From: Candidatus Brocadia sp.
GTDB lineage: Bacteria > Planctomycetota > Brocadiia > Brocadiales > Brocadiaceae
Direction: 5' to 3'
NCBI GenBank assembly: GCA_021650915.1
Contig: CP091279.1
Coordinates: 3,600,001-3,632,000, forward strand
Length of the DNA stretch: 32,000 nucleotides
A model generated the notes under the pieces. The model saw only the letters and a program-made list of their open reading frames with translations. It searched no databases and was not told where the DNA came from. Position numbers and translations under genes: made by a program. Within the stretch, counting starts at the first letter, position 1. Each line of letters begins with the position of its first letter. Of this stretch, positions 1 through 32,000 are shown piece after piece.

Positions 1-740
1 GAGGTAATGTGGTAAGTCCGGATATTCTCATTGATAAATACGGGGCAGACACCCAGCGGCTCTATATCCTTTTCATAGGGCCACCCCAGAAAGATGCCGA
101 GTGGAATGACCGCGGGGTGATTGGCGCTCATCGTTTTCTCAATCGTCTGTGGCAGAAGATTGTTGATTACGAAGACTTCTATATCAGGATACAGCGGGTG
201 GATATTGTTATAAACAACCTCTCTCCTGCGGCAAAGACCCTTTATCGTCAGACGAACCAGACGATCAGGAAGGTCACGGAAGATATGGAGACCTCATGGC
301 ATTTCAATACGGCGATTGCTTCTGTGATGGAGTTGCTCAACCATGTGGATGCATTTCATGTTGCCATACCCACCAGCGCTGCGGAAGAGCTTGATTTTCA
401 TGTCTTCCGCCACTCCATGGAAACAATTCTTTTGCTCATGGCCCCTTTTACCCCACATATCTGTGAGGAACTGTGGGAGGTTATGGGGCACAAGCCAAGC
501 ATCTTTCAAAAACCATGGCCTGCATATGACAAGGATGCAATTCTGGAGGAGGTTATAGAGATTGTTGTTCAGATCAACAGTAAGGTCAAAAGTCGCTTAT
601 CAGTGCCAGTTGATATGAGCGAAGATGAGTTGAAAAGAATCGTATTGAACGATGAACGCATTGCCGGATTTTTGCAGGGCAAGAAGGTTATTAATACCAT
701 CGTAGTGCCGGGCAAATTGGTGAATATTGTGGTAAAATAA
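1..740 (+). CDS. leuS: Leucyl-tRNA synthetase, C-terminal part (5' end lies outside the window)
   Basis: The frame of ORF 9..740 is open to the window edge. The translation (GADTQRLYILFIGPPQKDAEWNDRGVIGAHRFLNRLW ... VVPGKLVNIVVK) matches the conserved C-terminal/anticodon-binding region of bacterial LeuS. Confidence 0.9.
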   Translation, partial: GNVVSPDILIDKYGADTQRLYILFIGPPQKDAEWNDRGVIGAHRFLNRLWQKIVDYEDFYIRIQRVDIVINNLSPAAKTLYRQTNQTIRKVTEDMETSWHFNTAIASVMELLNHVDAFHVAIPTSAAEELDFHVFRHSMETILLLMAPFTPHICEELWEVMGHKPSIFQKPWPAYDKDAILEEVIEIVVQINSKVKSRLSVPVDMSEDELKRIVLNDERIAGFLQGKKVINTIVVPGKLVNIVVK

Positions 741-800
741 ATGTAACAATTTAGCTTTTTGAAAAATCCGTACATTCATAGGTAATTCGCGTAAAACGGA

Positions 801-1124
801 ATGCGTAGCGCGGGTGGTTTATCCCCCGCACAGGCCGACCACAAGGGATCGGCGCTACCTTTTTCAAAAGGGTTCTCATATAATAGTTTCACGACCCATG
901 AAGAGACACGAAAAAGCGCAGTACCCGTGGACAGTCTTCACGGCATTGAAGTAAGACCCATCCGGCGGGGAGAACGTATACGCCAATACCATTATCTTGG
1001 GCTTCACTCTCTGATAGGGGAAAGCATCCGGTATCTGGCGATATAGCAGGGACAATGGCTTGCTTAGATGGGATGGTCAGCAGTGGCATTCAAATGCAAG
1101 GTGCGAGACCACTGGATAGGATAG
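801..1124 (+). pseudogene. Decayed DUF4338-like (mobile-element-associated) gene remnant with three in-frame TAG stops
   Basis: A single frame reads ...IEVRPI..RQYHYLGLHSLIGESIRYLAI*QGQWLA*MGWSAVAFKCKVRDHWIG*. This resembles the HYLG..LVG..LRY.A..G.W.ALLGWS.AA.KC.ARD.WIGW core I recall for DUF4338 proteins. Similarity is lost after 1124. Confidence 0.35.
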
Positions 1125-1251
1125 CCTTCCTTTCTTCAGAATGATGTTTCGGTTGTGCTTCCACTTTTTTAATGCTTATCGAACAGAATAAAGGTTCGCC
1201 GCAGATAACAACGCTTCGGAGACGACGTGGGACTTATGTGATTTTGCATTC

Positions 1252-1974
1252 TTATTTCAAGCGCAGGAATTTATTTTTTTTCAGATACCAGGCAGTAAAA
1301 AATGCAGTGGCAACAATCATAATCAAAATTAACAACGACCACAAGGTAGACTTGCTGGCCTCATAGCCTTGGTCTAAGTATATATCTTTCATGGTCAAAA
1401 GTAACAGCCCCGTTATCCATGCAAAGGGTGTAGCATATTCTTTGACAATCAATCGTTTCCAGTTAAATTCCATACCTTTTATGGTATTCCCTATTCCTGA
1501 AAAGTCAGGAATGATGCGGTTGACTCGTTTGCAATAATCTTTGAACACCTGACCAAACCTTTTTTCCAGGTAGGTCTCCTCTGCGCATATGATCGCTGCG
1601 TAGGCAAAGAAAAGAAACGGGATTCCAAACATAACAAAGAGGAGAGAATTTCCCGCAATCCCAACTCCAAGAAGAATCAAGATATTTCCAAAATAGAGGG
1701 GGTTTCTACAATGTGCAAAAATCCCTTCCTGAACAAGGGTTTCCGCATGCATCCGCTTCTTTTTGCCGCCTCGTTTAATGTAAGCAAACCCAACGGTGAG
1801 CGCCCGCAATATCTGACCGCTCAGTGCTATGGTAATACCAAGGATAATTTCCCATATTTCCGCGAGTTCGCTATTAAAAACCGGCCATGTCCCCTCAAAG
1901 AAAAGCAATGCAAAGACCAGGGGGAAAAGGGCATTCCGGTATCGGAAAAAGAAATTACCTATTTTAACCATCAT
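1252..1974 (-). CDS. Membrane methyltransferase of the isoprenylcysteine carboxyl methyltransferase / phospholipid methyltransferase (ICMT/PEMT) family
   Basis: This 240-aa protein is polytopic and hydrophobic. It carries the family motif LVQEGIFAHCRNPLYFGNILILLGVG (cf. G.Y...RHP.Y.G). Its start overlaps the cmoA stop (ATGA at 1971-1974). Confidence 0.75.
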   Translation of the reverse strand: MMVKIGNFFFRYRNALFPLVFALLFFEGTWPVFNSELAEIWEIILGITIALSGQILRALTVGFAYIKRGGKKKRMHAETLVQEGIFAHCRNPLYFGNILILLGVGIAGNSLLFVMFGIPFLFFAYAAIICAEETYLEKRFGQVFKDYCKRVNRIIPDFSGIGNTIKGMEFNWKRLIVKEYATPFAWITGLLLLTMKDIYLDQGYEASKSTLWSLLILIMIVATAFFTAWYLKKNKFLRLK

Positions 1975-2723
1975 TTTACCGCTACTATTCCACAGAAGTT
2001 ATACCACTTGAAAAACACATCACAATACCGGAATCCTTCCTTGAGCAGGAGTTCTCTGTTTTCCAGCAACTTGTAAGGAATTAATACGTTTTCAAGCGCC
2101 TCTCGTTTCTGTGCGATTTCTAATTCGCTGTACCCATTTCGTCGCTTGAAGTCGTAGTAGTACTTTATGAAGAGACGGTTAAAAATGGAGTCTTCCCCTA
2201 AGATTTTTTCCACAAGGATCAGGCATCCGTTCTCATTCAATCCCCGCAGGATATTGCCAATCAATTTGTCCCGATTTAAAGGCCTGATGAATTGAAGCGT
2301 AAGGAGCATAACCACAACAGAGGCATTCTCGATATTTACGCCTTGATTCAAATCGGCACAGATCAGTTCATGTTCCCTGGAAAAATGGTGCGCGTTGAGT
2401 TTCTGCTTACACTTGGCAAGCATGTCCGGTGAGTAATCGAGGCCAATGAATTTTACTTTACCAGGGATATTTTGGCCCATATTGAGCAGGGTAGTGCCCG
2501 TGGAACATCCGAGATCGTAAATATTTGTTCCTTCAACGGCAAAATCGACTGCCATTTCCACGATCATTTTTTGAGTTTCCCGATAGAACGGAACGGATCG
2601 GTCCAGCATGTCGTCAAATACCGAAGCGACTTTTTCTCCAAAGTTAAAATCCGCTATCGTGGTCATACTTTCCTTGAAAATTTCGTCCTTTGACATAGGT
2701 GAATACCTTGCTTCAGTTTTCAT
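1971..2723 (-). CDS. cmoA: Carboxy-S-adenosyl-L-methionine synthase (CmoA family)
   Basis: The protein resembles E. coli CmoA end to end, as recalled from memory. Matching blocks are FGEKVASVFDDMLDRSVPFYRE, IYDLGCSTGTT, ENASVVVMLLTLQF and DFKRRNGYSELEIAQKREALENV...YNFCGIVAVK. An alternative start lies at M10 (2696). Confidence 0.85.
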   Translation of the reverse strand: MKTEARYSPMSKDEIFKESMTTIADFNFGEKVASVFDDMLDRSVPFYRETQKMIVEMAVDFAVEGTNIYDLGCSTGTTLLNMGQNIPGKVKFIGLDYSPDMLAKCKQKLNAHHFSREHELICADLNQGVNIENASVVVMLLTLQFIRPLNRDKLIGNILRGLNENGCLILVEKILGEDSIFNRLFIKYYYDFKRRNGYSELEIAQKREALENVLIPYKLLENRELLLKEGFRYCDVFFKWYNFCGIVAVK

Positions 2724-3078
2724 TATGCGGGACTTGGGTGAGAGTCGGCGCTATTGCCATGCGCGTATGTTTCCTGATCAAATGTAAATTACGCATATAG
2801 ATGAAGGAGTTTGGCAGATAGGCCAGTATCCCAACCGGGCTGCGTTCCATGATCCAATAGGCACACATAATGATGCTTCCCGCGATGCTCCAATACCAAA
2901 AGGAAATAGGTATCACGCTTTTCCCTGCTTTTTCTGAAACAATCCATTGGATTAAAAACCGGGTGGAAAATATCGCATTGCCAAGGAATCCAAGAATGGC
3001 GAGGTAACTCCAATCCAGCCCGAACAAACGATGTTCCTGGCCAAACCACGTAACAGCTAGTGTAACAGCATAGTTCAT
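2713..3078 (-). CDS. Small 3-TM membrane protein with a lipid-A-biosynthesis N-terminal (LAB_N) type domain
   Basis: This 121-aa protein contains the motif LGFLGNAIFSTRFLIQWIVSEKAGKSVIPISFWYWSIAGS, typical of LAB_N proteins found next to GT2 genes. It overlaps the GT2 stop by 4 nt. Confidence 0.65.
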   Translation of the reverse strand: MNYAVTLAVTWFGQEHRLFGLDWSYLAILGFLGNAIFSTRFLIQWIVSEKAGKSVIPISFWYWSIAGSIIMCAYWIMERSPVGILAYLPNSFIYMRNLHLIRKHTRMAIAPTLTQVPHNEN

Positions 3079-3806
3079 ACATACGCTCCTTCTTGATTGA
3101 GTCTTTCAACGATCTCATACCGCATCAGCCTTTTTTTCATCCACCGTACCGCCAACAAATCGATAAATGCCCTGAATGCCCTGTTCGATATTCCATACTT
3201 TGATTTCCCAAATTTCCGGGGATAGTGGTTTACAACAATTTCAATAACGGTAAACCCTTCCATTTTAAACAGCGTGGGCAGAAACCGATGCATACCGTTA
3301 AACAATTTGATTTGATTCAGACATTCCTTACGATATGCTTTAAGCGAGCAGCCGGTGTCTTTAATATTTTCCCATGAGAGTTTGTTTCTGATAGAATTTG
3401 CCACCGTTGAGGAAATCCGCTTTATCCACGGATCATTTCTCCTCTGCCTCCATCCGCATACCATATCGTACGTAGTGAGTTTTTCCAGTACTTTTGGGAT
3501 GTCCGCAGGGTCATTCTGCATATCGGCATCCATAGAAACAATATATTTCCCCACAGCAGATTTGAAGCCGGCATCCATTGCCGCCGTTTGGCCTGCGTTT
3601 CTCTTGAAATGAATGGTACGGAAGTTTTCATGTTTGTCGCACCATGCATTCAGTTTTTCCGTACTGCCGTCGGTGCTGCCATCGTTCACGAAGACCACCT
3701 CGTAATTTTGTCCCTCCATGGCATGGAGAATAGAATGCCCAAGAAGTGCAATGTTCTCCGCCTCATTGTATAAGGGGATAACAATAGAAATGTCCGGAGT
3801 TTTCAT
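3075..3806 (-). CDS. Family 2 glycosyltransferase, polyprenyl-phosphate sugar synthase type (ArnC/DPM1-like)
   Basis: The N-terminus ISIVIPLYNEAENI, together with FVNDGSTDGS and DADMQNDP (DxD), is a canonical GT2 signature. Confidence 0.85.
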   Translation of the reverse strand: MKTPDISIVIPLYNEAENIALLGHSILHAMEGQNYEVVFVNDGSTDGSTEKLNAWCDKHENFRTIHFKRNAGQTAAMDAGFKSAVGKYIVSMDADMQNDPADIPKVLEKLTTYDMVCGWRQRRNDPWIKRISSTVANSIRNKLSWENIKDTGCSLKAYRKECLNQIKLFNGMHRFLPTLFKMEGFTVIEIVVNHYPRKFGKSKYGISNRAFRAFIDLLAVRWMKKRLMRYEIVERLNQEGAYV

Positions 3807-3808
3807 CG

Positions 3809-5542
3809 TTAGTAAATCTTTTGATGGTTTCTTTTAAATACGAGCGTTACTTGATATTCTTTCGTATGAACATCCAGCGTACTCAGCGTATTGTCCATGA
3901 TTGTGTTTTTTACATTTTCAAAAGTGTGTTTTTCAATAATACAGAGCGGATGGCATTCAGTAGTACCCAGAAATGTTTTCAAATCATGTATATTTTTGAT
4001 CAAAGGCACACTTACATTCAGGTTCAAATTTATTGCATCCCGAAAAGAATTCGCGATATGAAATTCACGAATATCATATGCACGCAGCCCTCCCAGTTCT
4101 TTTTCTAGGGTGCAGGTTAACTTTGCTCCCAGGGATTCGTTTTCATAATACCGGGTAAGGCCATGGATAAACATTCCCCATCCTAGTATGATTGTGAAAA
4201 TACAGATGACGAGACTCATGTGGATTAGTTTATATCTTTGCCGGAGAGATAAGAACATTTTGAACCCTGTCGTAAATACTACTAAAGAGAGAATTACTCC
4301 AATCCATGAATAATTCCAGAGATACGATGGACAAACAACAAGCAGTAATGCCGCTAATGCCGCCATAATCCGGATAATCCAATATGCGAATAATCTTACC
4401 CACAGCGGCTTTACAATTTTCCCTGCCAGGGTATCATCGATGATCCTTGCCATTAGTATTGAAATGGCAGGATAAAGAGGCAGCATATACCGTGAGGATT
4501 TTGCTTTGGCTGCACAGAGAAATACGAATATAACGACAATCCAACAAAACATGAATATGCCCAGTTCATCTCCATCCCGCCATCTTTTGAAGGCATAAAC
4601 AACTACAAAAGGAATGAACAACGACCATGGCAGAAAATCTGACCATATTTTAACGAAATAATAATAGAACGGTTCACTATGACTAATGGGGTCGTTGACA
4701 CGGGTGAGGAATTCCCTCTTTAAGGTGGCCACTAAGGGCTCCAGTCCTATTTTTACGCAAAGTATCAAACAAAATATCCCAATTGGCAGAATAAAGAGTC
4801 CAAAACCCCATCGCCATTTCATTCTTTTAAAGGCATTCAAATCCTTTCTGCATACCAAAAAAGCTGCAATAATGCTCATAACAAAAAGAATTCCAAGGGG
4901 TCCTTTAGTCAAAAAGGTGATTACCAGAGAAAAATAGAATCCGACATAATACCTCTGCTTTTGTTTATATCCTAAATAGAAAAAGTAGAGGGCGAGTGTT
5001 ATACATACGGCAAAGATCATGTCGGTGCGTATTATTCTGCAATGCCAAAAATATTTTTGCGTGGTGGCTAAAATGACAGCGGCAATAAAAGCTGTCCGCC
5101 GATGGAAAAATCTCTGGACAAAGTAATACGTCATAAGGACTCCGGTAAGTCCTGCCAGGGCGCTAGGTATCCTGGCTGTAAATGGAGTTACCTGATGTCC
5201 TATTGAAGAAAAGATGGCAATCAACCACATCAGCATGGGTGGTTTGCTCAAATAAATCGTATCGTGATAGCCCGTTGTCATCCAGTTCCCGGTTTGAATC
5301 ATCTCACGTGACATCTCGGCATATCGTGAAACATCCTTATTCTCAAAACCCCGATTTCCTAATTCAAAAAAGAAGAGAAAGATACTTATACCCACAAGGT
5401 TACAAAACAAATAATGTTTCTTTAAAAATGCACACAATCGATCCATTTCCATTGATAAAATTCTTTCCTTCTTTTTTCCCTCTAAAAATTCCCGGCAGAG
5501 TTCAAAGTGGTATCGACGGGGGGGGCACTGCCACCATTTCAT
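3809..5542 (-). CDS. GT-C fold glycosyltransferase, ArnT / PMT_2 (GT39/GT83-like) family
   Basis: The protein is large and polytopic with an ArnT/PMT_2-like N-terminal block (YAEMSREMIQTGNWMTTGY...YLSKPPMLMWLIA). A more plausible start is MEMDRL at 5452. It ends 2 nt before the GT2 start. Confidence 0.8.
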   Translation of the reverse strand: MKWWQCPPRRYHFELCREFLEGKKKERILSMEMDRLCAFLKKHYLFCNLVGISIFLFFFELGNRGFENKDVSRYAEMSREMIQTGNWMTTGYHDTIYLSKPPMLMWLIAIFSSIGHQVTPFTARIPSALAGLTGVLMTYYFVQRFFHRRTAFIAAVILATTQKYFWHCRIIRTDMIFAVCITLALYFFYLGYKQKQRYYVGFYFSLVITFLTKGPLGILFVMSIIAAFLVCRKDLNAFKRMKWRWGFGLFILPIGIFCLILCVKIGLEPLVATLKREFLTRVNDPISHSEPFYYYFVKIWSDFLPWSLFIPFVVVYAFKRWRDGDELGIFMFCWIVVIFVFLCAAKAKSSRYMLPLYPAISILMARIIDDTLAGKIVKPLWVRLFAYWIIRIMAALAALLLVVCPSYLWNYSWIGVILSLVVFTTGFKMFLSLRQRYKLIHMSLVICIFTIILGWGMFIHGLTRYYENESLGAKLTCTLEKELGGLRAYDIREFHIANSFRDAINLNLNVSVPLIKNIHDLKTFLGTTECHPLCIIEKHTFENVKNTIMDNTLSTLDVHTKEYQVTLVFKRNHQKIY

Positions 5543-5584
5543 TTACCGATGCCGAGATTTCACGATAATTATGAAGCAGGTGTG

Positions 5585-5707
5585 TACTGTAAGCAGGTGA
5601 AATGTAATCGTGTTGGGATTAAATAAATTTTTGTTTATTTTGATGCAATACTGATTACTACTGTAAAAACATGTAATATTTACAGTGAATAATTGTAATC
5701 ATTACAA
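5585..5707. promoter_or_regulatory. Cluster of TGTAA(T) repeats and palindromes upstream of the GT operon (candidate response-regulator or promoter sites)
   Basis: TACTGTAA occurs at 5585 and 5659, and TGTAAT at 5603, 5672 and 5694 (the last two 22 bp apart). There is an inverted repeat ctgtaaa/tttacag at 5661..5685 and a perfect palindrome ttgtaat-c-attacaa at 5693..5707. The function is inferred only. Confidence 0.2.
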
Positions 5708-5833
5708 AAAATGTTTTACCTATTTGCACTGCTTGAGTATACTCTTCCCGCCTGTTTTTAATAGTTAAATTATACCATGCGGTATATGAACAGGCGATGA
5801 ACGTAAAATTAATATTTTGTAATCTTGGAGAGG

Positions 5834-7222
5834 CTAACAGGTTGGTAGAGTAACGGTGAAGGTACTTCCTTTATGCAACTCACTGTTAACTATTATTGTG
5901 CCATGATGAGATTTGACGATCCATTGACAGATGCTTAGTCCAAGTCCGCTGCTGGTGTGGTTTGCCGTTCTAACCTTGCATGCCCTGTAAAAACGGTCGA
6001 ATATGCGAGGAAGATCTTCCTGTGAAATGCCAATACCGTTATCCCGAATAGAAATCTTTACACATCCGTTGTCTTTGTAAAGGGACAGTTTAATTGTCCC
6101 ATTAGCCTGAGTATACTTTACGGCATTGTCTATTAAATTTAAGAGCATCATCCGGATAAGCAATTCATCCCCATCGATAAATGCATCTTCCATCTTTTCC
6201 ATTGATACGAAGATGTTTTTCGGTTCAGCAATAAGCTTTAGTTGCTCTGCAATATCCATGACAACTGGATGAAGATTCATCCGTTTCTTCTGCAACTCAT
6301 ATTGTCCTGCGTCAGCCTTTGCCAGAATAAACAGACTCTCTATAATTTTCGAAAACCGCCCCAAATCCTCCAAGGTATTTGCAAGAATTTGCTGATAGCT
6401 ACAAATATCCCTTTCACTAGACAAGGCGACTTCTATTCCCGCCTTCATAATGGCGATAGGTGTGCGTAATTCATGAGAGGCATCGGTCGTGAATTGGCGG
6501 ACCTGGCTAAATGAATTCTCCAGGCGGGTCAGCATCTCATTAATTACTCCCGAAAGCTCGCTGATCTCGTCTTTCACAGGATGTATTACCAGTCTCTTTC
6601 CCAGGTGTTCAGTTTCTATCTTCTGGAGATCTTTTATCATGCAATCTATGGGTCTTAGCGCCTTTTTTGCCATAAAGCGACCACCCAACCAGCTGCCGAC
6701 AATCGCAAGGAATCCCAAAGCCGTGAGGATGAGCAAAAAGATGTTGAGTGCAGTATCTTTGTTAATAACAATTCCGATTTGAATTAATTGCCGGGTGTCC
6801 TTTATGGGTATCGTAATAATGCGTAAAAGACGCCCCTTTGAGTTCTTTACGGTCTTAAAGTATATCTTTCCTGAAAAGATTTCTTTAATTTGATGCCTCT
6901 GTAACGGCAAGTGAGCATCCGTTAAATTTCCAGACCGGAATTGAAGATTTCCTGCGGGACCAAGTATTGCGATATATTTTCCCGCAGCCCATTCTTCATC
7001 TCTTTCATTTGAGATTTGACTTACATATTCCTTGAAGGAATTCATATTAATTTGTGCATGATGAGCAATACCGACAGCTTCTTCTGTAAGCCCAACATCT
7101 ATACGTTTATTATTTGCATGAGAAAATGCGACGTAGGTTAGCAAGCTGAAGAGAAAGAGCATTCCACCGAAAATGCTCGTATACCAGAGGGAAAGTTTGG
7201 TGCGAATCGTCCAGGAGATCAT
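5834..7222 (-). CDS. Sensor histidine kinase (CusS/heavy-metal-sensor-like architecture: 2 TM, HAMP, HisKA, HATPase_c)
   Basis: The H-box is FTTDASHELRTPIA, the N-box is LLNLIDNAVKYT, and the G-boxes are DNGIGI and GLGLSI. The N-terminus RTKLSLWYTSIFGGMLFLF is typical of the CusS/CopS group. Confidence 0.9.
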   Translation of the reverse strand: MISWTIRTKLSLWYTSIFGGMLFLFSLLTYVAFSHANNKRIDVGLTEEAVGIAHHAQINMNSFKEYVSQISNERDEEWAAGKYIAILGPAGNLQFRSGNLTDAHLPLQRHQIKEIFSGKIYFKTVKNSKGRLLRIITIPIKDTRQLIQIGIVINKDTALNIFLLILTALGFLAIVGSWLGGRFMAKKALRPIDCMIKDLQKIETEHLGKRLVIHPVKDEISELSGVINEMLTRLENSFSQVRQFTTDASHELRTPIAIMKAGIEVALSSERDICSYQQILANTLEDLGRFSKIIESLFILAKADAGQYELQKKRMNLHPVVMDIAEQLKLIAEPKNIFVSMEKMEDAFIDGDELLIRMMLLNLIDNAVKYTQANGTIKLSLYKDNGCVKISIRDNGIGISQEDLPRIFDRFYRACKVRTANHTSSGLGLSICQWIVKSHHGTIIVNSELHKGSTFTVTLPTC

Positions 7223-7896
7223 GGTTTTTCATCTTTCATAACATATCCTACACCTTTAATCGTGTAAATCAGCTTATGGATACGGCCCTTATCTATTTTA
7301 TTTCTCAGGCGATTTACAAAGACGTCAATTACATTAGTAAGACTATCAAAATTATAATCCCATACATGCTCTGCAATCTGGGTGCGGGTTAATACGGCAT
7401 TCAGGTTTCTCATAAAAAATTCCAACAGGGCAAATTCTTTATTGGTGAGGTCTATGGGTTGTCCATTGCGGTAAAGGCGGTGAGCTGCTATATCCAAAAT
7501 AAGATCTGCTACCGTTAACTGGATTTGGCAATTGACTTTTCCCCTTCTGAGCAATGCGCGGATTCGTGCTATTAGTTCTATAAAGGAAAAGGGTTTTACC
7601 AGGTAATCGTCCGCTCCTAAATCTAATCCGCGTGCCTTGTCCTCAGCGGCGTCCTTTGCAGTTAAGAGAATAACCGGCATATTCTTGCCGTTTTTTCTCG
7701 CCTCGCGCACTATCTCAAGGCCATTTTTCTTGGGAAGCAAAATGTCCAGGATAACAAGGTCATACTCATTGGTATTGAGCATAAAGCGGCCTTCTTCACC
7801 ATCATTACTCACATCAGTGGCAAAGTGGTTTTCTTCAAGCCCCTTTTTGATATAGGTGGCTAATTTTTTTTCATCCTCTACGACCAATATTCTCAT
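7219..7896 (-). CDS. OmpR-family response regulator (CusR/PmrA-like)
   Basis: The receiver domain reads MRILVVEDEKKL...DLVILDILLPKKNG...LTAKD. The winged-helix C-terminus reads LTNKEFALLEFFMRN...TIKGVGYVM. It overlaps the kinase start by 4 nt. Confidence 0.9.
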   Translation of the reverse strand: MRILVVEDEKKLATYIKKGLEENHFATDVSNDGEEGRFMLNTNEYDLVILDILLPKKNGLEIVREARKNGKNMPVILLTAKDAAEDKARGLDLGADDYLVKPFSFIELIARIRALLRRGKVNCQIQLTVADLILDIAAHRLYRNGQPIDLTNKEFALLEFFMRNLNAVLTRTQIAEHVWDYNFDSLTNVIDVFVNRLRNKIDKGRIHKLIYTIKGVGYVMKDEKP

Positions 7897-8436
7897 ATAG
7901 TATTATTCTATAAAATTCAAAAATTACCGCTATTTTTACCCACCCCCGAATCGCCTCCTGGGAGGGGCCGTATTGTCAAAATTTTTTATAAATTTTTAGA
8001 GAATATCTTTTATTTTCAGTATCTTGCGATAACAGTACTTTATTAAAAAATGTTTGAGAAAAAATATTTTTAAGTCATAAGCAGAGTTGAATCCAACTCA
8101 CTACAAGGTCAGACATATCAACAAGATTGATCGATACTGGAACCTCTGTCTTGTTGCATGGACTCTCACCTACTGGATAAGACAAAATTGCCTATCTTAC
8201 GAAAATCCTTGAAACGAAACCTGCCATCTTCAACGAAATTAAACAGGCTGTCAATTCCATGCTCGAATTCGCCTCTACCAGTGCCTTATCAAAGAACGAA
8301 AAACTTGCCTATGACTATTTTAAAATTAAATCCAAACGCCTTAAGAAAAAAATGCGCCGCTTAAATTTTTAACAAAGTAATGCATGGTAAATTGAACCAG
8401 TGAGAGGTATAAGATATTTGTGCGGTTTGAAGTGAT

Positions 8437-8469
8437 AGAGGGAGGGAATGCTTTACATTTCCTCCCTCT
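8437..8469. terminator. Strong stem-loop (14-bp stem, 5-nt loop), possible terminator
   Basis: The sequence agagggagggaatg-cttta-catttcctccctct has one G.T pair. It lies 41 nt downstream of the minus-strand ferredoxin gene. On the plus strand it is followed by ttgctt. No clean U-tract is present on either strand. Confidence 0.35.
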
Positions 8470-8509
8470 TTGCTTAATGTTAAAAAGTATGACTTCTTAT
8501 ATACCGTAT

Positions 8510-8962
8510 TTATGCAGGCTGGTATTTGGCGTGTTTCTCGGTATATACGAGCGCCCCGGTTTTGCAGGCCTCTACGCATGCCATGGTCTCAAAATCCTTG
8601 CAATCGTCACAATTGAAGGCGAAATTGAGTTCGGTATCCTTCGTGATAGCCCCAAAAGGACATTGTGTCACGCACGCCCAGCACCCGACGCATTTCTTGG
8701 TGTCAATAACAACGTTCCCATCTTCATATTTCGTAATGGCTCCGTATTCACAGGAAGCCATACACTTGGGCTTTGCGCAGTTCTGGCATACGGTCATATG
8801 GGGTTTATCTTTTCTTGTCGATACTTGTAACCGGTAACGGGGCTTAGGGGTTTCTGCGAAGGCCTCGTAGATATTTTTGGATACCGAATGCCGCACGCCG
8901 CACTCTATCATGCACTGTTTACAGGTAACGCATTTATCTTTTACAAATTTCTTTTTTAGCAT
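8510..8962 (-). CDS. Polyferredoxin-type 4Fe-4S protein (CooF/HycB-like, about four Cys clusters)
   Basis: Four Cys groups are present: CVTCKQCMIEC, CQNCAKPKCMASC, CVGCWACVTQCP and CDDCKDFETMACVEAC. Confidence 0.75.
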   Translation of the reverse strand: MLKKKFVKDKCVTCKQCMIECGVRHSVSKNIYEAFAETPKPRYRLQVSTRKDKPHMTVCQNCAKPKCMASCEYGAITKYEDGNVVIDTKKCVGCWACVTQCPFGAITKDTELNFAFNCDDCKDFETMACVEACKTGALVYTEKHAKYQPA

Positions 8963-9052
8963 GTGTTGACACTCCTCAATCTTCGTATAAAAATTTCATA
9001 TTCAAATTTTATATGATAATGCATTAAGGCGCAATCAAAAAGATACGACCGA

Positions 9053-10591
9053 TCAAGATTCTTCAGCGGATGAAGCGGCGGCGTTCTCCAGAATGGCGCT
9101 TACGAGACCGGGGATGGTGTATTCATCTGCCTTAATGGCGATATGGAGTCCCATCTCTTCAGCGGTCTGTGTCGTAATTGGGCCGATACTGGCATACTGG
9201 ACGTGGCTATTCAACGCCAGCAGGTTTTCCTTTCCGATGATCTCAACAAAATTCCGCACCGTTGACGAGCTGGTAAACGTAACGATATCGACCTCCCCGT
9301 TCCTGAGTTTATCAACGAGATTCATATTCCTGGGTTGCGCCATGATGGTCTTATATGCCACCAAATCAGTTACTTTCCCGCCCAATTTTTGTAGCTCATC
9401 GGGTAGAAAACTTCGTGCAATATCCGCCCGCGGCAGCAGGAATCTTTCGCCCTTTATCGTTGTCACCTTCTTCAACTCTTCTACCACGGATTCTGCAACA
9501 AATTTGGGTGGTCTGCAATTGACCCGCAGGTAATACTTCTTGATGCCGTCCTCCGTCGCCGGACCAATGGCACAGACCTTGAGGCCTTTCAGGTCACGGA
9601 TATCCTTTCCCAGCTCAAACAATCGCTGGAAGAAGGCATCGACACCGTTGATGCTGGTAAAGACCAGCCAATCGTAAGACTGGATGCTGTTTATCGCCGC
9701 ATCCAGCGGTTGAATGGTGTCGGGTTTTGCAATCTCTATGGTGGGAAATTCAATGACCCGCGCGCCATATTCGCAGAGCTTATCGGCAAATTCACTGGCC
9801 TGCTCCCTTGAACGGGTAACAACGATCGTCTTTCCGAACAATGGCTTAGACTCAAACCAGTTGAGCTGATCACGGAGTTTTACCACTTCGCCGACGATCG
9901 TAATTGCCGGCGGTTTTATCTCTCTGGTTTTTTCTACGATCGTACTCAGCGTTCCTATTACCGTTTTTTGCTGGGTCGTGGTTCCCCACCGGATAACAGC
10001 AACGGGTGTGTCTTTGGAACGGCCGTGTTTCATGAGTTGTTCTGTGATGTAAGGGAGATTTTTAATTCCCATATAAAAGGCAAGGGTGCCGATGCCGGTG
10101 CTGATCTTTGACCAATCAATGGAACTTTCGTCTTTTGTCGGATCTTCGTGTCCGGTGATCAGCCCAAAGGTCGAAGTAAAGTCACGATGGGTAACCGGAA
10201 TACCGGCATAACTGGGGGTTGCAATGGCAGCGGTAATGCCAGGAACGACCTCAAAAGGGATGTGGTTTTCATAAAGCACGATGGCCTCCTCCCCGCCACG
10301 TCCAAAGATATAAGGGTCGCCTCCCTTTAGCCGGGTTACGATTTTATCTTCCATGGCTTTTTTTACAATCAGGTTATTAATATCATCCTGTTCCATGGTA
10401 TGTGCGCCTCCCTGCTTTCCGACATAAATAAATTCTGCATCCGGCTTAGCAACTTTGAGGAGGTCTGCATTTACCAAATAATCGTAAATAATGACATCGG
10501 CTTTTTTAATACATTCCAGGCCTTTTACGGTGATAAGACGTGGGTCACCCGGACCAGCACCCACAAGGTATACCAGGTTGCGCTTCATCAA
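9053..10591 (-). CDS. cobA-hemD: Bifunctional uroporphyrinogen-III C-methyltransferase / uroporphyrinogen-III synthase (CobA-HemD fusion)
   Basis: The N-terminus VYLVGAGPGDPRLITVKGLECIKKADVIIYDYLV...RLKGGDPYIFGRGGEE is the SUMT signature. The C-terminal roughly 250 aa (GKTIVVTRSREQA...FTSINGVDAFF...FTSSSTVRNF) is HemD-like. Confidence 0.9.
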   Translation of the reverse strand: MMKRNLVYLVGAGPGDPRLITVKGLECIKKADVIIYDYLVNADLLKVAKPDAEFIYVGKQGGAHTMEQDDINNLIVKKAMEDKIVTRLKGGDPYIFGRGGEEAIVLYENHIPFEVVPGITAAIATPSYAGIPVTHRDFTSTFGLITGHEDPTKDESSIDWSKISTGIGTLAFYMGIKNLPYITEQLMKHGRSKDTPVAVIRWGTTTQQKTVIGTLSTIVEKTREIKPPAITIVGEVVKLRDQLNWFESKPLFGKTIVVTRSREQASEFADKLCEYGARVIEFPTIEIAKPDTIQPLDAAINSIQSYDWLVFTSINGVDAFFQRLFELGKDIRDLKGLKVCAIGPATEDGIKKYYLRVNCRPPKFVAESVVEELKKVTTIKGERFLLPRADIARSFLPDELQKLGGKVTDLVAYKTIMAQPRNMNLVDKLRNGEVDIVTFTSSSTVRNFVEIIGKENLLALNSHVQYASIGPITTQTAEEMGLHIAIKADEYTIPGLVSAILENAAASSAEES

Positions 10592-10799
10592 AACAAAAAC
10601 CTTTCAAGTTTATAAGAAACGATATGGGATTTCATTTGTACGCAAATGAACACAAGGTGACAGCGCTACAATCGAAAGAACCTACTCCCGAATTCCACTC
10701 TTTAACAGGAAGGAAAGTGCGGAAAGGTAAAACAACTTATACAAAATAATATTGAAAAGTTCTGGATTAATCAACGGATTTGTTTGCAGATTTTTTGCG

Positions 10800-12719
10800 C
10801 TATGGTCTTTGTGAACGTCCTTGCTGATAGGCCAATTCGTCTTTTTTTGCCATAATTCGCTCCACGGCTTCAACTGCATTCTCCCGGACATCGGTATTTT
10901 TGTTCTTCACCAGTCCCTGGAGTGCAGCAAGTGCGTTTGGACTGCCAATTCTGCCCAGCGCCCATGCTGCAGAACTCACGACAGGGGGCTCTTTATCCTT
11001 CAATGCCCAGATGAGTGCCGTGACGGCGCTTTCATCGCCAATCCAACCAAGGGTTAGCGCGGTACGTTCTCGTGTTTCTTTGTGTATTTCATGCAATGAA
11101 CTTATCAGCGCCTTTACTGCGGGATGACCAATCTTTACCAGCGCCCATCCCGCCCTGCGTCTGGTACCTTCTTCTTTGTCGTTCAGGGCACTTATCAGCA
11201 GCGGAACAGCCCTTTGGCCTATTGCGGCTAATCCCCATGCAGCCTTTGTGCGCGCCCATGCCGCATCTTCTCCGGCGTCGGTAACCAGGATTTTAGCAAG
11301 GGCATTCATGGCGGAGTCGCTGCCGATCTTGCCCAGCGCTTCGACACAACCGCTTTTAACATGCCAGCTTTGTTCTTTTGCGAATACCTTCATGATTGGA
11401 AAAACTGAACCCCGGTCTCCGAGGGCCCCCAGAGTTCGGACAATGTCATACTCAACGTTCAGATCAGGTTCTTTTAATAAAACTTCGTGAAGCGCCGGAA
11501 CCGATTGTGCCGCGTTCAGTCTTTTCAGCGCGAGAACTGCTTCCCGCCTCACTGCCGTATTTATATCCTTCAGAAGGGGTTCTATGTTCGCGTACACACT
11601 GTCGTCACCGCAGAATCCGAGCGACCAGACGGCATGTTGTCGCACCTGCGGACTGCTGTCGCTGAGAAGCGTTACGAGGTGTGGTACCGTGCATCCCGGC
11701 GGCAACACCATTAACGCCATTGCAGCGGCCCGTGCCTTGTCATAATCTGCCCCCTCGATGGTTTTTATCAGGCCTTTTACTTGTTCCTGAAGGTGCGGGG
11801 CATGGTTGTCAGCGTCTTGCCGGGAACGGTTTGTTTCCCGGCCTTTTGGTCTCTTTTGGGCGCTTGTCTGGTTTGTGATGTTCAGAATATCCGTGGCAAC
11901 GCATGGATAATCAACCATGATGACGTCCACTCCTGCTTTGATCCGATTCTTTATAACCGTTCTGCTGTCATTTCCAAGGATGATCGAGAATGCATAGTTT
12001 TTTTCCTCATGGATAAGATCAATCTTTTCCTTTGTCGTTTCTTCTGCAGGCAAAAAAATCAGTTCTTTTCCTTCCGATTCTTCACCTGTCATGGTTACAT
12101 TTCTCATTGTTCCCCAGAAATATACCTGCGAAGACATTTCGCATTCCCCGACGACCTGCAGTACCTGCTCTTCCAAACAAGTCTGCCTTACATTCAGAAT
12201 CAGCTTGAGATCGTTTAATTTGCAAAACTTCAAGGCATCAGAGAGGAGAGGTACCCGTTCTTTCTGAAACTCACGGCTACGCCATGAACCAGCATCATAT
12301 TGTTGTATCTCAGCGTATACTAATTGATCGACACGCCCTTTTCCATCGGTCGTCCGGTCGATTGTTTCATCGCACATCAGGACAAGCTGATTGTCCTTGG
12401 TTTGTCTGATGTCAACGGCAATACCATCAATTCCCAACTCGGCAACCCGTCGTAATGCAGCAAAGGTATTTTCCGGGACGTCTTCAAGCACGCCGTGGTG
12501 CGCAAAGACCTCGACCTGTTTTGTGTCCGCGGCCAATGCGGAGTAATACGGAGGAAGCAGGAGGAATACCATAGCTGCGCAGAGTTGCAACCGCACCCCT
12601 CCAGGGCTCAGCGGAGTAAGCTTGGCCAAACAGAAAGGGAGAAGAAGAATGTTATAGAAAACGTGCATAAAAAAGAATTTTTTGTACAGGAATGTTCTCA
12701 TGATCAAAATATGACGCAT
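10800..12719 (-). CDS. Secreted glycerophosphodiester phosphodiesterase (GDPD) domain fused to about 9 HEAT (PBS-lyase type) repeats
   Basis: The N-terminus is hydrophobic. The GDPD block is VFAHHGVLEDVPENTFAALRRVAELGIDGIAVDIRQTKDNQLVLMCDETIDRTTDG. The C-terminal half carries repeated units ending in ALG.IG (for example VRQHAVWSLGFCGD, VEALGKIGS, AGWALVKIGH, AAWALGRIGS). Confidence 0.75.
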   Translation of the reverse strand: MRHILIMRTFLYKKFFFMHVFYNILLLPFCLAKLTPLSPGGVRLQLCAAMVFLLLPPYYSALAADTKQVEVFAHHGVLEDVPENTFAALRRVAELGIDGIAVDIRQTKDNQLVLMCDETIDRTTDGKGRVDQLVYAEIQQYDAGSWRSREFQKERVPLLSDALKFCKLNDLKLILNVRQTCLEEQVLQVVGECEMSSQVYFWGTMRNVTMTGEESEGKELIFLPAEETTKEKIDLIHEEKNYAFSIILGNDSRTVIKNRIKAGVDVIMVDYPCVATDILNITNQTSAQKRPKGRETNRSRQDADNHAPHLQEQVKGLIKTIEGADYDKARAAAMALMVLPPGCTVPHLVTLLSDSSPQVRQHAVWSLGFCGDDSVYANIEPLLKDINTAVRREAVLALKRLNAAQSVPALHEVLLKEPDLNVEYDIVRTLGALGDRGSVFPIMKVFAKEQSWHVKSGCVEALGKIGSDSAMNALAKILVTDAGEDAAWARTKAAWGLAAIGQRAVPLLISALNDKEEGTRRRAGWALVKIGHPAVKALISSLHEIHKETRERTALTLGWIGDESAVTALIWALKDKEPPVVSSAAWALGRIGSPNALAALQGLVKNKNTDVRENAVEAVERIMAKKDELAYQQGRSQRP

Positions 12720-12723
12720 ATCA

Positions 12724-14706
12724 CTATTTTTGCGAACGTATTGTTTCGTTGCTCATGATTTGCCAGTGTGGTCTGCCTTCCCAGGAAACCTGATTTTCTG
12801 CCATATTAAAATAGACCTTTTCCGAAAACGTCCGCGAACCGCCCTTTCGCAATTCCGCCTTTGGGTTGCCCGTCAACAAGGCGACATTCTGGATCAGGTC
12901 CCAGGTGAATAGCGATCCAAATCCCTCGCTGTTTTCCAGGCGTTTGCTGGAAAAATAGACGTTGCCGGTGGCAATAATCTTATGGATATTCTGATCGTTG
13001 CCGAGATAGGCATCAATCTGGTCTGCCTGTAATTTTTGCCCGCCTCGTGTAGCTTCTGCTTCTTCATAGAAGCTTACTTTCCTGAGCGTATCATAGTACA
13101 TCATTTTTTTTGCCCAAGTCACTTTTAGATCCGTCTCTTCAGCGCTCTGATTGGGAAGATTTCCTTCGCCTCGTTCATATAAACTCCCCTTGCCTTCACA
13201 CAATACCGTCTTCCCGTCTTCATAAAATAAAACCCTGGGAACGAGAATTTGTCGTCTATCCCCCTCTCTCAGCAGGGCAAAGGGTTGTCCTCTTAGGATG
13301 GTGACTTTATTTTTTGCATCCCACGTAGCCCGGTCTCCGACAGCCTCGCTGAAGAGGTCATCTCTTTTGTCGATGATGTGAATTTTGTCTGTTGCCTTGA
13401 ACGACTGTATAGTGAAATCGCCGCCGCTGAACTTCACATTCAGATTATCGCAGAGCAGGGTGGAATTTTCTTTCTGAACCTCAATATCCTTCTCAAAACT
13501 AGCCTCCCGCGTGTTGTCCAGGAAATTCATTTTCCCTTCCCATTTTACGCTAATCGTATTGTCGTCTGTGCCGGTTCCGGCGCCAGCCTTTTTTTTACCG
13601 GACTTTTCCTTAATCTTTGCTTTTAAATTGCCCGGACTTGGAATGTCTATTTTCCCGGTGTCTTTATAAAAAATTATTTTCTGTGCATCAATGTTGAGGT
13701 CATCTTTTGCAAATTCTGCCTTTTGTGTATCTTCCAGGATTGCGCTTTGGGTGTTAACATCCCAGGTCAGAAAACCTCCCTTGGCGATTTTTGTCCCCTG
13801 GGATGCGAGCACATTTCCGCTGGCAATGGCCTGCCTTGTTTGTTTTGTCTGAGGGTCGAGAAAAATAACGAGTTTATCGGAAAAAACGGTTGAACTCCCT
13901 TTTTGTATCTTCACATGGTCGTTGAAGGTCATGATGTTTGATTCGGATTGCCGGTCGAAAATGAGTTGGCCGCTGGAACGAATAACCGTTTTTTCGAATG
14001 GTGTTTTCTGTGTGCCGTTCTCGTCCGAAGAGGGGAGATGCGCTTCCTCCGGTTGTTCTGTTGGTGAGGTATCGTCCGTAGACAGGAAAAAGAGGTCGTT
14101 TTTAATGCCGTCCATTTCCATTTCCGCGTCTCTTTTAATCCACATCTTCTTGCTCACAAGGTCTATTTCACAGCCTTGCCCGACGATTTTTATCCCTTTC
14201 CCATGGATGGTAACGGGTTCATCCGTGCAAACGAACTCTTTTTCCGGTAAATACCGCAGATAGTCCGTATCAAGCCGGGTATCGGGGTCGAAATGAATGA
14301 CCACGTTATCCGAGAGAGAGCCTTCGTCTGAAATGCTGTTCATCTCTCCCGCCCTGGAGGTAATGAAAACAGACTGCGTTCCCTCCTCACTCTGGGAATA
14401 GTCCCTGACTTCAATTTCCGGGGTGACAATCTTGTAGACATTATCGTTGAGCAGGAAGGTATTCTCCCCGCGCATGATTACTACCTCTTTCCCCTGTTCG
14501 TCGTAACTCGGCATGGTTAGCCCCGCTACCGCCTGCGTTACGGTTTCTGTGCCGGCTCCGGGGATATTCTGCAATTGCCTGGAGGGAGAGGGATTTTGCT
14601 TCGCGCTCCGTGGTTCTTCTTTTGACTCGGATAGAATCAGCGATACGATAATAGAGAGCAGGCAGGCAACAGGGATACCGATGAGTACGTATCTTCGTTT
14701 GGTCAT
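12724..14706 (-). CDS. Membrane-anchored LptC-like domain followed by about three LptA/OstA-like beta-jellyroll repeats
   Basis: The protein starts with an N-terminal TM anchor. An LptC-like block follows (LTMPSYDEQGKEVVIMRGENTFL...LRYLPEKEFVCTDEPVTIHGKGIKIVGQGCEIDLVSKKMWI). Three segments then show the LptA pattern I.s..l.fD......F...V....G......DKL (for example IRSSGQLIFDRQSESNIMTFNDHVKIQKGSSTVFSDKLVIF). The gene ends 4 nt before the GDPD-HEAT start. Confidence 0.5.
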   Translation of the reverse strand: MTKRRYVLIGIPVACLLSIIVSLILSESKEEPRSAKQNPSPSRQLQNIPGAGTETVTQAVAGLTMPSYDEQGKEVVIMRGENTFLLNDNVYKIVTPEIEVRDYSQSEEGTQSVFITSRAGEMNSISDEGSLSDNVVIHFDPDTRLDTDYLRYLPEKEFVCTDEPVTIHGKGIKIVGQGCEIDLVSKKMWIKRDAEMEMDGIKNDLFFLSTDDTSPTEQPEEAHLPSSDENGTQKTPFEKTVIRSSGQLIFDRQSESNIMTFNDHVKIQKGSSTVFSDKLVIFLDPQTKQTRQAIASGNVLASQGTKIAKGGFLTWDVNTQSAILEDTQKAEFAKDDLNIDAQKIIFYKDTGKIDIPSPGNLKAKIKEKSGKKKAGAGTGTDDNTISVKWEGKMNFLDNTREASFEKDIEVQKENSTLLCDNLNVKFSGGDFTIQSFKATDKIHIIDKRDDLFSEAVGDRATWDAKNKVTILRGQPFALLREGDRRQILVPRVLFYEDGKTVLCEGKGSLYERGEGNLPNQSAEETDLKVTWAKKMMYYDTLRKVSFYEEAEATRGGQKLQADQIDAYLGNDQNIHKIIATGNVYFSSKRLENSEGFGSLFTWDLIQNVALLTGNPKAELRKGGSRTFSEKVYFNMAENQVSWEGRPHWQIMSNETIRSQK

Positions 14707-14731
14707 GATATTCTAAAAACAAGAATAGTTT

Positions 14732-14887
14732 TTACTTTAAAATTCTTTGCCATATAATCTGTTTTTTCTTTTCTTGCAGGCTTTCCCGAAGTTTCTCCTT
14801 CTTTTCGTCAAAATGAATTTCCCTGTGGTGGTTAGGACACAGGCAAGCAATATATTTAAGGTGTCTTCTCCCTCCCCATTTGCTCAT
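14732..14887 (-). pseudogene. HNH-nuclease C-terminal remnant (51 codons)
   Basis: The minus-strand translation is MSKWGGRRHLKYIACLCPNHHREIHFDEKKEKLRESLQEKKKQIIWQRILK. The motif LCPN.HR.IH is the distal half of an HNH motif, and the proximal half is absent. Confidence 0.4.
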
Positions 14888-14899
14888 GAAAATTCGTGT

Positions 14900-15073
14900 T
14901 TACTTGTAAATATCACCTCTCGGATCAATCTCATATCTAAACCTTCCTTCTAATTTTCCAGCAAGCTTTTTTATGTGAGAACCACGAAAAGGGTTATCCC
15001 TAATTTTTTCAACAGCGTTGTTTATTTTTTTAGTTATACGATCACCCAGCGTTTTATAGTACGTAGCTGCCTT
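14900..15073 (-). pseudogene. RelE/ParE-family toxin body, truncated and separated from its start codon by a repeat insertion
   Basis: The minus-strand translation is KAATYYKTLGDRITKKINNAVEKIRDNPFRGSHIKKLAGKLEGRFRYEIDPRGDIYK*, which fits the RelE/ParE pattern (...I..NP..G..LKG.L.G..R.R). The orphan start MSWDKIKRYV* sits at 15348..15316, on the other side of the repeat. Confidence 0.5.
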
Positions 15074-15305
15074 TTTATAGTATTACCGTATAAAATCTTT
15101 TTTCTTTTGCAAGTTTTTTCGCAACCTTATTTACCCCTTATCAGAAGGTACCGTTTATTTATAAGGGAAGGATTGCTTCGCTTCACTCGCAATGACAATG
15201 TACCGTATGTCATCAAAGACATAGCCAGTGTCATTGCGAGGGTCTTGTCCGAAGCAATCTCCCGCTTTCACAACGAGGACTTGGTTACGGCTATGCTGCG
15301 CTATG
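15064..15305. repeat. Copy A of a roughly 240-bp MITE-like composite repeat with an 89-bp nested inverted-repeat core (15171..15259)
   Basis: The core is gattgcttcgcttcactcgcaatgaca...tgtcattgcgagg...cgaagcaatc. The core and both flanks (tatagtattaccgtataaaa..., ...ggctatgctgcgctatg) align with the reverse complement of 26298..26530. Boundaries are approximate. Confidence 0.75.
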
Positions 15306-15329
15306 GAGTGTAATTTCAAACATACCGTT

Positions 15330-15655
15330 TTATTTTGTCCCACGACATAAATTCATTCCCTTTACCAGTTTTTTTGCTTTTTCTGTTGCTTTCAGTTGTT
15401 TGAGTAGTTCATCACTTGATAAAATATCGAGCGTCGCCTCCAAGTCCTCTTTCTTTTTAAGATAATCTAGTATACAGACATATTAATTACGAATTATACA
15501 TTGTGGACAATTATAGTTATATAGTGCTGCAAAACAGCATTTATATGTTTCGTTATTAATATGTCTGTACACTAGGAAATCCGCTGCAACTTTTATTTTA
15601 TCCTCAGACAGCTCATCTATAGTTTTTTAGCTCGATTTTTTAATGTAGGTTGCAT
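15330..15655 (-). pseudogene. Antitoxin gene of the relBE-like module, disrupted by a homopolymer frameshift and a MITE insertion
   Basis: The minus strand reads MQPTLKNRAKK(frameshift in an A6 run, plus-strand T6 at 15623-15628)TIDELSEDKIKVAADFL[insertion]DYLKKKEDLEATLDILSSDELLKQLKATEKAKKLVKGMNLCRGTK*. Its end overlaps the toxin ATG at 15348. Confidence 0.5.
15467..15575. mobile_element. 101-bp MITE with about 20-bp terminal inverted repeats, flanked by a CTAG direct duplication
   Basis: CTAG lies at 15467-15470 and 15572-15575. The TIRs are tatacagacatattaattac and gttattaatatgtctgtaca (18/20 complementary). Removing the element plus one CTAG restores the in-frame sequence GAT TTC CTA GAT TAT CTT (DFLDYL) of the antitoxin. 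Confidence 0.7.
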
Positions 15656-15740
15656 ATTTTTCAACCTCTCATCATCTTCTCTTTTTAGCAAGTTTTCTCA
15701 CGGCCCCTTGCCCCTTTCTCAAGGGGGATTTCCTCACGTA

Positions 15741-15762
15741 GGGGCGAACGGCCGTTTGCCCC
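15741..15762. repeat. 22-nt GC-rich near-perfect palindrome (REP-like)
   Basis: The sequence ggggcgaacggccgtttgcccc is self-complementary apart from one G.T pair. A second hairpin, cccctt-tctc-aagggg, lies at 15711..15726. Both are just downstream of kdsC. Confidence 0.5.
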
Positions 15763-15833
15763 CGCTCTATGGGGAATGCAGGCCTGCTGCATGTCTGACA
15801 TGCAATGAGGGTTAGTTTGAAATTCCGTAGCCT

Positions 15834-16358
15834 TTAGATAGCAGGTTTCTGATACCGTGCCATGATAACATCCCACTTACCCTGGAATTTGAGTATTTTT
15901 TCTGCAACCTCTCTTACTGCACCCTGCCCACCTCTCACTTTGGTAACATAGGCGGAATGCTGTTTGACAATTGGAGTGGCATTGGCAACTGCAACAGGAA
16001 ATCCAGCACAATAGAATAAAGGGAGGTCTATCAGGTCGTCGCCGACATAGCAGATTTCTTTGTCACTAAGGGTGTATTTTTCCCGTAGCTGTTTGTAGGC
16101 ATCTATTTTGTTCCTGGCCCCCTGGTAAACATCCTCGATACCCAATTCTTTTGCCCGATGAGTTACTGCAGCGCAATTTCTTCCGCTGATAATTGCGGTC
16201 TTAATGCCTGCCCGATGCAGGTACGAGATGCCGGTGCCGTCCAATACATTGAATGCCTTTGTTTCAATCCCCTGGGAATCAATATAAATGGCGCCGTCCG
16301 TTAAAACACCATCAACATCAATAATAACGAGCTTTATATTTTTTATCAAGTTAGACAC
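15834..16358 (-). CDS. kdsC: 3-deoxy-D-manno-octulosonate 8-phosphate phosphatase (HAD-IIIA)
   Basis: The translation IKLVIIDVDGVLTDGAIYIDSQGIETKAFNVLDGTGISYLHRAGIKTAIISGR...YVGDDLIDLP is a canonical KdsC sequence. Confidence 0.9.
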   Translation of the reverse strand: MSNLIKNIKLVIIDVDGVLTDGAIYIDSQGIETKAFNVLDGTGISYLHRAGIKTAIISGRNCAAVTHRAKELGIEDVYQGARNKIDAYKQLREKYTLSDKEICYVGDDLIDLPLFYCAGFPVAVANATPIVKQHSAYVTKVRGGQGAVREVAEKILKFQGKWDVIMARYQKPAI

Positions 16359-16497
16359 AGGGACGAACTTGTTTGTCGCTCGGCTGAGCGCTCACGACGA
16401 AGTCCATGTCACCCCAAAATCAGTCTGAATAAAATGAAAAATACCTATTCCATTAAATGAGGACTTCGGCGCCTCTTTACCCTATGGCAGCTTGCTC

Positions 16498-16524
16498 GTG
16501 GGGCGTATTGCAATACACCCCCAC
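16498..16524. repeat. GC-rich palindromic element in the kdsD-kdsC spacer
   Basis: The sequence gtggggcgtattgcaatacacccccac is a near-palindrome built around gtattgcaatac. An 8-bp inverted repeat cgaagtcc/ggacttcg lies nearby. Confidence 0.45.
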
Positions 16525-16618
16525 AATTGAATTTCCTTAAATTCTGGCGTCATTTCGGCAGATAAACGCTGGTATTTCAGACTTTAAATCGGTGTTCATC
16601 TGCGTTCAAAGAAAATTT

Positions 16619-17593
16619 TTAAAACCCCACTTCCAGCAAGTCCTGCACATCAATGATCCCGATGGGTGCGTGGGAGTCATCGACCACGGGAATCTGATCA
16701 ATTTTGTAATCTTTTAGTATCTTGTATGCCTCAGCAACCAGACAGTGGGCATGGATGACCTTCGGCGACCGCGTCATAACCTCCTTTGCGCTGCAATGCA
16801 AAAATGAGATGCCATTTTTCAAATGCCTTCTCAGGTCTCCGTCAGTAAAAAACCCCACGAGTTTATTTTGTTTGTCGACAATACTCACGGCTCCCGGCTT
16901 GCCCGCTGTTTCTGTCATAATAGCAAGAACGTCCAGTAAAGGCGTATCTTCATCGGCGACAGGGTTCTCTTCATTCTTGCGCATGACCATTTCTACGGTC
17001 AGCAATTTTCTGCCGAGCTCTCCTCCCGGATGATAGAAGGCATAATCTTCTTTTCTGAGATTCCGTTTTTTGAATATTGTAAGGGCTAAGGCGTCTCCGA
17101 GCGCGAGCATTGCCGTCGAGCTTGCGGATGGGGCAAGACCCAAATGGCACGGTTCTTCGATCTTGCCGATGTCAAGCACAACATCGCTGTGTTTTGCCAG
17201 AGAAGATTTGTGATTTCCCGTAATGGCAAGCACCTGTGCCCCGATCTGTTTCACAAAGGGCAAGAGGGTAACCACCTCAGTTTCACCACTGTTCGAAAGC
17301 ACCAAAACAATGTCATCCGAAACAATGCGTCCCAGATCGCCATGCCGCGCCTCCGACGAATGAATCCAGTAAGAAGGTGTCCCCGTGCTGGCCAGGGTGG
17401 CAGAAATTTTCTGACCAATAATCCCTGCCTTCCCGATGCCCGTAACGACAACCCGCCCTCTGCAGGCAAAGATCAGATCAACAGCCCGTTGAAAATTCTG
17501 ATCAAGGCGGTTGGTCAGGTTTTTAATTGCTTCTGACTCAAGAAGGAGTACCTCCTTTGCGAAATCAATATCAGACAGAAGGTTTTCTTTCAT
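16619..17593 (-). CDS. kdsD: Arabinose-5-phosphate isomerase (SIS domain plus two CBS domains)
   Basis: The SIS block is GRVVVTGIGKAGIIGQKISATLASTGTPSYWIHSSEARHGDLG...VLSNSGET, followed by C-terminal CBS pairs. I place the start at MKENLL (17593). The longer ORF to 17836 overlaps the divergent M50 gene. Confidence 0.9.
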   Translation of the reverse strand: MKENLLSDIDFAKEVLLLESEAIKNLTNRLDQNFQRAVDLIFACRGRVVVTGIGKAGIIGQKISATLASTGTPSYWIHSSEARHGDLGRIVSDDIVLVLSNSGETEVVTLLPFVKQIGAQVLAITGNHKSSLAKHSDVVLDIGKIEEPCHLGLAPSASSTAMLALGDALALTIFKKRNLRKEDYAFYHPGGELGRKLLTVEMVMRKNEENPVADEDTPLLDVLAIMTETAGKPGAVSIVDKQNKLVGFFTDGDLRRHLKNGISFLHCSAKEVMTRSPKVIHAHCLVAEAYKILKDYKIDQIPVVDDSHAPIGIIDVQDLLEVGF

Positions 17594-17807
17594 CTGGTTG
17601 TTTTCATTCCGTTGTACATCGGTGAAATCAGCGAATTTTTGCGCGCACGCAGTTTGATTATAGTGGTCATTCCTGCAACATTCAAGAGAAAAGAACGACC
17701 TCATCCGGGAAACAGGGCGTTCCGTGTTCTGTGCTTGACAACGTATTTCCCTTGTGTTAGGATGTTTTTCACGTATAGACTCAATGAGGGGAGAAGATGC
17801 AGAATTG

Positions 17808-18437
17808 ATGAATTTCAACAACTTACTTATTACCATTCCTGTGATCCTTTATGCGCTCACGATTCATGAGTATTTTCATGGATGGACGGCAAATAAGTTC
17901 GGGGATTCCACGGCAAGGCTTCAGGGTCGTCTGACATTAAATCCCCTTGCCCATATTGACATTCTCGGTGCATTGTGTTTTGTTTTTGCAAATTTTGGGT
18001 GGGGCAAGCCGGTGCCCATCAATCCTTACAACTTTAGAAATCCCCGCCGGGATAACGTCATTGTGTCCTTTGCCGGGCCTGCCTCGAATTTCGTTTCCGC
18101 TTTTTTATTTGGGGTAACCTTTCAACTCCTGCGCAATGCGACGTTCATACCAGTAAACGTTTCCGCCAATGTGCTTCAATTGCTCCTGGCAGGGATCGGG
18201 GTAAATCTCTCGCTGGCATTTTTTAATATGATTCCTTTATTTCCCCTGGATGGTTCCCACATCCTTGAGGGTTTGCTGCCTTATAGAATGGCACAGAAAT
18301 ATAAGGAGATCGAACGCTACAGCCCTTTTATCCTGCTGGGAATTATCATTATGGGGAATTATGCAGGTATCTCGATTTTAAGCATCGTACTCGGTCCGCC
18401 GATACATTACTTTCTCAGGTTATTTACTGGTTTGTAG
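17808..18437 (+). CDS. Site-2 protease family (peptidase M50) membrane metalloprotease
   Basis: The HExxH motif occurs in TIHEYFHGWTANKFGD, and the distal motif is NMIPLFPLDGSHIL. The start is ambiguous (17754, 17784 or 17808). Confidence 0.8.
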   Translation: MNFNNLLITIPVILYALTIHEYFHGWTANKFGDSTARLQGRLTLNPLAHIDILGALCFVFANFGWGKPVPINPYNFRNPRRDNVIVSFAGPASNFVSAFLFGVTFQLLRNATFIPVNVSANVLQLLLAGIGVNLSLAFFNMIPLFPLDGSHILEGLLPYRMAQKYKEIERYSPFILLGIIIMGNYAGISILSIVLGPPIHYFLRLFTGL

Positions 18438-18493
18438 CATTAATCGGCACCGTATCTTAAGTTTCTTGCACCTCTTTCTCCGGCGCACAAGAA

Positions 18494-19225
18494 ATGGCAA
18501 ACGAATATAAAGTCGATCTGGATGTTTACAACGGTCCCCTTGATTTACTCCTGTACCTGATCAGAAAAGAGGAAGTTAATATCTGCGACATTCCTATTGC
18601 GCGGATTACCGATCAGTACTTACAGTACGTAGAAGCCTTGCATGCGCTGGATATGAATATTGTCGGTGATTTTTTAGTGATGGCGGCTACGCTTATGTAC
18701 GTGAAATCGTATATGCTTCTTCCGCGCACCGAAATAAAAGAGGATGAAGAGGAAATAGAAGATCCCAGGTCATCCCTGGTAAAGCAATTATTGGAATACA
18801 AACGGTATAAGGAGCGCACCTTCATATTGGCTGACCGGGCTGCTGAGTGGGAAAAGAAGTGCTCCCGGATTCCCGGAGAGTCCCTCCTTGAAATACCAGA
18901 AGATAAAGGGGAGCAACTGCCGCTGGAGGGCATCAGGATATGGGACCTGTTACAAAGGTTTTCCCAGCTCATGAAGCAGCTATCGCTGGATGTATCCACC
19001 AAGGTAACGTATGATGACACACCGATACAGGAGTATATGGATACTGTCCTCGAAAAGGTGCATCTCCACACCTCGGTATCTTTTGCAGACCTTTTTGCCG
19101 GGATCTATGAAAGGAGGCGGATTATTGGTTTCTTTCTCGCCTTGCTGGAACTGGTTCGGCTCGCGAGGGTAAAGATTGAGCAGCCGGCAAACTATGCGGA
19201 TATTCATATCTCCCTCTTTTCCTGA
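18494..19225 (+). CDS. scpA: Segregation and condensation protein A
   Basis: The N-terminus VDLDVYNGPLDLLLYLIRKEEVNICDIPIARITDQYLQYV is the ScpA signature. Confidence 0.85.
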   Translation: MANEYKVDLDVYNGPLDLLLYLIRKEEVNICDIPIARITDQYLQYVEALHALDMNIVGDFLVMAATLMYVKSYMLLPRTEIKEDEEEIEDPRSSLVKQLLEYKRYKERTFILADRAAEWEKKCSRIPGESLLEIPEDKGEQLPLEGIRIWDLLQRFSQLMKQLSLDVSTKVTYDDTPIQEYMDTVLEKVHLHTSVSFADLFAGIYERRRIIGFFLALLELVRLARVKIEQPANYADIHISLFS

Positions 19226-19296
19226 CCCAAACGAATCCGAAGGGTTTTTTCTCTGTTCAGGGCTCTCCTTTTTCCTCTGCCAAAGTATCATTCAAA

Positions 19297-20130
19297 ATGA
19301 AGACCCAGGCACCGTCCTTCTCTAAAGTTCTTTCTATCGCCGGTTCTGATACCAGCGGCGGCGCCGGCATACAGGCAGATATTAAAACAATTACCGCGCT
19401 GGGTTGCTATGCGACAACCGTTGTTACGGCGCTGACCGCACAGAATTCCCTCGGAGTACACTCCATTTTTGAGGTGCCGGCATCCTTTGTGGGAGAACAA
19501 ATTGATGCAGTTATGACGGATATTGGTACCGATGCCGTTAAAACAGGGATGCTGATGAATAAAGATGTTGTGGAGGTGGTGTGCTCGAAGGTCAGGGAAT
19601 ATAAGATCGAACGCCTGGTGGTTGACCCGGTCATACTGTCCAAAAACGGGAGGCGCTTGTTGACAGCCGATGCTGTTCGTGTCGTCACTGTCCAGTTATT
19701 TCCTTTAGCCCTCCTCGTTACTCCAAATATTCCGGAGGCAGCAGATATTACTGGTTTACCGATAAAAAGCATCTCCGATGCTGAAGAAGCCGCCCGGAGC
19801 ATTTATCAGCTAGGCCCGGCCTATGTGCTTATTAAGGGGGGACATGCAAAAAGATCCTGGGATCGTCAGGGGAAAGACAAGGTAATCGATATTGTCTATG
19901 ATGGAAAAGGCTTTGAATATATTGAAGGCGACTATATCCGAACAGACAATACCCACGGCACCGGTTGTACCTATGCCTCAGCAATAGCCGCATTTCTGGC
20001 AAAGGGAAACGGTCTTGTGGATGCCGTTGTTCAGGCAAAAGAATTCGTTACCACAGCCATTCAGAAATCATTTGAACTTGGCAGGGGATACGGAACGTTA
20101 GATCAATACCATACAGTACAATTACCTTGA
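19297..20130 (+). CDS. thiD: Hydroxymethylpyrimidine / phosphomethylpyrimidine kinase
   Basis: The translation reads VLSIAGSDTSGGAGIQADIKTITALGCYATTVVTALTAQNSLGV ... THGTGCTYASAIAAFLAKG. Confidence 0.9.
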   Translation: MKTQAPSFSKVLSIAGSDTSGGAGIQADIKTITALGCYATTVVTALTAQNSLGVHSIFEVPASFVGEQIDAVMTDIGTDAVKTGMLMNKDVVEVVCSKVREYKIERLVVDPVILSKNGRRLLTADAVRVVTVQLFPLALLVTPNIPEAADITGLPIKSISDAEEAARSIYQLGPAYVLIKGGHAKRSWDRQGKDKVIDIVYDGKGFEYIEGDYIRTDNTHGTGCTYASAIAAFLAKGNGLVDAVVQAKEFVTTAIQKSFELGRGYGTLDQYHTVQLP

Positions 20131-20233
20131 ATTGCGTCCGGCTTCTTGGTATACTTCACCCCATTATCTTCTGAGATTTGTGAACGTTCTGATGTATTCC
20201 TTCTCCGTATCCCGGCAAGCGGTTTTTTTATAA

Positions 20234-20887
20234 TTGAGGTTGTACGCTGATATGCAGTACATTGCATCATTGGAATCCAGCGTGTTGGTGTTAAATAAAT
20301 TTTTCATGGCGCTCCATATCATTTCAGCAAAAAGGGCATTCGTTTTACTCTGTAAAGAGACGGCAGAGGTGGTTTCCGTAGACGAAGGGAAATTTAACTC
20401 TTATGATTTTTACGGCTGGAAGGACGTCTCCCTTTACAAGGCCAGATCAGGGTTGCCTGAAGAGGATACCACAAGCTGGATTAAGACCGTCTCCTTTGAA
20501 ATTGAGGTGCCGAAGATTATTCGCCTTTTGTTCTACGATAAGCATCCGCAGTCTAATGTAAAATTTAACCGGCGAAACATCTTTGCGCGTGATGAAAACA
20601 AATGCCAATACTGCGGTCGCCGTTTTCCAACAATGGAGCTGAGTTTAGACCATATTGTCCCGAAGGCGTATAATGGGAAAACCACTTGGACAAATATCGT
20701 CTGTGCCTGCACGGAGTGCAACAAATTAAAGGGCGGAAGGACTCCGGAAGAGGCAAGCATGAGATTAATTCGTAAGCCCGTGAAGCCGAGGCACAGCCCC
20801 ATTTTGAGTCTTAAACTTCGTTCAGACAGGTATCGTTCCTGGAAGCAATTTTTAAATGAGGCATATTGGTCCGTTCCTCTGAAATAA
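20234..20887 (+). CDS. HNH endonuclease family protein (conserved stand-alone type with an N-terminal VLVLN...RAF domain)
   Basis: The HNH core is CQYCGRRFPTMELSLDHIVPKAYNGKTTWTNIVCACTECNKLKG. The ATG at 20252 (MQYIAS) is a more conventional start than the TTG at 20234. Confidence 0.8.
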   Translation: MRLYADMQYIASLESSVLVLNKFFMALHIISAKRAFVLLCKETAEVVSVDEGKFNSYDFYGWKDVSLYKARSGLPEEDTTSWIKTVSFEIEVPKIIRLLFYDKHPQSNVKFNRRNIFARDENKCQYCGRRFPTMELSLDHIVPKAYNGKTTWTNIVCACTECNKLKGGRTPEEASMRLIRKPVKPRHSPILSLKLRSDRYRSWKQFLNEAYWSVPLK

Positions 20888-21014
20888 AACCTGTTCCAGG
20901 CAGGTTCAGATTTCGTGAGGAATTTTTTCTTTTCTCGCGTTTATTAATAACTATTTTCGGGAATATTATTTAAAAGTCCTGGAAGAGGGTGCTTCAGACA
21001 TACGCTCCAAAGCG

Positions 21015-22043
21015 ATGCTGAAAACGCTGTATCCTCTCTCAAAAATATACGGGTTTGTCGTTAAAACTCGTATTTTTTTTTATAAAAAAGGCATTTTTAA
21101 GAGCGTTCGGCTACCCATTCCGGTAATCAGTGTGGGGAATATTACGTTGGGAGGAACGGGTAAGACGCCGGTTATTGAGTATATAGCGCACTATTTACAG
21201 AAAAAAGGGAAAAGGGTTGCCATCCTCAGCAGGGGGTACGCAGCCACAATCGAACAAGAACCGGACGCTTTGCATAAAAATTTTTGCAATGATGAGCATC
21301 TCGTGTTTCAGGAAAATATCCCGGATGTTCCTCACCTGATACATAAAGATCGGGTGAAAAGCGGGCTACGCGCAATCGGACAATTTCAGGCTCAATATTT
21401 ATTACTGGATGACGGTTTCCAGCATTTGCGTCTGGCCAGGGATATAAATATGGTGACTATTGATGCGCTTAATCCGTTTGGTTTTGGGTATACCATCCCC
21501 CGCGGCATGTTGCGCGAACCTCTGGAAGAATTAAGACGGGCGGACCTGTTTGTGCTAACCCACACAGATCAGTGCGGTCATGATAAAATGCAATCCATCA
21601 AGGAACGGTTGCGTGAGATTGCAGGGCATGTTCCGGTGGTAGAGACCGTTCATAAACCCATCGGGTTAGAATCGTCTGCGGGCACAGAAATGACGGATAT
21701 TCGTGTACTGCAGGGGAAAAGGGTGTTTGCATTTTGTGCCATTGGCAATCCTGAATCATTTAGGAAAAGCATAGAAGGCTTAGGGGGAAAATTGCTCTGT
21801 TTCCATGCGTTTCCGGATCATCATGTCTATACCGCATCGGAGTTGCGAGCATTGAGTGCAGAGGCGAAGCGCGTCAGTCCGGAGGTAATCATGATTACCC
21901 AAAAGGATCGCGTCAAGATAAAAAATGTCGGCGAATCATGGGACTTCCCGTTATGGACATTAAAAATAGAAATTCGTATTACAAAGGGTTGTGAAATTTT
22001 TGAAAAGAAGATGAATGCTCTTCTGAATGGAAAGGAGAAGTAA
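21015..22043 (+). CDS. lpxK: Tetraacyldisaccharide 4'-kinase
   Basis: The P-loop context is PVISVGNITLGGTGKTPVIEYIA, followed by LLDDGFQH. Confidence 0.9.
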   Translation: MLKTLYPLSKIYGFVVKTRIFFYKKGIFKSVRLPIPVISVGNITLGGTGKTPVIEYIAHYLQKKGKRVAILSRGYAATIEQEPDALHKNFCNDEHLVFQENIPDVPHLIHKDRVKSGLRAIGQFQAQYLLLDDGFQHLRLARDINMVTIDALNPFGFGYTIPRGMLREPLEELRRADLFVLTHTDQCGHDKMQSIKERLREIAGHVPVVETVHKPIGLESSAGTEMTDIRVLQGKRVFAFCAIGNPESFRKSIEGLGGKLLCFHAFPDHHVYTASELRALSAEAKRVSPEVIMITQKDRVKIKNVGESWDFPLWTLKIEIRITKGCEIFEKKMNALLNGKEK

Positions 22044-22044
22044 C

Positions 22045-22215
22045 GTGGCTCATAAGATCACGGATGACTGTATCAATTGTGGTGCATGTGAAAGTGAATG
22101 TCCTGTCAATGCAATATCGGAATCAGACGATAAGAGGATCATCAGTGCGGAGACCTGTACTGATTGTGGAAATTGTGTGGAGGTATGTCCCGTCGAGGCG
22201 ATTCTTGCCCCATAG
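22045..22215 (+). CDS. Clostridial-type 2x[4Fe-4S] ferredoxin
   Basis: Two cluster motifs are present: CINCGACESECPVNAI and CTDCGNCVEVCPVEAI. The GTG at 22045 is preceded by aaggag. The in-frame ATG at 22027 lies inside lpxK and is less likely. Confidence 0.8.
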   Translation: MAHKITDDCINCGACESECPVNAISESDDKRIISAETCTDCGNCVEVCPVEAILAP

Positions 22216-22242
22216 GGACATCCCTTTAAGGATGAGACTGGA

Positions 22243-23217
22243 ATGTCAAGCAAACGTGAGGATGATGAGGGTAGTTTTTTTAAACCATTAAACCTCAGTA
22301 AAATTAAGACGTATTCAATAAAGGAACGAAAGAATCTTTCCCATGTCAACCGGTTTGCAAAACCCGTTTCACCGCAGGATGGAATGCATGCCTTTTTCGA
22401 ATCCCTGCCGGAATTCCTGGCGTCAGCAAATTTACGGAAGGTAATTGACGCGATAGTTCATGCGCATCGGAAGAAACGTCCGGTGGTAATGGCGCTTGGC
22501 GCTCATGTGATCAAGTGCGGTCTATCTCCCTTGATTATCGACCTCATGAACCGCCGCATCATAACCGCTCTTGCCATGCATGGCGCATCGGCGATTCATG
22601 ATTACGAAGTCTCACTCATTGGGGCAACATCTGAGGACGTTGCGGAAACTTTAAAGGACGGCAGTTTTGGCATGGTAAAGGAGACGGCGGAGGCATTTCA
22701 GGCCGCATCCGCACACGGAATAAAAGAGGGCAAGGGACTTGGGCGTGCGCTGGGTGATAAAATAGTTGAAGAAGAAAATACCTATCACGACCTGAGCCTG
22801 CTCGCATGGGGTGCAAGACTGAATATACCAACTACCGTTCATGTTGCCCTGGGGACCGATACCATACACATGCATCCGAATGTATCGGGGAGAGATTTGG
22901 GAGAATCCAGCCATACTGATTTTAAAATCCTTGCCTCTGTCGTTTCGCAGCTTGAAGGGGGGGTGTGGCTCAACGTGGGCTCGGCGGTCATTCTGCCGGA
23001 GGTTTTTCTGAAGGCGCTCTGCATTGCAAGGAATCTTGGTCATAAGGTTGAAAATTTTGTGACGGTGAATATGGATATGATTCAGCACTATAGGCCTCAG
23101 ACGAATGTTTTAAGAAGACCAACCCCACACGGATATGCGATTACCGGCCACCATGAAATTATGTTGCCCGTCCTGAGAATGGGTGTTCTTACAAAACTTG
23201 GTAGAGGAGATGAATAA
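22243..23217 (+). CDS. Conserved protein, tentatively deoxyhypusine-synthase-like (DHS-like NAD-binding fold)
   Basis: The block LGAHVIKCGLSPLIIDLMNRRIITALAMHGASAIHDYEVSLIGATSEDV resembles the G..v.aGl...i..Li....i.a..tt.an..HD pattern of DHS-family proteins. The assignment is from memory and is weak. Confidence 0.4.
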   Translation: MSSKREDDEGSFFKPLNLSKIKTYSIKERKNLSHVNRFAKPVSPQDGMHAFFESLPEFLASANLRKVIDAIVHAHRKKRPVVMALGAHVIKCGLSPLIIDLMNRRIITALAMHGASAIHDYEVSLIGATSEDVAETLKDGSFGMVKETAEAFQAASAHGIKEGKGLGRALGDKIVEEENTYHDLSLLAWGARLNIPTTVHVALGTDTIHMHPNVSGRDLGESSHTDFKILASVVSQLEGGVWLNVGSAVILPEVFLKALCIARNLGHKVENFVTVNMDMIQHYRPQTNVLRRPTPHGYAITGHHEIMLPVLRMGVLTKLGRGDE

Positions 23218-23854
23218 GGCCAAAGCCATACTGCAGATATACCAAACAATGCTCGACACCTTAGGTCCCCAGCAATGGTGGCCGGGCGAAACCCCATTCG
23301 AGATTGTCATTGGCGCTATATTAACACAGAATACCAACTGGTCTAATGTTGAAAAGGCCATCAGAAATCTTAAGACGGCCGGAAAACTCTCTCCCCGGGG
23401 AATTCATGAACTGAGTATGTTAGAGTTGGCGCAGCTTATTCGTCCATCCGGTTTTTTTAACGTCAAGGCTAAGCGGGTGAAGGCCTTTATCAATTGGTTA
23501 TTTTCAAGGTATGAAGGTAATCTTTCCCGAATGTTCAATCAGGACTTGCAGATACTTCGGGACGAATTACTCTCGGTGAAAGGTATCGGGCCGGAAACAG
23601 CAGATTCGATTTTGCTGTATGCAGGAAACATGCCTACCTTTGTTGTGGATGCGTATACCCACCGGATTTTTTCACGGCATGGTTTTATTGCCGAAGAAAG
23701 CACCTATGATGAGATGAAGGCTTTTTTCGAGGAAAATCTTCCGAAAGATGTAACCTTGTACAATGAGTACCATGCCTTATTGGTGCATATAGGCAAGAGA
23801 TACTGTAGACCGAAAAAGGCCTGTGAGCCTTGCCCTTTGAAGGATTTTTTGTAA
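23210..23854 (+). CDS. Endonuclease III-like HhH-GPD DNA glycosylase
   Basis: The translation reads WWPGETPFEIVIGAILTQNTNWSNVEKAI ... LLSVKGIGPETADSILLYA ... VDAYTHRIF ... YCRPKKACEPCPL. The start MNKAKAIL at 23210 overlaps the upstream stop. The ORF-track start is 23183. Confidence 0.75.
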   Translation: MNKAKAILQIYQTMLDTLGPQQWWPGETPFEIVIGAILTQNTNWSNVEKAIRNLKTAGKLSPRGIHELSMLELAQLIRPSGFFNVKAKRVKAFINWLFSRYEGNLSRMFNQDLQILRDELLSVKGIGPETADSILLYAGNMPTFVVDAYTHRIFSRHGFIAEESTYDEMKAFFEENLPKDVTLYNEYHALLVHIGKRYCRPKKACEPCPLKDFL

Positions 23855-23874
23855 TTCGTAATTGGAGCAATAAA

Positions 23875-25161
23875 ATGACAGACACCGAAGTAATAATAAA
23901 AGGAGGACATGTTATTGATCCCGCAACCGGGCTGGATGGCAGGGCAGATATCTTAATCAAAGATGGCAAGATCAGCGCCATTTCAGATGATATGAAGGCA
24001 AGTGCTCCTGCCAGGGTTATTGATGCACGTTCAAAATATGTAATTCCCGGACTGATCGATTGTCATGTCCATCTTCGGGAACCGGGGCTGGAGTATAAAG
24101 AGACAATTGAAACCGGGTCTCGGGCTGCGGCAAAGGGTGGTTTTACCACCCTCATCTGTGAGCCCAACACGATTCCGCCGATCGACTCTCTAGAAATGGT
24201 GGCAGCGCTCATGGACAGGGTTCGCCAGAAAAGCGTGGTGAATATTTTCACCAAGGCGTGCATTACCAAAGGGTTGCTGGGAGAGGAATTAACGGACATT
24301 GATAAGCTGGCAACCGATAAACGGGTAAAAGCCCTTTCGGACGATGGCAACCCGGTCTTTTACGAGGCCTTAATAAAACGGGCATGTGAACTGGCTGCAC
24401 GGAGCAATCTTATCATCAGCCCCCACTGTGAGGATTCCCAAATGTCTTTAGACAAGGCAAAAGAAAACAGCAGGGTGGCGCATTTCCCTGGCAAGCCTTT
24501 TTGTCACGAAACGGATTTTATCATGCGCGAAATCAAATATACCGAAGAGGCGCGCGGATGGTTGCACGTCTCACACGTCAGCTTTAAAAAATCCCTGGAG
24601 GTTATCCAGCAGGCAAAGGAAAGGAACCTTGCAAAAATAACCTGTGAAGTAACGCCCCATCATTTGTTATTGGACGATACTTTCAGAAATGAACACGGAG
24701 CGGTACCCAAAACTAATCCTCCCCTCCGGTCGCCTGAAGACAGGCAAGCGCTGCAGAGAGGTTTAGCAGAGGGGGTAATTGATGTTATTGCGACTGACCA
24801 TGCCCCCCATACGCATGACGATATTAAAAAAGGATCGTCCGGGTTTGTCGGGCTTGAAAATGCACTGGGTGTCATTGTTACAAAATTAGTCCATCCGGGG
24901 ATTTTGTCACTGAAAGAGATCGTTCGGAAAATGTCAACGAACCCTGCGCGGATATTCAATGTTGCCGGTGGCAGTCTGGCGGTAGGTATGCCAGCAGATA
25001 TTGCAATTCTTGATATGAACAAGACATGGACGGTGGCAGTAGACAAATTTGTGTCAAAGGCACGCAACTGTCCCTTTCATGGCTGGAATTTGACCGGGCA
25101 AGTAACCACCACCCTTGTCGGTGGCAAGATCATTGTTGATCATGGCAATATGGTATGTTAA
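23875..25161 (+). CDS. pyrC: Dihydroorotase (amidohydrolase superfamily)
   Basis: The translation reads IIKGGHVIDPATGLDGRADILIKDGKISAI...VIPGLIDCHVHLREPGLEYKETIETGSRAAAKGGFTT...ATDHAPH. The ATG at 23875 is preceded by ggag. Confidence 0.85.
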   Translation: MTDTEVIIKGGHVIDPATGLDGRADILIKDGKISAISDDMKASAPARVIDARSKYVIPGLIDCHVHLREPGLEYKETIETGSRAAAKGGFTTLICEPNTIPPIDSLEMVAALMDRVRQKSVVNIFTKACITKGLLGEELTDIDKLATDKRVKALSDDGNPVFYEALIKRACELAARSNLIISPHCEDSQMSLDKAKENSRVAHFPGKPFCHETDFIMREIKYTEEARGWLHVSHVSFKKSLEVIQQAKERNLAKITCEVTPHHLLLDDTFRNEHGAVPKTNPPLRSPEDRQALQRGLAEGVIDVIATDHAPHTHDDIKKGSSGFVGLENALGVIVTKLVHPGILSLKEIVRKMSTNPARIFNVAGGSLAVGMPADIAILDMNKTWTVAVDKFVSKARNCPFHGWNLTGQVTTTLVGGKIIVDHGNMVC

Positions 25162-25829
25162 TCATCATAGATGGCTACAACTTCATATTTACGGTGCCTG
25201 CCCTGGAAAGGCATGTGGGAATAAACCGCATTGAGCCGGCGCGGGATCACATCATATCCCTCTTTTCGCGATACAAAGAGGCGAAACGCTATGATGTCAT
25301 TGTGGTATTTGATGGCAATTACACACAGGCCTCATTACCAAAAAAACAAACGTATTCAGGGGTTAACGTGATTTATTCAAGATCAGGCATAAGTGCAGAC
25401 ACAGAAATAAAGAACCTTACCAGTCTTTGTCAAAATCCAGGCGATGTTCATATTGTAACCTACGACAATGAAATAAAGCGGCACGTCAGGAAATGCGGTT
25501 GCCATGTTATTGAACCAATCGCCATGTACCGGGAAATCGTGGAAATTCTAACAAACGGGGAAAAAAATATCTCTGATGAGCCGGAAGATAAGCAAACAGG
25601 CCCATCGGAAGATGACGCAAAATACTGGAAGGGTGTTTTCAAAGATCTCACCGATGACGAGCTAAAATCGTGTGGAAGGAAAACAGGCATGCCTAAAATA
25701 AGGAGACAAAAGGCGCCCGCGTCTGACAAGAATGAACCGCCATACAAATACCAGGGCCCGTCTGCGGATGAGACGCAATTTTGGGCGCGTGTCTTTAAAG
25801 AAGCCGAAAAGAATGAACATCAAGATTAG
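25155..25829 (+). CDS. YacP/Rae1-like NYN-domain (PIN-like) ribonuclease with a repeat-containing C-terminal tail
   Basis: The blocks MLIIIDGYNFIF...ARDHIISL...VIVVFDG...SADTEIK...VTYDNEI parallel B. subtilis YacP motifs (DGYN, ARD, VVFD, ADE.I, TSD). Confidence 0.75.
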   Translation: MLIIIDGYNFIFTVPALERHVGINRIEPARDHIISLFSRYKEAKRYDVIVVFDGNYTQASLPKKQTYSGVNVIYSRSGISADTEIKNLTSLCQNPGDVHIVTYDNEIKRHVRKCGCHVIEPIAMYREIVEILTNGEKNISDEPEDKQTGPSEDDAKYWKGVFKDLTDDELKSCGRKTGMPKIRRQKAPASDKNEPPYKYQGPSADETQFWARVFKEAEKNEHQD

Positions 25830-26211
25830 GGCGTATTGGATTTATAAAGGTATCGTAACCATAATGTATGCCTCTCTTATATACTTTGCATCCTCGCGGG
25901 ATACCTCTTCTGTTCCCCTTCCCTTGCACTACGATAAAGCCATTCATTTTATCGTGTTTGGTCTTTTAAGCCTTATGATCTGCTGGACGCTTTCTTCTTT
26001 TACTTTTGGAAACCATTGGATAGTTAAAATTATCGTGGCAATCGGCATTACTTCCCTCTACGGCGCATCAGATGAATTTCACCAGGTCTTTACCCCGCAT
26101 CGTTCAGTGAGCGTCTTTGACTGGCTGGCGGATACGGCTGGCGCCGCCACCGCTGCCTTTTTATGGTATGGGATAACGTCCAAATGGTGGGTAAAAAAGG
26201 CAACCGTTTAG
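25813..26211 (+). CDS. VanZ-like family membrane protein
   Basis: The translation reads DKAIHFIVFGLLSLMI...GASDEFHQVFTPHRSVSVFDWLADTAGAA. The likely start MNIKIR at 25813 overlaps the NYN gene by 17 nt. The ORF-track start is 25732. Confidence 0.75.
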   Translation: MNIKIRAYWIYKGIVTIMYASLIYFASSRDTSSVPLPLHYDKAIHFIVFGLLSLMICWTLSSFTFGNHWIVKIIVAIGITSLYGASDEFHQVFTPHRSVSVFDWLADTAGAATAAFLWYGITSKWWVKKATV

Positions 26212-26297
26212 TCTTCTCAGAATTCCGGCGTTGCTGATGTTTGCCGCCCAGAATAAGGATACACGGGTTGCCTGCTTACTGTTTCGCAGAAGGTATA

Positions 26298-26530
26298 CAT
26301 AGCGCAGCACAGCCACAGCCAAATTTCCTTTATGAAAGTGGGGAGATTGCTTCGGAAAAGGCCTCGCAATGACAGTGACCATGCACTTTGATGGCACACT
26401 GTACGTTGTCATTGCGAGTGAAGCGAAGCAATCTTTCACTCATAAAAAACGGTACCTCCTGAAAGGGGCTTATGAAAAAACTTACAAAAAAAGACGTTTT
26501 TATACAGTAATACTATAACGCAGCACAGCC
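26298..26530. repeat. Copy B of the roughly 240-bp MITE-like composite repeat, inverted relative to copy A (core 26345..26433)
   Basis: The reverse complement aligns with 15064..15305 along the core (identical 27-nt arm gattgcttcgcttcactcgcaatgaca) and both flanks. Confidence 0.75.
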
Positions 26531-26650
26531 GCAACCAAAAAAGTTCAACCACAAAGAGCGCAAAGTTTTACACAAAGATCACAAAGATCACAAAGAAAAC
26601 ATTACAGAAAAAAGAAGTTTTTATGGAGTAATACTATAGACGCAATGGCC
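26531..26650. repeat. Second, adjacent short repeat unit sharing the end module of the 240-bp family, with a cacaaaga tandem core
   Basis: It ends in gtttttatggagtaatactatagacgcaatggcc, compared with gtttttatacagtaatactataacgcagcacagcc at 26496..26530. Internally there are three tandem 9-mers (cacaaagat, cacaaagat, cacaaagaa) at 26571..26597. Confidence 0.6.
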
Positions 26651-26807
26651 ATAATAGCCTGAAGCAGCTCCGCGGTTTAGATTGCTTCAGGAGGTTTGCG
26701 CTGCGCACGGCGAACGTGCGTGCAAGGGTAGCACTTCTTTTTGTATCCACTATCGGGTGATTATCTTCTCTGCTGTGAAGTCGTTTTCAAATGTTAAAAG
26801 AAGAAGA

Positions 26808-28154
26808 TTACCGGAGTTTTATTTTCATCTTCCTTTGAAATTCTGCCTCTTCTCGGATCTTTGTTACCTCTTCTTTCATACCACTCAAATCTTCCTGGAG
26901 TTTTGCCCATCCGCAGAGGTGCGTATGGCCAGGGTTTCCATGGTAAGCCCCTTTCCACGCAACAGCGGCTCCCTGAGTTAATTGGATAAACAAGCGTTCT
27001 ATCCTGGGCTTGTTGGTGTACGACGGCAAGGCTTCCTGAACGAAGGCATGACCGGGCAAAAGCGTATTCATGGTTTTACCTATTGGCGGAGACAGCAGGT
27101 TTTCTCTTTCCAACCCCGTAACGATATCACGGGCATCCTTAATAACCGTCTCGATATTTTTATAGGTGTCATCAGCATCCAGTAAGGTCTTCTTTGCAAA
27201 AGACAGTGAGTGGCATATAGTGCAGACGGACAGCATGTCTGTCCGTTTCTTTGCGAATTCAACCTCATCTATGGCTGCGCCATTCCTGTCAATGTAAGGA
27301 AGCCCGCTTCCGGCAACCGGGCCATAGGTAAGTCCGAAGCTGAGATCATGAGTGCCCTGCGGCATGTGGCAGGTAACACAAACGGGCGACCTCAGGGAAG
27401 CGATGGTTCGCGATTCTTTTAGTATGCCAGCCTGACTTGCCGTATAGACACTTCCGTGTTTGGAGGAGATATACATCTCATAATGCGGGTTGTCCGGGCC
27501 CATGTGACACGTTCTGCATGCCTCCGGGGTTTTTGCCTCAAGGGTGTTAAAAGTATGTCGTGTGTGGCATGAATCACATTTGAATTGAATATTGTGACAC
27601 TGCGCACACTTTTCTGAACGAAGGTCTTTGGGAATTGACAGGAGGTTTCCGCACTCAAGCATTCTATCCCAGCTTATGGAGTGGCGACTCCGCATAAATT
27701 CCTGATGCTCCTTTTTATGGCATTTGCCACACATACTGGCAGTTACGTGACGACGGACCTTTTTGTCCTCGCACGTGCTTCCCTGCGTACCCAGATATTC
27801 CAATTCCGCCGTTTCCGTTGTTGCCAGTTCTGTGACAGAACCGACATGGCACACCTCACATCCCACGCCTTTTCTTGCATGTTTACTGCCCTCCCAATCC
27901 GCCACCCATCCATGCGTAACCCGGCGTTCTTCATGGCACGTTATACATTTCAGGGATTCTTCCGTAATTCCCCTTTCTTTTTTGGTAATGGACACAACCG
28001 CTTCCGTTTTGCCAGGAATCGGCGTAGCCGCTTCTTCAGGAGGCGGGATAATCGTTTTTTGCGGGATATTGGTTGTTTCTTTTTGAGTAGCACAACCGGC
28101 AAGCAAAGCCAGTCCGGTAAGAATAACTACGATGGTAACATATTTCAGAGGCAT
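26808..28154 (-). CDS. Octaheme cytochrome c of the hydroxylamine-oxidoreductase (HAO-like) family, with a lipoprotein-type signal peptide
   Basis: There are eight CxxCH motifs: CITCH, CEVCH, CGKCH, CAQCH, CDSCH, CRTCH, CVTCH and CTICH. HAO-like context blocks are WEGSKHARKGVGCEVCH, CDSCHTRHTFNTLEAKTPEACRTCHMGPDNPHYEMYISSKHG and VCTICHSLSFA. I place the start at MPLKYVTIVVILTGLALLAGC (28154), preceded by aaggaga. Confidence 0.8.
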   Translation of the reverse strand: MPLKYVTIVVILTGLALLAGCATQKETTNIPQKTIIPPPEEAATPIPGKTEAVVSITKKERGITEESLKCITCHEERRVTHGWVADWEGSKHARKGVGCEVCHVGSVTELATTETAELEYLGTQGSTCEDKKVRRHVTASMCGKCHKKEHQEFMRSRHSISWDRMLECGNLLSIPKDLRSEKCAQCHNIQFKCDSCHTRHTFNTLEAKTPEACRTCHMGPDNPHYEMYISSKHGSVYTASQAGILKESRTIASLRSPVCVTCHMPQGTHDLSFGLTYGPVAGSGLPYIDRNGAAIDEVEFAKKRTDMLSVCTICHSLSFAKKTLLDADDTYKNIETVIKDARDIVTGLERENLLSPPIGKTMNTLLPGHAFVQEALPSYTNKPRIERLFIQLTQGAAVAWKGAYHGNPGHTHLCGWAKLQEDLSGMKEEVTKIREEAEFQRKMKIKLR

Positions 28155-28231
28155 GGTATCTCCTTTGGCAGAAACAGGCATATAGATGTCAGGCACAGGA
28201 ACCCAGTAGCGTTCCATAAATGCTGAATAAG

Positions 28232-28699
28232 CTAATAAGTCCTCTTGTCCGCTCGTTGATTCCAAAAGTCAAAGAGCGCTAAATTTTCGTTCCGAAGGCA
28301 ATCTGAAACGATTGCCACAGGGCTGTTGCCAAATTGTTTCATTTCTCTATTCGAAATGGTAAGTTCGCTGAATCCTAACGTTTTTGCGTCATCAATTCGT
28401 GCGCCATAAACAATCTTTGAAATGCCTGCCCAGTGGCAGGCGCTGAAGCACATGGGACAAGGTTCACAGGTAGCGTACATCACACAGCCAGACAGGTCAA
28501 CGGTATTCAATTGCTTACAGGCCTCTCTGATCGCGTGAATTTCAGCATGGGCGGTGATATCCAGCCTTTCCCAAACGATGTTATGGACACAGCACACGAC
28601 TTCTCCGTCTTTTGCTATGCATGCCCCAAAAGGCGTTTGTCCCTTTTCAATACCTTGTTTTGCTTTGGCTATGGCAAGCCTCATAAATTTTTCATCCAT
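28232..28699 (-). CDS. CDA-fold nucleoside/base deaminase, GuaD-like (guanine deaminase type) rather than clearly TadA
   Basis: Zinc motifs are TAHAEIHAIREA and TCEPCPMCFSACHWAGISKIVYG. The tail ARIDDAKTLGFSEL resembles B. subtilis GuaD (AEHTDAAEAGFDD). Confidence 0.8.
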   Translation of the reverse strand: MDEKFMRLAIAKAKQGIEKGQTPFGACIAKDGEVVCCVHNIVWERLDITAHAEIHAIREACKQLNTVDLSGCVMYATCEPCPMCFSACHWAGISKIVYGARIDDAKTLGFSELTISNREMKQFGNSPVAIVSDCLRNENLALFDFWNQRADKRTY

Positions 28700-28848
28700 T
28701 ACGATTGCTTTTCTTCCCCTCCGCTGCGAATATTCCTGATCTGGAACGATAACTCGTAGTCCGAGATAAGTTCATAAAACATGTTCGGTTGACTTTCTTT
28801 TAGCTCGATGGCGTAATCCAGAAATTTATGAATACCTGTCCCTAACAT
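28699..28848 (-). CDS. Unannotated 49-codon ORF, translationally coupled on both sides (hypothetical)
   Basis: The sequence is ATG at 28848..28846 through TAA at 28701..28699, encoding MLGTGIHKFLDYAIELKESQPNMFYELISDYELSFQIRNIRSGGEEKQS. Its ATG overlaps the last codons of the upstream gene, and its TAA shares one A with the deaminase ATG (TAATG). It falls below the ORF-track length cut-off. Confidence 0.3.
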   Translation of the reverse strand: MLGTGIHKFLDYAIELKESQPNMFYELISDYELSFQIRNIRSGGEEKQS

Positions 28849-29447
28849 TTTTTTACCTTTTCCATCAGTGCCGCCCTCTTTTCAGCTTCAAAGATGAAAC
28901 GTTTGTCCGGGTTGTTATTCTTAAATAATTTAACATTGTAGATAAAGTTCAGGATAAATATCATATCCTGAAACGTGTCCTCAAAATTATAGGTAATCGC
29001 CCGCTCCTTAAAACTATGCCATACCTGCTCAGCGTTGACGTACTCCATAATGACCGGTTCCATCGCTTCTAATGAATGATATTCTATCGTGTCGGCTTCT
29101 TTTCGCATCTGTTTTAATTCGTCCAGAGTCGCATTTTTAATCCGCGTCATGGTAAGCGCGGGAAATTTTAATGCATTGAAATTTGCAAGAAAAAGGTTGA
29201 GCATCTCCGACCGGAACAGGTAGCTTTTTATGAACAGGAGTTGCCTTCTTTTTTCCCTTTTCTCTCTCCTCTCCAGAAACTTTCCCACAATAAAAACTCC
29301 GGCCAGTATTTCCAGCGGAATTGCGGATAAATGAAACAGGAACTCCAGATGTGTCAGGTACTCGATGAGCAAAAAAACTAATGAAGTGGAGACTAACACA
29401 ATGCAAAATCTCGTAGTAATATTTTCTGCTGTTTTTGTAAGTTTCAA
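28842..29447 (-). CDS. Hypothetical membrane protein (two N-terminal TM helices plus a helical cytoplasmic domain), with no family recognised
   Basis: The ORF encodes 201 aa. Hydrophobic segments are FCIVLVSTSLVFLLIEYL and AIPLEILAGVFIVGKFL, followed by the charged ERREKREKRRQ. No motif was recognised. Confidence 0.5.
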   Translation of the reverse strand: MKLTKTAENITTRFCIVLVSTSLVFLLIEYLTHLEFLFHLSAIPLEILAGVFIVGKFLERREKREKRRQLLFIKSYLFRSEMLNLFLANFNALKFPALTMTRIKNATLDELKQMRKEADTIEYHSLEAMEPVIMEYVNAEQVWHSFKERAITYNFEDTFQDMIFILNFIYNVKLFKNNNPDKRFIFEAEKRAALMEKVKKC

Positions 29448-29597
29448 TGGATGAGATGAAAATGATCAAAGGGTATTTTTGAGGACTTAGCAAGAACTGT
29501 AGAAATGATACCTGAATCGAGGAAAATTTCAAGTCCTATCTCTCGCCTTGTCTCATGGGGAGCATCATCGATATCCAATTTCCCTGAAGGCGCATCG

Positions 29598-30692
29598 TTA
29601 ACTGGCCCTGAGCAGAAAGGCATGCGCGCAGAGTCCTGCGCCAAAGGCCACCATGACGCACCAGTCCCCCGGTTGAACACCGTGGTTATCTAAAATCTCA
29701 CGCAGCACAAAAAATACGGTAGGCGAAGACATATTTCCAAATTTTGCCAGGACCGAACGCGTTGCCTGGAGTTGTCCTTCGGGAAGACCGATTTCATCTC
29801 TGATGGCATTGATTACCCTTTCGCCTCCCGGATGAAAGGCCCAATGTTGAATGTCTTTTGGAGCTAATCCCCTCGGTTTTAAAAGGTCAGTTATAACCCT
29901 TGTCACTGCTTTACCAGCCAATTCGGGGAGAGAAACGGAAAGCTGGTTGCGGAGTTGTCCATTTTTATATATATAGCGGATATCATCACGGGATTCAGGT
30001 TTATAGTAACTGGCTGAGGCAATCAGCTCCAGTCCTTCAGAACGACGCCAAAGGACGGATGCAGAAGCGCCGTCGGCAAAGAGTGCATTTGAAATGATCA
30101 AACTCAAATCGTCCGCCATCTGATAGGTGGCGCTGCAGATCTCTACGGAAACACCCACGATCACCCCGTTATCAGAACTTTTTGCCATATCCTCGCAGAT
30201 TTGCAGGTTGGGAATTCCTCCCCCACACCCGCTGCCAACCAGGTCATGGGCGCGTGTCTTGTCCGACATGCGGAGTTTTTCTATGAGATAGGTAGAGATG
30301 CCGGGACAAATATATCCGGTGCAGGTATTCACCACCAATCCCGATACATCGTCCGGGGTCAATCCAACGGGGGTCAATGCCTTCAGGATTGCCTGAGATG
30401 AAAGGTCTACCGCCCAGCGTGTAAAGCGTGCGATACGGTTATCCGGATGCTCGTGAATAAGACCCTTGAGGTCGTCCAGCGCAAGGTGTCTGTGCACTAC
30501 GCTCGGATGGGCAAAAATCTTCCGCAGTATTGCCAGATTCTTTTTGCTCAGTTTGTCTGCATAGGCTCTTACCAGAAATTCCTCAGCATGGGCCTGGCTT
30601 ACCCTGTAGGGGGGGGTAGTAACTGCTACCGATCCCATACAAATCTTTTGTGAAGGAGGTATGGGTAACCTTTTATCATTATTCGCCATCAT
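29598..30692 (-). CDS. Type III polyketide synthase (chalcone/stilbene synthase superfamily)
   Basis: The Cys-His-Asn triad contexts are VVNTCTGYICPG, WAFHPGGERVI and FGNMSSPTVFFVL. The 364-aa size is typical. The start ATG overlaps the rSAM stop (ATGA at 30689-30692). Confidence 0.9.
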   Translation of the reverse strand: MMANNDKRLPIPPSQKICMGSVAVTTPPYRVSQAHAEEFLVRAYADKLSKKNLAILRKIFAHPSVVHRHLALDDLKGLIHEHPDNRIARFTRWAVDLSSQAILKALTPVGLTPDDVSGLVVNTCTGYICPGISTYLIEKLRMSDKTRAHDLVGSGCGGGIPNLQICEDMAKSSDNGVIVGVSVEICSATYQMADDLSLIISNALFADGASASVLWRRSEGLELIASASYYKPESRDDIRYIYKNGQLRNQLSVSLPELAGKAVTRVITDLLKPRGLAPKDIQHWAFHPGGERVINAIRDEIGLPEGQLQATRSVLAKFGNMSSPTVFFVLREILDNHGVQPGDWCVMVAFGAGLCAHAFLLRAS

Positions 30693-32000
30693 ACGTCCAT
30701 TCCAAAAAGCCTGAGTCCGCGCCGGATAAAACGAGTGTATCGCCAGAGGGGGGACCTGACTCCTGCCCTGTATCCCAGGCGATTCAAGGCCGGAAGAAAC
30801 GAAAGGCCAAGGGTATTGGAGTCAATATAATTTAGGTGTGTACCCAGCGCCTTTCGCAGGGTATTGATTAACCAATCCAGATCCAGGCCGGGAGAAAGGT
30901 AAAACACGGGTTCCAGCATTTCCCGGGAAGGAAGCGCCAAAACACCTTCTTTACGAGCCCGCTGCTCAAGTTCAGTGCCAGGATAGATGCGTATTCCTAT
31001 ATTGAAAAATACCACGTCTTTCGGACGTATGAATTGCTCTGCAAAATGCAACGTTTCCTGAACGGTATCTTGTGTTTCGCATGGCCCTCCCAGCATGAAG
31101 ATCCAGAGGCAAGGTATATTGTGATGTTGAACGACCCGGGCTGCATGGTAGACGTGTTCTACGGTAAAACCTTTTTGGAGACCGTCCAGGACAACACCAG
31201 ATGCGCTTTCAACCGTAATACCCATACCAACGAAACCAGCCTCCTCCATTGCGGTAAGGAGGTCATCGTCTATGAAAAGCGGGTTTAATTCCAGGCTCTG
31301 GAGACGAACATCAGGTCTGGCTCTGGCAAGGCCATTACAGATGGCCAATGCATGATCATAGGGGGAATTAAATACATTGTCAACAAATTCAATGTCCCTG
31401 AATCCCTTCCCGGCAAGACGCTCAATCGTATCGACGACCACGGCGGGATTACAGAAACGATAGTCGTATCCTTCAATCTTCCGGTAGGTGCAGTAGACGC
31501 ATTTGAAGTGGCATCCGAGTTTTGTTTGAATGGGCACCGTCGACAACCTGGACAGGTAGGCATGCGTATCAATCCATCGGTGGAAACCGGGAACCAGACA
31601 GCCATCGGAAAAACGGGTTACATAACCGGTATTTTTCCTGAAGATACCATCATCCAACCATGCAACACCAGGAATTTGGTTCGGGAACTCACCTTGGGAA
31701 AGCGAAGCTGCCAATTGAGGAAAAACAACTTCCCCGTCTCCCAGGATTGCCCAGTCTGCCCCCGTATAACGAAGCAATTCTTCAGGCATGATGGCAACTG
31801 CAGCGCCGCCAAGAACAAGGGCAGATCGCGTCTTGCTGCGGATGGTTTTCGCCAGTGGCTTCAAATCCCGAAAGAAAGCCACGGGATTTTGCATATCATT
31901 ATTGTCGATGTTTCGTACAGAAAGACCGACAATGTCAGGATTGAATTTGACAAGTTCAGACTCCAGGGACGATACCGGGTCTTTCACAAACATCAAATCC
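30689..32000 (-). CDS. B12-binding-domain radical SAM enzyme (class B), with the N-terminus outside the window
   Basis: The ORF is open to the window edge. It has a B12-binding-like region (DIVGLSVRNIDN...LVLGGAAVAIMPEELL...AILGDGE) and the radical SAM cluster motif GCHFKCVYCTY. Confidence 0.85.
   Translation of the reverse strand, partial: DLMFVKDPVSSLESELVKFNPDIVGLSVRNIDNNDMQNPVAFFRDLKPLAKTIRSKTRSALVLGGAAVAIMPEELLRYTGADWAILGDGEVVFPQLAASLSQGEFPNQIPGVAWLDDGIFRKNTGYVTRFSDGCLVPGFHRWIDTHAYLSRLSTVPIQTKLGCHFKCVYCTYRKIEGYDYRFCNPAVVVDTIERLAGKGFRDIEFVDNVFNSPYDHALAICNGLARARPDVRLQSLELNPLFIDDDLLTAMEEAGFVGMGITVESASGVVLDGLQKGFTVEHVYHAARVVQHHNIPCLWIFMLGGPCETQDTVQETLHFAEQFIRPKDVVFFNIGIRIYPGTELEQRARKEGVLALPSREMLEPVFYLSPGLDLDWLINTLRKALGTHLNYIDSNTLGLSFLPALNRLGYRAGVRSPLWRYTRFIRRGLRLFGMDV

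Follow-up and report, generated by a model that had tools for sequence, protein, structure and literature searches.

In E. coli, a dedicated CmoA makes carboxy-SAM (Cx-SAM) from SAM and prephenate, and CmoB, a soluble Rossmann-fold enzyme, consumes it in the tRNA modification cmo5U34. There, cmoA and cmoB lie in one operon as adjacent, overlapping genes. Among integral membrane transferases of the ICMT/PEMT superfamily, every characterised ICMT, PEMT and LmtA enzyme works with ordinary SAM. LmtA, for example, is the SAM-dependent lipid A Kdo2 1-phosphate O-methyltransferase of Leptospira, which adds a methyl group. MddA, another protein of the ICMT family, methylates methanethiol.

Uses of Cx-SAM other than tRNA modification have been published (PMC10491745, PMC12783734). 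TglF acts on a peptide thiol (TglE/TglF, yielding 3-thiaglutamate), MccB's C-terminal domain acts on peptidyl-cytidylate (MccS/MccB, yielding a McC-like peptidyl-cytidylate), and phage CmoX acts on DNA (CmoA/CmoX, yielding 5-carboxymethylcytosine). In all of them a CmoA homologue has been recruited beside a repurposed methyltransferase-like enzyme with a non-tRNA acceptor (PMC10491745, PMC12783734), as is proposed here for a locus of the planctomycete Candidatus Brocadia fulgida. While TglF, MccB and CmoX are soluble class I enzymes working on peptide, nucleotide or DNA, CmoA's partner in Brocadia sits in the membrane, and its substrate is presumably a lipid.

The window (the whole 32-kb stretch of DNA analysed) has five closely spaced minus-strand genes, encoding GT-C, GT2, LAB_N, CmoA and ICMT/PEMT-like proteins, downstream of a CopRS/CzcRS-type two-component system:

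7219..7896, minus strand: OmpR-family response regulator, heavy-metal (CopR/CzcR/SilR) subfamily, upstream on the same strand (Pfam Response_reg and Trans_reg_C)
5834..7222, minus strand: sensor histidine kinase HAMP-HisKA-HATPase of CopS/CzcS type (Pfam), with a 4-nt overlap with the response regulator gene
5543..5833, minus strand: AT-rich intergenic region of 291 nt between the kinase and GT-C genes (from the sequence)
3809..5542, minus strand: GT-C fold glycosyltransferase, PMT_2, distantly ArnT-like (PF13231, 71.7 bits; PF02366, 48.8 bits)
3075..3806, minus strand: GT2 polyprenyl-phosphate sugar synthase-like protein, distantly ArnC-like (PF00535, 115.8 bits)
2713..3078, minus strand: LAB_N small three-helix membrane protein (PF07578, 90.7 bits)
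1971..2723, minus strand: CmoA homologue, predicted carboxy-SAM synthase (TIGR00740, 258.1 bits; cut-off 193.3)
1252..1974, minus strand: ICMT/PEMT-superfamily integral membrane transferase, predicted Cx-SAM-dependent carboxymethyltransferase (PF04191, 39.9 bits; cut-off 25)
1197..1213, minus strand: weak terminator-like hairpin about 40 nt past the ICMT-like stop (consensus scan)

An ORF check with Pfam and NCBIfam searches bears out the coordinates and families given for the five ORFs in a preliminary description of this DNA. The tight packing described there is also seen, with a gap of 2 nt between the GT-C and GT2 genes and ATGA overlaps at the GT2/LAB_N junction and between the cmoA stop and the ICMT-like start (1971-1974), all read from the sequence. 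The reported 11-nt overlap of LAB_N and CmoA, however, arose because the longest ORF was taken. CmoA homologues have 241 residues and begin with MSKDEIF, which makes the ATG at 2696 the probable start and puts a spacer of 16 nt, with AAGG within it, after LAB_N. In the GT-C ORF, the initial ~30 residues are of uncertain reality. The intergenic region at 5543..5833 is a possible regulated promoter of the five-gene unit; a consensus scan of its minus strand gave no strong sigma-70 match. The weak hairpin may mark the operon end, and the next gene downstream is the 3' end of convergent leuS (9-740). Elsewhere in the window, LptC/A-like, KdsD-like and LpxK genes are present.

The assignment of CmoA appears credible and specific. 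As the preliminary description had held, similarity runs through the C-terminus: the protein exceeds the equivalog cut-off of TIGR00740 and shares 40% identity with E. coli CmoA over residues 4-242. The active-site residues are conserved, with Tyr39, Asp62, Gly64, Ser66, Asp89, Glu164, Lys198 and Arg199 invariant. Arg199 of CmoA binds carboxylate (PMC3663124). A difference from the E. coli protein is that the Brocadia homologue stays below the cut-off of the enterobacterial-type model NF011995. No cmoB had been noticed in the window, and a tblastn search of the 32 kb with E. coli CmoB indeed found nothing; CmoB was also absent from 176 comparison loci (1.79 Mb in total). A Cx-SAM pool shared with tRNA modification is possible. 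In Brocadia, as in E. coli, cmoA adjoins and overlaps the gene of the (here predicted) Cx-SAM consumer, but this partner, an ICMT-fold protein integral to the membrane, is not CmoB, and tRNA is therefore an implausible acceptor.

According to structure prediction and alignment, the membrane enzyme adopts an ICMT fold, and its signature motif is altered. Its AF2 model (pLDDT 92) has 4A2N and 5VG9 as leading Foldseek matches, both with probability 1.00, and a profile search with the protein, which is 100% identical to P0121, matched Ma-ICMT (4A2N) with an E-value of 9e-10. The Pfam ICMT model was under threshold on it. Fold and C-terminal cofactor-binding core are common to this enzyme and to ICMT (Ste14; Ma-ICMT, 4A2N; Tribolium ICMT, 5V7P) and PEMT, and the Arg, Pro and Tyr of the motif and a Glu-Glu pair are kept. 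While solved ICMTs have RHPxY, the window enzyme has RNPLY, and RNPxY takes the place of RHPxY in 146 of 150 diverse representatives. The Asn of this motif aligns to His126 of Ma-ICMT, which is a residue of the active-site cavity (PMC12643142). The family further differs by an invariant Phe at the position of Ma-ICMT Tyr121, and by an extra C-terminal extension of ~80 residues, with conserved Trp172, Arg174, Tyr180 and Lys232-Lys233. CmoX similarly departs from ordinary C5-methyltransferases at an active-site position.

In NCBIfam, the top match of the ICMT-like protein is LmtA (TIGR04571), with residues 4-225 collinear with model positions 9-233 of 252, i.e., over almost the full length. An LmtA orthologue is ruled out, as the 78 bits are far under the cut-off of 325. 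The protein resembles LmtA in being a membrane enzyme of the same kind with its cofactor site facing the cytoplasm, and genes for proteins acting on lipid A are found near some members of its family. LmtA adds methyl from SAM, however, whereas the Brocadia enzyme is predicted to depend on Cx-SAM. The full-length match and the use of SAM by every characterised relative would suit an ordinary SAM methyltransferase, for instance LmtA-like on lipid A phosphate or a PEMT-like lipid N-methyltransferase, with CmoA beside it for some unconnected purpose, such as feeding Cx-SAM to a CmoB from another locus for tRNA cmo5U. This is quite unlikely in view of the family-wide change of His to Asn and of the absence of CmoB from the 1.79 Mb of flanks, as opposed to the cmoA/cmoB operon of E. 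coli. The near-universal two-way adjacency of the pair across phyla, its translational coupling, its IS6-bounded form and its association with chorismate mutase, described below, also speak against it.

The preliminary description had proposed a functional coupling of CmoA to the ICMT-like enzyme. A linkage not kept in relatives would have spoken against it, but the linkage seen there decisively upholds it. CmoA lies directly upstream on the same strand in 78 of 79 species-level genome loci, which were found via the membrane protein; the two genes overlap in 36 of these loci (mostly by ATGA) and are at most 20 nt apart in 18 more. When metagenome loci were found via CmoA, the membrane gene was directly downstream in 74 of the 75 assessable cases, and in the sole exception (L108) remnants of its N and C termini survive. 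Locus L050 lacks CmoA within 10 kb and retains the RNP motif. In a minority (L164 and L177), relatives of the membrane enzyme have as their partner a divergent CmoA-like protein, which scores under the CmoA cut-off and is without the aligned Lys-Arg. The pair is found in Brocadiaceae, Verrucomicrobiota, Gamma-, Beta- and Deltaproteobacteria, Methylomirabilales, Nitrospira, Acidobacteriota and Bacteroidota. The core of the module is the CmoA/ICMT-like pair and not the Arn-like operon, and it is a self-contained two-gene module across many bacterial phyla. It is also mobile as a unit, since on plasmid pT136b of Rhizobium sp. T136 cmoA and the ICMT-like gene are the only cargo between two inverted IS6 copies (780 nt, 100% identical).

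Another association bears on the cofactor. Chorismate mutase makes prephenate, the co-substrate of CmoA. In about 28 protein clusters the membrane enzyme is itself fused to a type II chorismate mutase (PF01817, E-values of 1e-15 to 1e-18), and CmoA is the adjacent gene in all four fusion contexts examined (TIGR00740, 218-226 bits; cut-off 193.3). The same three functions exist as an unfused operon in L176 and L156; in L176 a housekeeping CM-PDH is encoded separately as well. The only known role of prephenate with a methyltransferase is that of co-substrate of CmoA (PMC10491745). This link to prephenate supply, both fused and operonic, favours Cx-SAM over plain SAM and argues for a membrane enzyme that would use the former. 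A chorismate mutase of its own is a feature of this system unreported for TglE/TglF, MccS/MccB and CmoA/CmoX (PMC10491745, PMC12783734).

The conserved pairing points to a membrane or envelope lipid, and not tRNA, as the target of a carboxymethyl modification that has not been described before. It is reasonably likely that the two proteins form a cascade in which the membrane enzyme carboxymethylates a lipid using Cx-SAM. From its family membership and conserved active-site residues, the CmoA homologue would convert SAM and prephenate to Cx-SAM. The translationally coupled ICMT/PEMT-fold enzyme would then take Cx-SAM on the cytoplasmic side and move its carboxymethyl group (-CH2-COO-) to a nucleophile of a membrane-embedded acceptor, releasing SAH. 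It might be accepted by a phosphate, hydroxyl, carboxylate or amine on an inner-leaflet lipid of the cytoplasmic membrane. By analogy with LmtA, which acts on lipid A 1-phosphate, the best-supported guess for the acceptor is lipid A, or else another envelope lipid or lipid-linked precursor. The SAM use of the nearest characterised relatives (ICMT, PEMT and LmtA), the possible sharing of Cx-SAM with tRNA modification, loci L050 and L164/L177, and the lineage-limited hints of an acceptor were counted against the cascade. A non-tRNA, envelope-directed use of Cx-SAM had been put forward as new biology. Non-tRNA uses are already published (PMC10491745, PMC12783734), but a membrane-embedded Cx-SAM consumer with a lipid or envelope acceptor would, if true, be new.

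One protein, P0261, has RNP-type and canonical RHP-type ICMT domains in tandem, which would suit carboxymethylation with methyl esterification as a second step. Since ICMTs are carboxyl O-methyltransferases, the membrane enzyme might in a CmoM-like manner use SAM to methyl-esterify a carboxymethyl (or other carboxylate) added by another Cx-SAM-dependent transferase. The pair comes without a third conserved transferase gene, however, the IS6-bounded cassette consists of two genes only, and in P0261 the domain of this clade is the RNP-type one, with the RHP-type as the addition, all of which make such a role very unlikely.

In Brocadia, the putative carboxymethylation module has been inserted in an operon with a polyprenyl-phosphate-sugar glycosylation system (GT2, LAB_N and GT-C). 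This part recalls the Arn (PmrHFIJKLM) system for lipid A aminoarabinose: GT2 would make a polyprenyl-phosphate sugar, the small LAB_N protein is a candidate flippase or partner, and GT-C would carry out periplasmic transfer, again downstream of a two-component system. While the preliminary description took an ArnT/ArnC-like operon as the setting, GT-C scores 97 bits against the ArnT model NF009784 (cut-off 567) and GT2 135 bits against the ArnC model NF007986 (cut-off 529). Equivalents of ArnA, ArnB and ArnD are absent from the operon, and its regulator is CopRS/CzcRS-like and not PmrAB-like. The Arn-like context is lineage-specific and outside the conserved module. The majority of genomes have the pair on its own, and as a general setting the operon finds no support. 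The proposal that the product of the adjacent glycosyltransferases is decorated with Cx-SAM or SAM keeps its Cx-SAM half through the chorismate mutase link, but that acceptor is not general, as Brocadiaceae alone have a GT2 gene beside the pair. Genes for LAB_N and GT-C are found with it in few lineages besides Brocadia, LAB_N being found 5' of the pair in L006, L089, L090 and L161.

Carboxymethylation of a small hydrophobic or soluble molecule (a thiol, a metal or metalloid species, or a quinone-like metabolite), as stress response or detoxification under CopRS/CzcRS-type control, would agree with a weak NCBIfam match of the ICMT-like protein to MddA, and with the lack of lipid-biosynthesis genes beside the pair in most genomes (in Chitinophagaceae, housekeeping genes flank it). 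Metal efflux and P-type ATPase genes are also near the pair in L165 and L167, and heavy-metal-type two-component systems recur beside it. A small-molecule acceptor is nevertheless unlikely. LAB_N, GT-C, GT2, DedA, PagL and PAP2 genes adjoin the pair in various lineages, and although PagL, PAP2, LAB_N and GT-C do so in few lineages each, such envelope-lipid genes recur in several. The full-length similarity is to a lipid A enzyme, and fusions of the membrane enzyme to periplasmic OmpA and DUF2141 domains occur, which point to the envelope.

With an envelope lipid as the preferred acceptor, the position of the Brocadia module in a glycosylation operon downstream of a CopRS/CzcRS-type system suggests that both modifications are probably deployed together, as a joint regulated response of envelope remodelling whose trigger is possibly metal or periplasmic stress. 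The top NCBIfam match of the window response regulator is TIGR01387 (268.7 bits; cut-off 279.2), with PmrA at just 192, and that of the histidine kinase is TIGR01386 (257.9 bits; cut-off 292.55). CopR/CzcR-type two-component systems are found beside the pair in several phyla, and the response regulator belongs to the same CopR/CzcR/SilR subfamily in all nine full-length cases tested from other lineages.

In Candidatus Brocadia fulgida, a CmoA homologue and an ICMT/PEMT-like membrane protein are encoded at the end of a run of five minus-strand genes, downstream of a two-component system. The species is given by P0121, one of the proteins (P-numbers) from searches for the membrane enzyme, to which the ICMT-like protein of the window has 100% identity. 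The genes are as follows:

7219-7896, minus strand, upstream of the five genes: OmpR-family response regulator, best match CopR/CzcR subfamily
5834-7222, minus strand, upstream of the five genes: histidine kinase, best match heavy-metal CopS/CzcS subfamily
3809-5542, minus strand: GT-C/PMT_2 glycosyltransferase
3075-3806, minus strand: GT2 glycosyltransferase
2713-3078, minus strand: LAB_N three-helix membrane protein
1971-2723, minus strand: CmoA homologue
1252-1974, minus strand: PEMT/ICMT-family membrane protein

All five ORFs are found where the preliminary description had placed them, and its family calls are correct by Pfam and NCBIfam. Among the tight junctions it listed, the 2-nt gap, one ATGA overlap, and the ATGA shared by the CmoA and ICMT-like genes at 1971-1974 stand, and the 11-nt overlap is a probable artefact of taking the longest ORF. 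CmoA homologues are 241 aa long and start with MSKDEIF, so the CmoA start is likely the ATG at 2696, and a 16-nt spacer with AAGG then precedes CmoA. An intergenic region of 291 nt separates the two-component genes from the five-gene unit.

The linkage of the CmoA and ICMT-like genes is kept in relatives, as seen in comparison loci (L-numbers) from genomes and metagenomes. One genome per species was scanned with the membrane protein as the query and 79 loci were returned, 78 of which have a CmoA gene directly upstream on the same strand. The two genes overlap in 36 pairs, mostly by the same ATGA, and lie within 20 nt of each other in 18 more. The pair exists in Brocadiaceae, Verrucomicrobiota, Gamma-, Beta-, and Deltaproteobacteria, Methylomirabilales, Nitrospira, and Acidobacteriota, and also in many Chitinophagaceae and Sphingobacteriales; some taxon labels of metagenome-assembled genomes (MAGs) among the 79 loci (e.g., Williamsia, Bifidobacteriaceae) are probably binning errors. 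L007 (Ca. Brocadia sapporoensis), a seeming exception, has two tandem LAB_N–CmoA–ICMT copies (5722-7572 and 10812-12647), which are ~5 kb apart and have identical tblastn scores. The sole remaining exception is L050, a Steroidobacteraceae MAG with no CmoA within 10 kb. A metagenome scan with CmoA as the query gave 80 loci, 75 with any room downstream, and the membrane gene directly follows CmoA in 74 of these 75. The one other (L108) still has parts of a decayed ICMT-like gene, from both its N- and its C-terminal end. The pair is also found on pT136b, a conjugative plasmid of Rhizobium sp. T136 (L178). Between two inverted IS6 copies (4164-4943 and 7069-7848), 780 nt long and 100% identical, lie cmoA and the ICMT-like gene and nothing else, a composite-transposon-like arrangement indicating that the pair moved as a self-sufficient unit.

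No third gene is conserved throughout, either by ORF clustering round the 79 loci or by Pfam neighbour censuses in other phyla. The only ORF clusters are NifU-like, MFS, saccharopine dehydrogenase, and PEPCK genes in Chitinophagaceae, which are housekeeping synteny. In the Pfam censuses, the only recurrent neighbours are two-component systems, PF04185 phosphoesterase, LAB_N, and PMT_2. An Arn-like operon as the conserved unit is rejected: GT2 is found with the pair only in Brocadiaceae, and LAB_N and GT-C in few other lineages only. The window operon also differs from the lipid A aminoarabinose (Arn) system itself. Its scores on the ArnT model (97 bits, cut-off 567) and the ArnC model (135 bits, cut-off 529) are too low for orthology, and it consists of GT-C, GT2, LAB_N, and the pair only, with no counterpart of ArnA, ArnB, or ArnD.

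The preliminary description regarded the CmoA call as specific rather than that of a generic methyltransferase, and this is borne out by the TIGR00740 model and the active-site residues. The window protein scores 258.1 bits on TIGR00740, the general CmoA equivalog model (cut-off 193.3), and 191.9 bits on a second CmoA model, NF011995 (PRK15451), below its cut-off of 285. Across residues 4-242 it shares 40% identity with CmoA of E. coli. Tyr39, Asp62, Gly64, Ser66, Asp89, Glu164, Lys198, and Arg199 are invariant in both CmoA alignments (A2 and A3). Arg199 makes a salt bridge with the carboxylate of carboxy-SAM (Cx-SAM) and sets CmoA apart from ordinary methyltransferases (PMC3663124). Because the TIGR00740 cut-off is passed and Arg199 and the other residues are kept, the homologue is accepted as a probable Cx-SAM synthase. 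Its predicted reaction is SAM + prephenate to Cx-SAM + phenylpyruvate, for which a linked, dedicated chorismate mutase (see below) provides indirect support. Asn132 is changed to Leu, Val, or Cys in most CmoA proteins of this clade. In a minority of relatives, a divergent CmoA-like protein adjoins the ICMT-like gene (L164, 4512-5222; L177, 5274-5984). Both proteins have NKxRS where others have QKRxxLEN, and that of L164 scores 140 bits on TIGR00740, under the cut-off. They might make something other than Cx-SAM.

While the cmoA and cmoB genes of E. coli adjoin and overlap, CmoB, the partner of CmoA in the cmo5U tRNA pathway, is not found at any locus searched. The lack of cmoB in the window, already noted in the preliminary description, is confirmed by tblastn with E. 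coli CmoB, which has no match there, nor anywhere in the 176 comparison loci (1.79 Mb in all). On the distribution of cmoB, the main text of Sakai et al. 2019 (PMC6599085) mentions neither Planctomycetes, Bacteroidetes, nor Verrucomicrobia. A Cx-SAM pool in common with tRNA modification is possible. Many cmoA genes annotated as "tRNA modification" by pipelines are probably not tRNA genes.

The membrane enzyme belongs to a large family, whose clusters in the representative search number 178 at E<1e-30 and run into the thousands at greater distance. The window protein scores 39.9 bits on Pfam PEMT (PF04191; gathering cut-off 25) and 19.2 bits on Pfam ICMT (PF04140), just under the gathering cut-off of 24. 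The best NCBIfam model is LmtA (TIGR04571), the lipid A 1-phosphate O-methyltransferase of Leptospira, matched over nearly the full length at 78 bits (cut-off 325, not reached). Against the PDB, the family profile matches Methanosarcina acetivorans ICMT (Ma-ICMT, 4A2N) at E 9e-10 across the cofactor-binding core. An AF2 model from 80 diverse sequences has pLDDT 92.1 and pTM 0.88. With this model, Foldseek ranks 4A2N, 5VG9, and 5V7P at the top with probability 1.00 and modest TM-scores of 0.3-0.5; next after the ICMT structures (4A2N and eukaryotic ICMTs) come related sterol reductases. It supersedes a first model (24-sequence alignment, pLDDT 76.8), whose fold match was unconvincing (E 0.76). 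The modelled fold of the membrane enzyme is that of ICMT, with a C-terminal cofactor-binding core.

In solved ICMTs the signature motif is RHPMY (4A2N) or RHPSY (5VG9). The window protein does not have RHPxY; it has RNPLY, and RNPxY is found in 146 of 150 diverse representatives. The motif Asn aligns to Ma-ICMT His126, a cavity-lining residue of the active site (PMC12643142, a docking study on 4A2N, so the roles of pocket residues are taken with caution). An ~80-residue C-terminal extension, absent from the solved ICMTs, has conserved Trp172, Arg174, Tyr180, and Lys232-Lys233. Basic residues conserved in the membrane enzyme include Arg13, Arg57, Arg68, Arg174, and Lys232-Lys233. In known consumers of Cx-SAM, basic residues contacting the carboxymethyl group are Lys91 and Arg315 in CmoB and Arg350 in CmoX. 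Another protein weighed as a relative is OlsG, the ornithine lipid N-methyltransferase; the review passage on it describes it as kin of phospholipid N-methyltransferases and says nothing further. Some family members have additional domains. P0261 (507 aa), a representative, has two tandem ICMT-type domains, the first with the clade motif (RNPMY) and the second with the canonical one (RHPLY), and could join a carboxymethyl transferase to a carboxyl methyl-esterase-like step. In P0354 and P0329, by Pfam, an additional transmembrane segment links the ICMT-like domain to an OmpA-family periplasmic domain and to DUF2141, respectively.

The pair is further connected to prephenate supply. Chorismate mutase yields prephenate, the co-substrate of CmoA (PMC10491745). 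In the representative search, five longer proteins consist of the membrane domain and a type II chorismate mutase (Pfam, E 1e-15 to 1e-18), and a follow-up search gave ~28 such fusion clusters. In each of four fusion contexts inspected, the next gene is CmoA, with 218-226 bits on TIGR00740 and with Arg199 and Glu164 kept. Unfused arrangements also exist. The order in L156 is CmoA, ICMT-like protein, and chorismate mutase, and that in L176 is response regulator, kinase, CmoA, ICMT-like protein, and a 98-aa chorismate mutase. Another gene of L176, 2.5 kb away, encodes the housekeeping chorismate mutase–prephenate dehydrogenase. Tethering a chorismate mutase to the membrane enzyme is sensible only if this enzyme relies on the product of CmoA. 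The fusions also put the C-terminus in the cytoplasm, matching a cytoplasm-facing cofactor site; therefore, an acceptor has to be accessible from the cytoplasmic membrane's inner leaflet.

From this gene content, order, coupling, and conservation, and from the fusions, fold, and motif, we infer each catalytic step of the following route. A chorismate mutase, either a dedicated or a housekeeping one depending on the lineage, would supply prephenate, which CmoA would turn with SAM into Cx-SAM. The ICMT-fold membrane enzyme would then move the carboxymethyl group from Cx-SAM onto a lipid nucleophile, releasing SAH. In Brocadia, this module would be co-transcribed with the GT2, LAB_N, and GT-C genes, and a CopRS/CzcRS-type sensor is encoded upstream of the whole unit. 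The products of these three genes, if they work like ArnC, ArnE/F, and ArnT, would make a polyprenyl-phosphate-linked sugar, flip it, and transfer it. A possible reading, which we hold tentatively, is that many diderms have a CopRS/CzcRS-switched, Cx-SAM-dependent carboxymethylation of lipid A or another membrane lipid by an ICMT-fold enzyme, making a new anionic or derivatisable head-group in response to metal or periplasmic stress. These diderms include anammox planctomycetes, Verrucomicrobiota, Chitinophagaceae, methanotrophs, Nitrospira, and rhizobia.

To our knowledge, Cx-SAM is a rare cofactor with only four consumers described so far, whose acceptors are tRNA, peptides, a nucleotide antibiotic, and phage DNA, and all of them are soluble Rossmann-fold enzymes. 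The view in the preliminary description that any non-tRNA use of Cx-SAM would be new is therefore outdated, since peptide, nucleotide, and DNA uses are known. The module resembles the two-enzyme Cx-SAM cascades in that a CmoA homologue is found beside a methyltransferase-like consumer and the pairing is conserved. Literature searches found no mention of CmoA together with isoprenylcysteine methyltransferases, and no description of Cx-SAM-dependent lipid modification (searched with carboxymethyl, lipid A, SAM, and prephenate). A membrane-embedded Cx-SAM consumer with a lipid or envelope acceptor thus appears to be undescribed. If the lipid reading is true, neither this lipid-directed use of Cx-SAM nor a membrane-embedded carboxymethyltransferase would have a precedent.

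The window's kinase and regulator score just under the CopS/CzcS and CopR/CzcR subfamily cut-offs, and PmrB and PmrA score clearly lower. PmrAB-type regulation is dropped, as the CopRS/CzcRS type matches better. Two-component systems are beside the pair in ~16 of 168 loci, and CopR/CzcR/SilR is the best model for the response regulator in nine of nine full-length cases, twice above the cut-off. These regulators are echoed by metal genes flanking the pair (L167, 7951-13089; L165, 322-5859 and 10711-16150), which encode a copper-type P-type ATPase with YHS/HMBD domains and Czc-like RND efflux systems.

Genes for envelope lipids lie near the pair in some scattered lineages. LAB_N is directly upstream in the non-Brocadia loci L006, L089, L090, and L161, the last of which has DedA directly downstream. 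PagL is found two genes upstream in L165, amid the Czc-like RND genes, GT-C genes at L118, L156, and L169, and homologous PAP2 phosphatases at L177 and on pT173d of Ensifer canadensis. A PF04185 phosphoesterase (phospholipase C/acid phosphatase family) is among the downstream neighbours at 5 loci. Large ORFs lie downstream of the pair at L010, L033, L093, L115, L121, and similar loci, and PF04185 is possibly mere lineage synteny. In the window, LPS-related genes exist within 20 kb of the operon without adjoining it:

12724-14706: LptC + LptA/LptD_N fusion-like protein
16619-17836: KdsD-type SIS+CBS protein
21015-22043: LpxK

These genes fit the envelope theme. The hints from the scattered context favour an envelope lipid, such as lipid A, or a lipid-linked precursor as the candidate acceptor. 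PagL, PAP2, and LAB_N near some members, and the lpxK, kdsD-like, and lptC/A-like genes in the window, hint at LmtA-like action on the 1-phosphate of Kdo2-lipid A.

A widespread membrane consumer would carry carboxymethyl transfer over to lipids or the cell envelope. It would give a function to a family annotated only as "isoprenylcysteine carboxylmethyltransferase family protein", would predict new envelope chemistry in anammox bacteria, nitrifiers, methanotrophs, and rhizobia, and would provide a natural membrane carboxymethyltransferase for biocatalysis. Cultured, tractable carriers are Ensifer adhaerens, Rhizobium spp., Parafilimonas terrae DSM 28286, Arcticibacter sp. MXS-1, and Planctomycetales bacterium ZRK34.

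Other genes of the window have, as far as can be seen, no visible tie to the finding. These encode a uroporphyrinogen methylase + HemD fusion (9053-10591), a GDPD + HEAT-repeat protein (10800-12719), a multihaem cytochrome (26808-28265), and a type III PKS/KAS III-like protein (29598-30692). An 81-aa ORF on the plus strand (801-1046) is found between the 3' end of leuS and the ICMT-like gene.

Follow-up and report, generated by a model that had tools for sequence, protein, structure and literature searches.

Bacterial type III polyketide synthases (PKSs) are usually encoded together with SAM-dependent methyltransferases and flavoenzymes. This generalization, made in an earlier sequence-only reading of the DNA discussed here, holds for planctomycetes, where 58 of 96 type III PKS genes lie in methyltransferase/FAD-oxidoreductase/PKS operons (PMC10896814). 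Both these operons and hidABC, the hierridin operon of picocyanobacteria, are short and consist of a PKS gene with tailoring genes attached, and the methyltransferase of G. maris probably methylates a ring carbon of the product (PMC10896814). SrsABC of Streptomyces griseus and the polyketide-quinone pathways of mycobacteria and Streptomyces likewise combine a type III PKS with methylation and ring hydroxylation (PMC9927152, PMC5916927). They yield methylated alkylresorcinols and alkylquinones, which can carry electrons in the membrane, and their hydroxylases are O2-dependent flavoproteins (PMC9927152, PMC5916927).

The locus described here, from the anammox bacterium Candidatus Brocadia sp., resembles these operons in its short layout around a type III PKS and differs from them in the partner, a cobalamin (B12)-dependent radical SAM enzyme (rSAM). 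To our knowledge, the tailoring in type III PKS operons for phenolic lipids has always been of an O2-dependent or an ordinary SAM-dependent kind, and we know of no report of alkylresorcinols from anammox lipid surveys. For the SrsA pathway, we take the C-methyl group to come from methylmalonyl-CoA. A literature search combining type III PKS or alkylresorcinols with radical SAM, B12 or anammox found no description of the pairing, in agreement with the sequence-only reading, which had not recognized it as a described pathway.

The gene pair and its neighbourhood

The window is a stretch of 32,000 nucleotides (CP091279.1:3600001-3632000). Because both genes of interest run from right to left, position 29598, from which the pair had been counted in the sequence-only reading, is the stop end of the PKS. 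The features are as follows.

29598..30692, minus strand: type III PKS coding sequence, complete, 364 aa (ORF call)
29733..29735, minus strand: codon of catalytic Asn320 (FGNMSS), invariant in alignment A1, codon checked
29832..29834, minus strand: codon of catalytic His287 (WAFHPGG), invariant in A1, codon checked
30225..30227, minus strand: codon of catalytic Cys156 in the invariant DLVGSGCGG of A1, aligned with the active-site Cys of PKS11, codon checked
30306..30332, minus strand: clade-specific invariant VNTCTGYICPG with two extra Cys (124, 129), columns V121 to G131 of A1
30689..30692, minus strand: overlap of rSAM stop and PKS start, ATGA (sequence read, codons verified)
30689..32000, minus strand, open at the window end: class B (cobalamin-dependent) radical SAM enzyme, residues 40-475 and stop (ORF call)
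31490..31513, minus strand: CxxxCxxC [4Fe-4S] motif, C202 HFK C206 VY C209, invariant in alignment A3, codons checked
31709..32000, minus strand: C-terminal two thirds of the B12-binding Rossmann domain (Pfam PF02310), the first ~40 residues lying beyond the window
31895..31915, minus strand: invariant RNIDNND motif of the B12-binding domain, containing R68 (phmmer alignment to TsrM 6wte; A3)

On the extended contig (L001:1211-2638) the full-length rSAM has 475 residues and a GTG start. At the junction the rSAM gene ends in GTA TGA and the PKS begins with ATG ATG, so that TGA (30689-30691) and ATG (30690-30692) give an overlap of four shared bases. ORF calls, Pfam matches and the codon check thus bear out the gene identities and the ATGA coupling proposed from the sequence. 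Both proteins fall in 90%-identity clusters with BROFUL_02979 and BROFUL_02980 of Ca. Brocadia fulgida. The PKS may start instead at Met19 (30636-30638), in which case the two genes would be separated by 51 nt rather than overlap; residues 1-17 show low conservation in A1 and low confidence in the AF2 model. Contrary to this doubt, a 4-nt stop/start overlap recurs in at least a dozen homologous loci.

The PKS matches Chal_sti_synt_C (74.3 bits) and Chal_sti_synt_N (39.6 bits), both above the cut-off of 27, and FAE1_CUT1_RppA (55.8 bits). Its Cys156/His287/Asn320 triad is intact, being invariant in all 12 sequences of A1 and matching that of PKS11. A Foldseek search with the AF2 model (pLDDT 82) confirmed a thiolase-type fold, with TM scores of 0.79-0.83 to PKS11, CylI, CHS and others. 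M. tuberculosis PKS11, a long-chain alkylpyrone synthase, is the closest PDB structure (TM 0.83, 29% identity), and the alkylresorcinol synthase CylI gives a TM score of 0.83 as well. We assign the protein on its sequence to the type III PKSs of the chalcone synthase superfamily and predict iterative malonyl condensation to a cyclized polyketide; identity to any solved type III PKS is at most about 30%, too low to predict ring type and starter. It is the partners common to the same PKS clade that suggest long-chain 5-alkylresorcinols as the product.

Additional partners had been expected upstream of the window. The extended contig brings in just a WrbA NAD(P)H:quinone oxidoreductase (205 bits) and a 116-aa ORF that has no family match, and the operon is essentially WrbA-rSAM-PKS. 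WrbA is found upstream in 16 Brocadia-type loci, this one included, and the rSAM-PKS unit is probably co-transcribed with it. Its position is a hint of a redox-active product; the neighbouring WrbA and cupredoxin genes would fit such a product, as in SrsABC and the polyketide-quinone pathways. WrbA could also supply the rSAM with electrons in the manner of a flavodoxin, or be only locally syntenic. Several other genes were considered as partners and rejected. Downstream, a 201-aa hypothetical protein is kept in only one close Brocadia locus, and a dCMP deaminase, a multihaem cytochrome, VanZ, NYN and other genes are unrelated. The methyltransferase at 1971-2723 of the window, considered as the missing hid-type enzyme, showed no similarity and is unrelated.

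This neighbourhood sets the locus apart from hidABC and the planctomycetal operons. No class I SAM methyltransferase occurs within the WrbA-rSAM-PKS unit or downstream of it, and the window and all anammox loci examined are devoid of both this enzyme and the FAD-dependent oxidoreductase. The only conserved partner is the B12-rSAM, and no candidate hydroxylase is found near the pair in the anammox loci.

Conservation of the pair

Relatives were sought in species-representative genomes, with the pattern VVNTCTGY helping retrieval, and 343 PKS relatives were obtained. Synteny was counted in the best 80 of these 343 loci, of which 78 could be evaluated and two had no upstream DNA. In 73 of the 78 the rSAM lies directly upstream of the PKS on the same strand, so the adjacency is not confined to one genome. 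It extends over several phyla, with the pair present in Brocadiaceae, Scalinduaceae and other anammox lineages, in Nitrospirota/Thermodesulfovibrionales, in Geobacteraceae and in others; every anammox family sampled among the best 80 of 343 loci has it. At least one anammox-type contig (L018) carries the PKS without the rSAM. Across 67 homologous loci, the identities of rSAM and PKS to the window proteins correlate with r = 0.92, and the inferred gap between the genes is at most 10 nt in 32 of the 67. On this comparative evidence we regard rSAM and PKS as one co-inherited biosynthetic unit.

Two unrelated genes might overlap by chance, in which case their adjacency would have no functional meaning. 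The scans of the operon for transcription signals leave room for this idea, as they gave no informative sites: predicted promoters are no more numerous than in shuffled sequence, and terminator-like sites are only modestly commoner, none of them delimiting a transcription unit. The conserved order and strand, the co-divergence of the two proteins and the recurring overlaps nevertheless make it extremely unlikely, and these synteny data refute it as far as comparative genomics can.

The radical SAM enzyme

Even the truncated product encoded in the window matches Radical_SAM (PF04055, 56.5 bits) above the Pfam cut-off and B12-binding (PF02310, window residues 10-96) with 42.4 bits against a cut-off of 32.1; the full-length rSAM of L001 has the complete B12-binding domain. 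With its cluster motif and N-terminal B12-binding Rossmann domain, the protein is a class B member. The sequence-only reading had associated this class with methylation or rearrangement of unactivated carbons. The class assignment stands, and the chemistry attached to it is too narrow for the present enzyme, whose nearest characterized families, BzaD and TsrM, are C-methylases of aromatic sp2 carbons (PMC12931638). The respective scores are 171.4 bits for BzaD (TIGR04385, cut-off 450 not reached) and 117.3 bits for TsrM (TIGR04428, cut-off 500 not reached). In both families, as here, the B12-binding Rossmann domain is followed by a radical SAM barrel.

Structure comparison points in the same direction. 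The best PDB match of the AF2 model (pLDDT 82.7) is the tryptophan C2-methyltransferase TsrM (6wte/6wtf; E 9e-28, TM 0.80), 11 orders of magnitude in E-value ahead of the next. R68 of the rSAM, invariant in all 18 sequences of A3, aligns with R69 of TsrM, the lower-axial residue under the cobalamin, a position that is hydrophobic in radical methylases (PMC12931638). The closest characterized families, the top fold match and the retained R68 all argue for a methylase. The rSAM differs from TsrM in several respects. Identity is only 22-24%, the protein is smaller by ~100 residues, its C-terminal tail is different and strongly basic, and its genomic partner is a PKS rather than the thiopeptide or B12 lower-ligand pathways of TsrM and BzaD. 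Moreover, Glu273 of TsrM, which ligates the unique iron of the cluster, is replaced by Val248, and Glu236, placed between cluster and cobalamin, by Tyr211, both invariant in A3. Because these two glutamates are missing, the rSAM may bind SAM on the cluster and direct a 5'-deoxyadenosyl (5'-dA) radical at an sp3 carbon.

The best-scoring sequence family is another one. The top NCBIfam match of the full-length rSAM is TIGR04072, 'lipid biosynthesis B12-binding/radical SAM protein', whose members share this architecture and are found in the same organisms. The score of 320.4 bits is below the cut-off of 360 and we rejected membership; a true member, P0464, reaches 370 bits and shares ~31% identity with the rSAM. 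The name of TIGR04072 refers to the ladderane fatty-acid cluster, and we take Kuste2803 to be a seed of the model. Kuste2803 is the B12-rSAM of that cluster (PMC2649909). The anammox copy studied here sits with PKS and WrbA, unlike the ACP/FabF/FabZ setting of the ladderane cluster.

These observations raise the possibility of an aliphatic target. Using a 5'-dA radical and methylcobalamin, as is classic for class B, the rSAM would methylate or otherwise alter an unactivated sp3 carbon, either in the fatty acyl starter while bound to ACP or CoA, or in the alkyl tail that the product bears. The PKS would accordingly use the branched chain or have made it beforehand. We consider this fairly unlikely, even though several findings are in its favour and, to that extent, speak against a ring-modifying enzyme. 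The nearest HMM and its name come from a lipid cluster, which fits action on an acyl chain. ACP and FabF genes lie directly upstream of the rSAM in L050, L064, L070 and L080; such neighbours, a likeness to TIGR04072, occur only in some Nitrospirota loci among those examined. Among 150 rSAM representatives no Rosetta-stone fusion with a PKS was found; the fusion partners are FeeM, a UbiE-like methyltransferase and a redoxin, and FeeM, fused to distant relatives, is a lipid enzyme (N-acyl amino acid synthase). The missing glutamates and the Tyr after the cluster motif, as in radical methylases, point the same way. Against an aliphatic target, it is aromatic C-methylases that rank highest among the characterized relatives and supply the one close structural match, the lower-axial Arg of the TsrM type is kept throughout the alignment, and the anammox loci have neither ACP nor FabF as neighbours.

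A related proposal is that the anammox pair contributes to ladderane biosynthesis, for example by building or cyclizing a ring-bearing moiety. Ladderane synthesis is unsolved, Kuste2803 is a proposed ladderane cyclase, the rSAM represents the subfamily nearest to TIGR04072, and the pair occurs in all anammox families sampled. We nevertheless judge this very improbable, and the ladderane context considered in the sequence-only reading is unlikely to apply. Roughly half of the 80 loci come from organisms with no known ladderanes, namely Nitrospirota, Nitrospinota, Geobacteraceae and other groups, identity to the true TIGR04072 member is low and the score falls short of the family cut-off, and the anammox-type locus L018 has the PKS without the rSAM. 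K. stuttgartiensis, a ladderane producer, appears not to have the pair: it is not represented among the best 80 of 343 loci (identities down to 56%), and Rattray et al. found no PKS-like gene in it (PMC2649909).

Partner sets and a proposed anaerobic pathway

The same PKS clade is found with other partners. In three Nitrospinota loci (L054, L076 and L082), a PKS with 60-63% identity and the same motifs heads a PKS/UbiE-like methyltransferase/FAD monooxygenase operon; the gene order differs from ours, where the rSAM precedes the PKS. These operons have the components of proven alkylresorcinol operons (PMC10896814), the likeness to hidABC being one of operon composition. The same methyltransferase accompanies PKS and B12-rSAM in Nitrospirota, Geomonas and Desulfuromonadaceae, together with a U32-family (UbiU/UbiV-family) protein, which in these anaerobe loci stands in the place of the FAD monooxygenase. 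UbiU and UbiV are O2-independent ring hydroxylases (PMC6747719, PMC10990095). A literature search for type III PKS with U32 returned only irrelevant papers, and none of the best 120 U32 matches bears an anammox label, most having no label at all. UbiE-like or class I methyltransferases occur in the three Nitrospinota loci and in L050, L064, L070, L086 and L087. The B12-rSAM of L086, the one of the last two that the comparison covers, is a TIGR04072-like paralogue. Since methyltransferase-bearing loci usually have the rSAM as well, the rSAM is an addition rather than a simple replacement.

The distribution of the FAD monooxygenase is relevant to a further reading, in which the rSAM does not methylate and instead oxidizes or rearranges the polyketide without O2, for example by hydroxylation or oxidation towards a quinol, by cyclization or by C-C coupling, taking over from the FAD monooxygenase as BchE takes over from AcsF. 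The three Nitrospinota loci are the only ones among those examined with an FAD monooxygenase, and it is exactly there that the rSAM is missing, whereas it is present in the anaerobe loci. In the anammox loci the rSAM is the only tailoring gene nearby, yet the quinone reductase WrbA adjoins. Class B enzymes such as BchE, OxsB and those like AprD4 have non-methylating chemistry (PMC13598231). Several anaerobe loci, however, already have the U32 candidate hydroxylase besides the rSAM, and the similarities run the other way: the rSAM scores 62 bits each with BchE and AprD4 against 171 with BzaD and 117 with TsrM, and its model reaches TM scores of about 0.63-0.67 with OxsB and AprD4 against 0.80 with TsrM. 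We think a non-methylating role quite unlikely.

The reading that we favour, with middling confidence, is that the module is the anaerobe variant of the hidABC, srsABC and planctomycetal alkylresorcinol operons, in which the rSAM would act as a C-methylase dependent on cobalamin. The PKS would add malonyl units to a starter, probably the thioester of a fatty acid, and close the resulting chain into a phenolic lipid of the resorcinol or pyrone type, which the rSAM would then tailor without O2. Its likeliest reaction would be to pass the methyl group of methylcobalamin on to one of the carbons in the electron-rich ring. The resulting ring C-methyl would correspond to that introduced by a class I methyltransferase or from methylmalonyl-CoA in the aerobic relatives, and the reaction would be the one that the methyltransferase of G. 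maris probably carries out. The sequence-only reading is in line with this, having suggested that the pair could make a C-alkylated or otherwise radical-tailored phenolic or pyrone lipid.

A bolder extension, which we put forward as doubtful, would make the pair central to a pathway that yields polyketide (alkyl-benzo)quinols without O2. In strict anaerobes, anammox bacteria among them, these compounds would act as redox carriers of the membrane or as antioxidants, and in other phyla the U32 hydroxylase and UbiE-like methyltransferase would be added. Ring C-methylation or anaerobic oxidation by an rSAM would then be without precedent in type III polyketide chemistry, and the route, if true, would parallel in anaerobes the pathways to polyketide quinones of mycobacteria and Streptomyces, with a B12-rSAM, and U32 proteins in some phyla, in place of O2-dependent flavoproteins.

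In conclusion, a cobalamin-dependent radical SAM partner, kept in hundreds of anaerobe species, would represent a new tailoring logic for type III PKSs, and the pairing would assign a defined substrate to a large uncharacterized rSAM subfamily. As this subfamily is the nearest to the ladderane-named family, its characterization would also provide a tractable model for the ladderane enzyme, which is still unexpressed. The pair is carried by organisms of environmental importance that are difficult to grow, namely anammox bacteria, Thermodesulfovibrionales and Geobacteraceae, and the new lipid or quinone predicted for them can be tested for directly.

Organization of the gene pair and its surroundings

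The sequence-only reading had proposed that a B12-binding radical SAM enzyme (rSAM) is translationally coupled to a type III polyketide synthase (PKS), and direct reading of the junction (...GTA TGA overlapping ATG ATG GCG...) and of the codons confirms the overlap of the two genes. Its domain assignments hold as well: the PKS belongs to the chalcone/stilbene synthase family and the rSAM has Radical_SAM and B12-binding domains, all above Pfam gathering scores, with the cluster motif and the Cys/His/Asn triad in place.

Features of the gene pair in the window
29598-30692, minus: PKS ORF, 364 aa
30689 to past the window edge at 32000, minus: rSAM ORF, ending at 30689
30689-30691 and 30690-30692, minus: rSAM stop TGA and PKS start ATG (ATGA, 4 bases common to both)
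31490-31513, minus: CHFKCVYC motif of rSAM
30225-30227, minus: PKS Cys156 codon
29832-29834, minus: PKS His287 codon
29733-29735, minus: PKS Asn320 codon

Many homologous loci also show a stop/start overlap between the two genes. Because PKS residues 1-17 are variable and of low confidence in the model, translation may start at Met19 instead of the overlapping ATG. The rSAM family has a conserved, strongly basic C-terminal tail (PLWRxTRxIRRGLRxxGMD; window 30695-30760, residues ~453-475), which is lacking in TsrM and may serve to bind a membrane or a partner.

The complete operon was found on exact-match contigs; full-length rSAM, read from a GTG start codon, has 475 aa. A WrbA-type NAD(P)H:quinone oxidoreductase (204 aa; NF002999, 205 bits) lies 78 bases upstream, preceded by a 116-aa ORF without family match. 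The extended contig holds no biosynthetic genes beyond WrbA upstream, and the further partners expected there did not materialize. The genes 3´ of PKS were rejected as partners, being unrelated to the pair: they encode a 201-aa membrane protein that is poorly conserved, a dCMP deaminase and an HAO-like multihaem cytochrome. The cytochrome, two genes downstream of PKS (26808-28265, minus; PF13447, 100.8 bits), is of the HAO/seven-haem type and fits an anammox genome. Elsewhere, the window encodes a fused uroporphyrinogen-III methylase/HemD protein (TP_methylase plus HEM4; 9053-10591, minus) and a 639-aa protein with a glycerophosphodiester phosphodiesterase domain and many HEAT repeats (10800-12719, minus). 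rSAM and PKS fall in 90%-identity clusters with BROFUL_02979 and BROFUL_02980 of Ca. Brocadia fulgida.

Conservation of the pairing

At E ≤ 1e-10, PKS matches 1653 relatives; the top ones come from Brocadia, Jettenia, Kuenenia, Scalindua and Nitrospirota, and all bear generic names only. When one genome per species was scanned for relatives with the clade motifs VVNTCTGY and [HY]DLVGSGCG, 343 genomes were found, and the neighbourhoods of the best 80 loci (L-numbers, own coordinates) were studied by tblastn and ORF analysis. The synteny search proposed in the sequence-only reading finds the pair kept in several phyla: in 73 of these 80 loci, the gene immediately upstream of PKS, in the same orientation, codes for an rSAM orthologue (52-86% identical). 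Clustering of all ORFs gave rSAM and PKS as the only universal genes. Upstream DNA is absent from L020 and L072, L086 has an rSAM paralogue (36% identical) 1.9 kb upstream of PKS, and rSAM was not found in L018, L054, L076 and L082. Anammox lineages make up about half of the best 80 loci. Most of the remainder belong to Nitrospirota/Thermodesulfovibrionales, and Nitrospinota, Geobacteraceae, Desulfuromonadaceae and further groups are also represented. The identity of rSAM to its window copy is correlated with that of PKS (r = 0.92, n = 67 loci), and in 32 of these 67 loci the two genes lie an inferred ≤10 nt apart. Given this co-divergence and the upstream rSAM in 73 of 80 loci, the adjacency is not confined to one genome, and there is next to no chance that it is meaningless.

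Some loci deviate individually. In Ca. Brocadia sp. DTUAMX2 (L062:6870-8717), a 615-aa ORF joins rSAM residues 1-380 in frame with PKS 127-364, either by a ~660-nt deletion (pseudogene) or as an assembly artefact. The Ca. Subterrananammoxibius californiae MAG (L019, L020) has two PKS copies, 73% and 67% identical to that of the window, one with rSAM upstream and the other at a contig edge. An anammox-like groundwater contig (L018:7998-9050) has PKS alone (72% identical), flanked by a LOG-family gene on one side and, on the other, by a 476-aa protein without family match, with rSAM undetected across the whole 14.3-kb locus.

Properties of the two enzymes

The best structural match to the PKS model (pLDDT 82) is the alkylpyrone synthase PKS11 of M. 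tuberculosis (TM 0.83), which uses long-chain acyl groups as primers. Since the identity is 29% and many type III PKSs, including the alkylresorcinol synthase CylI, match nearly as well, PKS is a distinct clade whose product is not readable from sequence.

The best NCBIfam match of rSAM is TIGR04072, 'lipid biosynthesis B12-binding/radical SAM protein'. Membership was rejected at 320 bits (cut-off 360); representatives 31-49% identical to rSAM score 276-343 bits, and a true member, which reaches 370 bits, shares only 31% identity with rSAM. By this below-cut-off score and low identity, rSAM is classed as a separate subfamily inside a large uncharacterised superfamily. Distant relatives (P0432, P0440, P0417, P0520; 33-34% identity) occur as fusions with a FeeM N-acyl amino acid synthase domain, a UbiE-like methyltransferase (MT) or a redoxin, which hints that the wider superfamily acts on lipids, alongside class I methyltransferases. 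The ladderane cluster includes a B12-rSAM, Kuste2803 (PMC2649909). A ladderane role for the present pair is very improbable: rSAM falls outside TIGR04072, the pair is shared with phyla without known ladderane synthesis, K. stuttgartiensis is not represented among the best 80 of 343 loci, and Rattray et al. (PMC2649909) reported no PKS-like gene for this organism.

Behind TIGR04072 come BzaD (171 bits) and TsrM (117 bits), two families described as Csp2 (aromatic) C-methylases, in the case of BzaD still as a prediction (PMC12931638). TsrM is by far the best match to the rSAM AF2 model (pLDDT 82.7; E 9e-28, TM 0.80), compared with E about 1e-16 and TM 0.61-0.67 for MgmA, OxsB, AprD4 and CysS. 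The lower-axial Arg69 of TsrM, linked to non-radical methyl transfer, corresponds to invariant R68, whereas its cluster ligand Glu273 and Glu236 are replaced by Val248 and Tyr211. On the cobalamin side rSAM looks TsrM-like, but on the cluster side it seems capable of binding SAM. Methyl transfer from methylcobalamin would most likely be onto the ring of the PKS product; action on the acyl chain is conceivable, though unlikely.

Relation to alkylresorcinol operons

HidABC and a planctomycetal MT/FAD-oxidoreductase/PKS operon yield pentadecyl- and heptadecyl-resorcinols upon heterologous expression, and the G. maris MT probably C-methylates the ring (PMC10896814). Known alkylresorcinol operons have the same composition as three Nitrospinota-type loci without rSAM, which consist, in this order, of cupredoxin, PKS, UbiE-like MT (PRK06202-type) and an FAD_binding_3 monooxygenase (UbiH/geranylgeranyl-reductase type) and represent an aerobic hid-like arrangement.

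Nitrospinota-type operons without rSAM, same PKS clade
L054:1777-5518
L076:7535-11135
L082:929-4567

Loci with PKS, UbiE-like MT and U32
L050:2772-9044
L064:3030-9038
L070:3824-9038
L080:3418-9038
L086:4542-9038
L087:4577-10323

Cupredoxin examples
L033:5936-6316
L008:6187-6558
L025:1746-2162
L076:7535-7969
L084:5593-6012

Nitrospirota L050, L064, L070 and L080 combine the same MT (in L080 seen in ORF clustering only, not in the gene map) with a U32-family protein, ACP and/or FabF, rSAM and PKS, arranged in that sequence from MT to PKS. The order is rSAM-MT-U32-PKS in L086 (Desulfuromonadaceae) and rSAM-hyp-MT-U32-PKS, with a second rSAM, on a Geomonas contig; ACP and FabF often accompany this whole set. 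The U32 protein is UbiU/UbiV-like (~410 aa, many invariant Cys). As UbiU/UbiV hydroxylate the ring in ubiquinone synthesis independently of O2 (PMC6747719, PMC10990095), the MT/U32 set resembles an anaerobic version of the alkylresorcinol pathway, in which rSAM appears as an extra component found in anaerobe loci. That rSAM itself replaces the FAD monooxygenase by non-methylating O2-independent chemistry is quite unlikely. WrbA is upstream in 16 Brocadia-type loci. A small cupredoxin-like gene, secreted or lipoprotein-like and in the Brocadia type with a CuA-like Cx3Cx3Hx2M motif, adjoins the module in 19 loci of four lineages; the genome of the window itself lacks it.

The best supported reading is that PKS would make an alkylresorcinol- or alkylpyrone-type phenolic lipid, which rSAM would methylate, in an anaerobic variant of hid/srs-type operons. 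We give it about an even chance, since we infer both the PKS product and the rSAM reaction. The sequence-only reading did not recognise the pairing as a described pathway, in agreement with a literature search that found nothing linking type III PKS or alkylresorcinols to B12-rSAM. The operon type is familiar; what is new is its widely conserved tailoring enzyme, the B12-rSAM, and in sister lineages a candidate O2-independent hydroxylase (U32) takes the place of the flavoenzyme of the MT/FAD-oxidoreductase/PKS operons.
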